Below, piece after piece: positions 1-64,000 of a stretch of DNA of 64,000 nucleotides. The position numbers and the translations under genes were made by a program. The first letter of the stretch is position 1. Each line of letters opens with the position of its first letter. This DNA comes from Parcubacteria bacterium OLB19. Lineage in GTDB: Bacteria > Patescibacteriota > Minisyncoccia > Phycocordibacterales > UBA918. The stretch covers positions 1,215 to 65,214 of the forward strand of contig JZEL01000012.1 of the NCBI GenBank assembly GCA_001567365.1, read 5' to 3'. Below the pieces are notes generated by a model. It worked only from the letters and a program-made list of their open reading frames with translations. It searched no databases and was not told where the DNA came from.

Positions 1-440
1 CTGGCAACACCTGCGCGTACGTAGCCGTGCGCCAAGAAGAAACTCAAGGCGAGGGTGTTCTTCGCCGAGACAGTGCAGTAGACCTGTCTGACCCGATACC
101 TCTTCGCATACTCGTCGAGTTTGCGGAGAAGCATACGACTGACACCTTTGCCTCTGGCTTCCTCACGGACAATCAGCGGGCTGATTTTGACTGTACCTTG
201 GTACTTGGACACGAAGTTGAGGATGCCGACGATGTTGCCGTCTTCGTCATCCAACGCCACATACATCAACTGTTCAGCCGAGAAGTGACCTTTCTTGTCC
301 TTGTTGCCTTTGGAGGCAGTTTCGACGATGCGCTTTGCGTGTGCCCGATGGTCGCCACCGTAGAACGGTTCAAGATGCTGGTGCATCATCTCCGCCACGA
401 CGGGCAAATCATCGAGCCGAACTCTTCGTACTCGTATCAT
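1..440 (-). CDS. GNAT family N-acetyltransferase; the gene's 3' end runs off the window start
   Basis: The minus-strand frame reads MIRVRRVRLDDL...IVREEARGKGVSRMLL, which carries the GNAT motif A (R/QxxGxG). ATG is at 440-438 with an AAAGGAG Shine-Dalgarno 9 nt upstream. The listed + ORF 27..509 is its antisense shadow. Confidence 0.7.
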   Translation of the reverse strand, partial: MIRVRRVRLDDLPVVAEMMHQHLEPFYGGDHRAHAKRIVETASKGNKDKKGHFSAEQLMYVALDDEDGNIVGILNFVSKYQGTVKISPLIVREEARGKGVSRMLLRKLDEYAKRYRVRQVYCTVSAKNTLALSFFLAHGYVRAGVA

Positions 441-509
441 TGCAAGGAACTCCTTTCGTTGATTTGTTGCAGGGCAGTCACCCGACTGCTTGAGCAACAA
501 AAAGGTTGA

Positions 510-529
510 CGTACCCATCGATGGGTACG
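510..529. repeat. Perfect 20-bp palindrome CGTACCCATCGATGGGTACG between the ASCH and GNAT genes
   Basis: The sequence is its own reverse complement. On the minus strand it is followed by TCAACCTTTTTG. It could be a terminator for the upstream genes or an operator. Confidence 0.5.
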
Positions 530-556
530 GGCTGGATATTACAATATAAAAACTAT

Positions 557-898
557 TTAGTCAATCAATTCAAGACGGATGCCTACGACACCATACTTCT
601 GCTCATCCTCGTCAGAGTAGAACTGTTTTATCTGGTTCAAAAGGAAATCACGGCTCTCTTCGCCAAAAAGTGATGGCTCGTGGTCCGCAAAAAGTTCTTT
701 GAATGTTTGGTAGCGCAACAGCCCCTTTACTACCGTAGTGACGTTGTTCTCTGACTTGTCATTTTCACTGAAAACAATCTGGTCGCCGATAGAGATTGTT
801 TGCCGCTTCTCATCAAAAAGGCGGCTTTCGATAACTTTTTTGCCAGATGCGATGTTGTTGTATGGCTCTGTCGCCAACTTCATTTGGTGCTGTTGCAT
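557..898 (-). CDS. ASCH-domain protein (PUA-like fold; same family as E. coli YqfB)
   Basis: The sequence MKLATEPYNNIASGKKVIESRLFDEKRQ...GDQIVFSE matches the ASCH N-terminal signature. The ORF extends to a TTG at 970, which would overlap the upstream gene. I prefer the ATG at 898 or 883. Confidence 0.6.
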   Translation of the reverse strand: MQQHQMKLATEPYNNIASGKKVIESRLFDEKRQTISIGDQIVFSENDKSENNVTTVVKGLLRYQTFKELFADHEPSLFGEESRDFLLNQIKQFYSDEDEQKYGVVGIRLELID

Positions 899-947
899 AG
901 TTGGTCTATTTATATCGCAAAAAAGACCATAAAACAAGGCGCGCTTT

Positions 948-1709
948 CTAAATCCGCTTGAGTTGTTCAATAACCCTATCTGCGAGGTCTCGCTTGTCTA
1001 TCATAAACGCATCCCACTTGTTGTTCCCTTTCTTGGACTTGCCAGAGACGAAGCCGAGCAGGTCATTACGGTCTACGTGTGCCATTTTGATAAAGTCAGG
1101 TGCGGGCACGAACCAGATGTAATCGTGCACATCACCCTTTGAAGTATCGAAGAGGCAAAATACAAAGCCCATAGAGAAACTATCAACCGCATTGTGCTTC
1201 TTCACGGTGGCAACAAATGGCTTGCTGAAATCGCCACTAAAGTTGCTCTTCACTTGAATGTATACGGACTTCAACGTGCCTTTCTCCTTCACGATGAGGT
1301 CAATGCCTTCATCATCGGAAATAGGACGGTAGCAAGAGAGGTTCTCGCCATAGAGCGTAATGAGTTCGGCTACTCGTGCCTCAACAATGTTGCCTTTCTG
1401 TGGTGAGTTGAGCGTTGAGGAGATTTTGTATTCCTTCTGCTCTTGCTCCTCCTTGAGAGGCGTTTCCTTCTCTGTATTGGTCCCGTTGAGAGCAAAAGTG
1501 CTTGGACCCGTCTTTACGAAAAGCGATTGGTCGCCACGCTTGTTCACGTCCACGACCAGTTGGGCGTTCATCGTTGCCTTTGGGGTTTTACCTGCGGTCT
1601 TGAGCCATCCACGCTTGAGGGCAATGTCAGTTATGTCGTCAGAGTGCATTGGCACGCCCGCTTCCTTCAGTATCTCGTATGCAACTCCTTTGAAAGTATT
1701 TGTGTTCAT
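948..1709 (-). CDS. HARE-HTH (winged helix) N-terminal domain plus C-terminal PD-(D/E)xK restriction-endonuclease-like domain; Mrr-like putative nuclease
   Basis: The N-terminus GVAYEILKEAGVPMHSDDITDIALKRGW...ATMNAQL resembles HARE-HTH / Mrr_N. The C-terminus has DDEGIDLIV...VYIQVK, a (D)...(E/Q)xK core. Its start lies 6 nt after the res stop. Confidence 0.55.
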   Translation of the reverse strand: MNTNTFKGVAYEILKEAGVPMHSDDITDIALKRGWLKTAGKTPKATMNAQLVVDVNKRGDQSLFVKTGPSTFALNGTNTEKETPLKEEQEQKEYKISSTLNSPQKGNIVEARVAELITLYGENLSCYRPISDDEGIDLIVKEKGTLKSVYIQVKSNFSGDFSKPFVATVKKHNAVDSFSMGFVFCLFDTSKGDVHDYIWFVPAPDFIKMAHVDRNDLLGFVSGKSKKGNNKWDAFMIDKRDLADRVIEQLKRI

Positions 1710-1715
1710 AGTGAT

Positions 1716-4325
1716 TTATGCGTTGAGGGCTTGGATGGCATCAACAACCTTCTGCTGATGCGAGAGTACCGTTCCATTGAAGATGATGCGGTACTCAAAA
1801 TCAGAGTTCAGGTCATTGAACTCTCTGAAGCCAACCTCCTTCATTAGTGGGTTACTGGTAATCTGGTGCTTTGAAAGTTCGCCCTTTTCGAGCCGCTCCT
1901 TTTCTGCCTTATAGGTCAGTTCCTCATCAGCACCTTTGACCTCAAGGACCACATAGCGTCCAAATGAGGTCTCGATAAGGAAGTCAGGAAAATACTTGGA
2001 GAGTTTGTGCGACCCGTCTATGAGGTTCTCTTGGTAATCGAAGAAAAACTCATTGTGTTTTTCGTTGGTGATACCTCCAGTGAAGTACACGTCCTTCACT
2101 TGTTCGCCGTCTTTGAGATGGGACCGCAAATAGTGGAACATTTCCAACTCATCCTTACTGTCGAAGTTGTAGGGATTTACGTGAAAGCCGAGACGAGACG
2201 TTCTCCCGTCCTGCTCTTCTTGTTCACGGTAGACCACCAAACTGCGTGCGAAGGCATCCGTGTCTGTTTCTTGGAGTTCACGTTTTACGTTGATTTTGAA
2301 TGGAAACGCCTTGGTTAGTTCAAGCGTCTCTTCCTTGATGGTCTCTTTCTTTTCATAGGCGATTGCTTGCGAAAGTATTTGGTCCGCTATGCCGTGAATG
2401 ACCAGATAGTTCTTCTCAACCGCCTTCACGAGGTCCTTTCGACTAATACCGTTGGCATCCAAAACCTTATTGATTTCGACAAACTTCAAGTGGGTCTTTT
2501 TCTGAATGAGTGCGGCAATGTCATAGAAGCCAAACTGTCGCTCGTGGGTCTCCACAGCGTCAGATGTAACGGTTATCGGGTCCCTATAGACTGCCTTGCC
2601 ATCATCGCTCAAGGCAATCTCTCGCTCTTGAATGATAGGGATGAGCCGCTTTTCAGGGACCTTCTTGAGGTCTATCTTTATTTGCTCTGGCTCTATTTTC
2701 TTTGATGAAAGTATCTCTACGAGTTTCCGCTTCACCTTCACGGTTCGCTTCTTCTCAACCACCAAATCAACTTGTACCTCGTTCTGTGGTCTGCCTGTGA
2801 GGTGCGTAATGTTGGTATTGAAGTTGTTTTCCAACTCTCTGTTCAAGACACGGTAGTTTTCATCGGAAAGAAATACACGTGCCTTTACGCTGTTGTCTCC
2901 GATACGTCGCAAACAACGGCACGATGCCTGCAAGACAAAGTTATTACTGGTGGAGTTCTTATAGAGAGCGACAGCAACGAGCGATTTGCAGTTCCAACCT
3001 TCCGTGCCTTTGTTCACGAGCAAAATAAACTGCTTTTCACTCTCTGGTGTATCGAGGCGGTTGAACTCGTAATCCGCCTCCTTCTTACGGTCTCCCGTGA
3101 ACGAAGAGTGCCACACAACTTTCTTTGAGAGGGCTATTTTCCGCTTCTGAAGGGCTTTGTCGAGGTTTTCTTCGAGTTGTTCGAGCATTGATATATCTGT
3201 CGTGTAGAAGGCGATTTTAGGTAGCCGTCCCGTAATACGCCCCTCGCCATATTCCTTCCAAAAAATCTCCACGACAGAGTTCACAAAGTCCTCTGATTGC
3301 ACATCATCGCTACTACCGTGATTGCTCACAATGACCTGCTTCAAGATGCCTTTTTCAACGCCTTGCTGAAGCCCGAAGGTGTATACCGTATCGGTCAGCA
3401 TTATGTTCTGCACATACGGAGTTCCCGTGAGGTTCGCCACAGTCACCACGTTAGTGTTCTCTGCGAGGTGGTGGATGGTCTTGCGGGACTGATTGAGTTT
3501 CTTTGACACATCTTCGCCGTATGAGTGATGTGCTTCATCTACGAACACAGCAAGGTTCTCAAGCCCTTGGATGGCAAGGAGACGCTTGTTGGTACTCTCT
3601 TTACGAAGTTCAAAGAGACGATTGCCACGATGCTCGTCAGTCCAGTTTCGGAGAATGATTTTCGATGAGTTGGAAACGATGACGTTGTAGTTGCCGAGTG
3701 GATTGAGTGGCGTTTCTGGCTTCTCCAGATACCAATACTTCACATTGAGTAGGATGTCCTCGTACTCACGTGGAATGACAGAGCCGTAATCAAAGGTCTT
3801 TATCTCCTTGAGCACTTCAACGATGCCTGTGTCTGCGGGACCAAAAACAAGAGCGTTTTTTGCGAACCGTGTATCTTCTGGGTGATGGAAGGAGACCACG
3901 AACTCGTACATCATCAAAACGCCCATCAAAATTGTCTTACCTGCACCCATCGTGAGAGCAAGTACGTAGTTGGCATAGCCGTATTCTGCAAAGCCGAGTT
4001 CTTCCAGTTTCTTTTGGATACGCTCCGTACGCTTCTCTTTGGAAAGGTCGCCCCACAGTTCAATCACGCCTTGCTCAAAGCCAAGCACCTTCAAAAAATC
4101 CGTGCTCTCACCGGAAAAGTCAGCGACTATCTCTGGGACTGGTCGGTTGTTTTGTATCTCCTTGAGGTAGATGTAGGTCTCAAGGGCTTCACGTTGCGGC
4201 TCGTGAAGAAAGTTGTTGCTCTCGATATGAGCAAGGATGTTGCGGGTCTCTGGGTAAATGCCGTTGTAGCCCTCTTCTCGCCACTGTCGGACCCTATGTT
4301 GTAGTTCTTGAACGAATAGTTGCAT
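1716..4325 (-). CDS. res: Type III restriction enzyme Res subunit (SF2 helicase domains plus C-terminal PD-ExK nuclease)
   Basis: Walker A is LTMGAGKT and the DEAH box is VFVDEAHHS. Motif VI is QASCRCLRR. The C-terminus has VVLEVKG. It starts 4 nt after the mod stop. Confidence 0.85.
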   Translation of the reverse strand: MQLFVQELQHRVRQWREEGYNGIYPETRNILAHIESNNFLHEPQREALETYIYLKEIQNNRPVPEIVADFSGESTDFLKVLGFEQGVIELWGDLSKEKRTERIQKKLEELGFAEYGYANYVLALTMGAGKTILMGVLMMYEFVVSFHHPEDTRFAKNALVFGPADTGIVEVLKEIKTFDYGSVIPREYEDILLNVKYWYLEKPETPLNPLGNYNVIVSNSSKIILRNWTDEHRGNRLFELRKESTNKRLLAIQGLENLAVFVDEAHHSYGEDVSKKLNQSRKTIHHLAENTNVVTVANLTGTPYVQNIMLTDTVYTFGLQQGVEKGILKQVIVSNHGSSDDVQSEDFVNSVVEIFWKEYGEGRITGRLPKIAFYTTDISMLEQLEENLDKALQKRKIALSKKVVWHSSFTGDRKKEADYEFNRLDTPESEKQFILLVNKGTEGWNCKSLVAVALYKNSTSNNFVLQASCRCLRRIGDNSVKARVFLSDENYRVLNRELENNFNTNITHLTGRPQNEVQVDLVVEKKRTVKVKRKLVEILSSKKIEPEQIKIDLKKVPEKRLIPIIQEREIALSDDGKAVYRDPITVTSDAVETHERQFGFYDIAALIQKKTHLKFVEINKVLDANGISRKDLVKAVEKNYLVIHGIADQILSQAIAYEKKETIKEETLELTKAFPFKINVKRELQETDTDAFARSLVVYREQEEQDGRTSRLGFHVNPYNFDSKDELEMFHYLRSHLKDGEQVKDVYFTGGITNEKHNEFFFDYQENLIDGSHKLSKYFPDFLIETSFGRYVVLEVKGADEELTYKAEKERLEKGELSKHQITSNPLMKEVGFREFNDLNSDFEYRIIFNGTVLSHQQKVVDAIQALNA

Positions 4326-4329
4326 AGGG

Positions 4330-6178
4330 CTATTTGACTGTTATTTCGTGGGTCTCAAAATACTCTTCGCCGAGTACATCCACGATTTTGACCGCCACGG
4401 TGTAAGTACCTCCTCTCTCATAGGTGTGTGAGTAGGCGGTTTCGACCAGTTCACCCTTCTTCTCCTTGTGAAGGAACGCCTCCGCATTGAACGATGTATC
4501 CGCTTTCTTCTGACCTTCACCGTAGTTCACGTCAATCACGATGTGCTCGATGGCTTGGCGGTAATCAAAAATGTTTACACGCTCCTTCATAGACAAGCGA
4601 CCATCGTTTTCGAGTTCAAGACGCTTCATCAAGAGTGGCGAATAGTAGTCCTTGACCTCAACAGAAAGGGTCTTGCCTTTGGTGATGTAAGAGATGCTTG
4701 CTTCCGTTGGTTTCTTGAAATCAAGTTCCTTTTTGTCGGTTTGGATGTCTCGTATCTCAATCTCAACGCCTGTCTTGTTTTCTTTCTTGGCGAAGTCACG
4801 TACATCAAGTTCCGCTCCACTACAAATGACAACCACCTTATTCTCAAAGGTATTTTCTTTCTGCTTACTTGCAGTTTTCACCGTGAAGAGGTCCTTGTTC
4901 TTTTTGATTGCGTCAATGATTTCAGCAATGTCCATCTTTGAGAGGACCCGATTTGGCGAAATGATTTTCACATAATCCTGTCCAAGCGTACCGTCAAAAT
5001 CACCACGGGAAAGTTCATCTATCCTATAGGTCTCGATGAGAAGTTGCCGTGCCTGAAGGTCATTATTGAACACGTCGTAATGATTGACGTTGTAGACCTT
5101 GAAAGCGGTGAAGCCCTTGAAGTCCTTGCCGAACAGATTTTCCTTCATCTGCTCTTTGATGGTCCTGTTCAAACGCTCTGTCGTGGAAATAATCGAACCT
5201 TTGTTGATGTCGCATCCAAGCCACCTACGATTGAGTTTTTGAGCCACAGCACACGTTGTACCAGAACCAACGAAGCAATCGAGTACAAGGTCTCCTTCGT
5301 TTGAACCATATCGAATGACACGCTCCAACAACTCTTCTTTTTTCTGGGTTGGATAATCTACATACTCGTTCTTCGAGATGGTGCGTCCGATGTCCCACAC
5401 ATCATCAATGACTTTATCGGAATACTCTGCGTAGATTTTGTTACCATCCTCATCCAAGAGATTGACCGTCTTACCATCAACTTTTTTACGCAACGCACGC
5501 TTGGTGGTCTCTTCCTTTTGGATACGTACTTCGTTGCCAGTAAAATCCGCACTCTTTGAGTAGTGATATATCGTGTCGTGGTTCTTATCGAGTGACTTGC
5601 CACCAGTTGCAAACTTGTCGTGGTAATGCCAGACAATCTCGTTACGAAGGTTCTCCTCGCCAAAAATCTCATCCAAAATGAGACGCAGGTGTGCGTTTTT
5701 GTGCCAATCGCAATGAAGAAATATAGAGCCAGTGTCGGCAAGCAACTCACGCATTATCAAAAGCCGCTCATACATAAACTGGAGGTACTCATCCTTCTCC
5801 CACATATCGGTGTATTGCATCTCCTCAATCACGCTCTGCTCTACACCCTCGACCTTTTGACCGTTTATTTTGACCTTCTTGATATAGTCCGCCTTGCTGT
5901 CAAACGGAGGGTCAATGTATATCAAATCCACCTTGCCTCGATACTCCTTGAGGAGGTGTGCGAGGACTTGCTTGTTGTCACCCCAAAAAAAGTTTATTCC
6001 AATCCTTCGCCTTTACGTCGCCGTAGACCTCTTTTTCTTGAGCGGGAAACCAATCAATACTCTTCGGTGCACGCTTTCCATACCACTCAAGGAGTGCTCG
6101 ACCCTTTGCGGCAGAAAGTTTTTGAACGGTGTTTTTATCGCCACCACTGGCGGTTTTTGTTGTTGATTTTGTTTTCAT
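4330..6178 (-). pseudogene. mod: Type III Mod N6-adenine DNA methyltransferase, split by a -1/+1 frameshift at a T7 tract (minus-strand sense). N-terminal 66 aa is ORF 5978..6178; the catalytic body is ORF 4330..5931.
   Basis: The body has DPPF (IYIDPPFDSK) and FxGxG (VLDCFVGSGTT) in beta-class order. The upstream ORF reads ...WYGKRAPKSIDW...KDWNKLFLG* and runs into GDNKQVLAHLLKEYRGKVDLIYIDPPF in the next frame. One fewer T at 5985-5991 restores a single ORF. Confidence 0.75.
5985..5991. repeat. A7/T7 homopolymer, followed by GGGG, at the mod frameshift site
   Basis: + strand CCCCAAAAAAAG, minus strand CTTTTTTTGGGG. The frame change maps here. Confidence 0.8.
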
Positions 6179-6180
6179 AC

Positions 6181-6340
6181 CTTGGTCGGGTTTTATTTTC
6201 TGGCGGTGTTCTATGTGACCAACACAAAACTCCCCACCAGACAGAAAGCGACAACCGTTTCCGATTGCCCGTAACCCTTTCGGATTACGACCCGACCAAG
6301 AGTGCTCCTGCTGATGAGGAGTTTTCTATCTTGGTCGGGT
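6181..6340. promoter_or_regulatory. Three copies of the 11-mer CTTGGTCGGGT immediately upstream of mod: direct at 6181-6191, inverted at 6290-6300, direct at 6330-6340. Candidate operator.
   Basis: Exact matches read off the sequence. Copy 1 abuts the mod start codon at 6178-6176. Confidence 0.4.
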
Positions 6341-6400
6341 GTTTGGTGCCATACCTCAAGTGAGGGTTAGGCACGCTTGTAATGTTTTATGTCTTTTTCA

Positions 6401-6640
6401 TCATAGTTTTTGATTGAGCATCTTCACTATATCTTCCTTGCGGTAGCGTCGAACACGCTTTGCCCCAAGACGAATAGCAGGCAAGATGCCTTGCTTGTCC
6501 CATTGTCGAAGGGTATTTGGATGCACCTTCAACAACTCACACGCCTCGCTCAAAGTGAGTAGTTCTGGTACTTCTTTACTGTTGTCGTCTTTTTTTTGCC
6601 ATTTATTTTCTACCTCACATTTGATACCATTATCATACAC
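6401..6640 (-). CDS. Excisionase/MerR-type helix-turn-helix DNA-binding protein (Xis-like; possible controller of the R-M operon)
   Basis: The C-terminus ELLTLSEACELLKVHPNTLRQWDKQGILPAIRLGAKRVRRYRKEDIVKM is a classic excisionase-family HTH. The ORF runs to 6814 but would then overlap the + gene. An in-frame GTG at 6640 is a plausible start. Confidence 0.55.
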   Translation of the reverse strand: MYDNGIKCEVENKWQKKDDNSKEVPELLTLSEACELLKVHPNTLRQWDKQGILPAIRLGAKRVRRYRKEDIVKMLNQKL

Positions 6641-6695
6641 GACAGACACAACGTTCACAATGTGCACGGACCTGTGGATGCGGATGTAAATGTAG

Positions 6696-8945
6696 ATGGC
6701 ACGCAAAAAGAAGACAGTTGAAGACGGCTTGGCAGAAGCCGACGTGCTCCTGCCTTTGGATACCCTAAAAGAGATAGAGGGCTTCTTTCCGCTTGGAAAG
6801 CCAACCATTGACACGACTTACGGGATGCTTTCGCTCAAGGTAAATGAGATAAACGAGAGCGAGAAAGAAATCATCTACGAAGGGTCCAAAACCAACTTGT
6901 CACGCACCGTGAACATCCACGGCGAATACTCCAAGGAGGAGGTCATTTTCTATACCTACGTTCTTCTACACGCCAAATACGACAGTTGGAACCCGTTTAC
7001 ATCAGTGAAATCAGAGAAGGCGGACAAGAGTAACTTGGGTGATTTCTGCCACGACTTTTTTACCAAGGCGAAGGACTATACCTACAAAGGCGACAGAGAT
7101 GAGTTCAGCACAAAACGCATCTTCGAGATGTTTTTGTACTGCTCCGTACAAACCAAGGAGGAATACGACCTACCGCCATTTGAGGAGTATTGGCGTGTTT
7201 TTGAGGCAAAAGATGTCCTGTTGCCAACAACCTATGAACTTCTCTTCAAGCACGAAAAGAACTCCATCAGAAAGGAGGCGGTAGCCCAGAAAGCGTTTGC
7301 CGCACAGAAGGAGTTTATCTACCTACGATACCTGCTTGAGCAACTCTTTTCACGGAAGGAGTACAAGCACTTCATTGACCTCTATCTATCGAATACAGAT
7401 GTGGTAACAGGACACGGGACTTTTCCCTATGAAGCAGAACTGTACTTTGCGTTCGTTGAGAGTTGTATTGCATTGAAGGACTTTGAAACCCTTCAGAAAA
7501 ACCTTGTAGACAGGGACGCTATGCACTTGGGAGGACGCTATAGCAAATCCTTCTTTGAAGGGATTGCAAAGTATTTTGACGGCAAATATGCCGATGCCGA
7601 GGTTCACTTCAAGAAAGCCATTTTGTCTGATGATGAAGGTCGAGACGTGACCCGATGTGCCACCATCTTCTATATCGCCACCTTGCTCAAGCAGAAGAAA
7701 AACGATGCGGCAAAGGGATACATCTTCGACCTCAAGCCACGAGAACCATACGCCGAGAACTACGATTTGGATTATTTTGGTTATAAGGAAATCGAGAAGG
7801 AGTTACTTGCAGAACTCCAGAAACTCGATGTATCAGAAGAGCAGAAAAACGCTCTGAAGTTCTATGAAGCGTCTATCCTCTATGAGGGTTCTTGGCATCA
7901 CCACGACAAGGAAACAACATCTTCTTTGGTGAAGAAACTCAAGGAAGTACGTGGTTATGATAACGACTACACCTACCACCATCTTCTCTCTGAAGGATAC
8001 GCAAAACTTGGAGTTCACGACAAAGCGTACAAGGCATTACTGAAATCGTTTGCCTTTCAAGAGGGAGACATAGACGTTGGCTACTCTGCCTCTATAGAGA
8101 AAACATCGCCTGATTTTCAGGAAGGGTTGCTCTCTTATCTTGAAAAAGATGTGCTCATATATGGCAGTAAAGCGTGGAGTTCTTTGGCAAGAAATGAGTT
8201 GAGGAGTATTGCTGATTATTGGTGGAAGAACAAGAAATACGCTTTATTGACCGAACTTTGCAATCTGATTGTTGAATACGATGCGTCCTTCAATGACTTT
8301 GAGGACTACCTATTTGAGTTTGCCTACTCGTTCAAGGAAATCGGAGAAGCAGAAGACGCAAAGCACTATTACGAACTCTATATACAGAAAAAAGGTGAAA
8401 ACTCATCTGTGCTCAACAATCTCGCTATCATTTATGAGCAGTTGGGAAACTTGAAAAAAGCCAAGGAACTTATCAAAAAAGCACACGAACTTACGGATGG
8501 AAATGATGGTGTCGTCAATCGCAATAAAAAGCGTTTGGTAGACGATGAGAAATCAAAAGGGACCGCTACTGTACCAGAGAAGAAGACCACGGAAAATGCA
8601 AAGCCCGCAACCGACTTCATCGAGTATGACCCCGCCTATGGCAAACTCGTTTACCGTGGAAAAGAGAAAATGGTCAGAAGTTCACCGATGATGCCGATTA
8701 TGCTCAAAGAACTCTTTGGAAATCCTGCCAACACAAAAAATGCGGTGGACCTGCTTGAAATACTCAACAGGGACACCACTTCATCCAATCGAAGCATACT
8801 TGATTGCATCAGGCAGATAAACAAGAAAATCAAAGAACTGGGCGTGAAGGAAGACCCGTTTACATATAGGTCCGACAAAGTGCTCACCAAGGAAACATAC
8901 GTCCCGCTCCTGCGAATGAAGGTGAGCGAAGTTGAACCAAAGTAA
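6696..8945 (+). CDS. Large (749 aa) TPR-repeat protein with a winged-helix-like C-terminal region; function unknown
   Basis: It is a long uninterrupted ORF in GC-rich DNA. There is a TPR-like stretch (NLAIIYEQLGNLKKAKELIKKAHEL). No catalytic motif was recognised. Confidence 0.55.
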   Translation: MARKKKTVEDGLAEADVLLPLDTLKEIEGFFPLGKPTIDTTYGMLSLKVNEINESEKEIIYEGSKTNLSRTVNIHGEYSKEEVIFYTYVLLHAKYDSWNPFTSVKSEKADKSNLGDFCHDFFTKAKDYTYKGDRDEFSTKRIFEMFLYCSVQTKEEYDLPPFEEYWRVFEAKDVLLPTTYELLFKHEKNSIRKEAVAQKAFAAQKEFIYLRYLLEQLFSRKEYKHFIDLYLSNTDVVTGHGTFPYEAELYFAFVESCIALKDFETLQKNLVDRDAMHLGGRYSKSFFEGIAKYFDGKYADAEVHFKKAILSDDEGRDVTRCATIFYIATLLKQKKNDAAKGYIFDLKPREPYAENYDLDYFGYKEIEKELLAELQKLDVSEEQKNALKFYEASILYEGSWHHHDKETTSSLVKKLKEVRGYDNDYTYHHLLSEGYAKLGVHDKAYKALLKSFAFQEGDIDVGYSASIEKTSPDFQEGLLSYLEKDVLIYGSKAWSSLARNELRSIADYWWKNKKYALLTELCNLIVEYDASFNDFEDYLFEFAYSFKEIGEAEDAKHYYELYIQKKGENSSVLNNLAIIYEQLGNLKKAKELIKKAHELTDGNDGVVNRNKKRLVDDEKSKGTATVPEKKTTENAKPATDFIEYDPAYGKLVYRGKEKMVRSSPMMPIMLKELFGNPANTKNAVDLLEILNRDTTSSNRSILDCIRQINKKIKELGVKEDPFTYRSDKVLTKETYVPLLRMKVSEVEPK

Positions 8946-9030
8946 ACCTAACTTTGCTCAACAGGCAAAAAGTACGCTGACTGCGTGCTTTTTCTTTTTG
9001 GCTGAAAGAGTGCACTTACCACTAAAGCCA

Positions 9031-9333
9031 ATGCAAATGTTTATGCGTAAAAACAAGCAAGACGAGGGGCATATCCCCTTGGATGATTACACAAACTATT
9101 ACTACACCAACGACATTGACGTTGCCTCAATGCTCGTATGCAAGGGCTACAACCTCAAGGAGGTTGTAGCAATCTCGCACAACAAAGCGACCTTTGTGTT
9201 CAAGAACCACACTGCCATCAACGATGCCGTAGACGGATTTTGGAGCAATCGTATAGAGGTCCGCCCACTTGAGTTTGCAAATGCTCGCAAGAACTTGAAA
9301 TCACGCATATACGGGATGCGGAAAGGTTATTAG
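9031..9333 (+). CDS. Small protein (~100 aa) of a type seen next to mobile-element replication genes; function unknown
   Basis: The ORF 8932..9333 starts at TTG and overlaps the TPR gene. ATG at 9031 gives MQMFMRKNKQ...YTNDIDVASMLVCKGYNLKEV...FVFKN...RIEVRPLEF. Confidence 0.4.
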   Translation: MQMFMRKNKQDEGHIPLDDYTNYYYTNDIDVASMLVCKGYNLKEVVAISHNKATFVFKNHTAINDAVDGFWSNRIEVRPLEFANARKNLKSRIYGMRKGY

Positions 9334-9346
9334 CCCTCACCGCACA

Positions 9347-10699
9347 ATGTATATGCAACAAGAAAAACTAAACGAAAAGAAGGAGAAGCCAATCACAAAG
9401 ACCTCAATCATTACACCAGAGGCAATCTACGAGATGGGCTTCAGTCGTGTTGAGAACAAGACCTATTTCTTCAAGGCAGACAGGCGTGGACTGACCGAAA
9501 GTTTCCTTGAGCAGGTAGAGATTGGCGGCAAGAAGTATATCCCGATACCACCAGACAATAATCTCGTGGACAAGGGCGTGGTTCTCTTTCCTTCAATGCC
9601 TCTGCCGTATGAAAGCGAGGCGGCAATCCTCAAAGAGATACAGGACTTCATCCACAAGCATCTCGACATCAGCGAGGTGTTCGAGCAGATAGCCACCTAT
9701 TACGTTCTCTTCACGTGGCTCTACGACAGGTTCAATGAGGTCCCATATCTCCGAGCCATCGGCGACTTTGGAAGCGGTAAATCACGCTTCCTACAAGCCA
9801 TTGGCATCCTCTGTTACAAGCCCATATTCACTGGAGGTGCGACTACGCCAAGTCCTATTTTCAGGATAGTGAACGAGGTCAAAGGCACACTCATCATTGA
9901 TGAAGCCGATTTCAAGTTCTCCGATATGACTTCTGAAATCGTGAAGATACTCAACACGGGATACCAGAAAGGCATACCCGTTCTGCGGTCCGAGGGTAAG
10001 GGCACGTTCGAGGTGAAAGCGTATGACGTGTTTTGTCCGAAAATCGTAGCCACTCGTGAGACCTTCTCCGACAAAGCCCTTGAAAGCAGGTTCTTGGTTG
10101 AGGAGATGGGTGCGGGAAAACTTCGTGACGGCATCCCACGAACGCTCGATGAGGACTTCTATCAGGATGCGGAAGCCATCCGAAACAAACTCTTGATGTG
10201 GCGGCTCAAAAACTACTTTCAGCCAATAGAACGCAAGGAGGAGTTGATTGACGGTATCCATCCACGACTGAACCAGATAGTCATACCGCTTCTTTCAATC
10301 ATCAAAGATGAGGACATCAGAAACCGTCTCAAGACCTTCATTATCCAATACAACACCGAACTCGTTGCGGACCGTGGTTTGTCTTGGGAAAGCGACATTG
10401 TGTTCGCCATCCTCAAACTTGAGTACGCAAAAGGCGTGTCCGAAGTCACGGTCAAAGAGATTACTGATGAAGTCAATCGAGAAAGCGAGATGGACGATGA
10501 CCGCCTTCAAGCACGCAAAGTGGGGTGGTACTTGCGAACAAAACTCCAACTCAAATCCTACAAGACCCGCAAGGGGTTTGTCCTTTCCTTCAAAGAGAAC
10601 CGCAAACGGTTGGATATGTGGAAGGAACGCTTTGGCATCACTGATGCCGACATACGAGGTGAACAAGTGAACGATGTGAACGTCTCTGAAAACTTTTAG
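9347..10699 (+). CDS. P-loop NTPase, putative primase/helicase-type replication or mobilisation protein of the island
   Basis: Walker A is GDFGSGKSRF and Walker B is TLIIDEADF. A downstream Asn motif VKILNTGY has SF3-like spacing. The 327-aa minus ORF 10295..11278 is its antisense shadow. Confidence 0.55.
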   Translation: MYMQQEKLNEKKEKPITKTSIITPEAIYEMGFSRVENKTYFFKADRRGLTESFLEQVEIGGKKYIPIPPDNNLVDKGVVLFPSMPLPYESEAAILKEIQDFIHKHLDISEVFEQIATYYVLFTWLYDRFNEVPYLRAIGDFGSGKSRFLQAIGILCYKPIFTGGATTPSPIFRIVNEVKGTLIIDEADFKFSDMTSEIVKILNTGYQKGIPVLRSEGKGTFEVKAYDVFCPKIVATRETFSDKALESRFLVEEMGAGKLRDGIPRTLDEDFYQDAEAIRNKLLMWRLKNYFQPIERKEELIDGIHPRLNQIVIPLLSIIKDEDIRNRLKTFIIQYNTELVADRGLSWESDIVFAILKLEYAKGVSEVTVKEITDEVNRESEMDDDRLQARKVGWYLRTKLQLKSYKTRKGFVLSFKENRKRLDMWKERFGITDADIRGEQVNDVNVSENF

Positions 10700-10717
10700 C
10701 AGATAACAAACAACACT

Positions 10718-11227
10718 ATGACAAACACAAAAGGTGGTCCAAAAACCGAAGAAGGAAAGGCAGTATCCCGCTTCAACGCCCTCAAGCACGGGCTGTTGAG
10801 CAAGGCGGTCCTGCTTGAAAGCGAGGATGCAAAAACGCTCAACGAACTCACTACGGGTATGCGTGAGGAGTTTAGCCCGCAAGGTCCTCTTGAAGAGATA
10901 CTTGTAGACAGGATTGTGTCCTGCTACTGGCGGCTCCGAAGGGCTGTGTGGGTCGAGAAGAACGCAATGGATTGGTATGAGGAGGATGAGGAGATGATGG
11001 TCTTCCCAGAGCCAGACGAGCAGGTAGCCCGCAAGCGTATCAAGAACACACTTGGAAACGACAGTATCGAAAAGGTGCTCCGATACGAGACCGCTATTGA
11101 GCGGAGTATGTTCCGTGCACTCCACGAACTTGAGAGGTTGCAAGCAAAAAGGAATGGCAAAGATACGCCAATCCCTGCTGTGGTTGATGTAACCGTGGAT
11201 AGTTCGTTTGGTAAAAACACTCTCTAA
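10718..11227 (+). CDS. Hypothetical protein (169 aa)
   Basis: Clean ORF in the GC-rich island with an ATG start. No recognisable motif. Confidence 0.4.
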   Translation: MTNTKGGPKTEEGKAVSRFNALKHGLLSKAVLLESEDAKTLNELTTGMREEFSPQGPLEEILVDRIVSCYWRLRRAVWVEKNAMDWYEEDEEMMVFPEPDEQVARKRIKNTLGNDSIEKVLRYETAIERSMFRALHELERLQAKRNGKDTPIPAVVDVTVDSSFGKNTL

Positions 11228-11284
11228 AAAGAAGTGAAAAAGAGCCAGAAACCCTATTGATTTCGGAAGAAAAAACACACGATT

Positions 11285-11902
11285 ATGAGTAAATCAGAAG
11301 CAGATTGGTGCAAAAAGATAGAAATATGGTGGCTCCTGAAGGGGGTCAAGGAAACAAATGGATACAAACGCTCCACGGTGTCTTGGGGTGAGAACGGCTC
11401 ACACGGAAGCATCACTGTTGAGGTATCCATTTGGGGCGATGAGAAATATGCCCGCTTCCTTTACAGTCAGACGGACCACAGCGGCGAGAAGAAGGATTTT
11501 GATTACAAGGTCCCGATTATTGAGACCCCGTGCCACTTTGGAGGTTCACGGTATTGGTTTCAGTGCTCGCTCTATAAAGCGGATAAATACTGCGGGCGGC
11601 GTGTTGGCGTTCTCTACAAGGACGGTGACTGGTTCGGATGCCGTCATTGCTACGAACTGACCTACAGTTCAAGGAACAAGGATAGACGATACAAGCACTA
11701 TCCGACTTTTCGAGTGCTCGAACTTCATCAGCAAATAGACAAACTCGAAGAGAAAGCGAAGCGATATACCTACAAAGGTAAGCCAACCAAGAAGCGTCAG
11801 AGGTTAGAGAAACTTTATCGTCAAACAATGTTCTACGTTCGTGCCTTCCGTGCAAGCGAGAAAGGTATTGATTTTGACGTATCTCGTGGTCGAGATTTTT
11901 AG
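11285..11902 (+). CDS. Hypothetical Cys-rich (zinc-ribbon-like) protein (205 aa)
   Basis: Cys pattern CHFGG...C(x14)CGRR...CRHC. Clean ORF. Confidence 0.4.
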   Translation: MSKSEADWCKKIEIWWLLKGVKETNGYKRSTVSWGENGSHGSITVEVSIWGDEKYARFLYSQTDHSGEKKDFDYKVPIIETPCHFGGSRYWFQCSLYKADKYCGRRVGVLYKDGDWFGCRHCYELTYSSRNKDRRYKHYPTFRVLELHQQIDKLEEKAKRYTYKGKPTKKRQRLEKLYRQTMFYVRAFRASEKGIDFDVSRGRDF

Positions 11903-11924
11903 TCGAAAATGTTATGATTAGTGG

Positions 11925-11993
11925 GCTACACAAAGGTGAATACGATGCTCCACGGTTTGAACCTAACGAGGGGCAACGCCCGCCTTTGTGTAG
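11925..11993. repeat. 12-bp inverted repeat pair (GCTACACAAAGG ... CCTTTGTGTAGC) with a 46-bp spacer, ~170 bp upstream of the recombinase gene
   Basis: Exact reverse-complement arms at 11925-11936 and 11983-11994. Confidence 0.35.
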
Positions 11994-12162
11994 CAACAGG
12001 GCATCAAAGCGTTGTCCCTCATTGAGTTCAAGCCAGCCCTTTTCCAAGGAAACGCTTGATGCTCTTGAAGAACTTGGCGACGTGCTCCGAGGTATCCGCC
12101 GCCGAATGATTGCCGAGGGATATGAACTGGTGAACGGTCATATCCAAAAGGTGCAATCGTAA

Positions 12163-13866
12163 ATGTATATGAAGAAAGCAAGCGTCAAAACAGAAAAGGA
12201 CCTCATTGAAGAGATACTCTCTGGCAAGTATCGTGATTTTTATTTGATATACAACCGCAAGAGTACAGACGAGGCGGACAACCAGAAGAACTCTATTTCA
12301 TACCAGAAGGCAGAAAACAGCCGCTACGCTGTGCGTGAGCGTCTGCCTATTGCTCAAATCACTCTCAAGGGGTTTAGTACGAACGGCATCATCTCCGAGA
12401 AGCACTCTGGCTTCAAGGAGGATTTTGACGTGATGATAAATGACGAAGGATTGGTTCAGTACCGCATTGACCGCCCGAAGTTCCAAAAGATGCTTCAGTT
12501 TGCCAGTCAGGGCTACTTCAAGGGTGTTGTGTGTCTTTGTTGGGACCGCATCAGCCGCAATAAAGGAGATGATACTGTCATACGCAAACTAATGCGTAAG
12601 GGTGTTGATTTCAGATTTGTATACGCCAACTACGACAAAACCAGTTCAGGTGCTCTGCATATGGACATTGACGGGATGTTCTCACAACATCACTCACGAG
12701 TAACCAGTGAGAAGGTCACGCTGACAACTCGCAACAATCGGGAGAAAGGTATCTGTACCTATCGTGCACCTATCGGCTATTTGAATGAAGGCAAAATGGA
12801 CCACAAGCCATTTGACCCTATGCGTGCACCAATCATCAAGAGGATGTTTGAACTCTACGACACAGGAGATTGGAGTTTGGCTGACATTGCCCGCTACGCC
12901 AACGAGCAGGGCTTCACGACTGTCCCTATGAGGCGAAGGAGAACAAAGGAAGAAATGCTCGATGAGGACTTTGAGATGGAAGAAATCCCACAGGTCTCAC
13001 GTCCCGTGACAGAGAACCATATCAGCCGCATCCTCACCAATCCGTTCTATACGGGAAAGGTCCTCAACTCTGAAGGTAGATATATTCCGAGCATCAGCCA
13101 CGAAGCACTGGTAGATGAAGAGGTATTCAATCGGGTCCAAGCCGTCCTCAAAAAGAAGCAGACGAGCATCCACTACACCGAGAAACTCGACCAACCGCTC
13201 CGAGGGATTGTACGTTGTGCACATTGTGAACGTGTATACACTCCTTACACCAAGAAAGGCATCCAGTATTACAACTCACGATGCACCAAGGATTGCCAGA
13301 ACACTCTCAAGAACATCAACTTTACCTTTCTCGCCGAGAAAATAGAGGGTCTGCTTTCGGGTCTCTACTTTACGGACGAAGAGATTGGACAGATGGACGC
13401 TCGCATCGGCACTGATGTTGCACTCCTTGAAGAAAAGCGACAGAAGGAGTTGGACCAGATGGAACGCAAGAAGCGAAAGATACGAGAGGACCTTGCATAC
13501 ATCCGCTCGAACAAACTCACGCTCCTCAAGACAGGCGTATACACGCCAGAAGGTCTCATCGAAGAGGAAGATAAGTTGAACGCCGAACTCGCCGACCTTC
13601 AAAGCAAGGAGCAGGTATCTGACGTTGCGATGCACGAGACAATGAAGGATGTTCAAAAACTTTCAGAACTCGTAAAAGAGGTTGTTCCTTATTACTCTTT
13701 TGCAAAACCGCACGAAAAGGAGGCAATCGTTCGTATTATTTTTTCAGAACTCTACCTTTCTGAAAATACGTTGAAATATAAATGCAAAACGCTTTCGAGT
13801 GTCTCGAAAGCCGTTTGCAACCTGTGTGTGACCCCACGGAGAATCGAACTCCGATTTGCAGGATGA
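12163..13866 (+). CDS. Large serine recombinase (integrase)
   Basis: The N-terminus has YLIYNRKSTDEADNQ, the catalytic Ser context Y-x-R-x-S-T-x-x-Q. Recombinase-domain features include CAHCERVYTPY...YYNSRCTKDC Zn-ribbon-like cysteines and a C-terminal coiled coil. The ORF tail overlaps the tRNA 3' end. Confidence 0.85.
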   Translation: MYMKKASVKTEKDLIEEILSGKYRDFYLIYNRKSTDEADNQKNSISYQKAENSRYAVRERLPIAQITLKGFSTNGIISEKHSGFKEDFDVMINDEGLVQYRIDRPKFQKMLQFASQGYFKGVVCLCWDRISRNKGDDTVIRKLMRKGVDFRFVYANYDKTSSGALHMDIDGMFSQHHSRVTSEKVTLTTRNNREKGICTYRAPIGYLNEGKMDHKPFDPMRAPIIKRMFELYDTGDWSLADIARYANEQGFTTVPMRRRRTKEEMLDEDFEMEEIPQVSRPVTENHISRILTNPFYTGKVLNSEGRYIPSISHEALVDEEVFNRVQAVLKKKQTSIHYTEKLDQPLRGIVRCAHCERVYTPYTKKGIQYYNSRCTKDCQNTLKNINFTFLAEKIEGLLSGLYFTDEEIGQMDARIGTDVALLEEKRQKELDQMERKKRKIREDLAYIRSNKLTLLKTGVYTPEGLIEEEDKLNAELADLQSKEQVSDVAMHETMKDVQKLSELVKEVVPYYSFAKPHEKEAIVRIIFSELYLSENTLKYKCKTLSSVSKAVCNLCVTPRRIELRFAG

Positions 13867-13900
13867 AAACCTGCTGTCCTAGCCGTTAGACGATGGGGCC
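13829..13900 (-). tRNA. tRNA-Glu (anticodon UUC)
   Basis: Minus-strand read: GGCCCCA-T-CGTCTAACGGCTAGGAC-AGCAGG-TTTTCAT-CCTGC-AAAT-CGGAGTTCGATTCTCCG-TGGGGTC-A. It has a 7-bp acceptor stem and a D-arm identical to bacterial tRNA-Glu. U33 and A37 flank the anticodon TTC. The T-loop is TTCGATT. CCA is not encoded. Confidence 0.8.
13877..13896. repeat. Direct repeat copy 1 (TCCTAGCCGTTAGACGATGG); the 5' half of the tRNA-Glu gene
   Basis: 20/20 identical to 14004-14023. Confidence 0.7.
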
Positions 13901-13944
13901 GAATATTTAATTGTACTTTGGACTTCATCGCTATTGGCGGTACC

Positions 13945-14001
13945 GGTTTTCATTGATGAAAACCATTCCTGCGGATAAAACAGTATCCCATACTGTTTTA
14001 T
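13945..14001. repeat. Two perfect hairpins between the tRNA and repeat copy 2: GGTTTTCAT-TG-ATGAAAACC and ATAAAACAGTAT-CCC-ATACTGTTTTAT
   Basis: 9-bp and 12-bp perfect stems read directly. Neither has an adjacent U-tract on either strand. Confidence 0.5.
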
Positions 14002-14003
14002 TA

Positions 14004-14023
14004 TCCTAGCCGTTAGACGATGG
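14004..14023. repeat. Direct repeat copy 2 (TCCTAGCCGTTAGACGATGG); an orphan tRNA 5'-half fragment and candidate att remnant
   Basis: 20-bp exact match. The flanking acceptor bases differ (GGCTCCA vs GGCCCCA). No matching 3' half follows, so this is a fragment and not a second tRNA. Confidence 0.7.
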
Positions 14024-14073
14024 AGCCTAAATACTCAATAAAGTTTTTTATTCTAGTCACTAAGATCAGAGCT

Positions 14074-14099
14074 AAAAAACCACTTGTTTACACAAGTGG
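14074..14099 (-). terminator. Rho-independent terminator downstream of the FAD-oxidase gene
   Basis: Hairpin CCACTTGT-TTAC-ACAAGTGG, followed on the minus strand by T6. Confidence 0.5.
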
Positions 14100-14146
14100 C
14101 ATATTTATAGCAGAAAACGGTAAATATGTGAAGAGGGGAGTTTGGG

Positions 14147-16082
14147 TTAATTTTTGGTGCGCATAGTAGACTTGATATCGAAGCGCGGATTGACCTTTTT
14201 GCCTGGATTAAAAATATCATCAGGATCAAAGATGTTTTCAGTTTGTACAAACAATTCAAGCATATTCTTGCTGAACATCTTGTTTAGATGCGGAGTGCGG
14301 ATAATACCATCATTATGTTCACCACAGATATTACCCTTATATTTAATGGCCGTATTAAAGAAACGTTCAGCCATTTTTTCTACCAGAAGTGGGGTGGTTT
14401 TTTGAGTAAAATCTAAAAGTGGGTAAAAGTGAAAATGCCCATCACCACCATGGCCATGCACAGCTGAAGTAACATTAAACTCCTTAAAAAGTTTTTTTGA
14501 TTTCTACAAAAAACTTAGACAAATTTTCTGGAGGAACTGTCATATCTTCAAGAAAAGCGGCTGGGCGCTTGCTAGAGTCTTGGAGTTTGGAAAGGGTATA
14601 GCTTGCTCGTCGTATTTGCCACAACATCTCCGCCTCGACACGACTAGTTACCACCCTGGCTCTAGTTTTACCAGTACTAATAGCGCTAACAATTTCATAA
14701 CGTTGATATTTATCGGTAGTAGCTTTGTCTAAAGTAATAAGCACTGTAAATTCTGGGGTTTTTCTACCATAACGCACATGATAGGTCGTATACATATTTA
14801 ACATGGTACGGTAATAGGATAGTCCAGATAAATATTTTTTGAAGAAGTCGGGATTCTTTAGTGCCAAATCAAAGGTTAGAGCGTCAAACAATTCTACATT
14901 AATCGGATTATATTCAAGTGCCTTAGTAATAACTCTTGCCGTGTCTTGCAAATCAAATACCGGTATCACCAAAAGCGTAGTATCATGCTCTATCGGCAAA
15001 GCGCGCATAGTCACACTGGTAACAATACCGATTGTACCTTGTCCACCAGTAATAAGCCGAGTTGGATCAAAGACACCTTTACCTTTCTTAAAGCTCTCTA
15101 CTCCATCAGGAAAAGCGTGCCATAAAGCATAACCAGCACTATTCTTCTTGGTCTTGGGTTTATTCTTCAAAATTTCTTTTTCATTTTTTTCTACCAACGA
15201 AAGTATATCTTGCAGAATACGAGCATATTCGTGTTTTTGTTTGGCGATAGTTTTATATTCTTTCCAATTTAATGGTTTTAGGGTGTAAGTGTTACCGTCA
15301 CACAAAACCACATCGAGAGACTCCACCCAATCAGCACAATGTCCATAGCGTAAAGAATCGGAACCCGCCGCATTATTTGCGATAGAACCACCGATACTAC
15401 AAATATCTTTTGAGGAAGGGAAAGGTGGTAAGTAAGCGTCGTATCGTTTTAAACGTTTTTCGACATCACGCCACATCGCTCCTGGTTCACACGTAATGGT
15501 AATTTTGTCTTTTTTCACACTCACTTCACCAATGTGATGCAAATGTGCACACATATCAATAACAACAGAGTCAGTTAAAGATCCGCCTCCAAGTCCAGTA
15601 CCAGCAGCGCGGGGTGTAAGCGAAAGAGAAGCAAAGCGTTTTGTCTCTCTAGCCACCACTTTTACCGCTATCTCAACATCAGTCTTATTTTTTGGCTGAA
15701 TAACCACTTGCGGACGAACTGAAAAAATACTTTCATCAGTACTATATTTTTCCAATACATGCTTATCAGTTGAAACTCCACCTCTAAAACCAGCTTCACG
15801 TAACATCTTTTCAATAAGAAGGTGCCCTAAGGGATTACGCTTAATGATTGATATAAGTGGTTTTGGGGAAACTTCTGGCAATTCAGGAGAAATAACCTTT
15901 TCGGTTTCCTTACTCTTTTTGGTTAGACGGACTTTGCTCGTAGCTTTGCTGGCTTTAGTTTTGATAGGAGTTTTTTTAACCTTTATAGTCTTAGCTTTCT
16001 CAACAACCACAGCTTTAGCTGTTCGCTTTGTTTTTGACTTAGCGCGCTTTACCAACAAAGCTGAGGAAGAGCTTTCGTTCAT
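14147..16082 (-). CDS. FAD-linked oxidase / FAD-binding dehydrogenase (GlcD-like) with a Lys/Ala-rich N-terminal tail. It is split into ORFs 14484..16082 and 14147..14461 by a frameshift at an A7 tract.
   Basis: The FAD_binding_4 region reads RPQVVIQPKNKTDVEIAVKVV...AAGTGLGGGS. The C-terminal piece carries HGHGGDGHFHF. Six instead of seven A at 14492-14498 fuses the two frames (...FVEIKKLFKEFNVTSAVHGHGGDG). Confidence 0.7.
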
Positions 16083-16130
16083 AGTTTTATTCTACCGCAT
16101 CTGATAGTAAAATATGTTACGCTATTCCAC

Positions 16131-17828
16131 ATGACTCAAGATACCGCTCTCTCAATTCTCAAAACTGGCGCCAATGTTTTTTTGACTGGCGAACCTGGTG
16201 CCGGCAAGACCTACACCATAAATCAATACATTCACTGGCTTGAAACAGCTGGACTTAATGTAGCCGTTACCGCTTCAACCGGTATCGCCGCCACTCACAT
16301 CGGTGGACTCACAATTCACTCTTGGAGTGGAGTTGGTACTCGCGACACTCTAACTCGTGGCGATCTAGATCTTATTGCCACTAATGAACGAGTGGTTAAA
16401 AGAGTTAAAAAAACTCATGTTCTGATTATAGATGAAATCTCAATGCTTGATGGAAAATTACTGGATATGGTTGATGTTATTTGTCGCACTATTCGTATGT
16501 CGACCGAAGCTTTTGGTGGTATGCAAGTGGTGTGTGTGGGTGATTTTTTTCAACTACCACCAATTGCTCGACCAGGTGAAATGATGCGTTACGCTTTTGA
16601 ATCACGAGCATGGGAAAATCTTCATCCTTTGGTTTGTTATTTAACCGACCAGTTCCGTCAAGAAGATGAACAGTTGCTAAATCTACTAAATTCAATTCGT
16701 CGTGGTGAAATTGAGGAGGAACATTTCACACTTCTCAAAGAACAAATTGATATTGCTTATGAGGACATAGACCCAACCAGACTTTACACTCACAACGCTG
16801 ATGTTGATACAGTAAATTTACAAAAATTATCTGAACTTTCAGGTAGTAGTAATAATTTTAAGATGAGTGGTAAAGGAAACAAAATTCTTCAGGAATCACT
16901 AATGCGTAACTGCTTATCTCCAGTTAATCTCAATCTAAAAGTTGAAGCAATGGTAATGTGTACCAAAAACAATTTTGAGGCTGGATACGTAAACGGCACT
17001 TTAGCACGCGTGGTTGATTTTGAACCTTTTGAAGGTTATCCAATAATTGAAACCGCCACCAAAAAACGTATCACCATAGAGCCAGTAAGTTGGGAAATAG
17101 CAGAAGAAGGAAAGGTGATTGCAGCAATAGAACAAGTACCCCTTCGTCTTGCTTGGGCGATTACCGTACACAAGAGTCAAGGCATGTCACTTGATGCTGT
17201 GGAAGTGGATTTATCAAAAGCCTTTGTCTATGGGCAGGGTTATGTAGCACTGTCTCGAGTCCGCACTTTGGCTGGTCTTAAAGTTTTGGGTATGAATCCG
17301 CAGGCGCTAATGGTTGATCCAAAAATCATTAAGGAAAATGAGCGTTTCAAACAAGAATCTGAAGCAGCGGAAGAAACTTTTGCCAATATGGAAGAAAAAG
17401 AAATCTCAGCTATGCATGAACGATTCGTAAAAGCCAATGGTGGTAAATTACCGAGTCAAGAAGAATTAAAAAGCCACAACAAAGGCGAGGTTGATCGTGT
17501 AAAAAAAGAAAGTACACAAAGTGAAACCAAGCGTTTACTTCAGGCTGGAAAAGATTTAGAAAGAATTGCCGAGGAAAGAAAATTAACAATCGCCACCATT
17601 GCTGGACACGTAGAAGATTTGATTGATAGCCAAGATTTAAAAATAGAAGAATTGGAAAATTTACTAATGCAGGATAAAAATTATCAAAAAACCAAATCTG
17701 AATTGTTTTCTATTTTTCAAAAAATTGGAACTGAAAAATTAAAGCCGATATACGAAGGGAATGACGGAAAATACGATTATATTACTATTAGACTCTTTAG
17801 GCTTTTGTACACAAATAAAAATATTTGA
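16131..17828 (+). CDS. Pif1/RecD-family 5'-3' DNA helicase with a C-terminal HTH domain
   Basis: Walker A is LTGEPGAGKTY and Walker B is LIIDEISM. RecD-like motifs include VCVGDFFQLPP and TVHKSQG. The C-terminal HTH region is RLLQAGKDLERIAEERKLTIATIAGHVEDL. Confidence 0.8.
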   Translation: MTQDTALSILKTGANVFLTGEPGAGKTYTINQYIHWLETAGLNVAVTASTGIAATHIGGLTIHSWSGVGTRDTLTRGDLDLIATNERVVKRVKKTHVLIIDEISMLDGKLLDMVDVICRTIRMSTEAFGGMQVVCVGDFFQLPPIARPGEMMRYAFESRAWENLHPLVCYLTDQFRQEDEQLLNLLNSIRRGEIEEEHFTLLKEQIDIAYEDIDPTRLYTHNADVDTVNLQKLSELSGSSNNFKMSGKGNKILQESLMRNCLSPVNLNLKVEAMVMCTKNNFEAGYVNGTLARVVDFEPFEGYPIIETATKKRITIEPVSWEIAEEGKVIAAIEQVPLRLAWAITVHKSQGMSLDAVEVDLSKAFVYGQGYVALSRVRTLAGLKVLGMNPQALMVDPKIIKENERFKQESEAAEETFANMEEKEISAMHERFVKANGGKLPSQEELKSHNKGEVDRVKKESTQSETKRLLQAGKDLERIAEERKLTIATIAGHVEDLIDSQDLKIEELENLLMQDKNYQKTKSELFSIFQKIGTEKLKPIYEGNDGKYDYITIRLFRLLYTNKNI

Positions 17829-17850
17829 TAGTTATACAAAAAATTAGTGC

Positions 17851-17856
17851 TATAAT
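17851..17856 (+). promoter_or_regulatory. Extended -10 element (TGcTATAAT) upstream of the secreted-protein gene
   Basis: TATAAT at 17851-17856, preceded by TGC. No good -35 at 17-bp spacing. Confidence 0.35.
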
Positions 17857-17915
17857 TATCGACAGTGGCCAGCAATGGTCTATTGTTATTGATTATTAGT
17901 TTTTTAACAATTTTT

Positions 17916-19070
17916 ATGACTTATAGTACTCAAACTAAACAGTATTTCATCGGTTTGTGTTTGGTGGTATTGATGGCTATTGCCTTCGCACCAGCAGCAA
18001 ACGCCGAGACCAATTCAACCTCTACCAATACCACCACTACCAGTGCTTCAAAAGACATTTCTAGTCTATTAGCTCTACTACAAAGCCTTACCAAGCAGGT
18101 AGAGGATTTGAAGAAGCAGTTGGCTGAAGTTCGTGCTGAACTTAAGGATGGTCTAAAGGAAGGGATGAGTGATGATGATGTTAAGAAGATTCAAGAACTT
18201 CTTGCTACTGATCCAACTATTTACCCTAAAGGTTTAGTGACCGGCTATTATGGTCCAATGACCAAAGAAGCGATTATTCGTTTCCAAGCTCGTCACGAAC
18301 TAAAAACTACTGGTGAAGTAGATGCAGAAACCAAAGCTCTTCTCCTTGAATACTTCAAAGAAAGAACCAACGGTCAAATTCCACCAGGTCTTCTAAGTGC
18401 TCCAGGAATTGATAAGAAGATTAAGATGCGTTTAATCACTGAAAATGGAGAGATGCGAATCAAGTGTGATGACAAAAAGGGTGCAGCTTTCCTTTGCAAG
18501 GAAGAATTTAAGCACAAAAATAAAGGTAAGGGTTCAACTACAACTGATTCTGTCTCATCTACAACAGCACAATCCGCTATCGATAAAGCAGAGGGTGCTA
18601 TAGCAGATTTAGAAGAAGAGATAGATGATGCTACCGATGAAGATGCTATTGAAGATGCTGAGGAATCATTAGATGATGCTCAGGCTTTATTAGACAGAGC
18701 CGAAGATGAATTAGAGGACGGAAACAACAAATCAGCATATGATAAAGCTGTAAAAGCTGAGAAAATCGCTGAAGACGCTCTAGATGAATTGAAGGGAAAA
18801 GATGATGATAGTAATGATGAGGCTACTGAAGAAGAAGCTGAAGACGCTATCGATGATGCCAAGGATGCGATTTCTGACTTAGAGGAGGAAATTGAAAACG
18901 CTACTAGCTCTGATGCTAAAACCGAAGCTGAGGAAAAACTAGCTGAAGCTGAAGATTTACTTGAAGATGCTGAAGACGAATTGGACGATGAAGATTTTGA
19001 GTCAGCTATCGAAAAAGCAGAGGACGCTGAGGAAATAGCCAAAAACGCTAAAGATGAATTAGAGAACTAA
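17916..19070 (+). CDS. Secreted protein: signal peptide, peptidoglycan-binding domain (PG_binding_1-like), and a C-terminal highly acidic tandem-repeat region
   Basis: The ATG at 17916 gives MTYSTQTKQYFIGLCLVVLMAIAFAPAANA, a signal peptide. The middle region IYPKGLVTGYYGPMTKEAIIRFQARHELKTTGEVD is PG-binding-like. The C-terminus is ~50-aa D/E-rich repeats (…DAISDLEEEIENAT…LEDAEDELDDEDFESAIEKAEDAEEIAKNAKDELEN). The track start at 17865 is a GTG. Confidence 0.65.
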   Translation: MTYSTQTKQYFIGLCLVVLMAIAFAPAANAETNSTSTNTTTTSASKDISSLLALLQSLTKQVEDLKKQLAEVRAELKDGLKEGMSDDDVKKIQELLATDPTIYPKGLVTGYYGPMTKEAIIRFQARHELKTTGEVDAETKALLLEYFKERTNGQIPPGLLSAPGIDKKIKMRLITENGEMRIKCDDKKGAAFLCKEEFKHKNKGKGSTTTDSVSSTTAQSAIDKAEGAIADLEEEIDDATDEDAIEDAEESLDDAQALLDRAEDELEDGNNKSAYDKAVKAEKIAEDALDELKGKDDDSNDEATEEEAEDAIDDAKDAISDLEEEIENATSSDAKTEAEEKLAEAEDLLEDAEDELDDEDFESAIEKAEDAEEIAKNAKDELEN

Positions 19071-19080
19071 TCTTTAAACA

Positions 19081-19117
19081 AAAAACCGCCCCTAAAGGGG
19101 CGGTTTTTTGTTTTTTG
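19081..19117 (+). terminator. Rho-independent terminator
   Basis: Hairpin AAAAACCGCCCC-TAAA-GGGGCGGTTTTT followed by a T-run. Confidence 0.7.
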
Positions 19118-19144
19118 ATTACAAGTTATAATTATACGTAATTT

Positions 19145-19531
19145 ATGTGGTTTCTTATCAGAAAAAGTCGAAGACGTAAGGTAATTAATCCCTCATATAA
19201 AAAATACAAGGAACATACCAGAAATTTGATTCTTGCCAAACTAGAGTACTGGGCACCGATTTGTGGAGTGAATTATAAACGAGTAGCGATACGTGACACT
19301 AAACGATGTTGGGGTAGTTGTTCTTCACTTGGTAATTTAAACTTTAGCTACAAATTACTATTCTTACCCAACTGTCTCGCTGATTACATAATTGTGCACG
19401 AACTATGTCATTTAAAAGAAATGAATCACAGTCCAAAATTTTGGCTTGAGGTAGAAAAAATTATGCCTGATTATAAAAACTTAGTAGTAGAATTGAGAAA
19501 ATTAGAAAAAAACCACACGAACCAGCGTTGA
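19145..19531 (+). CDS. HExxH zinc metallohydrolase of the DUF45/YgjP (SprT-like) family; short form
   Basis: IVHELCHLKEMNHSPKFW reads as an HExxH...H motif in the usual DUF45 context. Confidence 0.55.
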   Translation: MWFLIRKSRRRKVINPSYKKYKEHTRNLILAKLEYWAPICGVNYKRVAIRDTKRCWGSCSSLGNLNFSYKLLFLPNCLADYIIVHELCHLKEMNHSPKFWLEVEKIMPDYKNLVVELRKLEKNHTNQR

Positions 19532-19604
19532 AGCTATGCGCAAAGATAAAGACACTCACACTTGTGCGTATTGTACAGGAAGAGAAGAAATAAAAACTTT
19601 ACCG

Positions 19605-19639
19605 TAAAAAAGCCCGACACCGTAGGTGTCGGGCTTTTT
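19605..19639. terminator. Bidirectional rho-independent terminator between convergent genes
   Basis: Hairpin AAAAAAGCCCGACACC-GTAG-GTGTCGGGCTTTTT, with A- and T-tracts on both sides. Confidence 0.65.
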
Positions 19640-19644
19640 AACTT

Positions 19645-20097
19645 CTAAAACAAACTTTCTACCACCACTTTAACATCAGCTCCATCAGCCTGTCCTTGTA
19701 GTTTTTTCATCACTGCACCTACAAGCATTCCCATTTTAGCTTTATCAGTGATTCCGAGCTCAGTTTTAATTGATTCGGCAATCGGTTTGATTTGTTCCTT
19801 CGACATAAGAGTAGGAAGATATGATTCCAAAATAGCTAATTCTTCTTTTTCTGGTTCGGCTAACTCTGTGCGACCAGCAGCCTCAAATTGCACAATTGAC
19901 TCTTTTCGTTGCTTAGCTAAACGCTTAATTACTGCAATAGTTTCCTCATCAGAGAGTTCGGATTGAGGTGTTCGTGATGTAGCCACCAATTCATTGGTAC
20001 AAGCTGTCATAATACTACGCACCGTTCGTAAGAGAACTTCATTTTTACTTTTCATTGCTTCTTTTAAGGTTGTACGCAAATCAGTGTGTATAGACAT
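19645..20097 (-). CDS. GatB/YqeY-domain protein
   Basis: The C-terminus ...KMGMLVGAVMKKLQGQADGADVKVVVESLF is typical of YqeY. ATG at 20097 is preferred over the ORF start at 20130. Confidence 0.6.
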   Translation of the reverse strand: MSIHTDLRTTLKEAMKSKNEVLLRTVRSIMTACTNELVATSRTPQSELSDEETIAVIKRLAKQRKESIVQFEAAGRTELAEPEKEELAILESYLPTLMSKEQIKPIAESIKTELGITDKAKMGMLVGAVMKKLQGQADGADVKVVVESLF

Positions 20098-20171
20098 ATT
20101 TAAAATAAGATTAGAAACCAATATTAGCACACTTTTAGACGTTTTCTAGCAAAAAATGCTAAACTAACGAC

Positions 20172-21293
20172 ATGGAAATTTTCATCATTATATTACTACT
20201 AATTCTAATAGTAGCGGTTTTATTTTTTGGTTATCAGTTCATTAATCAAAGTAACAAAAAACCAGAAACTCCAGAAAGTTTACTTTTAATGCAACAACAG
20301 ATTCAGGAATTGTCGCGAACAGTACGTGAACAAATGAATGAAAGTACCAGATTGTCGCAAGAGGGGAGTCGGATGCAATTTCGCGAAAGTCGTGAATTAA
20401 TGCAAGGTATAAACAAGGAAGTGAACGAACAGATCCGCGCTATTCAAGAAAGTATTAGCGAAAAATTACTTGGAGTACAAAAACATGTTTCAGAAGTTAG
20501 CGAAAGTTCTAAACAAGTATTTACTATCGCAGAACAATTACAAAACCTAGAAAAAGTTCTTAAACACCAAAAACAAAGAGGCAACCTAGGCGAGGCCAGC
20601 CTACAACTCGCACTGGAAAACATATTGCCAGTTGGCGCCTACAAACTCCAACATCAATTTGATGGTGGAGAAATAGTTGATGCTGTTATTATTACCAAAG
20701 ACGGAATGATACCTGTTGATGCCAAATTCTCCCTCGACAATTATCGACGACTGGTCGATGAGACAGATGAAAATCGACGCGAAGAACTAGAGAAAGAATT
20801 TAAAAATGATTTAAAAAAGCGTATAGATGAAACCGCAAAATACATCCGACCAAAGGATGGTACTTTGCCTTTTGCTTTTATGTTCATTCCTGCCGAAGCC
20901 ATTTACTATGACTTACTAGTCAATGAGGTTGGTGCCGTTAAGGTCAACACACGTTCACTTATAGAATATGCTTATAGGGACAAAAATGTAATCATAGTGT
21001 CTCCAACCACTTTCGCCGCCTACTTACAATCTGTACTTTATGGTTTTCGAGCTTTTAAAGTCGAGGAGAGCGCTAAGGAAATACAAAAAAATGTCGAAAA
21101 ACTTACCCGACATTTAACTGCTTATGAGCAATATTTTGAAAAAGTTGGTAACAGTCTGGGTACCACCGTCAATCATTATAATCTAGCCAGTAAAGAGCTT
21201 GGCAAGATAGATAAGGATGTAATCAAAATCGCCGGCGAAAGTATAAATCATGAACAATTAGTGTTAGACAAGCCCTTAAAATCTGAGGGATAA
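20172..21293 (+). CDS. rmuC: DNA recombination protein RmuC
   Basis: N-terminal transmembrane helix, then a coiled coil, then the RmuC core (FAFMFIPAEAIYYDLL...VIIVSPTTFAAYLQSV). Confidence 0.75.
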   Translation: MEIFIIILLLILIVAVLFFGYQFINQSNKKPETPESLLLMQQQIQELSRTVREQMNESTRLSQEGSRMQFRESRELMQGINKEVNEQIRAIQESISEKLLGVQKHVSEVSESSKQVFTIAEQLQNLEKVLKHQKQRGNLGEASLQLALENILPVGAYKLQHQFDGGEIVDAVIITKDGMIPVDAKFSLDNYRRLVDETDENRREELEKEFKNDLKKRIDETAKYIRPKDGTLPFAFMFIPAEAIYYDLLVNEVGAVKVNTRSLIEYAYRDKNVIIVSPTTFAAYLQSVLYGFRAFKVEESAKEIQKNVEKLTRHLTAYEQYFEKVGNSLGTTVNHYNLASKELGKIDKDVIKIAGESINHEQLVLDKPLKSEG

Positions 21294-21329
21294 ACATTTA
21301 TTTTTCTACAACATTTCAACTCAAAATAA

Positions 21330-21369
21330 AACAACCCTTAATCTTAAACAATGAGAAGGGTTGTTTTTT
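21330..21369 (+). terminator. Rho-independent terminator after rmuC
   Basis: AACAACCCTT...AAGGGTTGTT followed by TTTTTT. Confidence 0.65.
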
Positions 21370-21372
21370 ATG

Positions 21373-21738
21373 TCAATTGTAAATTTTTGTTTTTAAATAA
21401 ACTGTGACTAGAAAGGTAGAGAATACCTGTAAAGATATTACAAACATCCAATTCTTAAAATCCAAACACTCAAAATCAACATTTAGTGAAGACAAAAGAA
21501 AATGAGTAAATGCAAGAGTGACAATAAAAAAACAATTTATCGTTACAAATGTCACATACAAATAACGATGTAGAACTATTAGTTCTTCGTCTAAACGATT
21601 TACTATAAAAGCTTCAAAATATTGAGATTTAATATATAGATCATTCAAATATATGCTGTATATTTTACTAAAAAAGAACATATTAAAACAAAAGATAAGT
21701 GAGTAACCGAACATAACATAACCCAACATCCGTACCAA
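21373..21738 (-). CDS. Small hydrophobic hypothetical ORF in an AT-rich gap; doubtful
   Basis: It is the only ORF in the gap and has AT-biased codons. It may be a chance ORF. Confidence 0.2.
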   Translation of the reverse strand: MVRMLGYVMFGYSLIFCFNMFFFSKIYSIYLNDLYIKSQYFEAFIVNRLDEELIVLHRYLYVTFVTINCFFIVTLAFTHFLLSSLNVDFECLDFKNWMFVISLQVFSTFLVTVYLKTKIYN

Positions 21739-22005
21739 GAATTTAGAATTATTAGTTTCAGATACAATCTCTTCTATGTATACACTCCAACTAAAAAATA
21801 AAACCAGAACACTTAGAATTAAAAAATATTACATACAATAATTTTAAGTAAACTTTTGTCTTAACAAATTGATATTTAGAATCAGTCATTAACTGACCTC
21901 CTGTTTATGAATTAAACAATCTAAACACAAAACTAACACATACACTCAGAAAAATAAACAAGAACACCTGAAATTTATTAGTTTTTTATTATATTAGTCT
22001 AGATA

Positions 22006-22034
22006 TTGCATTTTTAATGGTTTTCTTGTACTAT
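22006..22034 (+). promoter_or_regulatory. Sigma70-like promoter of rplU: TTGCAT, 17-bp spacer, TACTAT
   Basis: Read directly. It lies ~10 nt upstream of the rplU ATG. Confidence 0.45.
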
Positions 22035-22044
22035 AGCCCGCACT

Positions 22045-22377
22045 ATGGCAACAAATACAGCTAAAAACGAAGCTTTTGCAGTAATCGCTACCGGCGGTAA
22101 GCAATATATGGTTTCAGTAGGTGATACACTTCTAGTGGAGCTACTTGGCGACCACAAAGAAGGTGATACTATTGAATTTGATAGTGTACTTATGACCGAT
22201 GATGGTACCAAAGCTAAAGTTGGCACACCATTCACTGGATCAAAAGTTAAAGCTACCTACCTAGGTGAAGACAAAGGTCCAAAGCTAAGCATTATTCGCT
22301 ACAAAGCTAAAAGCAATCGTGATCGTAAGATTGGTCATCGCCAACACTACGCTAAAATTAAGATTGAAGCGATTTAA
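22045..22377 (+). CDS. rplU: 50S ribosomal protein L21
   Basis: AVIATGGKQYMVSVGDTLLVE...IIRYKAKSNRDRKIGHRQHYAKIKI. Confidence 0.9.
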   Translation: MATNTAKNEAFAVIATGGKQYMVSVGDTLLVELLGDHKEGDTIEFDSVLMTDDGTKAKVGTPFTGSKVKATYLGEDKGPKLSIIRYKAKSNRDRKIGHRQHYAKIKIEAI

Positions 22378-22380
22378 AAT

Positions 22381-22414
22381 AAGAAGAGGCGCCACGAAGT
22401 GGGCGCCTCTTCTT
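22381..22414. terminator. Bidirectional terminator between rplU (+) and recR (-)
   Basis: AAGAAGAGGCGCC-ACGAAGT-GGGCGCCTCTTCTT. Confidence 0.65.
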
Positions 22415-22439
22415 TCAAATACTACCTCCAAGAACTCAT

Positions 22440-23051
22440 CTACATTCTATTACGCAGCGCGCTCTTAATTGTTTCAGCGTCAGCATACTCAAGCTCACTA
22501 CCAGTCGAAAGACCCCTACCAAGATGAGAAATTTTAATCTTTTCAGACAAAGTAAAATCAGCCAGTAATGACTCTATGTAGCGAGCAGTGTTCTCACCAT
22601 CAGGATTAACTGCAAAACCAAGTATAACTTCAAGGTCAGCACTTTGACTTCTTTCTAGCACTGTTGCTTTTAAAGCTCCCCCTCGTAGTTTTTGTTCAGT
22701 TTCTTTTGACAAAAGGGGGACAGTGCCTCCCAAAACAAAATATAGTCCACTATAAACACCACTACGTTCTATAGCCTGAATATCATTATCGCTAGCCACA
22801 ACCAAGAGCTTGTGACTGTCACGATTTACATCGTTACAAATAGAACATATTGAGGCTTGACTGTTGGAGAAAAACCGATGACAAGAAGCACATTCAGTTA
22901 CAGAATTTGATAACGAAGAAATCAAGTCTGCCAATTCAGTAACCTGTTCCTGCTTCATAGTCAAAACATGAAACGCAAATCTTTTAGCCTGTCTCACTCC
23001 GACACCAGGAAACTTCTCAAAATACACCACCAACTTATCAAAATTGGTCAT
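22440..23051 (-). CDS. recR: Recombination protein RecR
   Basis: Helix-hairpin-helix FPGVGVRQAKRFAF, a C4 zinc finger (CASCHRF...CSIC), and a Toprim region. ATG at 23051 is preferred; it overlaps the dnaB stop by a few nt. Confidence 0.85.
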   Translation of the reverse strand: MTNFDKLVVYFEKFPGVGVRQAKRFAFHVLTMKQEQVTELADLISSLSNSVTECASCHRFFSNSQASICSICNDVNRDSHKLLVVASDNDIQAIERSGVYSGLYFVLGGTVPLLSKETEQKLRGGALKATVLERSQSADLEVILGFAVNPDGENTARYIESLLADFTLSEKIKISHLGRGLSTGSELEYADAETIKSALRNRM

Positions 23052-23052
23052 A

Positions 23053-24435
23053 TTAGAAATCATCAGCTCCACCGCTACCAGCTGAACTCGAATGGTGATG
23101 GGTATCGAGATTTAAGAAACGAACATGTTGACCGTCAAAGTAGAGTTCAGCTACACCCACCGGTCCGTTACGGTGTTTTTCAACCAAGATTTCAGCAATA
23201 TTAGGTCTCTCCGATTCTTTATTCATTTTATCTTCACGATGAATAAACATAACCACGTCGGCATCTTGTTCAATAGAACCAGAATCACGTAAGTCAGACA
23301 AACGAGGTTTGCCACCACGCTGTTCTACCGCACGAGACAACTGGGACAAGGCAATCACTGGCACATCAAGATCACGCGCCAATATCTTCAATGAACGGGA
23401 AATTTCAGTTACTTGTTGCACCATAGAATCACTAGCCTTAGTAGCGGTAGGGGACATAAGCTGAAGATAGTCAACAATTAAAAGATCTAGACCATGTTCA
23501 TTCTTCAATCGGCGAGCAGCGGAACGCATTTTCAAAATATTATTACCAGCCTGATCATCGATATGAATCTGTGCTTCGGATAATTTTGCCATCGCTTGCT
23601 GTACTGCTTCAAATTCATGATCATTAGACAATCGCCCAGTACGAAGTTTCCAAGAGTCTACCCCCGCTTCAGCCGCAAGCATACGGTCAACCAACTGCTG
23701 ATCACTCATTTCCAATGAAAAAATACCAACTGACGCACCAAATTTCAAAGCAGCATTACGAGCCACATCCAGAGCAAAAGTAGTTTTACCCATAGAAGGA
23801 CGGGCTGCCAAAATAATTAAGTCAGAACGCTGAAAACCAGCCAAAAGGTTATCAAGGGAAGTAAAGCCGGACTGTACACCTCGTCTTTCATCTTGATTAG
23901 CACTCAAATACTCAAAACGCTCCCAAGCTTCATGAAGGGAATTACCTATAGTTTTGAATTTTTGAGCACTAGGTGACTGAGTGGCGTGAAATATCTTTTT
24001 TTCAGCTTGGTCAAGCGCCTCATCAACGCTCTCTGGATCAGAATAGCCAATTTCTGCGATATCATCAGCGGCATAAATAAGATTACGAAGCGCAGCTTTA
24101 CCTTGCACTAATTCAGCATAATAATGAGCATTCCCAGCAGCAGGAACAGTCTCAATTAACTCTGTTATATAACTAGCGCCACCAACTCTCTCAAGAGTGT
24201 TATTTGCTTTAAGTTTGGTAACCAAAGACACAACATCTATAGGGTCACCTTTAGAAAACAAACCAACTACAGCTTCATAAATAGCTCGATGCTTGTCAGC
24301 ATAAAAACTCTCCGGATAAACTGTCACCGAAACATCATGCATCACATCAGGTTTAAGTATAATCGCACCAAGTAAAGCTTTTTCAGCATCAACATTGTGC
24401 GGGGGAGTTCGCAAAGCACGATTGGTGTTTACCAT
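23053..24435 (-). CDS. dnaB: Replicative DNA helicase DnaB
   Basis: Walker A is ILAARPSMGKTT. Also GIFSLEMS, LLIVDYLQLM and ALSQLSR. Confidence 0.9.
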   Translation of the reverse strand: MVNTNRALRTPPHNVDAEKALLGAIILKPDVMHDVSVTVYPESFYADKHRAIYEAVVGLFSKGDPIDVVSLVTKLKANNTLERVGGASYITELIETVPAAGNAHYYAELVQGKAALRNLIYAADDIAEIGYSDPESVDEALDQAEKKIFHATQSPSAQKFKTIGNSLHEAWERFEYLSANQDERRGVQSGFTSLDNLLAGFQRSDLIILAARPSMGKTTFALDVARNAALKFGASVGIFSLEMSDQQLVDRMLAAEAGVDSWKLRTGRLSNDHEFEAVQQAMAKLSEAQIHIDDQAGNNILKMRSAARRLKNEHGLDLLIVDYLQLMSPTATKASDSMVQQVTEISRSLKILARDLDVPVIALSQLSRAVEQRGGKPRLSDLRDSGSIEQDADVVMFIHREDKMNKESERPNIAEILVEKHRNGPVGVAELYFDGQHVRFLNLDTHHHSSSAGSGGADDF

Positions 24436-24467
24436 AACGGGGGTATTGTATCATATTTTAGGTAGAG

Positions 24468-24531
24468 GAGGGTAAGGTGACAGAAAGGCCGGCACACGCG
24501 AAGCGTGTGCCGGCCTTTCTGTCACCTTACC
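24468..24531. repeat. Perfect 64-bp GC-rich palindrome (30-bp arms, 4-nt loop GAAG) in the cysS-dnaB intergenic region
   Basis: GGGTAAGGTGACAGAAAGGCCGGCACACGC-GAAG-GCGTGTGCCGGCCTTTCTGTCACCTTACCC. Its GC content is far above the local background. Confidence 0.7.
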
Positions 24532-25995
24532 CTAATTTTTTGTCACTCTCGGTCCATAGGCAGTATCCTCAACAATATAACCCTTAAGAGCAATAGCCTC
24601 ACGCAAAGTATCGGCCTCAAGCCAATTTCTAGCTATCCTGGCTGCTTCACGCTTATTTATTAATTCCTGAACTTCGGTCGGTATTTCCGCTTGCGACACC
24701 ACTCCGAGAATTTTAGCCCCCTCATCCAGATCGTCACTAAGTCCGATATCTAAAACACTATCCATAATTCGCAAAGTTGCGCACTTTGTCTTATTGTCCA
24801 ACTTATCATCCTTAACCAATTGCCAAATTAGAGCAATAGCTGATGGGGTATCGAGATCATTAGCTAAAAACGCCTTAAAGCCTTTAATATAATCAACCGA
24901 TGGTTTACCAGCAATTTGTTTATAGTCCTCGTAAACATAGCGTTTTAAGCGGTAGAGTGCTTGTTTCGCTCCTTGTAAGGCTTCCCAAGAAAAATTAATC
25001 GGAGAACGGTAATGAGAAGTTAATAACCAATAACGATAATCGTCACCGGTAAAACCACGGTCAATCAATTGACGCAAAGTTATAGTGTTTCCAATTGATT
25101 TGCTAATCTTGGTACTATCAATAGTAAGAAACTCACTATGTAACCAATAATTCACAAATTTCTTGCCAGTTGCACATTCTGATTGAGCAATCTCGGCATT
25201 GTGATGAACTGGTATATGATCAATACCTCCGGTATGAATATCTATTTCCTTACCCAAAGTAGCAATAGCCATAGCCGAACATTCAATATGCCAACCAGGA
25301 AAACCTTTACCCCAACGACTATCCCAACCTAAAGGACTTTTTTTCCATACAGCAAAATCGGCTGGATGATGTTTTTCTTCATTAACCATCACCCGTGCAC
25401 CACTCTGTAATTTTGATATATCAATATGACCAAGACAACCATAGCGGGGAAATTTTTGGATATCAAAATACACGCCATCACTGGTTTCATAAGTAAAACC
25501 CTTACCCTCAAGCGTTTCAATCAGTCGAATTTGAGGCTCTACATAATCACTAGCCCGCGACCAAGTGGTGGGGGACATAATGCGTAAAGTATCAAAATCA
25601 TCAAAAAAAGCTTCTATGTATTTATCAGACAGCTCTCGCATCGCTTCTAGTGTTACCGGCAAACCTTCACGTTTCAATCCCTTCATCATTTTATCCTCAC
25701 CAGCATCACCATCATCAGATAAATGTCCAAAATCAGTCAGGTTAATAGTATGTTTAACATCATAACCACAGAAAACTAATGTTCGTTTTAAAATATCAGC
25801 AAAGATAAAAGCACGGAAATTACCAATATGAGCATAATCGTAAACAGTTGGTCCGCAAGTGTACATTGTTACCACTTTGTCACTAATTGGGACAAATTTT
25901 TCTAATTTACCACTTTCTGTATTATAGAGATTTATCGGTAAATCCAATTGACCATCTTCTGTTTTCTTAAATAATTTCCCAAACATATTAATCAT
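24532..25995 (-). CDS. cysS: Cysteine--tRNA ligase
   Basis: The HIGH-region is YDYAHIGNFRAF and the KMSKS-region is KISKSIGN. It has an N-terminal extension of ~20 aa relative to the usual start. Confidence 0.85.
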   Translation of the reverse strand: MINMFGKLFKKTEDGQLDLPINLYNTESGKLEKFVPISDKVVTMYTCGPTVYDYAHIGNFRAFIFADILKRTLVFCGYDVKHTINLTDFGHLSDDGDAGEDKMMKGLKREGLPVTLEAMRELSDKYIEAFFDDFDTLRIMSPTTWSRASDYVEPQIRLIETLEGKGFTYETSDGVYFDIQKFPRYGCLGHIDISKLQSGARVMVNEEKHHPADFAVWKKSPLGWDSRWGKGFPGWHIECSAMAIATLGKEIDIHTGGIDHIPVHHNAEIAQSECATGKKFVNYWLHSEFLTIDSTKISKSIGNTITLRQLIDRGFTGDDYRYWLLTSHYRSPINFSWEALQGAKQALYRLKRYVYEDYKQIAGKPSVDYIKGFKAFLANDLDTPSAIALIWQLVKDDKLDNKTKCATLRIMDSVLDIGLSDDLDEGAKILGVVSQAEIPTEVQELINKREAARIARNWLEADTLREAIALKGYIVEDTAYGPRVTKN

Positions 25996-26065
25996 TAGTT
26001 TAACAGAATATGAGGTAAACCTGTAGTGTATTTATACTTTTGTTTTAACGGGTATTTATGCCATA

Positions 26066-27388
26066 ATGTATGACATGCAAAACCAACCTGATTTCATACC
26101 GCCAGCAATTAGAAATAAAGAATCGCAACGAAAGAGCAATTTCTTAGGTATAACTTTGGCCTTACTTTTAGCAGTGGGAGCTTTTTTTTCTGGTTTTGAA
26201 GCTAACAAAATTCTCAGTCACGAAAATCAATCAGCCAGCATTTTCTCCTTCTTTTCTTCAAAGGAAAGTGTGGCCAATACTCAAGAAGACATCGATCTCA
26301 AGGAGTTTTGGGCGGTATGGGAATTGCTAGATGAAAAATTCACCTCTGCCAGTTCCACCAAAAACATCAGTGACGAAGAACGTATAAATGGTGCCATAAA
26401 GGGGATGGTCAGCGCATACGATGATCCATATACAATATTTTTGCCTCCGGAACAAAATGCTGATTTCGCTGAAGATATCTCTGGTAATTTTAGTGGTATT
26501 GGTATGGAAGTAGGAATTAAAGATAAAGTTATTACGGTAATTTCACCTCTACCAGACACACCAGCTGAAAAAGCAGGCTTATTACCTGGGGATTTAGTGG
26601 TAAAGATTGATGGTGAGAGCACAGAAGGTATGTCTATAGACGACGCCGTTAGTCGCATTCGTGGTGAAAAAGGTACAAACGTAACTCTGTCTATATATAG
26701 GGAAGGTGAACTAGAAATAAAGGACTACACAATCACTAGGGACACCATAAACATTCCAACCGTTAAAACCGAAGTTAAGGATGGAGTATTTATCATTCGA
26801 CTCTATAGCTTCAATGCCATCGCTGAAGCTAAAATGCAAGAGGCAATGCGCGAATTCGTTAACAGCAAGGAAAAAACTCTAGTATTAGACCTACGTGGCA
26901 ATCCAGGTGGCTATCTACAAAGTGCAGTAGCTATTGCCAGCTTCTACCTACCAACCGGAAAGGTGGTGGTAAGGGAGAATTTTGCCAATAAAGAGGAGGA
27001 GAAAATCTATCGTAGTCAAGGTAAGGTTATAAAAGACTTTAATCCGAAAAATTTTGTGGTCTTAGTTGATAATGGTTCGGCTTCAGCTTCGGAAATTTTG
27101 GCTGGTGCCCTAAAGGAACACCATGTCGCAACTGTTATTGGTACCAACACCTTTGGGAAAGGTTCAGTACAGGAATTGATAGATCTTCCTTCCGGTGCTG
27201 CACTTAAAGTAACAGTGGCTCGCTGGCTTACCCCTGAAGGAATTTCTATATCAGAGAAAGGATTAGAACCAAATATAATTATCAACCGTACTCCACAACA
27301 AAGATTAGAAGATGTCGACCCACAACAAGAAGCAGCGGTGAAATTCCTACACGGTATTGAAATTAAAAGTGAAGAAAAAATTAATTAA
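26066..27388 (+). CDS. ctpA: Carboxyl-terminal processing protease (S41 family, Tsp/CtpA-like) with a PDZ domain
   Basis: N-terminal transmembrane helix; a PDZ region; the S41 core VLDLRGNPGG...NGSASASEILAGAL. Confidence 0.8.
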   Translation: MYDMQNQPDFIPPAIRNKESQRKSNFLGITLALLLAVGAFFSGFEANKILSHENQSASIFSFFSSKESVANTQEDIDLKEFWAVWELLDEKFTSASSTKNISDEERINGAIKGMVSAYDDPYTIFLPPEQNADFAEDISGNFSGIGMEVGIKDKVITVISPLPDTPAEKAGLLPGDLVVKIDGESTEGMSIDDAVSRIRGEKGTNVTLSIYREGELEIKDYTITRDTINIPTVKTEVKDGVFIIRLYSFNAIAEAKMQEAMREFVNSKEKTLVLDLRGNPGGYLQSAVAIASFYLPTGKVVVRENFANKEEEKIYRSQGKVIKDFNPKNFVVLVDNGSASASEILAGALKEHHVATVIGTNTFGKGSVQELIDLPSGAALKVTVARWLTPEGISISEKGLEPNIIINRTPQQRLEDVDPQQEAAVKFLHGIEIKSEEKIN

Positions 27389-27468
27389 TCTTCTAGGTGA
27401 CTAGCGAGTTTAATTCTGCTATTATGGTCTGGTTTTATCCAGACCATAATGTTAATTTGAGTTAAATT

Positions 27469-27909
27469 ATGAAAGTAATACTTCTACGCGATGTAGCAAA
27501 AATTGGAAAACGTTTCGAAATAGTAAACGTACCAGATGGTTTTGCTATTAATAAACTTATTCCGATGCGTGACGCAGAGCCAGCAACTCCAGCAAACGTA
27601 AAAAGAGTAACCCAAAATAAGGAACGTTTGCTTGCCAACAAAAATGAGTTGCGACAAGAAATTGCCATGATTGTTGAAAAAATAACTTCAGAACCAATCA
27701 CACTAAACGTGGAAGCTAATGATCAAGGTCATTTATTTCAAGCGATTCACGCTAAAGATATCACCAAATCAGCAAAAGACAGGAACTTGAATTTATCTGA
27801 AGAATACATTGTGATTGATCAACCAATAAAATCAGTTGGTGAACACCAAATCAATATTAAATTAGGTGATTTTAATAAAGGTATTATCATTAAAGTAGTA
27901 GCTAAGTAG
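27469..27909 (+). CDS. rplI: 50S ribosomal protein L9
   Basis: MKVILLRDVAKIGKRFEIVNVPDGFAINKLIP. Confidence 0.85.
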   Translation: MKVILLRDVAKIGKRFEIVNVPDGFAINKLIPMRDAEPATPANVKRVTQNKERLLANKNELRQEIAMIVEKITSEPITLNVEANDQGHLFQAIHAKDITKSAKDRNLNLSEEYIVIDQPIKSVGEHQINIKLGDFNKGIIIKVVAK

Positions 27910-27918
27910 TAGAAGTTT

Positions 27919-28641
27919 ATGACTCAGAACAATATCATCACAGTTGTCGGTTTACTGGTTGGTTGTGCAGTTTTAATTATTGGTCTAGCACTCTGGATCG
28001 GACCAAGCAAAGATAGCACAACCTCTCTTACCAACAAAGATGAAGTAGGGCTTGAAAACGAGGAATTAGAAGCTCCACTTAAACCAGAAGAATTAGCCGC
28101 TTATAATGCAACTATGACAAACGAAAAAAATCCAATTGCCAAATTTACTACCAATCACGGTATTTTTGAAATCGAACTTTTTGAAGACACTATGCCAATT
28201 ACGGCTGGTAATTTTATTAAATTAGCAGACGAAGGCTTTTATAATGGTATTAAATTCCATCGCGTGATTGATGGTTTTATGATTCAAGGAGGTGATCCAA
28301 ACACCAAAACCGACGATGTGATGTCTTACGGACGTGGTGGTCCTGGTTATTCTATTCCAGATGAACATATAAGTGGAGAACACCTAACCAATATCCGAGG
28401 GACTATTTCTATGGCTAACAGTGGCCCAAACAGCGGTGGTAGTCAATTCTTCATCAATGTTGCTGACAACAAATTCTTAGATTTTGATGTACCAGATCCA
28501 AACAATTCTGCCCACCCCGTGTTTGGACAAGTGGTTTCTGGTATGAACATAGTTGATGAAATTTCCTTAGCTGAAACCAATCCATCAGACATGCCAATTG
28601 AACCAATAATCATTGAGAAGGTAGAGATAGTTAAAAACTAA
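27919..28641 (+). CDS. Peptidyl-prolyl cis-trans isomerase, cyclophilin type, with an N-terminal membrane anchor
   Basis: FHRVIDGFMIQGGDP...GTISMANSGPNSGGSQFFI. Confidence 0.85.
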   Translation: MTQNNIITVVGLLVGCAVLIIGLALWIGPSKDSTTSLTNKDEVGLENEELEAPLKPEELAAYNATMTNEKNPIAKFTTNHGIFEIELFEDTMPITAGNFIKLADEGFYNGIKFHRVIDGFMIQGGDPNTKTDDVMSYGRGGPGYSIPDEHISGEHLTNIRGTISMANSGPNSGGSQFFINVADNKFLDFDVPDPNNSAHPVFGQVVSGMNIVDEISLAETNPSDMPIEPIIIEKVEIVKN

Positions 28642-28656
28642 GTAACTACAGATAGA

Positions 28657-28691
28657 AAATCCCAGTTTACCTTTAGGTAAACTGGGATTTT
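28657..28691. terminator. Rho-independent terminator
   Basis: AAAATCCCAGTTTACC-TTTA-GGTAAACTGGGATTTT. Confidence 0.65.
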
Positions 28692-28703
28692 ATGTATTTT
28701 TAT

Positions 28704-29220
28704 TTACTTAAAACTATTATTTACAACAAGTTTGCTGTAAATAACCGAAACGGCAATTTGCAATATAAGCATCACAGCTAATAATGAGTGCCATTGGGTC
28801 AAATCGATAGTTAAATCGCCTCGTCCAAAAAATACATTAATCTCAATAAAGGAAGCGAGTGTGCTTATATTAAACAAGACCAACAATTTCAACATATTGT
28901 CAAAAATCTTTTCAATCTCCATAAAAAAGTAGGTAAATACTAAAAATGTTTATATAAAAAACACTCCAAATAAGAAATTGAAACAATAGAAGACCATTGA
29001 ACGTAAACAAACAAACAACATATGTTTCTATAACACTCAACAAGGGCCATATAAGCAAAAGTTTATATTGAAATATAATAGTTAGAAGTATTAATACTCC
29101 TAAATATAATATTTGTGAAAGCGTGACGCCAAATTCAACGGCTATTACTACTAAAATCATTACTGGGACACAACTCAACACCCAAAACAAAAATGGTATA
29201 ATTTTTTTAAAGAACTTCAC
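28704..29220 (-). CDS. Small multi-pass membrane protein. It appears as two overlapping ORFs (28912..29220, 28704..28922) that fuse if a T6 tract is T5.
   Basis: Both ORFs are strongly hydrophobic. The ORF junction is at CTTTTTTATGG (28921-28926). Confidence 0.35.
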
Positions 29221-29286
29221 AAAAACTCCTTAATACAAGTGAAAAGCAACCAACAATATAAATTTAATAATGATATGTGTCAATAG

Positions 29287-29311
29287 TAAAAACCGCTCAA
29301 AAGCGGTTTTT
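29287..29311 (-). terminator. Terminator downstream of rpmA
   Basis: AAAAACCGCT-CAAA-AGCGGTTTTT. Confidence 0.6.
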
Positions 29312-29335
29312 ACTATCTCTGTAAACAGTAGGGCT

Positions 29336-29614
29336 TTAGGCCACAACTACATCCACAGCCTTCTTGGTGATCTTGTGACCGTCAAATTTAACTTTGCGCA
29401 TATCACGAAAAGATACTTTTCCATCTTTAGCAGCATAAAGAGTATGATCTTTACCTACGTAAACATTTTTTCCAGCTTCGATTTTTGTTCCACGTTGACG
29501 CACGATCACTTGACCAGTTTTAACATCTTGTCCGGCCGTCTTCTTGACGCCGAGGTATTTTGGTTGCGAGTCGCGCAGGTTTTTGGCGGTACCCGCCGCT
29601 TTCTTGGTTGCCAT
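29336..29614 (-). CDS. rpmA: 50S ribosomal protein L27
   Basis: [25 protein letters not shown]...[11 protein letters not shown]. Confidence 0.9.
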
Positions 29615-29659
29615 ACGATATAATAACTAATGTAAATTAACCTGCGGAGTATACGATAT

Positions 29660-30055
29660 ATGAAAGAAAAACTCAAGTCTTGGCTACTAAATGATCAGAT
29701 TTTCTACGGTTTAATAGTTATTCTTGTTGCTATTATTTCCTTTATTCTTGGTCAAGAATCCATAAAAAATGATAGCAAAACCGCAAAACCAATAGTACAG
29801 ATGATTGAACCAATCAATCTAAGTGCCACCATACCAGCCAATAAAACAATTGAAACAGTTAACAAAGCTACAGTCGATTTTGTGGAAAATGATAACAAAA
29901 ACCAATTTGTAGCCTCAAAAAATGGTAAACGTTACTATCTAAAAAGCTGTGCCGGTGCAAAACGCATAAAACCCGAAAATCTTATAAGTTTTGAGAGTAG
30001 GGAATTAGCTGAAGCTGCGGGTTACACCAAAGCTGCTAATTGTCCTGGGTTATAA
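29660..30055 (+). CDS. Membrane-anchored protein with an Ada-type Zn-binding-like C-terminal domain
   Basis: RYYLKSCAGAKRIKPENLISFESRELAEAAGYTKAANC matches the Y..C...R...N..F.S...A..AGY...C pattern. Confidence 0.45.
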   Translation: MKEKLKSWLLNDQIFYGLIVILVAIISFILGQESIKNDSKTAKPIVQMIEPINLSATIPANKTIETVNKATVDFVENDNKNQFVASKNGKRYYLKSCAGAKRIKPENLISFESRELAEAAGYTKAANCPGL

Positions 30056-30064
30056 TATACAGAC

Positions 30065-30859
30065 ATGAAATTTTTTGACCTTATCATTCGCTCAGCCAAA
30101 CTTTGGTATTTTTCAGATATGAAATCCTATGCCGCGGCTTTTTCTTATTACGCCCCCTTAGCCATACTGCCATTGTTATTATTTTCAATAACCTTTGTTG
30201 GTGTAATTTACGGCGAGTCGTTCACCAAACAAATCATTACTAATTGGGGGTTAATTTTAGGGCAAGACTTAATTGATATTATTCGTTCCGCTATAGAAAA
30301 TCTTAAAACCGAGGCCAATACTTTTGCCATTCCAATTGTTGGTGTAATCTTCTTCGCCGGTGCCAGTATTCTCACCTTAAATGTCCTAAGTAACGGCTTT
30401 GATAAACTATGGAAAGCAGAAAAATTCGGTTTTATAAATTGGATTAAGAAAAGTTTGCGCTCCATTCTCTTTGTTTTAATTTTCCAACTTTACTTAGTTG
30501 TAATCATTGCCTTTGAAATCTTTATGAGCTTCGCTAATTTAAAAGGTGACGCTTTACTGTCTCTACTTTTCTTATTCACCAGTACGGGTATCTTCTTTAC
30601 TTTACTGTTTCGCTTTTTAGCTAGCAATACTCCTAGTCTTAAAGCTTGTCTTGTCGGTGCACTGACATCATCTGTTCTGTTTGTTATTTCCAAGAGTACT
30701 ATAAATGTCTATATTGCCAATTTATCTGGCTTAAATTTATACGGTGCAGCCGGTTTGATTTTAATACTTTTAATCTGGATCTACGTTCTGGCTTCAATTA
30801 TCTATTTTGGCGCCTCCGTAGCTTATGAATATGATAGAATGAACAAAATTAAGAATTAG
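30065..30859 (+). CDS. YihY/BrkB-family inner-membrane protein
   Basis: Multi-transmembrane protein. The N-terminal region MKSYAAAFSYYAPLAILPLLLF is typical of YihY. Confidence 0.6.
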   Translation: MKFFDLIIRSAKLWYFSDMKSYAAAFSYYAPLAILPLLLFSITFVGVIYGESFTKQIITNWGLILGQDLIDIIRSAIENLKTEANTFAIPIVGVIFFAGASILTLNVLSNGFDKLWKAEKFGFINWIKKSLRSILFVLIFQLYLVVIIAFEIFMSFANLKGDALLSLLFLFTSTGIFFTLLFRFLASNTPSLKACLVGALTSSVLFVISKSTINVYIANLSGLNLYGAAGLILILLIWIYVLASIIYFGASVAYEYDRMNKIKN

Positions 30860-30868
30860 TAAACAGAT

Positions 30869-31462
30869 ATGATAGTAATAGATATTGAGGCCTCTGGTGT
30901 AGATTACAAAAAACATTCTATTGTTTCCCTTGGAGCGGTAGATTTTTCTAATCCTGATAACAGATTTTACGGTGAATGTCAGATTTGGGAAGGGGCACAT
31001 ATTATGGATGAGGCTCTAGCAGTTTGTGGTTTTAGTCGAGAAGAAATTACCGACAAAAACAAAAAAACTGAATCAGAATTAGTGCGTGAATTTATGGAAT
31101 GGTCTCAACACATGTCTGACAGAACACTGGTTGGCCAAAATGTTTCCTTTGATCGCGACATGTTGAAAGCTGGCTGTGAACGTGCAGGACTGCCTTGGGA
31201 TCTAGCTTACAGAACTCTCGATACTCACACTTTCTGTTGGATGCATATAGTTAAAAGGGGATTAGTACCACCAATAGATGCCCAACATCGACGTAGCGCC
31301 CTCGATCTTGATGCAATATTAAATTATTGTGGTATTCCTGAAGAACCAAAACCCCACAACGCACTTACCGGAGCCATGTCACACGCCGAGGTCACCTCAA
31401 GACTTTTGAATGACAAAAAACTTCTCCCCGAATTTTCGCAATTTGAAATCCCATGGCTTTAG
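30869..31462 (+). CDS. DEDDh-family 3'-5' exonuclease (DnaQ-like)
   Basis: Exo I is IVIDIEASG. Exo II/III are LVGQNVSFDRDML and H-x4-D (MSHAEVTSRLL). Confidence 0.7.
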   Translation: MIVIDIEASGVDYKKHSIVSLGAVDFSNPDNRFYGECQIWEGAHIMDEALAVCGFSREEITDKNKKTESELVREFMEWSQHMSDRTLVGQNVSFDRDMLKAGCERAGLPWDLAYRTLDTHTFCWMHIVKRGLVPPIDAQHRRSALDLDAILNYCGIPEEPKPHNALTGAMSHAEVTSRLLNDKKLLPEFSQFEIPWL

Positions 31463-31485
31463 ACTAGTGCTACAATATTAGCATT

Positions 31486-32226
31486 ATGATCAAGAATATA
31501 TTTGGTGGTAACAAGAGTAAATCTAAAAAAAATAAGGACAATTGTCGAGTAATAACAGAATTACTTGATCCTAAAGGTCAAGATGGAGCCGTACAGTCTT
31601 GGCGAGTCTTTCGTATCATGTCAGAGTTCGTCGAAGGTTTTGAACTCCTTCGCAATCATGGATTGGCTGCTACTTTTTGGGGTAGTGCCAGACTTACACC
31701 CAAAGATCACTACTATAAAGAAGCTGAGGAATTGGCTGCTAAACTCGCTAAAAAGGGTTTTACGATTATTTCCGGTGGTGGACCCGGTATCATGGAAGCA
31801 TCCAACGTCGGCGCTTTCAAGGTTGGCGGTAAATCAATTGGTCTTAATATAAAATTACCATTTGAACAAAAATTAAATCCCTACACCACCGAATCATTAA
31901 GTTTCGACTTTTTCTTTTCACGTAAAGTCATGCTTACTTTTGCTTCTGAGGTTTATGTTTATTTCCCAGGTGGATTCGGTACACTAGATGAATTTTTTGA
32001 AATTATTACCTTGATTCAGACTAAAAAAATCGACCCTATCCCTGTCGTGCTATACGGAAAAGGTTACTGGGAACCACTCCTAAAATGGTTTGAAAAAGAT
32101 TTAATCAAAAAATACAAAACTATCAGTAAAGAAGATATGGAAATTTTCCAAGTTGTAGACACTGTAGATGAAGCCTACAAATACATTATAAAAAATGTTG
32201 ATACCAAAAACGTTAAACAGGTTTAA
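31486..32226 (+). CDS. LOG-family protein (TIGR00730; Rossmann-fold nucleotide-binding / cytokinin riboside 5'-monophosphate phosphoribohydrolase-like)
   Basis: ISGGGPGIMEA and PGGFGTLDE motifs. Confidence 0.8.
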   Translation: MIKNIFGGNKSKSKKNKDNCRVITELLDPKGQDGAVQSWRVFRIMSEFVEGFELLRNHGLAATFWGSARLTPKDHYYKEAEELAAKLAKKGFTIISGGGPGIMEASNVGAFKVGGKSIGLNIKLPFEQKLNPYTTESLSFDFFFSRKVMLTFASEVYVYFPGGFGTLDEFFEIITLIQTKKIDPIPVVLYGKGYWEPLLKWFEKDLIKKYKTISKEDMEIFQVVDTVDEAYKYIIKNVDTKNVKQV

Positions 32227-32240
32227 TTTAGGAAAGAGTT

Positions 32241-33497
32241 ATGAATATCTCATATTTTGACGACAGTCGCATTACAGAAAAAACCATCAAGAGTAAGATC
32301 ACAAAACTCGGTCAGTATCGCCAGGAAATAAGAGAAAACATGGAGGAAAATAACTCTGATGTACCAGAATATTCTTTGTACTATCCAAAAGATTTTACTC
32401 TACATAGCAATATCACCGAATTAGCTAAAACTTATAAAAACATTAAACACTTGGTGGTAATAGGTATCGGGGGATCAAATCTCGGCACCGAAGCTATTCA
32501 TCAAGTCTTGGATGAAGGTAAAGTGAAGTTATCAGTTTTAGATACGGTATCAGCCTACAATCTAGCAGTACTTCTAGATGAATTAAAAAAATATAAGAAA
32601 GCTACACAGCTAACTATTTGCATAATCAGTAAATCAGGTAGCACAACTGAGACCCTTAGTAATGCTTCAGTACTGATTGAAGAATTAAAACATCACTTTG
32701 GTGAAGAAATTAACCAACAATTAATCTTCATCGGTGATCCTAAAACCGAAGTTGAAAAATATGCTAAAAAAATCTCGGCACACTATGTAGCAATGCCAAA
32801 AATAATTGGCGGACGGTACTCCGTGGCCACAGCTGTTGGTTTAATACCTTTGGCTTTACTCGGACACGATACCGATGAATTCATTTCTGGCTATCTCGAT
32901 GCTTCAAAAGACGAATATGAGACGATTACTGCTGAAAACTCAGCCCGTCTCGCACTATATCTGCAAAATAAATATCACCATTATAATTTCTTTGCTTTTG
33001 AGCCACGTCTGGAAAAATTAGGAGAGTGGTATCGACAACTATTTGCTGAAAGTCTAGGGAAGGAAACTACAAAAAATGGCAAACCAGTTAAAGACGCTAT
33101 GTTGCCAACCATTTCTACACCGGTAGAGCTACATTCCGTTGGCCAACTTTATTTTAGTAAAATAACCACTGTCTACACCGACTTTGTTACCTTTGATGAC
33201 GAAAAATTTGATTTTAAAACTACCAAATCCAATAAGCTAGCGAGTGGATTAAAAAATCTCTCTCTGCAAGAAATCGTAACCGGACTCTATGGTGGAGTAA
33301 TTGGTGCTTATCAGGAAAGAGAATTGCCATACCGCGCCACCATTTTGGATGAATCACTACCATACTCACTTGGTCTATTTATGGGTATGCGTCTTCGTGA
33401 AATCATGTACACCGCCAACCTTATGGATGTAAATGCTTTTGATCAACCAAATGTCGAACTCTACAAAATTAAAACTAAAGAAATTTTGAAAATATGA
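32241..33497 (+). CDS. pgi: Glucose-6-phosphate isomerase
   Basis: VVIGIGGSNLG, ISKSGSTTET, the SIS domain. Confidence 0.85.
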   Translation: MNISYFDDSRITEKTIKSKITKLGQYRQEIRENMEENNSDVPEYSLYYPKDFTLHSNITELAKTYKNIKHLVVIGIGGSNLGTEAIHQVLDEGKVKLSVLDTVSAYNLAVLLDELKKYKKATQLTICIISKSGSTTETLSNASVLIEELKHHFGEEINQQLIFIGDPKTEVEKYAKKISAHYVAMPKIIGGRYSVATAVGLIPLALLGHDTDEFISGYLDASKDEYETITAENSARLALYLQNKYHHYNFFAFEPRLEKLGEWYRQLFAESLGKETTKNGKPVKDAMLPTISTPVELHSVGQLYFSKITTVYTDFVTFDDEKFDFKTTKSNKLASGLKNLSLQEIVTGLYGGVIGAYQERELPYRATILDESLPYSLGLFMGMRLREIMYTANLMDVNAFDQPNVELYKIKTKEILKI

Positions 33498-34338
33498 CCT
33501 ATATTTTACTAGATATCGGTGGCACCAAAACTCGAGTGGCTACCTCAAAAGATTTAAAGCAACTCGATAAGATTAGCAAATTTAACACCGCCCCAAAATT
33601 CAAAGCTGGAATCGAAAGTATTATAAAGGCGATTGAGAGCATGAAAATAACCGATAAAATCACTGGGATCGCTATTGGTATTCGTGGACGTATAAATGAA
33701 GAGAAGACCGCTTTAGAAAACGATGGGGTTTTGTCGGACTGGGCAAAAAAACCCTTAGCAGAAATGCTGGAGAAGCATTTCCAAACTTCTGTTTTTATTG
33801 AGAATGACACCGCCTTAGCTGGACTAGGTGAAGCGGTACATGGAGCGGGGCAGGGAGCTGATATTGTAGCCTATCACACTATCAGTACCGGTATTGGAGG
33901 AGTAAAGATAGAAAACGGTATGATCGACCAAGCTAGTTTTGGTTTTGAACCAGGACATCAAATTCTCGATATTGATCGTACTATTTTAGGCGTTGATATC
34001 ACACCCACTTTTGAAAATCTGGTTTCAGGCTCAGGTCTTGAAGCTAGACTAGGAGTAAAACCTTACGACATTCCACAATCTGACCTAATCTGGAATGAAT
34101 TGGCTGAATATTTAGCTCACGGACTTCGCAACACCATACTTTATTGGTCACCAGACGCTATTATTCTCGGTGGTTCCATGATTATTGGTGACCCAAAATT
34201 GAAATCGAACCGATTCGAAAATACACAGTAGAAGTATTAGATGGTTTTGTTGCCTGTCCTTTTATCACTACTGCCACCCTAGGTGATGATGCTGGATTGT
34301 ATGGTGCAATGGTGTATTTGGAGCAACATTTACAATAA
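33494..34338 (+). CDS. ROK-family sugar kinase (glucokinase-like), with an apparent frameshift near 34192-34198. The C-terminus continues in another frame to 34338.
   Basis: The N-terminus is ILLDIGGTKTRVA...ENDTALAGLGE. ORF 33494..34231 stops after GDPKLKSNRFENTQ. The +2 frame continues PKIEIEPIRKYTVEVLDGFVACPFITTATLGDDAGLYGAMVYLEQHLQ, a typical ROK C-terminus. An indel in CCCAAAA joins them. Confidence 0.65.
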
Positions 34339-34780
34339 AAACTAATATGATTAGTAATATATTTTAAAAATCTATATACATCTAATATTTTTTTCATTAT
34401 ATTAAGTATAATGTGGCTTCAAACATTAAGTCCTGCAACAAAACCGTCAATTGAATTTATTTTTAGCATTCTACAGTTTATAACTGGAATAGCTCTTCTG
34501 TATTATTTAAAGTTTTATTTCTCTTAAATTTAGATACATAAATAAAACAAAAAAATATCAAGAACAGAACTGTTTAATGTAGGGGATATTAAAAGTGGAA
34601 TTAAAAAAAGAATTATTTCAATATTTATATTGGCTTTATTTATTCTAATTATTTTTCTTGTTAATAGTGATATTTTTTAGTAATTAACAGAATAAGAAAT
34701 ATCTTTTGTTTTAAACAATTAAAAATATATCTTGTCAACTTTTATTGTAAAATAAAGGTGAAATTACTGTTTTTAGTATT

Positions 34781-34810
34781 GACAAATAGGGCATTACTGT
34801 GATATAATGA
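34781..34810 (+). promoter_or_regulatory. Sigma70-like promoter: TTGACA, 18-bp spacer, TATAAT
   Basis: TTGACAaatagggcattactgtgaTATAAT, ~95 nt upstream of the 34904 start. Confidence 0.5.
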
Positions 34811-34903
34811 GAAAAATCTGCAAATTGTGATAGAATCTTGCAGTTATCAGCTTAGCCGCTGATATTTGTTAGATAAGACAACTGGCTTATTATATCGACC
34901 GTA

Positions 34904-35326
34904 TTGATAGCGGTTTTGACAGTAACTTCGATGCAAACAGTATTTCCGTCAGGAATTGCCTATGGTCAAATCGAGGAAACTCCTACTGAAGAGGTAGCCA
35001 AAAACTCACCTCTGACGAATACCGAACTAGTTGTTCGTTCGTATTTTAAGGATATTCCCGTAATGATTCAGATAGCTCGCTGTGAATCAGGTTTCCGTCA
35101 TACTCTTGAGGATGGTAGTGTGCTGAGAGGTGTAGTTGATTCCGCTGACACTGGTGTTATGCAGATCAACAAGCGCTTCCATGCTGATAAAGCAACCACC
35201 ATGGACCTCGATCTCGACAACCTTTATAACAACATGGCTTACGCCCGACATCTCTATGAGACAGAAGGCACACGCCCATGGAATGCTTCGGCTTCATGTT
35301 GGAATAATCAAGTTGCCATGCAATAA
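34904..35326 (+). CDS. Secreted lysozyme-like / lytic transglycosylase (SLT-family) domain protein
   Basis: Signal-peptide-like N-terminus, then CESG...GVMQIN...AYARHLY (ES / GLMQ / AYNAG-like motifs). Confidence 0.5.
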   Translation: MIAVLTVTSMQTVFPSGIAYGQIEETPTEEVAKNSPLTNTELVVRSYFKDIPVMIQIARCESGFRHTLEDGSVLRGVVDSADTGVMQINKRFHADKATTMDLDLDNLYNNMAYARHLYETEGTRPWNASASCWNNQVAMQ

Positions 35327-35336
35327 TAAATAAAAA

Positions 35337-35367
35337 CAAAACCGACCTTTAGGTCGGTTTTGTTTTT
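35337..35367 (+). terminator. Rho-independent terminator
   Basis: AAAACCGACC-TTTAG-GTCGGTTTT then a T-run. Confidence 0.7.
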
Positions 35368-35386
35368 ATGATATTATTCACTAAAC

Positions 35387-35848
35387 ATGAAAAATAAATA
35401 TTGGCTAATGAAATGCGAGCCTAGTGAATTTTCCATAGATGATTTAGAAAGAGCAGGAGAATACTTTTGGGACGGTGTACGTAATTACCAAGTGAGAAAT
35501 ATGTTCAGAGACCAAATGCGAGTGGGAGATAAGGCAATTTTTTATCATTCTAGCACCAAAGATGTTGGTGCAGTAGGGGAGATGGAGATAATAAAACAAG
35601 CCACACCAGACCCAACACAATTTGACTCCAAAAGTAAATATTTTGATGCGAAATCCACCACGGCAAATCCTCGCTGGCTCGGCCCAACTGTATCTTTCGT
35701 TAAAAAATTCAATCATTTAGTATCATTAGAAGAAATTAAAAATGATTCAACCTTCTCTGATCTAGCCCTAATTAAGAGAGGGAACAGATTGTCTGTGATT
35801 GAGCTTTCAAAGAAGCAATATGAGAGGTTGATTAAATTGGGTAAGTAA
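35387..35848 (+). CDS. EVE-domain (PUA-like) protein
   Basis: The N-terminus MKNKYWLMKCEPSEFSIDDL...WDGVRNYQVRNMFRDQMRVGDKAIFYHS is typical of EVE. Confidence 0.6.
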   Translation: MKNKYWLMKCEPSEFSIDDLERAGEYFWDGVRNYQVRNMFRDQMRVGDKAIFYHSSTKDVGAVGEMEIIKQATPDPTQFDSKSKYFDAKSTTANPRWLGPTVSFVKKFNHLVSLEEIKNDSTFSDLALIKRGNRLSVIELSKKQYERLIKLGK

Positions 35849-35853
35849 GCTTT

Positions 35854-36636
35854 ATGAAAATTGGTTTTTTCGATTCTGGCCTAGGTGGACTAACAATCAT
35901 GAATGCAGTAACAAAAGAATTACCACAGTATGATTATGAATTTTATGGCGACACCGCCAACTTACCATACGGAGACAAAAAAGAGGAAGAGATTTTTGAA
36001 TTAACCAAAAGGGGAATTGAACATCTTTTTGCTAAAGATTGCTTACTAATAATCGTAGCTTGCAATACTGCTTCAACTGAAACTCTAAGAAAACTACAAA
36101 CAGAATATCTGCAAATAAATTATCCTGATCGCAGAATTTTGGGAGTAATTATTCCTACCATTGAAAAGTTATTGGAAGAGAGAATTGAGGAAGCAATTTT
36201 AATTGGCACCAATCGAACAATTGAATCAAGAAAGTATCATATTGAATTAAACAAATACACTGAGGCACCAAAACTAAACTCTATAGCTACACCATCATTA
36301 GTACCACTGATTGAAACGCAAAAGTACGATGAGGCCTACGCTCAAATCTGCTCAATAATTGACAGCAGAACTACCGAGAAAGGAATTATATTAGGTTGCA
36401 CTCACTACACGACTCTAAACGCAAAATTAAGCGACAGATATAGGGAAGACAACTTCAAAATTATTTCTCAAGACGAAATAATCCCAAAAAAGCTACACGA
36501 ATATCTAAATAGACATCCTGAGCTCGAAAAGCGTTTAGGTAAGAATTCAAAGCGAAATATTTACTTAACCAAACATTCTGAAATTTACGATAAATTTTTA
36601 GCTGATTTATTAGGTGGCGTATTTATTGATGACTAA
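35854..36636 (+). CDS. murI: Glutamate racemase
   Basis: IGFFDSGLGGLT, YGDTANLPYG, IVACNTAS, and a GCTHY-like motif. Confidence 0.85.
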   Translation: MKIGFFDSGLGGLTIMNAVTKELPQYDYEFYGDTANLPYGDKKEEEIFELTKRGIEHLFAKDCLLIIVACNTASTETLRKLQTEYLQINYPDRRILGVIIPTIEKLLEERIEEAILIGTNRTIESRKYHIELNKYTEAPKLNSIATPSLVPLIETQKYDEAYAQICSIIDSRTTEKGIILGCTHYTTLNAKLSDRYREDNFKIISQDEIIPKKLHEYLNRHPELEKRLGKNSKRNIYLTKHSEIYDKFLADLLGGVFIDD

Positions 36637-36810
36637 ATAAAATCATTACAAGAAGCATAGAGAAGTGGAGAAGTCCTTAATATTTAACTCCACGACATGT
36701 ACGGACTACGTTAGTTAAATGGGAACATTACTAGTTTTAGATATGTCGCACAATATATCTTTTGCGACATTAATGGGGAGTGCTAGAGAGAAGGTTGGGA
36801 TTTTAAATAA

Positions 36811-36848
36811 GACCCCTGTAGTTTGCTTGCAGGGGTCTATTTTATTGG
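36811..36848 (+). terminator. Rho-independent terminator after murI
   Basis: GACCCCTGTA-GTTTGCTTGC-AGGGGTC then a T-rich tail. Confidence 0.6.
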
Positions 36849-37066
36849 GTGTTTATCTTTTATCGAATATCAAGAAACGATAATATACAATCATTCTTGA
36901 CTTCGCACCTTGGTACATCACTATATGCAAATAGAAGCATACCAATGATTAGTGCAACAAAAATAATTAATTTCATTATTTACTTCTCCTCTTTTCTTTT
37001 CTTTGTGTTATTTAACGCTTTTGATGATAGCATAAATTTAGTTTTTGTCAATAAATAACTGGAGGT

Positions 37067-38384
37067 CTAAACCGGTGGTAGATAATCCATTGGATCCATA
37101 TACGCCTCTGTAGCAGCTACTGGTGTACTAGCCGGTCCGCAACTTGTAACTGTCTTAATTTCGTTAAATTGACGTACAGACACACCTTTAGTTACATATA
37201 CAGTAAAATGCAGATGTGGGCCGGTTGAAAAGCCAGTGTTGCCAGTATAACCAATCACGTCGCCAGTATTAACTTTTTGACCTGGTGAGACACTAATTAC
37301 GTCCTGATGCGCATACAGGGTCGATAATCCGTTAGCATGGTCAATAAGAGTCCATTTACCCCAAGAATAGCAACCAGGTACCAAATCAGTATTACCAGTA
37401 GCGCGTACAGTGCCCGCCAGAGGCGCATAAATAGTGGTACCACGAGCAGTACCAAGGTCGATACCAGGATGATACGCTCGCCCGCCATAAGCTCCAGAAT
37501 TACGCTTAGCAAACTCTGTACCACCGAAATACTGCGTAATAATCACATTTTTAAGTGGCCAAGCAAAAACCGCTGTGCCCCGCCCTGGAATGGTATTTGG
37601 ATCTAAAATGAATTGAATTTTGGCCTCAAAATCACGCAATTCTTTTATAATTTGCTCTTTTGCTTCTTGTTTTTCCGCCAACAAACGTTGGTAATTTTTT
37701 TCTTCACTTTTAGTAACTTCTAGTAAACTACTACGCTCTTTGTGATTGTTGCTCAAAACTGTATTTTGATCTTTGTACTGATTTTGTAACGAAACTAAGT
37801 CCCCTCGTTTTTTTGTACTAGCTTCCTTTTTCTCATCCAACAATTTATGTAACGAAGTTAATTCATTCACCTTCATTGCCATACTGTTTTGTACTGATTC
37901 ATGAGCTTCTATCATCCCTAGAAGATCTGAAAAATTCTCATTTTGTAGTAAAAGTTCAACCAAACTAACATCACCGGCTTTATATTGGGCTCTAATAATT
38001 TCAGCAATAGCATCTTTGTTTTTATCAATATCACTTTCAGTACGACTAATCTCAAGAATAAGTTTGTTGATTTCCAAATCAGTTGATCCAATTAAAATTT
38101 TCTGTTTTAGAAATTTCGGCTGTTACTTTTTTTCTTTCTAAATTTAATTGATTGATAGCTTTTTGTAGTGTCTGCTTCTCTGCCCCCACCTCTTTTAATT
38201 CAGACTCGAATTTAGCAATCTCCTTTTCAATTTCCGCCAAACGGCTACCTCTATCTTTAATGTCTTGCTGTAATTTATCTAATTCTGAAGACTGAGCTTG
38301 AACATAGGCCACATGCGAGAACCACAAAACTGGTGTTAATAGCACACCTACAGAAAAAGCGATTAGCTGTTTTTTAGCATTCAC
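37067..38384 (-). CDS. EnvC-like M23 (LytM) metallopeptidase: signal peptide, coiled coil, M23 domain. It appears as two ORFs (38079..38384, 37067..38077), possibly split by an indel in an A4T4 run.
   Basis: The C-terminal domain has GPHLHFTVY (HxH) and HPGIDL. The N-terminal ORF has a signal peptide plus coiled coil. The second ORF starts only at a TTG directly after the first stop. Confidence 0.6.
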
Positions 38385-39724
38385 TCTCCTATTTTATCAC
38401 AAGCGTTTTTTATTCGCTTAAGAGTTTCTACACGACCAATAACAAAGGCAATAGTGAAAGGATCTGGTGAACGTTCTTTACCAGACAAAGCTACACGTAA
38501 CGGCCATAGCAATTCCCCCTTCCCTACTTCTTCTGCATAAAGCCATAGTGCAGACTTTATATTTTCCATACTGGAAAAATCTGCATTTTCCAACAAAGTT
38601 AAAGCTTGTTTTAGTCTCGGTAAGGCGGTTTTTACACTATCGTCATTTTTCCACTTAAGTAAGTCTGTTTCATAATCTGTCGGAGTAATAAAAGCAAAGT
38701 CATACTCCCCTGCTTTTATTTCATCAATAGCTTCTTTTCTGGTGTGTACTCTCTCCTTTATTAAGGGTAATACTCGACTAAATTCTTCAGAATTTGGATT
38801 AAAACAATATGGCAACTCAACCTCTTCTAAAGCTAAATATTTGATAAATTCATCGTCAGAATATTTTTTCAAATACTCTCGATTAAACCAATTGAATTTC
38901 TTAATATCAAAAACCGCACCATTTTTATGAATATGATCAACCGAAAAATTCTCTATCAATTCTGGTAGAGTAAACAATTCCCTATCAGTACCAGGATTCC
39001 AACCAAGTAAAGCCAAGAAGTTGATAATTGCCTCTTTAGTGTAACCCATTTCACGATATTCTTTTAGCGCCACCGCTCCGTGACGTTTAGACATTTTTGA
39101 ACGATCAGATGCCAAAATCAGAGGCAAATGAGCATAAATCGGTCTTTCTATACCAAGAGCTTCCTGAATTAGAATTTGTCGCGGTGTATTAGAAATATGA
39201 TCTTCACCACGCATTACATGAGTAACTCCCATCAAATAATCATCTACCACCACTGTAAAATGATAAAGAGCATCATCAATATTACGTGCAATCACAACAT
39301 CACCAAGTTCAGTGGTGTCAAAAGTTATATCTCCACGAACAAGGTCGTTAAAGGTAATTTTTTTATTAGGATTTTTTAATCTAATAACTTCAACCATTGT
39401 TCCTAGTACAGTCTTACTTTCTTCCTTAGAAATATAAGCATTACCATCATCAATAAGTTTCAATAAGTATTCCTTGTATATTGAAACTCGTTCTGATTGT
39501 CTTACTATTTCACCTTCATTATCCCAAGTTAAACCAAGCCAATGCAAACCATCTATGATTTCTTGCTCAAATTCTTTGGTGCTTCTAGCCTTATCTGTAT
39601 CTTCACTACGAAACAACATTTTTCCTCCGTTTTGTTTTGCTAAAAGATAGTTAAATAAAGCCGTGCGGGCAGTACCGATATGTAAATGCCCAGTCGGGCT
39701 AGGTGGTATTCTTGTGACAATCAT
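38381..39724 (-). CDS. gltX: Glutamate--tRNA ligase
   Basis: PSPTGHLHIGTARTALFNYL (HIGH) and KMSKRHG (KMSKS). Confidence 0.9.
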   Translation of the reverse strand: MIVTRIPPSPTGHLHIGTARTALFNYLLAKQNGGKMLFRSEDTDKARSTKEFEQEIIDGLHWLGLTWDNEGEIVRQSERVSIYKEYLLKLIDDGNAYISKEESKTVLGTMVEVIRLKNPNKKITFNDLVRGDITFDTTELGDVVIARNIDDALYHFTVVVDDYLMGVTHVMRGEDHISNTPRQILIQEALGIERPIYAHLPLILASDRSKMSKRHGAVALKEYREMGYTKEAIINFLALLGWNPGTDRELFTLPELIENFSVDHIHKNGAVFDIKKFNWFNREYLKKYSDDEFIKYLALEEVELPYCFNPNSEEFSRVLPLIKERVHTRKEAIDEIKAGEYDFAFITPTDYETDLLKWKNDDSVKTALPRLKQALTLLENADFSSMENIKSALWLYAEEVGKGELLWPLRVALSGKERSPDPFTIAFVIGRVETLKRIKNACDKIGE

Positions 39725-39730
39725 TTTAAT

Positions 39731-40843
39731 TTAGGATTCATGTTCTACACCGATTTGTATCAATGTAGCAGCTACTTTTTCCGCAGCGTCAGGAAGAGAG
39801 AAGCTTTTTGCAGCTAAACTCATCTTTTGCCAGCGTTCCGGTGCGCCAATAATAGTGTTAATTTCGTTAGTTAGCAAGCCCTCGGTAAGATTATGTTCCT
39901 CAATAACCGAAGCTGCTCCGGAGCGGGCATAAGCGTAGGCATTGGTTCTTTGGTCACGACTAATATCTTCTGGTATTGGAATAATAATACTAGGTCTACC
40001 ATGAAAGGCAATTTCGGATAAAGTAGTACTCCCTGCCCTAGTAATAACAAGAGAAGATGCTTCAAGTAAAGCACTCACTGTTTCTGGCGGTATAGTACCT
40101 TGAACATAATAATGTGACTGCAATTCAGAGTCCGTAATTAATGTGCGAGCTGTTAATACCAATTCATCTTTAAGAGCATTACCGGTTTGATGAAAGATTC
40201 GATAATGTGGTAAAAGTTCATCTAGAGAACGCAGAATTATATTGTTTATTCTTTCTGCTCCAGACGAACCGCCGGTGACATAGATTAATGGTAAATCATT
40301 TGGTATTCCTAATACAGACAATGGATCTTCGTATTTTTGTAAAACTGCTTGACGAAGCGGAATACCGATGAGAGCAGTTTTTTCTTTATCAAAGTATTGT
40401 GAAGCTTCAGGATATGATACAGCTATATAACGAGCAAACTTTTTAGCAATTTTATTAGCTCTTCCTGGTACAGCATCTGATTCGTGTATAACCACTGGTA
40501 TGCGCAAAAAACGCGCTGCTAAAAGTATTGGAACGCTAGTATAGCTACCCTTACTAAAAATCACATCTGGGTAAATAACATAAAGTTTCCAAACAGCCAC
40601 AATAATACCTGTGATAGTACGGAAAATATCAAAAAAATTCTGAATAGAAAAATATACTCGCAACTTACCAGCCGGACACCAAATAAATTTTATATTTAGT
40701 TTTTCTAGAGTGTTTGCTTCATAGGGTTCTGGTCCAAAATAAAATAACTCCGGCTGGTGCGGGTATTGCTTAAGCGCTTCAGCTACCGCTATAAGTGGGT
40801 AAAAATGACCACCAGTTCCTCCGCCAACAAAAGCTATTTTCAT
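39731..40843 (-). CDS. murG: UDP-N-acetylglucosamine--N-acetylmuramyl-(pentapeptide) pyrophosphoryl-undecaprenol N-acetylglucosamine transferase
   Basis: MKIAFVGGGTGGHFYPLIAVAEAL. ATG at 40843 is preferred over the longer ORF. Confidence 0.85.
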   Translation of the reverse strand: MKIAFVGGGTGGHFYPLIAVAEALKQYPHQPELFYFGPEPYEANTLEKLNIKFIWCPAGKLRVYFSIQNFFDIFRTITGIIVAVWKLYVIYPDVIFSKGSYTSVPILLAARFLRIPVVIHESDAVPGRANKIAKKFARYIAVSYPEASQYFDKEKTALIGIPLRQAVLQKYEDPLSVLGIPNDLPLIYVTGGSSGAERINNIILRSLDELLPHYRIFHQTGNALKDELVLTARTLITDSELQSHYYVQGTIPPETVSALLEASSLVITRAGSTTLSEIAFHGRPSIIIPIPEDISRDQRTNAYAYARSGAASVIEEHNLTEGLLTNEINTIIGAPERWQKMSLAAKSFSLPDAAEKVAATLIQIGVEHES

Positions 40844-40856
40844 AAAATGGATTTTA

Positions 40857-41975
40857 TCACACTCGACGATCGTGCGTACGGTACTTGGACACATTAAGTA
40901 CAATACCCAGAGTTGCTAAAGTGGCCAAAAGTGAAGTACCACCATGACTAATAAACGGTAAAGGTAACCCGGACAAAGGAAAGAGTCCGGTCATCGCTGC
41001 GATATTCAGGAATGCCTGACTTACAATCAAAGTCATAAAACCTACCACTAGTAACATCCCAAATAAATCGCTGGCCTCGGTAGCAATTTTAAAACCCCGA
41101 AAAGTAAAAAAGGCTAGAATCATAATCAGTATAAACGACCCAATAAAACCAAACTCCTCGGCATAAACAGCAAAAACAGAGTCTCCGATTGGCTCAGGTA
41201 AATATTCGAACTTTTGTATACTTTGACCATATCCCCTACCCACCAATCCTCCTGATCCGATGGCAATAAGAGACTGGTTGATTTGATATCCACTACCTAA
41301 CTGATCAGCTTCAGGATTCATAAAGACCATGACCCGATCAAGAATATATGGACGCATCGCCACCACAATCGAAACCAATAAGAGCCCAACCAAGCCTAGA
41401 ACGAGAATATGTTTCCATTTAGCTCCAGCAGTAATAAACATTGCTATACCTGCCAAAGCCATAACCAAAAATGTGTCAGTATCAGGCAAAGACAACATAA
41501 CCAATCCAGTCACACCGAGCACGCCCAAAAACGGTAACACTCCAAAACGCCAAGTATCAATTTGTCTATGTAAACCAGATAACAAAGTTGCAACATAAAT
41601 CACAAAACCAATTTTAAGAAATTCTGATGGTTGCACAGTAGTAAATCCAAGATCAAGCCAACGAGTAGCTCCACCATGGGACATACCCAAACCAGGAATA
41701 AATACTGCCAGCGTCAGAAGTAAAGTAGCAACAAAAATGTAGAATGCATACTGACGCCAATTACGATAATAGATATGACTAGTAATAAGCATAGCAATAC
41801 CGCCCCCGATAATTCCAAAAAATAATTGTCCAAAAGCCACCGAACCAAAACTAGCACCATCACGCGCTAAAAGCCCGAGCGAAGCAGAAGAAAATACAAA
41901 AAAACCGGCCACCACCAAAATACTGATTAATATTAGCAAAATTGAGTCCACAGATTTTGGCGGTTGATTCTTCAT
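40857..41975 (-). CDS. ftsW: SEDS-family cell-division protein FtsW (FtsW/RodA)
   Basis: Ten-transmembrane SEDS protein immediately upstream of murG. Confidence 0.8.
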   Translation of the reverse strand: MKNQPPKSVDSILLILISILVVAGFFVFSSASLGLLARDGASFGSVAFGQLFFGIIGGGIAMLITSHIYYRNWRQYAFYIFVATLLLTLAVFIPGLGMSHGGATRWLDLGFTTVQPSEFLKIGFVIYVATLLSGLHRQIDTWRFGVLPFLGVLGVTGLVMLSLPDTDTFLVMALAGIAMFITAGAKWKHILVLGLVGLLLVSIVVAMRPYILDRVMVFMNPEADQLGSGYQINQSLIAIGSGGLVGRGYGQSIQKFEYLPEPIGDSVFAVYAEEFGFIGSFILIMILAFFTFRGFKIATEASDLFGMLLVVGFMTLIVSQAFLNIAAMTGLFPLSGLPLPFISHGGTSLLATLATLGIVLNVSKYRTHDRRV

Positions 41976-42085
41976 GTGATTTTTTAGTATACCACTAGCC
42001 CACCGTAAAAAGTCCGAATAATTAGCAGTTTGTGTTTTTACAAAATTATGTTATAACTGGGAGCCAACAAACAAAGGAGTGTCGA

Positions 42086-42347
42086 ATGAGCTTCAAAAGA
42101 ACCGTAAACATTAAACAAAAAAAAGATACCGAAAAGGAAGCTTGATACTGAGCTTGGTACAATAATAACGTTATCTAATAAAGTAAAGATAGTTAATATT
42201 CTGAAAAGTGAAAATATTAATACAGTTCGTGATTTATTATCACACAAAGAAAATTTGCGTTTAATTCCAGGAATCAGTACAGGTACTTTAAATCACTTAA
42301 GCGAAAAGTTAACAGAACATTTAGGTTTTGAAGTTACCTATGTTTAA
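42086..42347 (+). pseudogene. Unlisted small gene for an RNA-polymerase-alpha-CTD-like helix-hairpin-helix protein (~86 aa), interrupted by a +1 frameshift at an A8 tract (42127-42134)
   Basis: Strong Shine-Dalgarno AAAGGAG 6 nt before ATG 42086. MSFKRTVNIKQKK, then a frame change into ...LSNKVKIVNILKSENINTVRDLLSHKENLRLIPGISTGTLNHLSEKLTEHLGF. Nine A instead of eight gives one ORF. Confidence 0.55.
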
Positions 42348-42397
42348 CAGCTTAAAAAAATTAAATTCAGCACTTACCGCTCGCGGTAAGTGTTTTT

Positions 42398-43459
42398 TTA
42401 CTGTAAAAAAGTGGCAAAAATCACACCTATAACAGCCACAATCATGCCGATAACCCAGTAGCGCATAGTGACTTTATAAGAAGGCCAACCCACAGCTTCG
42501 AAGTGATGATGCAAAGGAGCAATTCTAAAAAATTTCTTTCCAGTAAATCGCCTGTAAGTAATCTGAATTATATTTGAGGCCACAGTGACCACTAACAAAA
42601 AACCTATAATCGGTAACAAAACCACACCGTATCCACCTACCAATTGATCTGTCATCAATACCACCACCGCCAGAGTTAATGTTAGTGCCATAGAGCCAGT
42701 CTCGGTCATCCAGAAGCGGGCCGGCGGGATATTGAACCACAAAAAAGCCAAAATAGCGCCCGTAATCATGGCACAGAAGGCAGCTAAATCATACTGACTT
42801 TGCAGTATTGCTACTCCAGAATAAGCAGAAAAAATAATAGCAAAAACTCCTCCAGACAAACCATCAATACCATCTATTACTCCACTAGCATAGAGTGCGT
42901 TAGTTAAAAGTATAAAAAATGGAATGATTAAAATTCCTAATTCCAATGGTTCAGAAAACGGCACACCAATACTACTAACACCTAATTTTTCATAAAACCA
43001 CCAACCGATAAAAGTTGCTAAAATACTAATCAAAAGTAAACGAACCGACAACCTCACTCCTCTACCTTCATGTTGTACATCATAAAAATCATTTAAAAAA
43101 CCGATCACAGCACCAACAATCAAAGCCATTAAAGGCAACCAAGTTTGTGATCGACTAATAAAGAACACGTCGGAAAAGAATTTATTACCGCTGAAGTTAG
43201 CCAATAAAAAGAGAATTAAAATTGTCACCAACACACTTCCCCAAATAACAATACCACCCATGCGTGGAGTCTTTGTTTCACCATCACCTTTCAAGCGGTT
43301 AAACTCCACAGCCACGCGACCACCCAAAGCAGTCTTTCCTCCCTGTTTTTTCCAAACTCTGTATTTATATAAATAATGAGTAATTAGTGGCGCGATTAAA
43401 ATACCCACAATAAACGAGATAACGGCTGGTAACAAAACTTTAATAATCGCGATTTCCAT
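42398..43459 (-). CDS. mraY: Phospho-N-acetylmuramoyl-pentapeptide transferase
   Basis: Multi-transmembrane protein with DGIDGL, NAAG-like and HHHFE motifs. Confidence 0.85.
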   Translation of the reverse strand: MEIAIIKVLLPAVISFIVGILIAPLITHYLYKYRVWKKQGGKTALGGRVAVEFNRLKGDGETKTPRMGGIVIWGSVLVTILILFLLANFSGNKFFSDVFFISRSQTWLPLMALIVGAVIGFLNDFYDVQHEGRGVRLSVRLLLISILATFIGWWFYEKLGVSSIGVPFSEPLELGILIIPFFILLTNALYASGVIDGIDGLSGGVFAIIFSAYSGVAILQSQYDLAAFCAMITGAILAFLWFNIPPARFWMTETGSMALTLTLAVVVLMTDQLVGGYGVVLLPIIGFLLVVTVASNIIQITYRRFTGKKFFRIAPLHHHFEAVGWPSYKVTMRYWVIGMIVAVIGVIFATFLQ

Positions 43460-43464
43460 AATAA

Positions 43465-44487
43465 TTATTCCTTATTTATCATACTTTCCTGCACTGCTTC
43501 AATCAGCTTACTAACATCAGCAAACCTTCCGTCTATCGTTGATCCTAGTACAGTAATCACCACCGGGTGATCAAAACCAATATCAATTGTCACTGTCAAA
43601 TTACCACCAGCCAAATCAGTATAACCAGTTTTAGAACCAATTAAATTTGGAATACTTGTAAGGATATTATTGGTGTTTCTGGCATCATGAAATTCACCAT
43701 CAGTATTATAAAGTCTAGTGTGTGGTGATTTTGTAGGTTCCAAAATAGCTGGATGATTCTTAAGAATATATTCAACCAAAAATGACACATCCTTTGCCGA
43801 TCCGTAAGCGCCAGCCTCATCTGTAGAAATATCCAAACCAGTTGGATTTAAAAATTTTAGAGTATTCAAATTTAGCTCTTCTGCTCTAATATTCATACTT
43901 GCCACAAACTGCGCTACTGGATCCCTGTCTCCTAATTCAGATCCAACAGCGTCAGCCAAAGTAAAAGCCGCGCTGTTGTACGATGAAACTAAAGCAAAAT
44001 CAGCCAACTCCTTAACTGCAAAGACTTCGCCTTCGCGCAAAGAACCACCACTCTGCTGACTAGCTGCTTCTTTTGTGACTTTTACCTTTGCGTCATCAGG
44101 AAGTAGTTCGTAGGCCACGAGAGCCGTCATTAGTTTAGTAATAGAAGCTAAAGGTAAAACTTCATCCTGATTTTTTTGAAATAAAACCCTCTGTTCGTTT
44201 ACATCCCAAACAAAAGCTGATTTAGCTATAATTGAAACTGATTCGATTTTTTGGGGCACAGGACTGGTAGAGGTAGAAATTTCTGTTACCGGTAAATTCG
44301 CATTTAAAACTATTTTATCCTTATCTTTGAGACTCAAGGATTCATTAGTAAAAGCTATACCACTGAGCACACCGCCGAGCAGTAACAATATTACTATAAC
44401 CTGAATTAGAACTGGAAAATTATTTTTGGTTTTCACCTCGTTTTTAACTTCATTTGTTTCTATGATGTATGGTTCATTGTCATTCAT
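43465..44487 (-). CDS. Serine-type D-Ala-D-Ala carboxypeptidase (PBP5/6-like)
   Basis: SITK (SxxK), SYN (SxN), KTG (IGSKTGYT). Confidence 0.8.
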   Translation of the reverse strand: MNDNEPYIIETNEVKNEVKTKNNFPVLIQVIVILLLLGGVLSGIAFTNESLSLKDKDKIVLNANLPVTEISTSTSPVPQKIESVSIIAKSAFVWDVNEQRVLFQKNQDEVLPLASITKLMTALVAYELLPDDAKVKVTKEAASQQSGGSLREGEVFAVKELADFALVSSYNSAAFTLADAVGSELGDRDPVAQFVASMNIRAEELNLNTLKFLNPTGLDISTDEAGAYGSAKDVSFLVEYILKNHPAILEPTKSPHTRLYNTDGEFHDARNTNNILTSIPNLIGSKTGYTDLAGGNLTVTIDIGFDHPVVITVLGSTIDGRFADVSKLIEAVQESMINKE

Positions 44488-45053
44488 GTCTCCTTATTTG
44501 TGAAATCGGTATTAAATTGATCCAAAACGTCACTAATTCTAGCAAAATCTGGCAATTCATGCTTGTGCGTAACACCAAGATAAGCTAAAAGAGCGGGTGT
44601 AACAGAAAACTTAAAACCTCCACCAGTTTTGTCGTTTGTACGCTCAACCAAACCACGTATCAAAAGATTACGTAAAATAAAAGAAGAATTAACACCGCGA
44701 ATGCGATCTATTTCTGCTCGCGATATTGGTGCACGATATAATATAATTGCTAAGGTCTCTGCTCCCGCCTTACCGATATCCATCTTAAGTTCGTTTTTTC
44801 GCATCGCTTCGATAACTGGCGCTATTTCTGGACAGGTTACCAACTGAATCTCAGTGTCAGTTTCTACCACACGAGTTGCGCCCATTTTTAAACGTTCCTT
44901 CAAAATATTTAGCGCCTGAGTAAAATCTTCTTCAGAAATATCAAAAATCTTAATTATTGTCTGTTTCTTTTGTGGAGCAGATTTATAAAACAAAAACCCT
45001 TCAATTAGTACATCAATTGGCATGCAACAATTGTAACACAAAGAATTAGACAA
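44484..45053 (-). CDS. scpB: Segregation and condensation protein B
   Basis: Two winged-helix repeats: APISRAEIDRIRGVNSSFILRNLLIRGLVE. Confidence 0.75.
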   Translation of the reverse strand: MSNSLCYNCCMPIDVLIEGFLFYKSAPQKKQTIIKIFDISEEDFTQALNILKERLKMGATRVVETDTEIQLVTCPEIAPVIEAMRKNELKMDIGKAGAETLAIILYRAPISRAEIDRIRGVNSSFILRNLLIRGLVERTNDKTGGGFKFSVTPALLAYLGVTHKHELPDFARISDVLDQFNTDFTNKET

Positions 45054-45082
45054 AAACTATGAAGAATGTGGTTTGTAAAAAA

Positions 45083-45823
45083 CTAATAGTAAGTTGGAGT
45101 TCGACCCTGATCCAACTCTATTTCAATATCATCAAAACGTTGTACTTGAGTGATTATCAAATTTCCTTGTTTAAATAATTCTAAAATTGCCAAAAAACTA
45201 ACAATTACAGTCTTGCGTTCTGGTTCATTAGATCTAAGTTCAGAAAATCGTAAATAGGAGCTCTGCCCGATTCTTGCTTCTAATCTCTGCATCATCTCCT
45301 CAAGGGATATTACAGCTTTAATTTGTGCCTTAGCTTTATTTTCCTTTTTAGGTAGACCACTAATAACCTCAGACATAGCTTCCCGCAATTCCGAAACATC
45401 ACAATATTTATCAGGTACAAATAAAGGAGAATTAGGTGGAGTAAATTTAGGTGGATACATTACCTGTTGTCCATAAATTTCTTGCAATGAAACGGCCACA
45501 TCGCGAATAACTTGATATTGTTTTAATCTTTCTTCCAAGTCCGCTATAGAAATTTCCTCTTCTTCTGTTAATTCTAATACTGGCAATAAAGATTTTGACT
45601 TCACCAGAAGCAGAGTAGCTGCTAAAGAAATAAATTGTGCTGTATTTGGTAGTGACATTTCCTCAGATACACGTACATGTCGCATATACTCATCAGTCAC
45701 CATAGCCAGCGAGATGTCATTTATAAGAAGTTTTCGTCTTTCTACCAAATCAAGCAACAATTCCAAAGGTCCCTCAAACACCTCAGTTTTAATTGAAAAA
45801 TTTGATGACACCAGCGGTTGCAT
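45083..45823 (-). CDS. scpA: Segregation and condensation protein A
   Basis: FEGPLELLLDLVERRKLLINDISLAMVTDEYM. Confidence 0.8.
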   Translation of the reverse strand: MQPLVSSNFSIKTEVFEGPLELLLDLVERRKLLINDISLAMVTDEYMRHVRVSEEMSLPNTAQFISLAATLLLVKSKSLLPVLELTEEEEISIADLEERLKQYQVIRDVAVSLQEIYGQQVMYPPKFTPPNSPLFVPDKYCDVSELREAMSEVISGLPKKENKAKAQIKAVISLEEMMQRLEARIGQSSYLRFSELRSNEPERKTVIVSFLAILELFKQGNLIITQVQRFDDIEIELDQGRTPTYY

Positions 45824-45863
45824 ATCGTTTCAATAATAACATACTGTGATATGCAAAAAAGAA

Positions 45864-45896
45864 AAAAGGTGGGCGCGCTTCGCGCGCCCACCTTTT
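45864..45896 (-). terminator. Terminator downstream of pepA
   Basis: GGTGGGCGCGC-TTCG-GCGCGCCCACC flanked by A and T tracts. Confidence 0.65.
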
Positions 45897-45906
45897 TCAC
45901 CCAAAA

Positions 45907-47337
45907 CTAACTCTCTTCCACAAACCTCACCAAAAGCCTTACCGGCTCACCAGTTGCGCCTTTAGCTAATTTGTCGCTAGGTATACTATCCATTCTCGGT
46001 GCAATATCTATATGCGCCCACGGAACATCTTTCGGAGCAAAAAAAGACAAGAAAGTACCACCTTCTATACTACCGGCAAAACGAGAGAAATTAGTCGCAA
46101 TATTACTTATATCGGCTCTATGACTTTTTAACGAAGCTTTATATTCATCCCAAAGTGGTAAAGGCCAAACCAAATCCCCACTCTCCTCGCCAAGCTCACA
46201 CAATTTTCTACTCAAATCATTATCCTTAGTCATAATCGCACTAGCCTGCTGACCAAGCGCCACCAGCGCTGCACCAGTAAGTGTCGCTACGTCCAAAATC
46301 ACCTTAGGATTATATCTTTCGGAATAAGTAAGAGCATCCGCTAAAATCATTCTCCCCTCAGCATCCGTGTGAAGTATTTCTATAGTCTTACCGTTCATCG
46401 CTGTCACAATATCTCCCGCCCGCATTGCATCATCGGAAATAGCGTTTTCTGCTGCCGGGATTAGAGCTACGACATTTTTCTTTAATCCTAGTTTGGCCAC
46501 AGACGCTATTGCTGACAGTACAGAAGCGCCGCCAGACATATCAAGATGCATGTCGTGCATAAAACCAGACGGCTTAACATTAAGACCACCAGAATCAAAA
46601 GTAATTCCCTTACCAATTAAAACTATTGGTTTTTTATCTTCAGAAATATTCTTCCCTGCTGATTTACCGGCACCCCAATATTCGGCCACAATCATTTTAG
46701 TTTCTACTTTTGTACCTTGACCTACTGCCAAAAGAGCACCCATTTTTAATTTTTTAAGTTCTTTTTCACCCAAAACCTGCACAGAGAATTTTGCTTCTTT
46801 AGCCATTTTTTCAGATATTTCGCCAAGATGTTTGGGAGTGAGATCGCAAGCTGGAGTATTGGCAATTTCGCGTCCTTGATTTATTGTCTGACCGATTATC
46901 TCCCCGCGCTTAAAACCCGACTTTGCTTCGTTGGAAATTTCACCGAAAAACACAACCTCAGCAAAGACTTTCTTTTTATCTTTTTTGGTTTTATAGGTTT
47001 TGAATTCATAATTGGCTAAAAGAAGATTTTCAACTATAGTTGAAGCCAACCATTTTTCACCATAAGTCTGAAGCTTAGGAAAACTCATCGTTGCAAAATC
47101 AATAGCTAACTTCTCGATCTGGTGGCTTTTAGCTGCCTGTACCACAGATCTGATCAGAGTTCTAAATGTACGTGGTGTTATATCCGACCACTTACCCGCC
47201 CCCATACGATACTCAAGTCTTCCATCGGCAGTTTCTACCAGTCGATGCCAATTAGTTGAATCTTCGGTCAAAACTAATCGACAATATTTTTCTGAAATTT
47301 CTGTTAAATTTTTTGGTGAAAATGTAATTTTTAGCAT
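45907..47337 (-). CDS. pepA: Leucyl aminopeptidase (M17)
   Basis: NTDAEGR-like HTDAEGRMILADAL, plus VGKGITFDSGG. Confidence 0.85.
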   Translation of the reverse strand: MLKITFSPKNLTEISEKYCRLVLTEDSTNWHRLVETADGRLEYRMGAGKWSDITPRTFRTLIRSVVQAAKSHQIEKLAIDFATMSFPKLQTYGEKWLASTIVENLLLANYEFKTYKTKKDKKKVFAEVVFFGEISNEAKSGFKRGEIIGQTINQGREIANTPACDLTPKHLGEISEKMAKEAKFSVQVLGEKELKKLKMGALLAVGQGTKVETKMIVAEYWGAGKSAGKNISEDKKPIVLIGKGITFDSGGLNVKPSGFMHDMHLDMSGGASVLSAIASVAKLGLKKNVVALIPAAENAISDDAMRAGDIVTAMNGKTIEILHTDAEGRMILADALTYSERYNPKVILDVATLTGAALVALGQQASAIMTKDNDLSRKLCELGEESGDLVWPLPLWDEYKASLKSHRADISNIATNFSRFAGSIEGGTFLSFFAPKDVPWAHIDIAPRMDSIPSDKLAKGATGEPVRLLVRFVEES

Positions 47338-47532
47338 AATGCTTCAATTATAGCATTTTACATGGATGTTATTATAATTTGGTTTACATAAATTTAAAAA
47401 TGTTGTAGAATCAGGGATGAGTGTTTCTCTTTTTCTTACTTCTCTCCCCAGGGAAGCACTCACTACTAATTAATTGGAAGATCGTATTAAGAACACGTCA
47501 TTCCGCTACAATTAGAGATCGCGGAAATTTAG

Positions 47533-47570
47533 GTGGTTGATATTCTGTATCAACCACCATTTTATTTTTC
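47533..47570 (+). terminator. Terminator-like hairpin + U-tract within a long intergenic region (possible 3' end of a small RNA)
   Basis: GGTGGTTGATA-TTCTG-TATCAACCACC followed by ATTTTATTTTTCC. Confidence 0.45.
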
Positions 47571-47720
47571 CCCAACACCAGTGAAAATGCTTGTATTTTT
47601 TTGTAGATGTGATAACCTTCACAGTTGAAACCTGTCGTAAGACATGTGTTTCGTTCCCAAAAGGGAAAATAGTTCCTTTAAGTAGTTTTTAAATAACTTT
47701 TGAGTCTAAGGAGACACAAA

Positions 47721-47852
47721 ATGAAGCAAAAACAACAACCATTCGCAATGACGACTACTATCGCCGACAGTCAAAAGGAAAGTGACGGAGCTACGGAAAA
47801 ATCTGGTCAATCATGCGACGGCCACGACTTTGAGCGACGAACTGCAGCTTAA
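47721..47852 (+). CDS. Unlisted 43-aa hydrophilic peptide gene with a canonical Shine-Dalgarno and its own terminator
   Basis: TAAGGAGacacaaaATG. Product MKQKQQPFAMTTTIADSQKESDGATEKSGQSCDGHDFERRTAA. The terminator is at 47896-47939. Confidence 0.4.
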   Translation: MKQKQQPFAMTTTIADSQKESDGATEKSGQSCDGHDFERRTAA

Positions 47853-47895
47853 TCCATCGACCCTTTGTTAAAGTAAGAAGTTTTACTTGCAATCA

Positions 47896-47939
47896 AGCGT
47901 CATTAACAATTTTATATTGTTAATGACGCTTTTCTTTTT
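47896..47939 (+). terminator. Rho-independent terminator
   Basis: AGCGTCATTAACAA-TTTTAT-ATTGTTAATGACGCT then TTTTCTTTTT. Confidence 0.65.
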
Positions 47940-48121
47940 ATACCATATTTACTTTACTACCCGACCCCCTTCATGCTAATCTTTTTACAGAAAGTTCATT
48001 TATATTTGTGAATTTTCCTTTTCCAACTTTCGGAGAACTTGTTATGAATTGCAATGATAAAGCCGGAGAAGATCCAAAACACAAAAAAAGACACGAAAAC
48101 TCGTGATTTTTCAAACAAAAA

Positions 48122-48158
48122 AACAGCGACATCTTATTTCTAGATTGTCGCTGTTTTT
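48122..48158. terminator. Bidirectional terminator (3' of aspS on the minus strand)
   Basis: ACAGCGACA-(loop)-TGTCGCTGT then TTTTT; an A-run on the other side. Confidence 0.6.
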
Positions 48159-48161
48159 AGA

Positions 48162-49592
48162 TTAAAACTTAATTCCCAACTCCTTTAATTGATTTTCATT
48201 AACTTTAGCTGGTGCCTCCATCATCAAGTCTTTACCCTCGCCAGTTTTTGCAAAAGGGATAACCTCTCTAATATTTGGCTCATTTTCAAGCAACATAATC
48301 AAACGATCAAAACCCCAAGCAATACCACCGTGTGGTGGCGCTCCATACTGCAAAGCTGTTAGCATGTGTCCAAAATTTTCCTGAATGCGCTTTTCATCAT
48401 AACCCATGATTTCAAAGGTGTTTTTTTGCCATGAAGCGTTGTGGTTGCGAATACTACCTCCACCAATTTCATAACCATTTAGCGTAATATCATATTGTGT
48501 ACTTATGATATTACTGATATTTCTTTTAGCGAGAAAATCCTCTGCATACTCATCTTTTGGTTTAGCAAAAGGGTTATGTGTAAATGTCCACTCACCTGTC
48601 CCATCGACATTGTCTTCACTAGTCTTCTCAAAAGCCGGAAAATCAGTGATCCAAAGAAAAGCTAATAAATTAGGATCATTCTTATCTTCACGGATATCAG
48701 GGCGATCATTACCATATTTTTCCATCGCCTCTTGGTAGGTCATTCGTGGAAATGGTACTTGTTGGATTCTTTTCTCTGGGTAACATTTTGTCACCAATTC
48801 AATTAGAAGCTTTTCATTAAGACTAATAACATCTTCCTCTTTTACAAATGAAAGCTCCATGTCCAGCTGAGTAAATTCTGGCTGACGGTCACCACGAGTA
48901 TCCTCATCACGCATACAACGAGCGAATTGGAAATAACGCTCAAAACCTCCGATCATGAGTAATTGCTTATATTGTTGTGGTGATTGTGGAAGAGAATAAA
49001 AACACCCCTGACTAAGACGTGACGGCACTATATAGGAACGAGAACCTTCTGGAGTAGGAGCTGAAAGAAGTGGTGTTTCCACCTCAACAAAATTTTCTCC
49101 AGTCAAATAATCACGAATAAATTTTTGCACAGTGTGCCTGGTGCGAATATTTTTCTGCATACGTTCACTTCTAAGATCGAGATATCGATACTTAAGACGA
49201 ACAGACTCATCAACCATTCTTGTATCACCATCAATCGGAAATGGTGATACTGCTGATTCATTTAATATTGCAATGTTTGTAATTTCGAGCTCGATGTCTC
49301 CATTTTGCATATTGGCATTAACCATCTTCTCCGGACGAGCATTTACTTTACCAGTTATTGCCACTACGTATTCTGGCTTTAATTCTTTAGCAATTTCCAA
49401 AACTTCAGGTTTACCAAAAACCACTCCCTGTACTTTTCCAGTACGATCGCGGAAATCAAAAAAGGCCATTTTTCCTTGAAAACGAGCCACATCAACCCAA
49501 CCCTTGATTTGTACTTCAGAGTCGATATATTCACGCAGTGAACCAATAAGTGTCCTTTCCATATAAATTTTATTATCCTTTATCTTCGCCAA
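48162..49592 (-). CDS. aspS: Aspartate--tRNA ligase, type-2 (archaeal/short form, no GAD insertion; possibly non-discriminating)
   Basis: Motif 2 is YFQFARCMRDEDTRGDRQPEFTQLDMELSF. Motif 3 is GGGSIRNHN...GFDRLIML. Confidence 0.8.
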   Translation of the reverse strand: MAKIKDNKIYMERTLIGSLREYIDSEVQIKGWVDVARFQGKMAFFDFRDRTGKVQGVVFGKPEVLEIAKELKPEYVVAITGKVNARPEKMVNANMQNGDIELEITNIAILNESAVSPFPIDGDTRMVDESVRLKYRYLDLRSERMQKNIRTRHTVQKFIRDYLTGENFVEVETPLLSAPTPEGSRSYIVPSRLSQGCFYSLPQSPQQYKQLLMIGGFERYFQFARCMRDEDTRGDRQPEFTQLDMELSFVKEEDVISLNEKLLIELVTKCYPEKRIQQVPFPRMTYQEAMEKYGNDRPDIREDKNDPNLLAFLWITDFPAFEKTSEDNVDGTGEWTFTHNPFAKPKDEYAEDFLAKRNISNIISTQYDITLNGYEIGGGSIRNHNASWQKNTFEIMGYDEKRIQENFGHMLTALQYGAPPHGGIAWGFDRLIMLLENEPNIREVIPFAKTGEGKDLMMEAPAKVNENQLKELGIKF

Positions 49593-49603
49593 TATACAAC
49601 ATT

Positions 49604-50566
49604 TTATAAATTGATTCCAATCGCATCACGTACCTTATTTATGGTTTGACCAGAAACCAATCTAGCCTTTTCCACACCAATAGCCAAAACTTCTTTAATG
49701 TCACTATCGGTAATTTCAGCCTTTTTGGCTCGCATTGGAGCAATTAGTTCATTAATATCTTCAAGCAAAGCTTCCTTTAAAACTTTATACTTACCTAGAT
49801 TTTCTTCATAAAGTTTATCCAAATCAGACATTTCTTTACCCATGGCTTGATAAACAACTTTGTGAATATTGTAGACATTTTGTGGTTTTTCGCCAGAAGA
49901 ATCGGTAACGATACCCATTATTGCTTTTTGAATTTCTTCGCGATTACCAAAAAGTGGAATGGTATTTTTATAACTTTTGCTCATCTTTTGTCCATCGGTT
50001 CCTGGCACCACCCCAACCCCTTCAACAATCATTTCTGTTGGTTCTTTCAAAATTTCACCATAAGCATTATTGAATTTTGTCACCGCCTCACGAGTATATT
50101 CCAAATGTTGTCTTTGATCCTCACCTACCGGCACTAAATCTGTATCGTAAAGAACAATGTCTCCAGCCATGAGCATTGGGTAAGTAAATAAACCAGCATT
50201 AGCTTCTAAGCCTTTTGCTACTTTGTCCTTATAGGAATGTGCTTGCATAAGAAAAGGAACAGTCACCAAGCAATTCATCACCCACCCCATTTCTGTATGG
50301 TGAGAATTGTCTGATTGTCTAAACAAAGTAACCTTACTGGGGTCTACTCCCGCTGCTAAATAATCACGCACGATTTCATAAATATTAGCTCGCAATTCAT
50401 CTCCATTACGAACAGAGGTTAAGGCATGATAATCTGCCACCATCAAAAATACTTCATTATTTGCGTCAAAAGTTAAATCAACTAGAGGTTTTAACGATCC
50501 AAAGTAATTTCCGAGATGCAAAGCTCCTGAAGGTTGCAAACCAGTGAGAATCCGCTTTTTTGTCAT
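49604..50566 (-). CDS. trpS: Tryptophan--tRNA ligase
   Basis: TGLQPSGALHLGNYFG (HIGH-type) and KMSKSYKN. Confidence 0.85.
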   Translation of the reverse strand: MTKKRILTGLQPSGALHLGNYFGSLKPLVDLTFDANNEVFLMVADYHALTSVRNGDELRANIYEIVRDYLAAGVDPSKVTLFRQSDNSHHTEMGWVMNCLVTVPFLMQAHSYKDKVAKGLEANAGLFTYPMLMAGDIVLYDTDLVPVGEDQRQHLEYTREAVTKFNNAYGEILKEPTEMIVEGVGVVPGTDGQKMSKSYKNTIPLFGNREEIQKAIMGIVTDSSGEKPQNVYNIHKVVYQAMGKEMSDLDKLYEENLGKYKVLKEALLEDINELIAPMRAKKAEITDSDIKEVLAIGVEKARLVSGQTINKVRDAIGINL

Positions 50567-50603
50567 ATTGTGTATAGTAACAGAAAATTGTTTAGCTTCA
50601 AAA

Positions 50604-52289
50604 CTACCCTATCAGCGGTAATTCTATGACAAATTTAGACCCCTTACCTTCACCTTCAGAATGGGCGCTTATTGTACCTCCCATAGCTTCAACAATCTTT
50701 AGGGCCATATATAGACCAAGACCAGTACCTTGGATATTAACCCGATGAGCATTTTCCGCTCGCTTAAATTTATTAAAGATAATAGACAAAGTTTCATCAC
50801 TCATACCGATACCAGAATCAATCACCTCAACAAATATTTTCTTTCTATTTACATCATCATGTAGAAGTACAGTGATTGTCCCTTTCTCTGTGTACTTAAT
50901 AGCATTATTGATAAGATTGTGTACAGCCTGAACAATTTTTCCCTTATCAGCATTCACTGTCGAGCGTGAAGTTAAATCAGTTCTAAAGAATAACAACAAC
51001 CCTTTCTTTAGAGCTATTGGTCGCAAATCATCACAAACGTGCTCCACCTCGGTATGCAGATTAAAATCTGTTAAATTATATTTCATGTTGCCTGATTCTA
51101 TCCTGGAAACATTTAAGTATTCTTCTACCAATTGCGTCATTGCTCGTGCTGAAGTATAAATTCTTTCAATTGGCTCTATGGCTTTCGCTGGCAATTTTCC
51201 ATAACTCCCCTCCTGTAAAAGAGAGGCATAACCACTGATAGCAGTGAGCGAACTACGTAATTGATGCGAAGCAATGGACACAAATTCTGACTTTTGCTTA
51301 TCAAGTTCTTTGAGTCTAGTATTAGCCTTAGCCAAATCGTTAACCAATTTTTCTATCTGCTCCCTACTCCTAATATCGTTGCGCACAGATTCAATAAGCG
51401 CAAAACCGACTAAAGTAAGCAAAATTAATGTCATGCCCACAATCACTGTCACATGATTGATGTCATGCACAAATAGCAAGGAAAACACAAGCATCCACAT
51501 TGCAAACACCAATGATATTGGAGCTGCTAATTTGATATTAAAAGCATGATATTTCACGATAGTGAAAGTTAGAGCTATCATAAAAATTAGCATACCAACA
51601 GGCCCTAGGAGATTGATTTCATACAAACCAAAATATTCACCAAAAATTTGAGAGGAAACGAAAACAATTAAGAAAAGAGCGCTTGAACAAATTATATATA
51701 TGTAACTTAATAATCTAGCATCTCGCGATACAAAATATTCTTTTATTTTCAATATAAACCAAAATAACAGGATTACAATTGAAAAAACTTCTAATCCATA
51801 CAAATAACTCCATAAAGGTCCATTAATTCCACCACACCAATTAGGATCAAAGCCAGTAATATTCAAGCTAGTTGGTAACAACAATAATATAGGTAGTGAT
51901 AGAAGAAAAGATAACACTTTATAGAAAAATGGAACATCATTCTTTTTTACAAATAAGTAAGTGAAGTACAGAACACTAAGTAGAATACACAAACGCAACA
52001 ATAAGGCTAGAGTCCAAGAAAAAGCAACAATACCAACCGGTAGTGCTATCCATAAAATTATTTCATTTATTAGAAATAATGAAAAAGACACAATGATTAA
52101 AAGCAACGCCTTGCTGGTTTCTGAAAAATCAGATTTTATTAAAATGAAAAAACTAAGCACTATGCCTATTAATATGATTGGTATATATGAGTAGAAGAGT
52201 AAAGCGGGCGCAATTCCTAAATCAAAAACGCCCATAATAGTTGGTGTTGCATCAGAACAAAAAATTGTATCTGTATGAGTCATAATCAC
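50604..52289 (-). CDS. Sensor histidine kinase (polytopic N-terminal membrane domain, HisKA, HATPase_c)
   Basis: H-box ASHQLRSSLTAI. The N, G1 and G2 boxes are LINNAIKYT, VIDSGIGM, GTGLGL. Confidence 0.8.
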   Translation of the reverse strand: MIMTHTDTIFCSDATPTIMGVFDLGIAPALLFYSYIPIILIGIVLSFFILIKSDFSETSKALLLIIVSFSLFLINEIILWIALPVGIVAFSWTLALLLRLCILLSVLYFTYLFVKKNDVPFFYKVLSFLLSLPILLLLPTSLNITGFDPNWCGGINGPLWSYLYGLEVFSIVILLFWFILKIKEYFVSRDARLLSYIYIICSSALFLIVFVSSQIFGEYFGLYEINLLGPVGMLIFMIALTFTIVKYHAFNIKLAAPISLVFAMWMLVFSLLFVHDINHVTVIVGMTLILLTLVGFALIESVRNDIRSREQIEKLVNDLAKANTRLKELDKQKSEFVSIASHQLRSSLTAISGYASLLQEGSYGKLPAKAIEPIERIYTSARAMTQLVEEYLNVSRIESGNMKYNLTDFNLHTEVEHVCDDLRPIALKKGLLLFFRTDLTSRSTVNADKGKIVQAVHNLINNAIKYTEKGTITVLLHDDVNRKKIFVEVIDSGIGMSDETLSIIFNKFKRAENAHRVNIQGTGLGLYMALKIVEAMGGTISAHSEGEGKGSKFVIELPLIG

Positions 52290-52819
52290 CTAACAAGTTT
52301 TTTAAGTTGTGGAGATAGATATTTAAATTTATTTTTATCATTAATTAAAAATTTCCAATCATTTCCGGTTATTATCTTACGACACGATTTATCGCCACAA
52401 ATACATTTCATTTTAAATTTAGAATTAGTCTCATCAAAAGCATAGTCCCAAGACAATTCTTCATTTGCTTTAATATTTCTCATAGCAACAAAATTCCATT
52501 TTTCATCAAAACCAACATTTGGATTACAACTGTGATTTAAATGCCAGGCTATACTTATATAATTCAAGTCCGCTGGTGCATAAAAACCATCTTCTGTGCC
52601 AGAACAATATGCCATAACTCGTTTTTTAGTAATTGAATCTAATTTAGAATATTCAGCCCAAGAAAAGAATTTTGCTTTTGTAAATTGCTTATGTGACACA
52701 ACTATCTCATCTTTTTTAATAGGTCTTAGTGAAAATACACCTATTTCCCCAGGTATAATTTTCGAAACACCAATTTTTATTCTAGCCTTTGGAACAATAT
52801 CTATAATTTCTTCTTTCAT
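52286..52819 (-). CDS. SET-domain protein (putative lysine methyltransferase) with a post-SET Cys cluster
   Basis: GEIGVFSL, NHSCNPN, EELSWDY, CICGDKSC. Its stop overlaps the HK start (ATGA). Confidence 0.75.
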   Translation of the reverse strand: MKEEIIDIVPKARIKIGVSKIIPGEIGVFSLRPIKKDEIVVSHKQFTKAKFFSWAEYSKLDSITKKRVMAYCSGTEDGFYAPADLNYISIAWHLNHSCNPNVGFDEKWNFVAMRNIKANEELSWDYAFDETNSKFKMKCICGDKSCRKIITGNDWKFLINDKNKFKYLSPQLKKLVR

Positions 52820-52969
52820 ATTTATTCTAAATTGATTCTATATTTACATCTTGTAAAACAACATACTTATAAAAAAGACCACAAACTGAAAAGATTAATA
52901 AAAATATAAAAATGACAACTAGAATTTTCGACTTACGATCCATATTCTAATGCTAGCATGAATATTATT

Positions 52970-54265
52970 TCAAAAATTAAATCCATCCCCATTTTTTAAT
53001 TTCTGTAAATCATTATTCATCACCTTCTCACCAATATCTTTACGATAATGTAAATTTGGTAAATTTATTTTTGACACTATTTTGTAAACCTTATCTCTAG
53101 CTTCCGCAATATCCTTACCCTTCTCTGTTACATGCAAAACCCAACCACACTGACCAGACCATTTGTATGCACCGTCTTTTAATCTTGAAACTTCCTCGAA
53201 ATGGATATGATTCATCTCTTCTTCAGAAAGATTTTTAAATATTATCTTTTTAGGAAAGAGTTGGTTGCCGATACGATTAAAAATATTTGGTGAATAAGGG
53301 AAAGGTGGACAGGTTAAAGACACAGCAATTCCAAACTCTTTAGAGTAATCTAATACAAAAGGCAGACCGTCACTCACTGCTGATAAAAAATCAGACCACG
53401 GTGACTGATTTAATTCAACATGAATCTCAGAGGCTGGTGTACCAAATCTAGGAGTTGCTTCAAGAGGCCAGGCTCCCTCCTCATTTATAATGCAATTTAT
53501 ATCAATATCACCACAAAACTTAATCTCCCGCAGGTGAGGTTTGAGCTTATCAAGAATGTCAGTAAATAATCTGATATTTTCATCTGCATACCATAAAATG
53601 GTTCCCATTTCTGGAGTTAAAGGTCCAGTATCACCGTTAAATAATTTTTTGTGTTCATGATTAATCTCTACCGGCCCAACCCAGTCGTTGCCATTAAAAT
53701 ATCTGGCCACCCCAACCTCAACACCATCTGCAAATTTTTGTATATGTACGGGGGAAATTTTTCTCCTCTTATATTCTCGTAAAACATCAACCACATCATT
53801 AACATCATTTTTATTTTTACCCAGATAATTGAGTGAGCTAATGTGACTGTTTTGTTTTATTACCCAACGATCGGGATTTTTCTTTATAAATTTTATTGCC
53901 TTAGTTACAGAAGAAAAATCATAAGAAGGTAAGGTGGCGACACCATAATCGTTCAAAATTTTATGAAAATAGTGTCGCTCATTTTCCAGCCTGTCAGCCA
54001 ACCTAGAGCCACCAACCACCCTATACCCTTCCCTTCGCAACTCATCCTGATCCTCACCAAAAATAACATCGTCAAATATAATCAGACCTTCCTTCCCTAC
54101 CCAATTCAATTCCTTCTGCCAGTCATTTACTTTAGGCACAACACCTTCTAAACATCTTCTCCAATCTGGTTTATGGATATACAATTTCACTTCATTACCC
54201 TCTTTATGAAGTTTTTGACAGATGGCCGAGCCGATTAATTCTCCAGAAACAAATAAGATTTTCAT
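52970..54265 (-). CDS. PurD-like ATP-grasp ligase (phosphoribosylamine--glycine ligase family paralog)
   Basis: N-terminus MKILFVSGELIGSA. GPVEINHEHKKLFNGDTGPLTPEMG is similar to the PurD DHKR...GDTGPNTGGMG region. Confidence 0.45.
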   Translation of the reverse strand: MKILFVSGELIGSAICQKLHKEGNEVKLYIHKPDWRRCLEGVVPKVNDWQKELNWVGKEGLIIFDDVIFGEDQDELRREGYRVVGGSRLADRLENERHYFHKILNDYGVATLPSYDFSSVTKAIKFIKKNPDRWVIKQNSHISSLNYLGKNKNDVNDVVDVLREYKRRKISPVHIQKFADGVEVGVARYFNGNDWVGPVEINHEHKKLFNGDTGPLTPEMGTILWYADENIRLFTDILDKLKPHLREIKFCGDIDINCIINEEGAWPLEATPRFGTPASEIHVELNQSPWSDFLSAVSDGLPFVLDYSKEFGIAVSLTCPPFPYSPNIFNRIGNQLFPKKIIFKNLSEEEMNHIHFEEVSRLKDGAYKWSGQCGWVLHVTEKGKDIAEARDKVYKIVSKINLPNLHYRKDIGEKVMNNDLQKLKNGDGFNF

Positions 54266-54287
54266 AATCGACTGTTTATTAAAAAAT

Positions 54288-55385
54288 CTAAGACACCACC
54301 ACTATGTTGGTGGCAATGACTATACCGAGCAGTGCCACAATTAGGAAAAATATTTCTGTCGACAAGTGAGCGGTGCCATTTTTTGGTAGAGAGTTGAGAG
54401 TCATGGTAAAACCAAACAATCGCCAAGTATCAATTCCTTTTTCCAACAAGGAAGCATACAGTCTTTTCAAAGCTAAGTTCAAGATAAACACAATTATAAT
54501 ATGACCTGCGAATATAAGATTAGCCAATGTCGGATCAAGATCACCTAAACCAATAAACATGAAGAAATAAAGTAGGGCTCCAGTGATTTCTGCTATCAAT
54601 ATCGGGCTAGCAAAGTACTTTATGTTGGCAAAGTTCTCTCTAAAGCTTTTTCTGAAATCAGATTTTAAAAAAAGTTTAAGACCATAAGCAAAACCCAGCC
54701 AATACAAAGGAAGTAGGGCTAGACTCACCAAAGTCAGATTTTCATAATTTTTACCTAATTCTTGTGTAACAGAAAAAATAATTAATGTATATAACACAAA
54801 ATGGAAAAGCATATAGCCTATTTCTCTAAAATAAATCTTCCGTCCAAAAACAGCTTCATCATCACTACTCGCTCGCTCAAAACCAATAATTCCGACCGTG
54901 GCCAAAATTGTAGCTAAAATAAACAACCAAGAAATATTAGCTTGATCTAAATTAGTAAAAATACCAATATTTAAACCAGAATAGTTAATAAGTACCACAA
55001 CAAACAAAACAAAAATCGGAGTTGCTGCCATCCACATTGAAATAGCAGTTTCATTAATATCAGCATCATTCTTTTCGGGGATGAATGTGCGAAAATAATG
55101 CCTCATAGCTTGAATACTCAAAATACCCGCAAGTAACATCCATAAACCGTAAGGGTACCAAATTTCCGATAGTAAATTGAATAAATTTGAATCAGAAAAA
55201 AAATATACTCCTGCCCATACCACTGCTGTAAACAATAACCCAAGAGTGGTGCCTAACAAGGAACTAACGAACCAAGCTTGGTCTGGCTTATTTTGATAAC
55301 AGTCAGTTATCATTAGTCGATCATAAATGACCATCAAAGCAGAAAAAAATGAACTGAGAATTGTGGCAATAAGTGCGAAGGTCAT
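54288..55385 (-). CDS. Polytopic membrane protein, unknown function
   Basis: About ten hydrophobic helices. No motif recognised. Confidence 0.5.
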   Translation of the reverse strand: MTFALIATILSSFFSALMVIYDRLMITDCYQNKPDQAWFVSSLLGTTLGLLFTAVVWAGVYFFSDSNLFNLLSEIWYPYGLWMLLAGILSIQAMRHYFRTFIPEKNDADINETAISMWMAATPIFVLFVVVLINYSGLNIGIFTNLDQANISWLFILATILATVGIIGFERASSDDEAVFGRKIYFREIGYMLFHFVLYTLIIFSVTQELGKNYENLTLVSLALLPLYWLGFAYGLKLFLKSDFRKSFRENFANIKYFASPILIAEITGALLYFFMFIGLGDLDPTLANLIFAGHIIIVFILNLALKRLYASLLEKGIDTWRLFGFTMTLNSLPKNGTAHLSTEIFFLIVALLGIVIATNIVVVS

Positions 55386-55429
55386 GTTTTCCTAACTAAT
55401 ATAACACAGTATGAAAATTTTGAAGCAAA

Positions 55430-55915
55430 TTATACCATTACCAAAATTATGAGTGGCACTAGCAACCACCAAAAAAAATATTCTTGAGGGGCGAACAAAG
55501 ATTGAATTGGTGTACCGGGAGTTAAAAATTCTGTTACCGGCAAAACATTAAAACTGAATATCATTATTAGAATTGTAGCGCCTATAGCTAAAGCAATTTT
55601 CTTATGCAAGCTTTCAAATTTATTTTCCAAAAATTCGCTTGGCATTATTCGCTTAAACAACAATGTAGTTAATATAAAAATTACAATAAAAATAAGTAGT
55701 TTAGCGATTGACATAACCGCTGGTTGTTTTAAATCACCTAAAATAGCATCGAAATACGGAAACTGTATAGTGATAAGTAATGCCAAATAAAGACCACAGA
55801 TGATATTGATCAACATCTGTCGTCCGCTAAAAATAGCCAATGACAAAAACACTGAAAACACAACCAACATGTAAGTTGACTCTGAGAGAAAATGCATTAC
55901 CAGAGTAGTATCCAT
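55430..55915 (-). CDS. Small membrane protein, unknown function
   Basis: Four to five hydrophobic helices. Confidence 0.45.
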   Translation of the reverse strand: MDTTLVMHFLSESTYMLVVFSVFLSLAIFSGRQMLINIICGLYLALLITIQFPYFDAILGDLKQPAVMSIAKLLIFIVIFILTTLLFKRIMPSEFLENKFESLHKKIALAIGATILIMIFSFNVLPVTEFLTPGTPIQSLFAPQEYFFWWLLVPLIILVMV

Positions 55916-55969
55916 TGTGAGAGATAATTAAGGGGCGGACACGAAGTGTCGCCCCTTAATTATACTCCA

Positions 55970-57043
55970 CTACACCCCCTCCTCTCTTAATTCTTCCACT
56001 AGTTTCTCAGCTTTCTTTGAAAGTTTCTTTGGTAACTCGATATTAATCTTAACCATAAAGTCACCTCGACCACTGTCAGTCGGCACCCCTTTACCACGCA
56101 CTCTAAGCATTTCTCCATGAGAAATTCCCATCGGTACCTTAATTTCTATAAACCCATCTAGAGTCTCCACCTTATATTCACCACCCAAAAGTGCATCGGT
56201 CAGTCGAATCGGTAGTTCAGCAATCAAGGTTGTACCGTCGCGTTTTATAGTTTTATGTGGTTCAACATGTAGTTTGATATAAAGATCCCCCGGTTGCCCG
56301 TTAGGCATAGCTTCACCTCTACCAGTCATCCTAATTACCTCACCGTTTTCTATACCAGCAGGTACCTTAATCTCAACTTCTTCTTGCAGACGACGCACGC
56401 CAGCCCCCGCACAGTGCCCACAACGTTCCTTTGGCACTTGACCACGTCCCTGACAAACACTACATTCGCGCACAGTAGTAAAGCTACCTAGGATACTCTG
56501 ACGAGTTTCCCGAATCTTACCGTTACCTCCACAGGTAGTACAATTGGTCATACCGGCTGATGGCTTTGCACCAGTTCCTTTACATTCACTACAAAGACTA
56601 TTTTTAGTTATCAGTACTTTTCTTGAAGCACCAAACACGGCTTCTTTAAAACTTAGGTTGATTTCAATAGAGATATCGCGACCACGATTCTGCCTTGTGT
56701 GTCCACCCCCAAAACCAAAATTCTCAAATATATCACTGATATCAAACTCAAACCCTTGTCCAGCAAAACCACCCTGCTGACCAGCGAAATCAGCCCAATT
56801 AAAACCTCCAAAACCAGCCCCGCCAGCTCCTGCCCCATTAAAAGCTCGTCCATAACTATCGTATTCAGCCTTCTTCTTATCGTCACCCAAAACCGCATAG
56901 GCTTCGGTAATCTCCTTATATTTAGCTTCATCACCTGTTTTCTTATCTGGGTGATACTGAGCAGCCAACTTGCGAAAAGCCTTCTTCACCTCGTCCTTAG
57001 AGGCTCCCTTTTGGAGTCCAAGAATTTGATAATAATCTTTCAT
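55970..57043 (-). CDS. dnaJ: Chaperone DnaJ
   Basis: J-domain DYYQILGL...YHPDK, a G/F region, and four CxxCxGxG repeats. Confidence 0.9.
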
Positions 57044-57173
57044 ATACTTGACTTAACTCCTAATGAGTTGATTATTGCACAAAAAACTATTCTCTGCAAA
57101 AAGCTGTACAAATTGGGTATTTGTGGTATTTTTTATTTAGCATTCATTACTTTAGTTTACAGGAGACTAAATT

Positions 57174-57569
57174 ATGTTAAAAGCTCTTTATTTATTGGAA
57201 ATTTATTTAAGGTTTATTTTCAAACAAAAAATCATAGAGGAAAGTGCCTGGACTGATGTTAGTAAAACACACCTAGCACATCTGCAAGTACCTATTAATT
57301 TTTTTCTTGAGCATCTAGAATCAGTTGGATCATACGGTAATCACGTGTATGCAAAATATGATCACCAAAATGATTTGGTTTACATATTAGGAAACTTTGA
57401 CGGAGAAGCAGAACCGCTAATTGCAACAATCTCTGTTAGATCGAATGATATTTTTCCTTACTCTGTCCGTTTATGTAATTACTTACTGAAACCAAAAGAA
57501 ATTACATATATCAGAAATATAGGTGATTCAAGATTTCCAAATTTAAAACTCAGATTCAAAGTGATATAA
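57174..57569 (+). CDS. Hypothetical protein (131 aa) on the opposite strand between dnaJ and dnaK
   Basis: Clean ORF with AT-rich codon usage typical of the host. No motif recognised. Confidence 0.35.
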   Translation: MLKALYLLEIYLRFIFKQKIIEESAWTDVSKTHLAHLQVPINFFLEHLESVGSYGNHVYAKYDHQNDLVYILGNFDGEAEPLIATISVRSNDIFPYSVRLCNYLLKPKEITYIRNIGDSRFPNLKLRFKVI

Positions 57570-57575
57570 TCAAAA

Positions 57576-57611
57576 AAACAACCACTTTCTTTTACAAAAG
57601 CGGTTGTTTTT
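57576..57611. terminator. Bidirectional terminator (3' of dnaK)
   Basis: AAACAACCAC...GCGGTTGTTTTT, an imperfect stem (one mismatch). Confidence 0.5.
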
Positions 57612-57622
57612 AAATTTTTAGT

Positions 57623-59509
57623 TTACTTATTTTCTTCAGGTTTATTTTCCTTTACTTCAGCATCACGTACTTCATCACCTCCTCCTGCACTAGCTTCATT
57701 TGTCGCTGAAGCTTTTTGGATAATTTCACCAATCTTTTGTAAAGAATTAGACAAATCATCAATCATTTTTTCAATCACCTCTTTTTCATCACTGTCTTTT
57801 GCACCACGCAGAGCATTCATTTTACCTTCAATCTCTGTTTTGGTATCAGCTGGAATTTTATCACCATGATCCTTTAGAGATTTTTCGGCAGTGTAAATAA
57901 GTTGTTCGGCTTGATTTTTAGTGTCAATTAGAGCTTTTTTACGTTCATCTTCACTAGCATGTTCTTCTGCTTCCCTTTTCATACGTTCAATATCGGCTTC
58001 AGACAATCCTGAGTTAGCCTCAATACGAATAGACTGCTCCTTACCAGTAGTTTTATCCTTAGCGGTCACATTCAAAACACCGTTACTATCAACATCAAAT
58101 GTTACCTCGATTTGTGGCATACCACGCGGTGCTGGTGGAATACCATCAAGAACAAACTTACCCAACGATTTATTATCATTAGCCATTGGACGCTCACCTT
58201 GTACAATATGAATTTCAGTAGAAGTTTGATTATCAGCAGCAGTTGAGAAAACTTGTTGTTTTCTGGTCGGAATATGGGTATTTTTCTCAATTAATTTTGT
58301 ATTCACACCTCCCATAGTTTCAATACCAAGAGAGAGAGGAATAACATCCACCAAAGTAATATCCTGCACATCACCCTGGAAGATACCGGCCTGAATAGCC
58401 GCTCCCAAAGCCACCACCTCATCCGGATTCACACTCTTATTTGGTTCTTTACCAAATAAATCTTTCACCGCCTTCTGAATTGCCGGCATACGGGTTTGTC
58501 CACCCACAAGAATAATTTCATCAACTTCTTCTTTTTTAATTCCCGATGCCTCCATAGCTCGCTTAGTAATTTCAATTGAACGATCTATGAACTCATGTGC
58601 GATTTCCTCAAGCTTAGCGCGGGTAAGCTTTATAAGTAGGTGTTTTGGACCATTAGCATCTGATGTAATGAATGGGATATTGATTTCAGACTCCATGGCC
58701 GAAGATAGTTCATGTTTAGCCTTTTCTGAAGCTTCGTCAAGACGTTGCAAAGCCAACTTATCCTTAGATAAATCTATTCCTTCTGACTTCTTGAATTCAT
58801 CAATCAAGAAACGCACGATACCTTGATCAATATCGCGACCACCCATATGAGCATCGCCGTCAGTAGACTGCACCTCTACCACATCATCACCCACCTCAAG
58901 CACGGTCACATCAAAAGTACCTCCACCAAAATCGTATACTACGATTTTTTCATCCTTCTTTTTATTGAAACCGTAAGCTAAAGCAGCTGCGGTTGGTTCA
59001 TTAATAATACGCTTTACTTCCAAACCAGCTACACGACCGGCATCCTGAGTAGCTTTTCTTTGTGCATCGTTGAAATAAGCCGGAACAGTGATCACTGCTT
59101 CAGTAATTTTTTCACCAAGCTTAGCTTCAGCATCAGCTTTCAACTTTGATAAAATCATAGCCGACACTTCTTCTGGACGATAATCTTTTTCACCCATTTT
59201 CACCACCACTCCCTCGTCCGACCCCTTCTTTACTTCATAAGGTACAATAGTTTTATCTTTTTGCACCGCCCCTTCGTCATAAGTGTGACCCATAAAGCGT
59301 TTAATACCGTAAATAGTATTAGTCGGGTTTGTTACAGCCTGACGCTTTGCGATTTGTCCCACCAATCTTTCTCCAGTTTTTGAAATCGCAACAATAGAAG
59401 GTGTAGTTCTGTTACCTTCACTGTTTTCAATAATAGTCGGCTCACCCGCCTCAATAATCGCCATTGCTGAGTTGGTGGTTCCTAAGTCAATTCCAAGTAT
59501 TTTTGCCAT
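57623..59509 (-). CDS. dnaK: Chaperone DnaK (Hsp70)
   Basis: [22 protein letters not shown], and canonical Hsp70 throughout. ATG at 59509 is preferred over the longer ORF. Confidence 0.95.
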
Positions 59510-59528
59510 AATGATTTTGTTAAAACTA

Positions 59529-60146
59529 TTAATTTTTTTCGTAAACTCCAATTGCTACTCGAGCTGGTCTTATTACTTCTATTACTCCATCAGTCTTCTG
59601 CATCTCGTAACCCATTTGAATCACAGAAATAATTTTGTCGTGCTGTTTTTCATCATCAACAGAAACATTAGACAAAGCTTCGTGTTTATACGGATCGAAA
59701 TTATGTCCAATTGGGTTAATGATTTTCACATTGTAGGAATTTAAAATACTCTGTAACTGTGAATAAATTCCTTCCACTCCCTTTCGCCAATTAGCATCAG
59801 CCTTATCCCAACTTTCTTTATCTGCCATTGCCATCTGAAAACTGTCACACATCGGCAAAAGTCGCTCGACATGATTTATAACCGCTCGTTCGCGATCTTT
59901 CAATCTTTCCTCTTCTAAACGTCTGCGAGCATTCAAGAAATCCGCCTTTACTCTTTGTGTCTCCTCTAAAATTTCTCTTTTCTCCTGATCACAAACCTTT
60001 AACTTTGCTTTTAATGAACTAATAATATCCTTTTCTCTCTCCTCAATTTCTTCTAAATCAGGTTCAATAATTTCCGTTGTATCATTGGTGATTTCTACGT
60101 CATCCTGACTATTATTTTCTTCTTTTTCTTGTCTTTTATTCACCAT
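59529..60146 (-). CDS. grpE: Nucleotide exchange factor GrpE
   Basis: Coiled-coil N-terminus; C-terminus [16 protein letters not shown]...VIQMGY. Start taken at MVNKRQ. Confidence 0.8.
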
Positions 60147-60183
60147 ACTCGCATTATAAATTTGAAAGTGTGTTTTGTCAAAA

Positions 60184-60741
60184 TCAGTTAGCTCGAGAAT
60201 ATAGACTTCCCTTTCCTGGAAAAACTTGCACCAAGGCATTTCGAACAGCCTCCTCAAGTCCAATTTCACGAGATATTTTATTACCAGTGTAATCTCCCCA
60301 GGTATCAACACCCAATGTCGCATCTATACCCATATTATATTTTACTCTAAATGAATTCATTATATCCCGATGATTTGAAACATCTGGTAAAAGTTTTGTT
60401 GAAATGGATTCTGGCAACTTCACTCCACTTGAATAAGCTGTGTAGATTTTTCCATCATAAATAATGGCAGACCAAACCTCTTCATACCAGTCACCAAATC
60501 GATTTATCAGACCACTTTCTATACCAATATACAAATCATAATCGGTATTATGCTTTTCTGCGCTCACAGCACGATTTATCGCTCCCTGCTTAGTCTCCTC
60601 ACCCAAAGGAGTTTCCGAGACATCAGAAACAGCAGAAAAACCAGTAATAGCGTACTCATTATCACCAACAAACACATTATCAATTACAGTTCGGACTGCT
60701 TCAATTTTTCTTTTATTTTCTGTACCAACTAAAATCCTCAT
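60184..60741 (-). CDS. Non-canonical purine NTP phosphatase (inosine/xanthosine triphosphatase, YjjX-like)
   Basis: MRILVGTENKRKIEAV...LYIGIESG. Confidence 0.6.
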   Translation of the reverse strand: MRILVGTENKRKIEAVRTVIDNVFVGDNEYAITGFSAVSDVSETPLGEETKQGAINRAVSAEKHNTDYDLYIGIESGLINRFGDWYEEVWSAIIYDGKIYTAYSSGVKLPESISTKLLPDVSNHRDIMNSFRVKYNMGIDATLGVDTWGDYTGNKISREIGLEEAVRNALVQVFPGKGSLYSRAN

Positions 60742-60820
60742 AAAAAAATATTTTTAGGTTGATACTATAACACAAAAACTCCCTACGGGAGTTTTTGTGT
60801 TTTCTTTCTTAAAAAGAAGA

Positions 60821-61228
60821 TTAACGCTTTGACCAGGCTGGTCGCTTGCGAGCTTTTCGCAAACCGAACTTCTTGCGTTCTACTGAGCGAGCGTCACGCT
60901 TTAGGTAACCTTCACGTTTTAATGGAATACGGCGATTAGCTTTTTCCTTTACAAGGGCACGAGCAATACCGAGTCGAATAGCTTCAGCTTGGGCTGAAAG
61001 ACCTCCGCCCACCACCTTAGCAGTGATAGTGTAATTCTCAATACCAGCATCTTTTGTATCAAGTACTGATGTTACATCTAGTTGTTCAGCTGTGTGCTTG
61101 AAGTACTCTTTGTATTCCTTACCGTTTACTGAGATAGTGGTTGCATTAGCCTCAGTAAGACGTACACGAGCTGTAGCTGTCTTTCGACGACCAATACCCT
61201 CTACATATTTCTTTGAATCTCCAGCCAT
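60821..61228 (-). CDS. rpsI: 30S ribosomal protein S9
   Basis: GGGLSAQAEAIRLGIARAL...KKFGLRKARKRPAWSKR. Confidence 0.9.
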   Translation of the reverse strand: MAGDSKKYVEGIGRRKTATARVRLTEANATTISVNGKEYKEYFKHTAEQLDVTSVLDTKDAGIENYTITAKVVGGGLSAQAEAIRLGIARALVKEKANRRIPLKREGYLKRDARSVERKKFGLRKARKRPAWSKR

Positions 61229-61229
61229 A

Positions 61230-61592
61230 TTATTCAGAAATCACTAGGTTTTTTAATAAAATTTTCTTTAGCTTATTGTCTGGAAGCATACCACCAATCG
61301 TGCGACGCACAATTTCAGCATAACCACGACGCTTTGCCAAATGATCGAGAGTTTCTACCCTTCGTCCACCAGGATAACCAGAGTATGTTTGATAAATCTC
61401 AATTTTCTTCTTTTCTGGAATATCAAGCTTGCTGACATTCTTAACTTCAACCTTGACATCAGCCACTAAATGACGAGCAAAATCAGCTTGGTCTTTACCC
61501 ATAAGTAATTTTGCCACTTCTGTCGCTAAATTACCTAAACGCTTGCCAGTAGCATCTATTGTATGAAGTTTTGTAGTTGTTTGTGTTTCCAT
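61230..61592 (-). CDS. rplM: 50S ribosomal protein L13
   Basis: IDATGKRLGNLATEVAKLL...GMLP. Confidence 0.85.
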   Translation of the reverse strand: METQTTTKLHTIDATGKRLGNLATEVAKLLMGKDQADFARHLVADVKVEVKNVSKLDIPEKKKIEIYQTYSGYPGGRRVETLDHLAKRRGYAEIVRRTIGGMLPDNKLKKILLKNLVISE

Positions 61593-61598
61593 ATAATT

Positions 61599-61955
61599 TT
61601 ATTCTACAAATTCAATTACGGCTTGTACACGACCTGAAGGCATACGACCCATCTTAATCACGCGGGTATAACCACCATTTCTAGTAGCATACTTTGGAGC
61701 AATATCTGTGAAAAGCTTCTTAATAATAGTGTCGCTCGGCTCACCTAGACGACTAGCCACAATTCGACGAGAAGCTACAGTACCCTTTTTTGCATGAGTA
61801 ACTAACCTTTCGATACGTGGTTGTAATTCCTTAGCTTTAGCTAAAGTAGTGGTAATTTTACCATCTCTGATCAATGACACAGAAAGCCCGCGCAACAAAG
61901 AGGTGCGTTGATCAGTCGTTCGGCTTAATGTTCTGTTTTTATTAGAATGTCTCAT
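61599..61955 (-). CDS. rplQ: 50S ribosomal protein L17
   Basis: MRHSNKNRTLSRTTDQRTSLLRGLSVSLIRDGKITTTLAKAKEL. Confidence 0.9.
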   Translation of the reverse strand: MRHSNKNRTLSRTTDQRTSLLRGLSVSLIRDGKITTTLAKAKELQPRIERLVTHAKKGTVASRRIVASRLGEPSDTIIKKLFTDIAPKYATRNGGYTRVIKMGRMPSGRVQAVIEFVE

Positions 61956-61960
61956 ACTTT

Positions 61961-62920
61961 TTATTCAGTCAGTGATAGACCCATCTTTTGTAGAAGTTCA
62001 GTGATTTCTTCTAATCCCTTAGGTCCAATACCGTCGAGGGCTAGAATATCATCTTTTGACTTTCGCACAAGCCCCCCTACAGTTCGGATACTAGCTTCCT
62101 CAAGAGCTTGAGCAGTTCGAGTAGAAAGGTCTAGTGTTTCGATACGGGTTTTTAAAATATCTGAACTTGGTTCTGTACTTACTTCAGCTGTAGTTTCTGC
62201 AGACGGAGTAACAGGGGCAGTGTATTTTTCTTGAAAACCAATAACAGCACTTAGTTGATGTACCATGATTTCAATTGCTTTTTCTAAAGCTTCACGAGGG
62301 GTAAAAGTACCGTCAGTTTCAATTGAAACACGAAGACGATTGTAGTCAGTACGATCTCCAACACGCATGTTTTCTACCTCGTAATTAGCGCGACGAATCG
62401 GTGTAAACACAGCATCAAGCGCGATTGTACCTACATCTACCTTATCTTTTTGATGAACTTCACGTGGTACATAACCAAGTCCTTTTTCTACCAAAATCTC
62501 CATCTCTAGAGTTGTACCCTTAGCTGTAATTTCAGCAATTGGTTGCTCTGGATTCAAAACCTCTACCTGTGAAGGAGTAATTAAATCTCCAGCTGTAACC
62601 ATACCAACACCACTTTTCTTTAGTGTAATAGTGATTGGTTCATCACTATGTAATGCCAATCGTACTCGCTTAAGGTTTAGCAGGATAGTAAGAACATCTT
62701 CTTTTACACCATCCATTACGCTGAATTCGTGCTCTACACCTTCAATCTTAACTTGTGTAATTGCTGCTCCTGGTAGTGAAGAAAGAATAATTCGGCGAAG
62801 TGAATTTCCTAAAGTGTGACCATAACCTGGGTAAAGATTATCAATCTCAAAAACTCCAGTAAATTCATCCTCTGATACAACTCGTGGCTTGGAAGGTAGG
62901 GTGACGTTTGTTTCTAACAT
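61961..62920 (-). CDS. rpoA: DNA-directed RNA polymerase subunit alpha
   Basis: The N-terminal domain is [30 protein letters not shown]. The C-terminal domain is [22 protein letters not shown]. Confidence 0.95.
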   Translation of the reverse strand: [319 protein letters not shown]

Positions 62921-62952
62921 AGTTTTTTAAATTACGCTTAATAACATCTATC

Positions 62953-63558
62953 CTATCGACTGTAGTATTCCATCACTTGTTCAGGATCGAACAACGTTTC
63001 TACTGGGTTATACACTGGTACAGCAGTCACAGAACCAGCAAGTTTCTTTACATCTAAAGATAACCATGAAGGCACACCAGCTGATTCATGTGTATCAGAA
63101 ATTTGGGCAAACAATGGTGATGATTTACTGCCTTCACGAATAGAAATAATATCTCCAACACGTACCTTGTGAGATGGTATAGACAAACGCTTACCATTAA
63201 CAATAATATGTCCATGTGAGACAATTTGACGAGCAAGACGACGAGTCTTTGCAAGACCAAGACGATAAACTACGTTATCTAAACGAGACTCTAAACGCTC
63301 CATTAGAATAGCAGTTGGTTGAGAACTCTTCTCCATTGCCTCGTCAACATAACGACGAAGTTGCTTCTCGGTAATTCCATAAGTGAAACGCATTTTTTGC
63401 TTTTCAATTAATTGACGCTTGTAGTCACTAGCTTGACCAGCACGTTTTCGTTCCCTTCCACTACGAGCTTGTGAAAGAGCAAATTTTTGTGATTGAGTTT
63501 TTTCAAAGATTGGCGCACCTAGTCGTTTAGCAATCTTAAATTTTGGACCTATTTTCAT
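62953..63558 (-). CDS. rpsD: 30S ribosomal protein S4
   Basis: MKIGPKFKIAKRLG...ESRLDNVVYRLGLAKTRRLARQ. Confidence 0.9.
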   Translation of the reverse strand: MKIGPKFKIAKRLGAPIFEKTQSQKFALSQARSGRERKRAGQASDYKRQLIEKQKMRFTYGITEKQLRRYVDEAMEKSSQPTAILMERLESRLDNVVYRLGLAKTRRLARQIVSHGHIIVNGKRLSIPSHKVRVGDIISIREGSKSSPLFAQISDTHESAGVPSWLSLDVKKLAGSVTAVPVYNPVETLFDPEQVMEYYSR

Positions 63559-63572
63559 ACTTTTAGATTACA

Positions 63573-64000
63573 TTAAACACGACGTGGCTTAGGTGGTCGT
63601 GTACCGTTAAATGGCACTGGTGTCATATCGATAATCTTAGTTATACCGATACCTTTACCAGAAAAAGCACGTAGAGCTGACTCGCGACCAGCACCAACGC
63701 CACGAACTACTACTTCAGCATCTTTCATTCCCATCTGTTGTGCTTTCTCACCAATAATCTCCCCTACTTTAGCGGCGGCGAAAGGTGTACTTTTTCGTGA
63801 ACCCTTAAAGCCAAGAGCTCCACTGGAAGCACTCATTACTGCATTTCCTTTCGGATCACAGAGTGTTAACAGTGTGTTATTAAAAGTTGCTAGGATATTA
63901 AGTTTTCCAGTCGCTAACTTGCGCTTTGGAATACTATTGAGAGCTCTTGATGTTCCAGAAACATCAGAACCACCTCCTTTTTTGATGATACGTTTCTTAC
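63573..64000 (-). CDS. rpsK: 30S ribosomal protein S11; the 5' end lies beyond the window end
   Basis: ...ATFNNTLLTLCDPKGNAVMSASSGALGFKGSRKSTPFAA...TPVPFNGTRPPKPRRV. The frame is still open at base 64000. Confidence 0.85.
   Translation of the reverse strand, partial: KKRIIKKGGGSDVSGTSRALNSIPKRKLATGKLNILATFNNTLLTLCDPKGNAVMSASSGALGFKGSRKSTPFAAAKVGEIIGEKAQQMGMKDAEVVVRGVGAGRESALRAFSGKGIGITKIIDMTPVPFNGTRPPKPRRV

Follow-up and report, generated by a model that had tools for sequence, protein, structure and literature searches.

A tRNA-Glu-associated mobile element in an AT-rich Paceibacteria chromosome, with a predicted attP inside its serine recombinase gene

What is the GC-rich segment that ends at a tRNA-Glu gene in the genome of Parcubacteria bacterium OLB19, and how might it have come to lie there? 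We analysed a stretch of 64,000 nucleotides, referred to here as the window. An earlier note on this DNA had described the part left of ~13,900 as GC-richer than the remainder and had suggested a CPR/Patescibacteria-like host, and both claims hold. Positions 1-13827 contain 46.8% GC and positions 13901-64000 contain 37.3% (island against remainder in 500-nt windows, Mann-Whitney p = 4.5e-15). GC3 is 0.56 in the island and 0.29 in the host part of the window; gene by gene, it ranges from 0.48 to 0.60 on the left and, with two exceptions, from 0.17 to 0.36 in the right-hand ORFs. Tetranucleotide usage splits the sequence in the same way: one half of the island correlates with the other at 0.94 and host chunks with each other at 0.90-0.97, but island and host chunks at 0.30-0.48. 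The change is abrupt and falls exactly at the tRNA-Glu(UUC) gene, which is itself host-type. The right 50 kb carry core Paceibacteria chromosome genes, and the host is an AT-rich Patescibacterium of the Paceibacteria/Parcubacteria group (CPR). The island edge had been placed at ~13,900; the boundary between element and host in fact lies at 13827-13833. We consider it very probable that this chromosome recently acquired a site-specific mobile element by integration, and that positions 1-13833 represent the 13.8 kb of it nearest the recombinase. The element would circularize when free, carry its attP within a gene and target the 3' edge of a tRNA gene.

Evidence for mobility comes from a second copy. 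Contig L130, from another metagenome, carries the same island with 99.84% identity over 12.7 kb, next to a tRNA-Glu (CUC) gene and within flanks that differ from those of the window. This copy is complete, at 13.4 kb; both of its ends are visible, with host genes beyond them. One element was thus observed in two chromosomal contexts, and its GC3 is closer to that of the L130 flanks (0.47) than to that of the window host. A circular form was observed for a sister element: L051 is an 11.8-kb circular contig with a 127-bp terminal overlap, encoding an intact 584-aa recombinase and homologs of nearly all island genes. With 71-82% protein identity, it is not the window island itself. The arrangement FAD-oxidase, tRNA-Glu, recombinase ... 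Mod, Res recurs in the same layout on an independent 229-kb contig (L101) and in the GTDB genomes L029 and L046, the former with four decayed att scars piled up at the locus. About 25 relatives keep the order FAD-oxidase then tRNA-Glu; in these the region 3' of the tRNA gene is hypervariable and is followed by conserved host genes.

The element belongs to a large family, hitherto undescribed, whose insertion sites are the 3' edges of tRNA genes. We propose that its members combine a conserved backbone (DUF5659, 450-aa NTPase, 169-aa, 205-aa and 82-aa proteins, and serine recombinase) with an excisionase-like HTH gene and variable cargo, which here comprises a Type III restriction-modification (R-M) system and HARE-HTH nuclease-like, TPR, ASCH and GNAT proteins (Table 1). 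Among the backbone genes, the best conserved encodes the NTPase, which has more than 2,900 relatives, in Patescibacteria without exception, and is 82% identical to its counterpart in L051. No family or significant fold match was found for it, the AF2 model being poor and the fold search non-significant; two relatives (P0227 and P0228), however, carry fused Prim-Pol and PriCT_1 domains. On this domain fusion alone, the protein is probably the helicase/NTPase partner of a primase in a replication module, and autonomous replication of the element remains an inference. The DUF5659 protein occurs in 17 related loci (98 aa in L130). The 82-aa gene is present in 63 of 80 related loci, each time directly 5' of the recombinase gene, and its product is a candidate accessory or directionality factor.

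Table 1. Features of the island and of its junction with the host chromosome
Feature	Position	Strand	Evidence
GNAT acetyltransferase gene	1..518	-	Pfam Acetyltransf_1 E = 1e-13; GC3 0.65; runs off window edge
ASCH-domain protein	557..970, probable start 898	-	Pfam ASCH E = 3.5e-10; phrog_19935; GC3 0.52
HARE-HTH protein	948..1709	-	Pfam HARE-HTH E = 1.4e-19; weak PD-(D/E)XK signature (PDDEXK_5, Mrr_cat weak)
Type III Res, helicase-type	1716..4325	-	Pfam ResIII; relatives named type III restriction enzyme
Type III Mod methyltransferase	4330..6178	-	Pfam N6_N4_Mtase E = 2.7e-50; PADLOC MTase_III E = 6e-60
HTH_17/MerR-type small DNA-binding protein, excisionase-like	6402..6602	-	Pfam HTH_17 E = 8.7e-13; phrog_66 'excisionase and transcriptional regulator'
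TPR-repeat protein, 749 aa	6696..8945	+	Pfam TPR_19 and other TPR families
DUF5659 protein, first conserved-backbone gene	9037..9333	+	Pfam DUF5659 E = 4.9e-12
P-loop NTPase, 450 aa	9347..10699	+	Best-conserved backbone gene
Conserved backbone protein, 169 aa	10718..11227	+	16 related loci; no family match
Conserved backbone protein, 205 aa, Cys/His-rich, zinc-ribbon-like	11285..11902	+	27 related loci; no family match
82-aa protein	11914..12162	+	Stop abuts recombinase start; no family match
Large serine recombinase	12163..13866	+	Pfam Resolvase + Recombinase + Zn_ribbon_recom; phrog_95 integrase E = 6e-59
Recombinase-proximal attachment site	13787..13868	+	Order: element P arm, crossover core, tRNA B' arm; from comparison of attP forms, tRNA junctions and distal junctions
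Crossover core TGTGACC	13827..13833	+	Common to both ends of complete copy L130
Host tRNA-Glu(UUC), intact, integration target	13828..13900	-	ARAGORN; Rfam tRNA 58.7 bits
Spacer and tRNA 5' copy, outside island	13901..14030	-	103-nt spacer with two hairpins, then 24-27-nt copy

The cargo differs between copies. Homology to L130 starts at 957, within the HARE-HTH gene, where 12 substitutions cluster at 1017-1164; the GNAT and ASCH genes are distal cargo without a counterpart in L130. The island membership of the leftmost 956 bp therefore rests on composition alone. A plus-strand ORF at 27-509 was rejected as spurious, the leftmost gene being that of the minus-strand acetyltransferase. The Mod and Res genes of the R-M system are adjacent. 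Res is 100% identical to P0001, whereas Mod is broken into 66 + 533 aa by an extra A in an A7 run at ~5985 and is whole (615 aa) in L130. The start of the HTH gene, which encodes 66 aa in L130, is out of frame through an extra T in a T8 run at ~6590. The TPR gene is present in L130 and L075 but missing from the circle (tblastn). Altogether the accessory set named by the earlier note (R-M, nucleases, an Xis-like HTH protein, a primase/helicase-like NTPase and a large serine recombinase) corresponds to the gene content, and the near-identical copy, the circular sister and the recurrent recombinase-tRNA junctions support its picture of a horizontally acquired integrative element.

The recombinase has the domains of its class (Resolvase E = 2e-14, Recombinase E = 1.2e-15). 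The Zn_ribbon_recom match (E = 1e-3) is under the curated cut-off, yet the four conserved Cys are present, and the alignment shows no variation in the motifs Y-x-R32-K-S34-T-D...Q41 and D128-R-x-S-R132. Its best curated matches are XisF and CcrB/C and, among solved structures, the TP901-1 integrase; no annotated phage or plasmid recombinase is more than 28% identical to it. As had been noticed from the sequence, its 3' end overlaps the tRNA-Glu gene: the ORF terminates within the anticodon loop, its last ~13 codons being antisense tRNA. Compared with L130, one nucleotide is missing at 13791, which puts the last ~25 codons out of the family frame. The recombinase has more than 285 relatives. 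Of the 70 metagenome loci that could be judged, 44 have the gene running into a tRNA in antisense orientation, at a constant offset, the target being tRNA-Glu in 36 and tRNA-Ala, -Leu, -Arg or -Trp in others. Homologs also run into tRNA-Glu in 6 of about 25 related genomes. Many tRNA-free relatives lie in long non-circular contigs of other bacteria, so that an attP within the gene may not hold clade-wide.

The junctions themselves could be positioned by comparison. The island follows L130 as far as 13833, one base before the first host-specific difference (13834). The sole sequence common to the proximal and distal junctions of L130 is TGTGACC(CC), a core of 7-10 nt. We predict that strand exchange takes place at the TG at 13827-13828 (tRNA positions 74-75), just 3' of the discriminator base, although the data bracket it only to TGTGACC. 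When 19 attP sequences were centred on this TG, dyad symmetry reached 5.26/8 in the best symmetric window, against at most 4.0 at other offsets; overall symmetry was modest (8.5/26) and mostly due to one outer motif. On the tRNA side, the motif TCGAAC lies ~5 bp nearer the centre than the TCcGAAC of attP. At a tRNA-Arg locus (L060), the core GTGCGCCCAC resembles the 3' end of its own tRNA, GTGCCCCCAC, with one mismatch. Recombinase ORFs of the attP form run on through TGTGACCCCAC into a conserved tail, and when the two ends of L130 were joined in silico, a 585-aa ORF ending in the family tail was regained; integration thus swaps only ~30 of 585 recombinase codons. Nine integrated loci carry the predicted distal signature, at 5.5-11 kb upstream. 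This signature (TGTGACCCCA...TGGATTTCAGAAC) was not found within the window, which places the left end of the island off-window, as the earlier note had stated.

According to these comparisons, attP lies within the 3' end of the recombinase gene in the free element, predicted to be a circle, ~30 codons ahead of the stop. The recombinase would pair it with an attB consisting of the tRNA gene's 3' acceptor strand and T-arm together with the 3' trailer, and an exchange just past the discriminator base would leave the tRNA intact. After integration, the recombinase gene would run antisense into the tRNA and acquire a new junk C-terminal tail, while the displaced tail-coding segment (CDPxxWLSELL..., DNA TGGCTTTCAGAAC) would mark the far end of the island. 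Excision would give back the full-length gene. One may speculate that the tail swap has a regulatory role. That the recombinase drives integration and excision is itself an inference from indirect evidence, namely the same element at two sites, the circular sister and the restored ORF.

Could the junction be an artefact of assembly, two Paceibacteria genomes of 37% and about 46% GC having been joined through a conserved tRNA-Glu? The composition changes precisely at a conserved tRNA of 73 nt, the 99.84%-identical island lies next to another tRNA-Glu in a GC-matched host, the window contains several homopolymer indels, and there are no read-level data behind the junction. However, the window and L130 tRNAs differ at 9 positions, their longest common run being about 22 nt. 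One of these positions is the acceptor base 13834, whose pairing partner is in the 5' strand of the window's own tRNA and which is only 6 nt away from the island; the k-mers at the junction therefore cannot derive from an L130-type genome. Since the same layout also exists on L101 and in the two GTDB genomes, a chimera seems to us scarcely credible. Very unlikely too is a prophage, or a capsid-hijacking phage satellite, integrated at the tRNA. PHROG families are matched by the integrase and excisionase-like genes, a phage family is matched by the ASCH gene, and the small size and tRNA site resemble those of PICI-like satellites and some tycheposons (10.1101/2020.12.28.424599). Moreover, the route of the element from cell to cell is unknown and can only be inferred. 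The relaxase and T4SS domains of an integrative conjugative or mobilizable element were not found, an oriT not being excluded. Against a phage origin, PHROGs and Pfam gave no match to capsid, portal, terminase, tail or lysis genes for the window island, the complete L130 copy or the L051 circle, there were no relatives among IMG/VR viral contigs, and annotated phages offered nothing above 28% identity.

An immobile remnant is a possibility that deserves more weight, although we regard it as unlikely. The island would then have arrived by the mechanism proposed here and have been fixed after inactivation by frameshifts in the recombinase tail, HTH and Mod genes. Indeed, three frame-breaking indels separate it from L130 (5985, A7, Mod; 6590, T8, HTH; 13791, G versus GG, recombinase tail), its distal segment has been replaced, and decayed att scars pile up at related loci, as in L029. 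On the other hand, two of the three indels lie in or beside homopolymers, as does a frameshift in the host FAD-oxidase gene (T7), which suggests sequencing error. Besides the indels, only 17 substitutions distinguish the two copies over 12.7 kb, leaving little time for decay, and the catalytic and DNA-binding domains of the recombinase are untouched. The indels may reflect either a decaying copy or homopolymer errors in the assembly.

The integrated mobile element that we favour shares traits with several known systems. Serine integrase att sites measure about 40-50 bp, with an imperfect dyad and a 2-bp crossover, and their outer motif lies about 5 bp further out in attP. Rutherford and Van Duyne reportedly describe such an architecture, with a short core, a dyad-symmetric attP and a ~5-bp difference in spacing between attP and attB. 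The core, attP dyad and spacing seen in the island are compatible with it, but overall symmetry is modest and the crossover is bracketed only to TGTGACC. Its recombinase has the same resolvase, recombinase and zinc ribbon set as phiC31, Bxb1, TP901-1, A118, SCCmec Ccr and Anabaena XisF. It differs from these enzymes by targeting a tRNA 3' edge, by an attP in its own ORF and by an identity of at most 28%; in the literature found, tRNA genes are not among the known targets of serine integrases. Islander-type islands likewise combine an intact tRNA, a hypervariable hotspot, an integrase gene beside the tRNA and defence cargo, with tandem arrays and decayed scars at one site. Their integrase is a tyrosine enzyme, whereas the only recombinase here is of the serine type; moreover, there is no displaced tRNA fragment, the L130 ends having only the 7-10-nt core in common, and the crossover lies past the discriminator base and not in the anticodon or T loop.

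An attP within the integrase gene, with a product altered upon integration at a tRNA, is also found in the suicidal integrases of the SSV type (SSV1, pTN3, pT26-2), which are tyrosine recombinases reported to be exclusive to Archaea (PMC8371274). Integration cuts their gene into two large pieces; the island enzyme, a serine recombinase in a bacterial host, exchanges its last ~30 codons and keeps its domains together. Prochlorococcus tycheposons resemble the island in small size (about 10 kb), streamlined host genomes, tRNA hotspots, tandem arrays, and integrase, excisionase and primase/helicase hallmark genes with cargo, but 910 of 937 use tyrosine recombinases (10.1101/2020.12.28.424599). They occur in another phylum and show no sequence relationship to the backbone genes.

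Finally, the 5' part of the tRNA is present as a 27-nt direct repeat (13877-13903 and 14004-14030, 25/27 identical), whose spacer contains a palindrome at 13945-13964. A 20-bp repeat had been put forward as an att repeat; the family crossover lies instead at the tRNA 3' edge, and the 24-27-nt repeat was rejected as the island att, since it flanks the tRNA on the wrong side and L130 lacks it. The copy at 14004-14030 sits at the native tRNA position and is probably the scar of another element.

The island is a genuine integrative element and falls into a known class, the serine-integrase islands, as proposed from the sequence alone; this reading is supported by a near-identical copy at another tRNA (L130), a circular sister element (L051) and tRNA junctions that recur among relatives. 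What is unusual is its choice of a tRNA as target and the layout of its att sites; the family that includes it is large and appears undescribed. No description of such elements in Patescibacteria was found in the open literature, and an earlier one is not excluded. The GC richness claimed for the left part in the earlier note proved to be a sharp step, from 46.8% GC (1-13827) to 37.3% (13901-64000; Mann-Whitney on 500-nt windows, p = 4.5e-15). Tetranucleotide usage correlates at r = 0.94 between the two halves of the left part and at 0.90-0.97 among seven host chunks, against 0.30-0.48 between the left part and these chunks. Third-position GC (GC3) separates the two gene sets almost wholly, with values of 0.48-0.60 in the left genes and 0.17-0.36 in all but two of the right-hand ORFs (pooled, 0.564 vs 0.290). 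The right-hand 50 kb codes for ribosomal proteins, RpoA, DnaK/J, DnaB, several aminoacyl-tRNA synthetases and MurG, and the relatives of its FAD-linked oxidase (56-77% identical) all lie in Paceibacteria/Parcubacteria-type MAGs, bar one distant match. The AT-rich side is therefore the host, a CPR bacterium, as had been guessed.

A near-identical copy of the island lies on L130, an ENA scaffold reached through a Res protein (Type III restriction) 100% identical to that of the window. It aligns with window positions 957-13904 at 99.68% identity and differs from the island proper (1165-13827) at only 20 positions (99.84% identity). In L130 the island adjoins another tRNA-Glu (anticodon CUC, 9 differences) between different flanking genes; at its other end, GTGACCCCATTGTATGGATTTCAGAACTC is followed by host genes (a Mur ligase and a PBP-like gene), and the complete element measures 13.4 kb. 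Island GC3 (0.56) is far from that of the window host (0.29) and nearer that of the L130 flanks (0.47). Together with the 99.84% identity, these values indicate, on compositional and sequence grounds, a very recent transfer from a GC-richer Patescibacterium into an AT-rich host. Homology to L130 stops at window position 957, past a cluster of 12 substitutions at 1017-1164; 12 of the 41 differences fall in the last ~200 bp before this point, within the HARE-HTH gene at its 3' end, and beyond it the two diverge, with ASCH and GNAT genes in the window and one for a 159-aa membrane protein in L130. The segment 957-1164 thus looks like a mosaic joint at which distal cargo may have been exchanged. 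Exact-product look-ups with the window HARE-HTH protein, the ASCH protein and the recombinase (two start codons) returned no identical product. Three single-base indels set the window copy apart from L130, and the host FAD-linked oxidase is also frameshifted, which suggests systematic homopolymer errors in the assembly. Whether the window indels are such sequencing errors or may be early decay remains undecided.

Comparison of about 25 related genomes shows the tRNA-Glu locus to be a hotspot: Pif1 helicase, FAD oxidase and tRNA-Glu keep their order, a hypervariable stretch follows on the 3' side of the tRNA, and beyond it conserved host genes return at varying distances; in 6 of these genomes a serine recombinase lies directly 3' of the tRNA and runs antisense into it. 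One locus, L032, carries two elements in tandem, and the homology of its second copy to a protein of L029 ends exactly at the expected tRNA 3' end, so that the junction is placed at the tRNA 3' edge. When metagenomes were searched with four aligned recombinases, at least 285 relatives came up, and 80 of these loci (57-81% identity) were retained. A tRNA stands antisense at a nearly fixed offset in 44 of the 70 loci that have room past the recombinase gene (36 Glu, 4 Ala, 2 Leu, 1 Arg and 1 Trp). The members at tRNA-Arg, Ala, Leu and Trp, with the same offset, are L060, L069, L070, L086, L090, L112, L113 and L122; the T-loop is the part common to all tRNA targets of the family. No relatives of the recombinase were found in a scan of viral contigs. 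L007, L014 and the first copy of L032 represent another serine-recombinase clade, only distantly related (about 26% identical), that likewise runs antisense into tRNA-Glu, in the same frame; the L032 array holds both clades. L029 shows four successive distal att scars. Remoter family members with an uninterrupted recombinase tail (L082, L096 and L128) lie on long contigs of apparently non-CPR bacteria, beside defence-type genes (TIR, OLD/AAA_15, a large helicase-nuclease) and a TrwB-like coupling protein.

In most tRNA-free loci the recombinase ORF runs through TGTGACCCCAC into a conserved tail, CDPxxWLSELL (DNA TGGCTTTCCGAAC), whereas in tRNA-linked loci the rest of the tRNA comes after TGTGACCCCAC instead of the tail. 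This predicts an attP inside the recombinase gene and a displaced tail segment at the far end of the integrated island, where the signature would read TGTGACCCCA, then TGGATTTCAGAAC within ~6 nt. The far-end prediction held in 9 integrated loci, in which the core and tail segment, sometimes in several decayed copies, lie 5.5-11 kb upstream of the recombinase end. At the tRNA-Arg locus L060, the distal core GTGCGCCCAC has one mismatch to the locus's own tRNA 3' end, GTGCCCCCAC. The signature was not found on either strand of the window; the island is therefore longer than 13.8 kb, with its left end off the window, where the earlier note had put it.

The first host-specific difference between the window and L130 is at 13834, where the acceptor-stem base of each host pairs with that host's own 5' strand, and the proximal and distal junctions of L130 have only TGTGACC in common; the crossover therefore lies within 13827-13833. 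The best dyad centre of 19 attP sequences is the TG just 5' of TGACCC (13827-13828), and the outer motif (C/T)GG(T/C)TTTC occupies positions 14-21 of both attP arms in this set. Compared with TCcGAAC in attP, the T-loop TCGAAC of the tRNA side is nearer the centre by about 5 bp. Serine integrases are known to differ in spacing between attP and attB, and by inference from these alignments the shift would fit that difference. We infer that the exact dinucleotide corresponds to tRNA positions 74-75, past the discriminator base, which would therefore leave the mature tRNA untouched. The junction of the predicted circle would read ...GCAACCTGTG TG TGACCCCATTGTATGGATTTCAGAAC..., and in a predicted empty site the tRNA-Glu 3' end would run straight into the host trailer. 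A crossover in the anticodon loop, where the window recombinase ORF stops, was also considered and rejected, because this stop is an artefact of the base missing at 13791.

Only L051 can be called a free circle: this 11,834-bp contig has a 127-bp terminal overlap and is therefore circular. Its recombinase is uninterrupted (584 aa), and it encodes homologs of Res (71%), Mod (Type III modification, 76%) and the 450-aa protein (82%), as well as of the HTH, DUF5659, 169-aa, 205-aa and 82-aa proteins. When the proximal and distal junctions of L130 are joined, a 585-aa ORF ending CDPIVWISELVGKRDF... is restored, parallel to that of L051. Taking all 26 tRNA-free relatives as free elements was rejected: none but L051 is circular, and the long contigs among them are of chromosomal or conjugative appearance and come from other bacteria. 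The gene list drawn up earlier for the left part (restriction-modification, nuclease-like, Xis-like HTH, NTPase, and a serine recombinase near tRNA-Glu) stands as recorded in the table. No phage structural or conjugation genes were found in the island or L130 with Pfam and PHROGs. For the 450-aa protein more than 2,900 relatives were found, and all those with a named source are assigned to Patescibacteria; two are fused to Prim-Pol and PriCT_1 domains, and this fusion speaks for the protein as an NTPase/helicase that works with a primase, and hence for autonomous replication of the circle. Neither it nor the 169-aa, 205-aa and 82-aa proteins had a match in Pfam, PHROGs, NCBIfam or PADLOC. The 450-aa protein had none among PDB sequences either; its AlphaFold model has a poor NTPase core, and Foldseek gave only non-significant winged-helix matches. 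The 82-aa gene lies directly upstream of the recombinase in 63 of the 80 loci, and its product is a candidate accessory factor.

Features of the window and their positions
Feature	Position	Remarks
Type III Res and Mod	left part	
HARE-HTH protein	left part	weak PD-(D/E)XK signature
Small HTH_17/MerR protein	left part	excisionase-like
TPR protein; DUF5659 protein	left part	
450-aa P-loop protein and three small unknown proteins	left part	
GNAT acetyltransferase	left edge	continues beyond the window
Indel in Mod	5985	A7 (A6 in L130); added base splits Mod
Indel at HTH gene start	6590	T8 (T7 in L130); added base touches the gene start
Large serine recombinase	12163-13866 (+)	567 aa in the window; catalytic residues invariant
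Indel in recombinase	13791	base missing (single G; GG in L130); final 25 codons shifted
tRNA-Glu(UUC)	13828-13900 (-)	intact (ARAGORN and Rfam)
Host FAD-linked oxidase	14147-14461 and 14484-16082	split by a frameshift beside a T7 run
PG_binding_1 protein	17865-19070	long acidic region; imperfect repeats of 21-nt period (18590-18990)
Markedly AT-rich host segments	21001-22000, 34001-35000, 52001-53000	GC 0.28-0.31, far AT-richer than the remainder

The mobile elements of CPR/Patescibacteria are poorly described, and the tiny genomes and episymbiotic life of these bacteria leave open how genes are exchanged. We tentatively put forward a composite proposal, and it is doubtful that all of its parts hold together: an undescribed family, abundant across Patescibacteria, of self-replicating, integrative, plasmid-like circles, carrying the first clade of serine integrases specialised for tRNA genes, with attP in the integrase gene and a swap of the C-terminal tail upon integration. 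As part of this same speculative whole, the integrase would recognise the universal T-arm and acceptor end and move from one tRNA target to another through changes in the inner half-site, and the tail swap might act as a built-in switch between an integration-competent and an integrated state. If the proposal were true, near-identical copies in two species would mean ongoing gene flow, defence systems included, between CPR lineages. The recombinase clade contradicts the accessible literature, in which only tyrosine integrases target tRNA genes and integrases with attP in their own gene are archaeal only. In a review of IMEs, serine-recombinase elements insert within dispensable genes (PMC5704250). 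Tycheposons are the nearest ecological analog, but theirs are mostly tyrosine recombinases and that of the island is a serine recombinase. The archaeal suicidal integrases likewise have attP in their own gene; the present enzymes differ in being bacterial and of another recombinase superfamily. What began as a single island is now a whole family, with backbone-gene relatives in the thousands, defined att sites, a circular form and a 99.8%-identical pair in two species, directly testable as a vehicle of horizontal transfer, for example of a Type III R-M system. With a short, near-universal tRNA target and att sites predicted at single-base resolution, the recombinases are candidate genetic tools for CPR hosts and candidate compact integrases generally.

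Because the composition step falls at a conserved tRNA, a chimera, joined through this gene in assembly, was weighed as a serious rival. Against it, the junction carries a host-specific base 6 nt from island sequence, the window and L130 tRNAs have no identical stretch longer than about 22 bases, and an independent 229-kb contig (L101) shows homologous host flanks and the same island layout. In the absence of read data, a small residual doubt is left. At the junction, Rfam matched no RNA family except tRNA. A reading of the 27-nt repeat of the tRNA 5' part, with its anticodon-like palindrome, as the att scar of this island was rejected: the module is missing from the identical L130 island, the junctions of the family fall on the 3' edge of the tRNA, and L005 and L044 have the module but not the island. 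The same evidence led us to reject an element carrying its own tRNA-Glu.

The repeat module itself occupies 13901-14030. At the native tRNA position, directly after the intergenic motif CTGCTATAAATATGCCACTTG, which is conserved, stands a 24-27-nt copy of the 5' part of tRNA-Glu; next come a hairpin and a perfect palindrome, GGTTTTCAT-TG-ATGAAAACC, which resembles the anticodon arm, then about 43 nt and the intact tRNA. L044 has the module too, its hairpin altered by a compensatory change, and L005 and L014 have longer versions. The module is missing from L130 and so is independent of the island; possibly it was left as a scar by another element, one that has the tRNA 5' half as its target and brings its own promoter. 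On the minus strand of L044 (15890-16160), about 190 nt separate a partial tRNA-Glu copy (nt 1-52) from the full tRNA that comes after it, and they include an inverted piece that resembles the tRNA 3' end. A related segment of about 100 nt lies 3' of tRNA-Glu in L005 and L047, and these segments are probably decayed att debris.

What the first reader, a model, noticed from the sequence alone, without database searches (positions are those of the whole stretch)
557..6640. Type III R-M genes transcriptionally fused with a HARE-HTH/PD-(D/E)xK nuclease, an ASCH protein and (nearby) a GNAT: candidate composite defence module
mod, res, the HARE-HTH-nuclease and the ASCH gene lie head-to-tail on the minus strand with 4-6 nt gaps or overlaps. 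HARE-HTH and ASCH/PUA-like domains are known from comparative genomics to accompany restriction systems and are predicted to read modified nucleic acid. An Mrr-like nuclease plus a PUA-like reader next to a canonical Type III pair would combine modification-dependent and modification-blocked restriction in one operon. I have not seen this arrangement described.
Basis: partly seen in the sequence, partly recalled or inferred. Interest (0 to 1): 0.7.

Follow-up and report, generated by a model that had tools for sequence, protein, structure and literature searches.

The report
Restriction operon with rider nuclease on mobile element
A mobile DNA element in an uncultured candidate-phyla bacterium carries a Type III-like restriction-modification pair followed by a separate, portable nuclease, while the neighbouring ASCH and GNAT genes are unrelated chromosomal genes, so this is an ordinary defence island and not a new five-gene system.

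Summary
The gene calls are correct. mod, res, a HARE-HTH/PD-(D/E)xK nuclease, an ASCH gene and a GNAT gene lie head-to-tail on the minus strand. The proposed composite module holds only in part.

- **One unit:** HTH_17, mod, res and the HARE nuclease are the defence cargo of a ~13-kb serine-recombinase integrative element (window ~948-13,900) beside tRNA-Glu. The element recurs at 89-99.7% nucleotide identity in other metagenomes.
- **Boundary:** it ends at the HARE stop codon, so ASCH and GNAT lie outside. GNAT follows ASCH in 50 of 87 ASCH loci, none with HARE or res, and no HARE locus (0 of 76) has ASCH.
- **HARE nuclease:** this conserved family (mostly 55-85% identity across phyla) sits beside R-M systems of many types. 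At least 28 of 55 loci have an amino-methyltransferase within three genes, and none has a C5 methyltransferase.
- **Optional cargo:** related elements carry other genes in the same slot, and the nuclease persists where mod/res have decayed.
- **Most likely role:** an independent, probably modification-dependent, backup nuclease of a kind already described by comparative genomics.
mod and the HTH_17 gene each carry a +1 homopolymer frameshift relative to a 99.7%-identical contig, so the Type III half may be off.

The parts
3..440 (-). GNAT acetyltransferase gene, 5' part (runs off the window). This is a chromosomal gene and not part of the defence module.
   Evidence: Pfam Acetyltransf_1 7.1e-14. 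The same GNAT follows ASCH in 50 of 87 ASCH loci. The relatives are 424-441 aa GNAT-ASCH fusions.
452..529 (-). Conserved structured RNA leader between ASCH and GNAT (helices P1, P2 and P3, plus an anti-SD stretch). It belongs to the ASCH-GNAT unit.
   Evidence: 27-sequence alignment A7. 95% of cells are paired against 37-52% in slid controls, and 10 pairs have compensatory changes. No Rfam match at E<=10.
557..898 (-). Stand-alone ASCH-domain protein (113 aa). This is a chromosomal gene outside the mobile element.
   Evidence: Pfam ASCH 1.9e-10. PDB PH0355 6.5e-14. The 120 best homologues listed are 80-96% identical and the contexts examined hold no R-M genes. Nucleotide homology to ASCH-GNAT loci covers window 1-938.
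939..947 (.). Junction between the chromosomal flank and the integrative element.
   Evidence: L098 homology ends at 938. L091 homology starts at 948 and L077 homology at 957.
948..1709 (-). HARE-HTH plus PD-(D/E)xK (Mrr-like D...QxK) single-chain nuclease, 253 aa, intact. It is the terminal cargo gene of the element.
   Evidence: Pfam HARE-HTH 1.4e-19. Invariant E110, D137, Q152, K154. Model pLDDT 82.8. Foldseek matches to the SPARDA nuclease, I-Ssp6803I, Hjc, NhoI and DpnI. 804 homologues.
1716..4325 (-). Type III-like Res: SF2 DEAH helicase with a C-terminal PD-ExK nuclease, 869 aa, intact.
   Evidence: Pfam ResIII. In the family alignment ResIII hits 39 of 45 members, and TnsA-like or RE_endonuc C-terminal domains also hit. 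Invariant G127/G129/K130/T131, nearly invariant D263, invariant E264, nearly invariant H266, and invariant D781, E795, K797.
4330..6178 (-). Type III-like Mod (beta-class amino-methyltransferase, DPPF motif). It is disrupted by a +1 frameshift at the homopolymer 5985-5991.
   Evidence: Pfam N6_N4_Mtase 2.7e-50. PADLOC MTase_III 6.3e-60. T6 in L090 against T7 here.
6401..6602 (-). HTH_17/MerR-excisionase-like small DNA-binding protein. It is conserved upstream of mod in all element relatives and is either a controller or an excisionase. Here its start is frameshifted (T8 run at 6590-6597).
   Evidence: Pfam HTH_17 1.8e-13. PHROG excisionase/regulator. Present in L090-L096 and L013. A8 against A7.
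6696..12162 (+). Element backbone genes of unknown function: a 749-aa TPR protein, DUF5659, a 450-aa P-loop-like protein and small ORFs.
   Evidence: Pfam. The same genes occur in the same order in L090, L091, L092, L094 and L096.
12163..13866 (+). Large serine recombinase (integrase) of the element.
   Evidence: Pfam Resolvase plus Recombinase. PHROG integrase 6.4e-59.
13828..13900 (-). tRNA-Glu flanking the element (integration site region).
   Evidence: ARAGORN. tRNA-Glu also lies next to the recombinase in L091 and L081. L091 homology ends at 13900.

Best explanation
Window ~948-13,900 is a ~13-kb integrative element, with a large serine recombinase, inserted beside tRNA-Glu in a candidate-phyla-radiation (Patescibacteria-type) genome.

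**Defence cargo.** The cargo is the minus-strand row HTH_17, then a 222-nt spacer, then mod, res and the HARE-HTH nuclease. Stop-start distances are 4 and 6 nt, so the last three genes are probably co-transcribed and translationally coupled.

**Type III-like pair.** Mod is a beta-class amino-methyltransferase, probably N6-adenine. Res is a DEAH helicase with a C-terminal PD-ExK nuclease. Mod would mark host DNA, and a Res-Mod complex would cut unmarked DNA.

**HARE nuclease.** The 253-aa protein is a self-contained, horizontally mobile nuclease that rides at the 3' end of R-M operons of many types. Its HARE-HTH domain most likely reads a base modification, probably on cytosine, and directs the Mrr-like nuclease to foreign modified DNA. 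That would be Type IV-like backup restriction, independent of Mod and Res.

**ASCH and GNAT.** These are chromosomal neighbours forming their own conserved pair with a structured RNA leader. They are not part of the defence module.

**State of this copy.** mod and the HTH_17 gene each carry a +1 homopolymer frameshift. If the sequence is correct, the Type III half is switched off while res and the HARE nuclease stay intact.

**Shown:** gene content, element boundaries, linkage statistics, nuclease fold and motifs, and the frameshifts. **Inferred:** co-transcription, substrate, modification dependence, and whether the frameshifts are real.

**Confidence.** The stated 0.6 is a blend. It is about 0.85 for the anatomy (the element, its boundaries, and the exclusion of ASCH and GNAT) and about 0.45 for the Type IV-like mode of action of the HARE nuclease.
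For: **Element and boundaries**
- Serine recombinase and tRNA-Glu.
- L091 is 89% identical over window 948-13900 with different flanks. L090 is 99.68% identical over 3143-13849.
- The ASCH-GNAT flank homology ends at 938.

**Type III features**
- Pfam and PADLOC MTase_III.
- Res family with ResIII plus a C-terminal nuclease and invariant D781/E795/K797.

**HARE nuclease**
- Pfam HARE-HTH 1.4e-19.
- Invariant E110/D137/Q152/K154.
- Model and Foldseek matches.

**Independence and portability**
- Neighbours of 55 orthologues include Type I, IIG and III components, D12-class methyltransferases, AlwI, Tsp45I, BREX and Shedu.
- 28 of 55 have an amino-methyltransferase-like gene within three genes; odds ratio 3.9, p=4.6e-5.
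- Median upstream gap is 15 nt.
- The same element core carries other cargo after res in L092/L093 (small ORFs) and in L094/L096 (RT plus bAvd).
- HARE is intact next to a truncated res and no mod in L081/L082.

**Cytosine-modification inference**
- 0 C5-methyltransferase-like proteins among 869 ORFs, against 48 ORFs carrying the amino-methyltransferase motif IV ([DNS]PP[YFW]).
- Literature prediction that HARE-HTH discriminates modified DNA (PMC10853773, PMC4738411, PMC11037411).

**ASCH/GNAT exclusion:**

**Frameshifts:**
Against: - No biochemical evidence exists for any member of this HARE-nuclease family. Modification dependence is inferred only from the domain's reputation and from neighbour statistics.
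- Half of the orthologues sit next to methyltransferases. In the one large survey of winged-helix Type IV enzymes, 87% had none within three genes (PMC11037411). This fits an R-M accessory role at least as well as a classical stand-alone Type IV role.
- The nuclease Pfam hits are below the curated cut-offs.
- Co-transcription is inferred from spacing only.
- The two frameshifts could be homopolymer errors of the window's assembly. Other genes in the window look intact, but read data are not available.
- No empty integration site was recovered, and no terminal repeats were found.
Confidence: 0.6

Rival explanations
1. One reading: mod, res, the HARE nuclease, ASCH and GNAT form one composite defence operon in which ASCH acts as a PUA-like reader of modified nucleic acid.
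For: All five genes are co-oriented. ASCH and HARE-HTH have both been proposed as modified-base readers (PMC4738411).
Against: - The element boundary lies between HARE and ASCH.
- 0 of 76 HARE loci have ASCH or GNAT. 0 of 87 ASCH loci have HARE or res, and 1 of 87 has a weak MOD hit.
- ASCH-GNAT is a conserved pair with its own RNA leader.
- The closest element copies have a PrsW-like membrane protein or other genes after HARE.
Confidence: 0.03
2. The HARE-HTH nuclease is an accessory subunit of R-M complexes. It would dock on translocating Res or HsdR motors, or on methyltransferases, and add a second cleavage activity or sense methylation status. It would not be an independent Type IV enzyme.
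For: It typically lies directly downstream of large R-M genes with very short gaps (median 15 nt). 51% of loci have an adjacent amino-methyltransferase. This is unlike the stand-alone winged-helix Type IV enzymes (PMC11037411).
Against: - The partner systems belong to unrelated types (Type I, IIG, III, D12 methyltransferases, BREX) while the nuclease stays mostly 55-85% identical.
- It is absent from other copies of the same Type III element.
- It is retained after loss of mod and most of res.
Confidence: 0.15
3. The nuclease serves the mobile element rather than the host. It would act as a homing-type or addiction nuclease that helps the cassette spread or be retained.
For: It is the terminal gene of the element, ending at the junction. 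There is structural similarity to the PD-(D/E)xK homing endonuclease I-Ssp6803I. It persists next to the recombinase after R-M decay in L081. High identity across phyla implies frequent transfer.
Against: Most orthologues sit in R-M operons without a nearby recombinase; the Recombinase domain was seen in only 2 of 105 upstream neighbours. The Foldseek matches are generic for the fold.
Confidence: 0.08
4. The Type III half is fully functional, and the two frameshifts are assembly errors in homopolymers of the window sequence.
For: Both changes are single extra bases in 7-8-nt A/T runs. A 99.68%-identical short-read contig has both genes intact.
Against: A scan of 200 homopolymer runs found no other convincing frameshifted gene. 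The flagged grpE/dnaK junction is two intact genes. Two of the three 1-nt indels fall in the control and methylase genes, as expected for selected inactivation.
Confidence: 0.4

Closest known systems
Type III restriction-modification systems (EcoP15I/EcoPI type)
   Same: mod lies upstream of res with a 4-nt gap. Mod is a beta-class N6_N4 amino-methyltransferase (PADLOC MTase_III 6.3e-60). Res has SF2 helicase motifs (GAGKT, DEAH) and a C-terminal PD-ExK nuclease.
   Different: Res belongs to a divergent family. There is no sequence match to any solved Res and no PADLOC restriction-enzyme model hit. The only family hit is a partial NCBIfam match to the BPTD_3080 family (77 bits against a cut-off of 800). 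Mod is frameshifted in this copy.
HARE-HTH-REase fusion proteins of prokaryotic conflict systems (Aravind & Iyer 2012, as summarised in PMC4738411, PMC10853773, PMC12839542)
   Same: The architecture is an N-terminal HARE-HTH plus a C-terminal PD-(D/E)xK nuclease. The location is next to DNA-modification-based defence genes, especially N6-adenine systems. The predicted role is discriminating modified DNA, or acting as a backup effector.
   Different: Here it rides behind a complete Type III-like pair that has its own nuclease, on a serine-recombinase element in CPR bacteria. No member of this family has been tested.
Mrr and other Type IV (modification-dependent) restriction enzymes; the E. coli immigration control region (hsdRMS-mrr-mcrBC)
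   Same: A D...QxK variant of the PD-(D/E)xK site, an N-terminal winged-helix-type reader, and co-location of modification-blocked and modification-dependent restriction in one island.
   Different: The Mrr_cat hit is below cut-off (16.8 against 21 bits). Coupling to R-M genes is much tighter than for the characterised winged-helix Type IV enzymes, of which 87% have no methyltransferase within 3 genes (PMC11037411).
Stand-alone ASCH proteins (PH0355/PF0455; the YqfB/EOLA1 family of N4-acetylcytidine deacetylases)
   Same: A 113-aa single ASCH domain, matching PDB 2z0t at 6.5e-14.
   Different: It has no link to R-M genes. It is paired with a GNAT(-ASCH) gene through a conserved RNA leader. Its activity is unknown, and YqfB did not appear among the PDB sequence matches at E<=10.

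Membership tests
Type III R-M system | Mod is a beta-class amino-methyltransferase (motif IV DPPY/F before motif I) | tested here: met
   N6_N4_Mtase 2.7e-50. PADLOC MTase_III 6.3e-60 over model positions 100-608 of 616. IDPPF precedes FVGSGTT in the sequence.
Type III R-M system | Res has an SF2 helicase core plus a C-terminal PD-(D/E)xK nuclease | tested here: met
   ResIII in 39 of 45 family members. Invariant G127/G129/K130/T131, nearly invariant D263, invariant E264, nearly invariant H266, and invariant D781/E795/K797. TnsA-like or RE_endonuc hits at the C-terminus.
Type III R-M system | Sequence relationship of Res to characterised Type III Res proteins | tested here: not met
   No PDB hit to EcoP15I Res with either the single sequence or the profile. 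No PADLOC REase model hit.
Type III R-M system | Intact mod, which is required for both methylation and restriction | tested here: not met
   A +1 frameshift at 5985-5991 relative to the intact P0241/L090. It could be an assembly error.
Type III R-M system | ATP-dependent cleavage needing two inversely oriented unmethylated sites | not testable with these tools
   This needs biochemistry.
HARE-HTH-REase fusion | N-terminal HARE-HTH domain | tested here: met
   PF05066 at 70.7 bits against a cut-off of 25.9, residues 5-74.
HARE-HTH-REase fusion | C-terminal PD-(D/E)xK fold with catalytic residues | tested here: met
   Foldseek probability 1.00 to the SPARDA nuclease, I-Ssp6803I, Hjc and NhoI. 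Invariant E110, D137, Q152, K154 on helix 1, strand 2 and strand 3. Pfam nuclease hits alone are below cut-off.
Type IV modification-dependent restriction enzyme | Acts alone, without a cognate methyltransferase | tested here: inconclusive
   It persists without mod/res in L081. However, 28 of 55 orthologues have an amino-methyltransferase within 3 genes.
Type IV modification-dependent restriction enzyme | Cleaves only modified DNA | not testable with these tools
   The only indirect hint is that no C5-methyltransferase-like protein occurs among 869 neighbouring ORFs.
   0 of 76 HARE loci and 0 of 87 ASCH loci show the combination. The element boundary lies between the genes.
Phase-variable Type III mod (phasevarion) | A long simple-sequence tract in mod that is maintained among relatives | tested here: not met
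   The tract is only T6/T7 and is reduced to T4 in L092, L094 and L096. The A7 tract of the HTH gene is absent in L091.
MADS (methylation-associated defence system) | MAD1 HTH protein plus the other mad genes | tested here: not met
   The HTH_17 gene hits PADLOC mad1 (2.6e-10) but scores 25.6 against a cut-off of 80 bits in NCBIfam. No other mad component was detected.

The most novel reading that the evidence does not exclude
The 253-aa HARE-HTH nuclease family may be a dedicated 'rider' of amino-methyltransferase R-M operons of any type. It would be a portable fail-safe effector that reads the DNA modification state through HARE-HTH and fires when the primary R-M system is evaded or disabled. 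That would make it a distinct accessory class and not a classical stand-alone Type IV enzyme. This would explain three observations: its terminal operon position, its 51% methyltransferase adjacency, and its unusually high conservation across phyla.
Probability: 0.15. Interest if true: 0.6.

Novelty: new member of a known kind. Interest (0 to 1): 0.3.

Why it matters
- **Claim corrected:** the tempting five-gene 'new defence system' is really two unrelated units that abut at a mobile-element junction.
- **What remains:** a clean example of defence cargo (a Type III-like R-M pair plus a HARE-HTH nuclease) on a serine-recombinase element that circulates among candidate-phyla-radiation bacteria. 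The slot after res is variable and can also hold a diversity-generating retroelement.
- **Worth an experiment:** the HARE-HTH nuclease family is large, untested and tightly linked to amino-methyltransferase systems. One experiment on modified DNA substrates would settle what HARE-HTH reads, which also bears on the eukaryotic ASXL proteins.

Tried and rejected
- **Sequence search of solved structures.** Res and the HARE protein gave nothing useful against the PDB. A 45-sequence Res profile hit only a Type I HsdR fragment at E=0.007.
- **PADLOC.** No model matched Res, HARE, ASCH or the backbone genes.
- **Plasmid and phage collections.** tblastn of the HARE protein found no match in either.
- **Exact-sequence look-up.** The window's HARE protein is not on record, so the source sample and its reads could not be identified.
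- **Attachment-site repeats.** A search between 500-1100 and 13600-14500 found only chance 8-11-mers. No tRNA-Glu lies next to ASCH in element-free relatives, so no empty site was recovered.
- **General frameshift-error hypothesis.** A scan of 200 homopolymer runs flagged five sites. The strongest (59533) is the intact grpE/dnaK junction. The test is therefore not decisive.
- **Phase-variation hypothesis.** Rejected because the tracts are short and not conserved.
- **Iterative HMM from the window's Res.** It found no relative in any of the 76 HARE loci.
- **Aravind & Iyer 2012 (PMC3272235).** The paper is not held in the library. Its content is cited only through later papers.
Full report
**1. 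What is in the sequence**

On the minus strand of window 1-6700 lie seven features, in transcription order:
- an HTH_17/MerR-excisionase-like gene (6401..6602; Pfam 1.8e-13);
- a 222-nt spacer;
- mod (4330..6178; N6_N4_Mtase 2.7e-50; PADLOC MTase_III 6.3e-60);
- res (1716..4325, 869 aa; ResIII 3.8e-5);
- a 253-aa protein (948..1709) with HARE-HTH at 1.4e-19, and PDDEXK_5 and Mrr_cat hits below their cut-offs;
- an ASCH protein (557..898; 1.9e-10);
- a GNAT gene starting at 440 that runs off the window.

The mod-res gap is 4 nt and the res-HARE gap is 6 nt. HARE to ASCH is 49 nt, and ASCH to GNAT is 116 nt.

**2.

mod is split. Codons 1-64 (5978..6178, ending ...NKLFLG*) are out of frame with the rest. 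Deleting one T from the run 'CTTTTTTTGGGG' restores NKLFWGDNKQVL...IDPPF. The repaired protein is 100% identical to P0241, an intact 612-aa Mod.

P0241's contig, L090, is 99.68% identical to window 3143-13849 and has T6 where the window has T7. The same comparison shows A8 in the window against A7 in L090, directly after the ATG of the HTH_17 gene. In the window that ATG now opens an 8-codon ORF.

- **Against a general assembly error:** a scan of 200 homopolymer runs found no other convincing broken gene. The strongest flag was the junction of intact grpE and dnaK.
- **Against programmed phase variation:** the tracts are not conserved in diverged relatives. The mod tract is T4 in L092, L094 and L096, and there is no A-run in the L091 HTH gene.
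- **What remains:** real inactivating mutations or residual homopolymer errors. I cannot tell which without reads.

res and the HARE gene are intact.

**3. The operon is cargo of a mobile element, and ASCH/GNAT lie outside it**

- **Integrase and tRNA.** A 567-aa large serine recombinase (12163..13866; Pfam Resolvase plus Recombinase; PHROG integrase 6.4e-59) overlaps a tRNA-Glu (13828..13900).
- **Recurrence.** L091 is 89% identical to the window from 948 to 13900. It carries the same genes in the same order: recombinase, small ORFs, a 448-aa protein, a TPR protein, then HTH_17, mod (613 aa), res (869 aa) and HARE (253 aa). Its flanking genes are entirely different. tRNA-Glu also lies beside the recombinase in L091 and L081.
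- **The other flank.** Homology of the window to ASCH-GNAT loci without the element (L098, 91%) runs from 1 to 938. The junction therefore lies in 939-947, immediately after the HARE stop codon.
- **Closest copies.** In L077-L080 and L003 (94-98% nucleotide identity), the gene after HARE is a 159-aa PrsW-like membrane protein, not ASCH.

**4. ASCH and GNAT are their own unit**

The 120 best ASCH homologues listed are 80-96% identical and widespread in CPR bacteria. They sit among housekeeping-type genes.

I fetched 80 ASCH loci from metagenomes and added 7 earlier ones. The window's GNAT homologue follows ASCH on the same strand in 50 of these 87 loci. HARE and res occur in none, and mod-like sequence occurs in one. 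Conversely, none of 76 HARE loci contains ASCH, GNAT or this Res.

The ~100-120-nt ASCH-GNAT spacer is conserved and folds into three helices with compensatory changes, plus a CCUUU stretch complementary to the GNAT ribosome-binding site. In total, 95% of cells are paired against 37-52% in slid controls, 10 pairs change on both sides, and 0 of 500 shuffles reach the observed values. Rfam has no match.

**5. What the HARE protein is**

- **Family size and spread.** There are at least 804 homologues. Identity is mostly 55-85%, across Saccharibacteria, Paceibacteria, Doudnabacteria, Omnitrophota, Acidobacteriota, Verrucomicrobiae, Legionella-like and other MAGs. None occurs in the plasmid or phage collections.
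- **Catalytic residues.** Alignments show invariant E110, D132, D137, Q152 and K154.
- **Structure.** An AlphaFold model (pLDDT 82.8) places E110 on the first helix of the C-terminal domain, D137 at the start of strand 2, and Q152-x-K154 on strand 3. Foldseek matches PD-(D/E)xK nucleases: the SPARDA nuclease domain, I-Ssp6803I, Hjc, NhoI, DpnI and EcoRV.
- **Conclusion.** It is a HARE-HTH plus Mrr-like (D...QxK) nuclease with an apparently intact active site.

**6. Is it linked to R-M?**

Yes, but not to this system in particular. Neighbours of 55 orthologues include:
- ResIII (12 proteins);
- N6_Mtase (12), N6_N4_Mtase (11) and the D12 class (5);
- Methylase_S (9), Eco57I (9) and HsdR domains;
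- AlwI, Tsp45I, EcoRI methylase, BrxL and Shedu.

At least 28 of 55 loci have an amino-methyltransferase-like gene within three genes, an enrichment over more distant genes of the same loci (odds ratio 3.9, p=4.6e-5). Of the 55 orthologues, 46 have a same-strand upstream neighbour, at a median gap of 15 nt. No C5-cytosine methyltransferase-like protein was found among 869 ORFs.

The family is not an integral part of this Type III system:
- Elements with the same recombinase/DUF5659/TPR backbone and the same HTH_17-mod-res core (Mod 68-72% identical) carry other cargo after res. L092/L093 have three small ORFs, and L094/L096 have a reverse transcriptase plus bAvd.
- In L081/L082 the HARE gene (89% identical) is intact beside a res remnant of 342 codons, with no mod.

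**7. Mechanism proposed**

The Type III-like pair works in the usual way. Mod marks an asymmetric site, and the Res-Mod complex cuts unmarked DNA using ATP. Membership is supported for architecture and motifs. It is not supported for sequence relationship to characterised Res proteins.

The HARE nuclease is most likely an independent single-chain enzyme in which HARE-HTH recognises modified DNA and positions the nuclease. The neighbour methyltransferases are exclusively amino-methyltransferases, and the nuclease sequence barely changes between partner systems. A cytosine modification of invading DNA is therefore the most economical target. This step is inference. It agrees with published predictions for HARE-HTH-REase proteins next to N6A R-M, Dnd and BREX systems (PMC4738411, PMC10853773, PMC12839542).

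The tight methyltransferase linkage differs from characterised winged-helix Type IV enzymes, of which 87% have no methyltransferase within three genes (PMC11037411). This keeps an accessory or fail-safe role open.

**8. Verdict**

The R-M plus HARE-nuclease combination is a new member of a kind already known from comparative genomics. The ASCH and GNAT genes are bystanders. Interest is modest at 0.3. The untested HARE nuclease family and the unannotated RNA leader upstream of the GNAT gene are the items worth an experiment.

Noticed in passing
window 441-556 (minus strand), structured core about 452-529: A conserved structured RNA lies between ASCH and the GNAT gene. It has three helices with compensatory changes, plus a CCUUU stretch complementary to the GNAT Shine-Dalgarno sequence. 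It is present in at least 27 distinct loci and has no Rfam match. It is a candidate new cis-regulatory leader (riboswitch-like) for a GNAT(-ASCH fusion) gene in CPR bacteria.
   Followed up: partly
window 3-898; loci L087, L089, L097-L176: ASCH followed by a GNAT gene is a conserved pair (50 of 87 loci, ASCH identity 49-98%). In L087 and L089 the GNAT protein is 424-441 aa and itself ends in a weak ASCH domain. This hints at a write/erase pair for an acetylated nucleobase or nucleoside.
   Followed up: partly
window 5985-5991 and 6590-6597: Two +1 homopolymer length differences relative to the 99.68%-identical L090 break mod and the HTH_17 gene. There is also a 9-bp in-frame indel in mod at 5115-5123 and a 1-nt indel at 13790 near the recombinase 3' end.
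   Followed up: partly
L094:11444-12833 and L096:11439-12836: In related elements the slot after res holds a reverse transcriptase (RVT_1) plus bAvd, which is a diversity-generating retroelement. In L092/L093 the slot holds three small ORFs followed by a second serine recombinase. It is a variable cargo hotspot.
   Followed up: no
window 6696-12162: The element backbone comprises a 749-aa TPR protein, DUF5659, a 450-aa protein with a GSGKS P-loop, and small ORFs. It has no Pfam, PHROG or PADLOC function, yet it is conserved in order across all element relatives.
   Followed up: no
window 6179-6400: The 222-nt spacer between the HTH_17 gene and mod keeps its length (210-222 nt) in L090, L091, L094 and L096 but is 28 nt in L092. 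It contains terminator-like hairpins and may be the control region of the operon.
   Followed up: no
L081:7183-10765: This is a decayed copy of the element. The serine recombinase and tRNA-Glu are followed directly by the C-terminal 342 codons of res and an intact HARE gene. The backbone, the HTH gene, mod and the 5' part of res are gone.
   Followed up: partly
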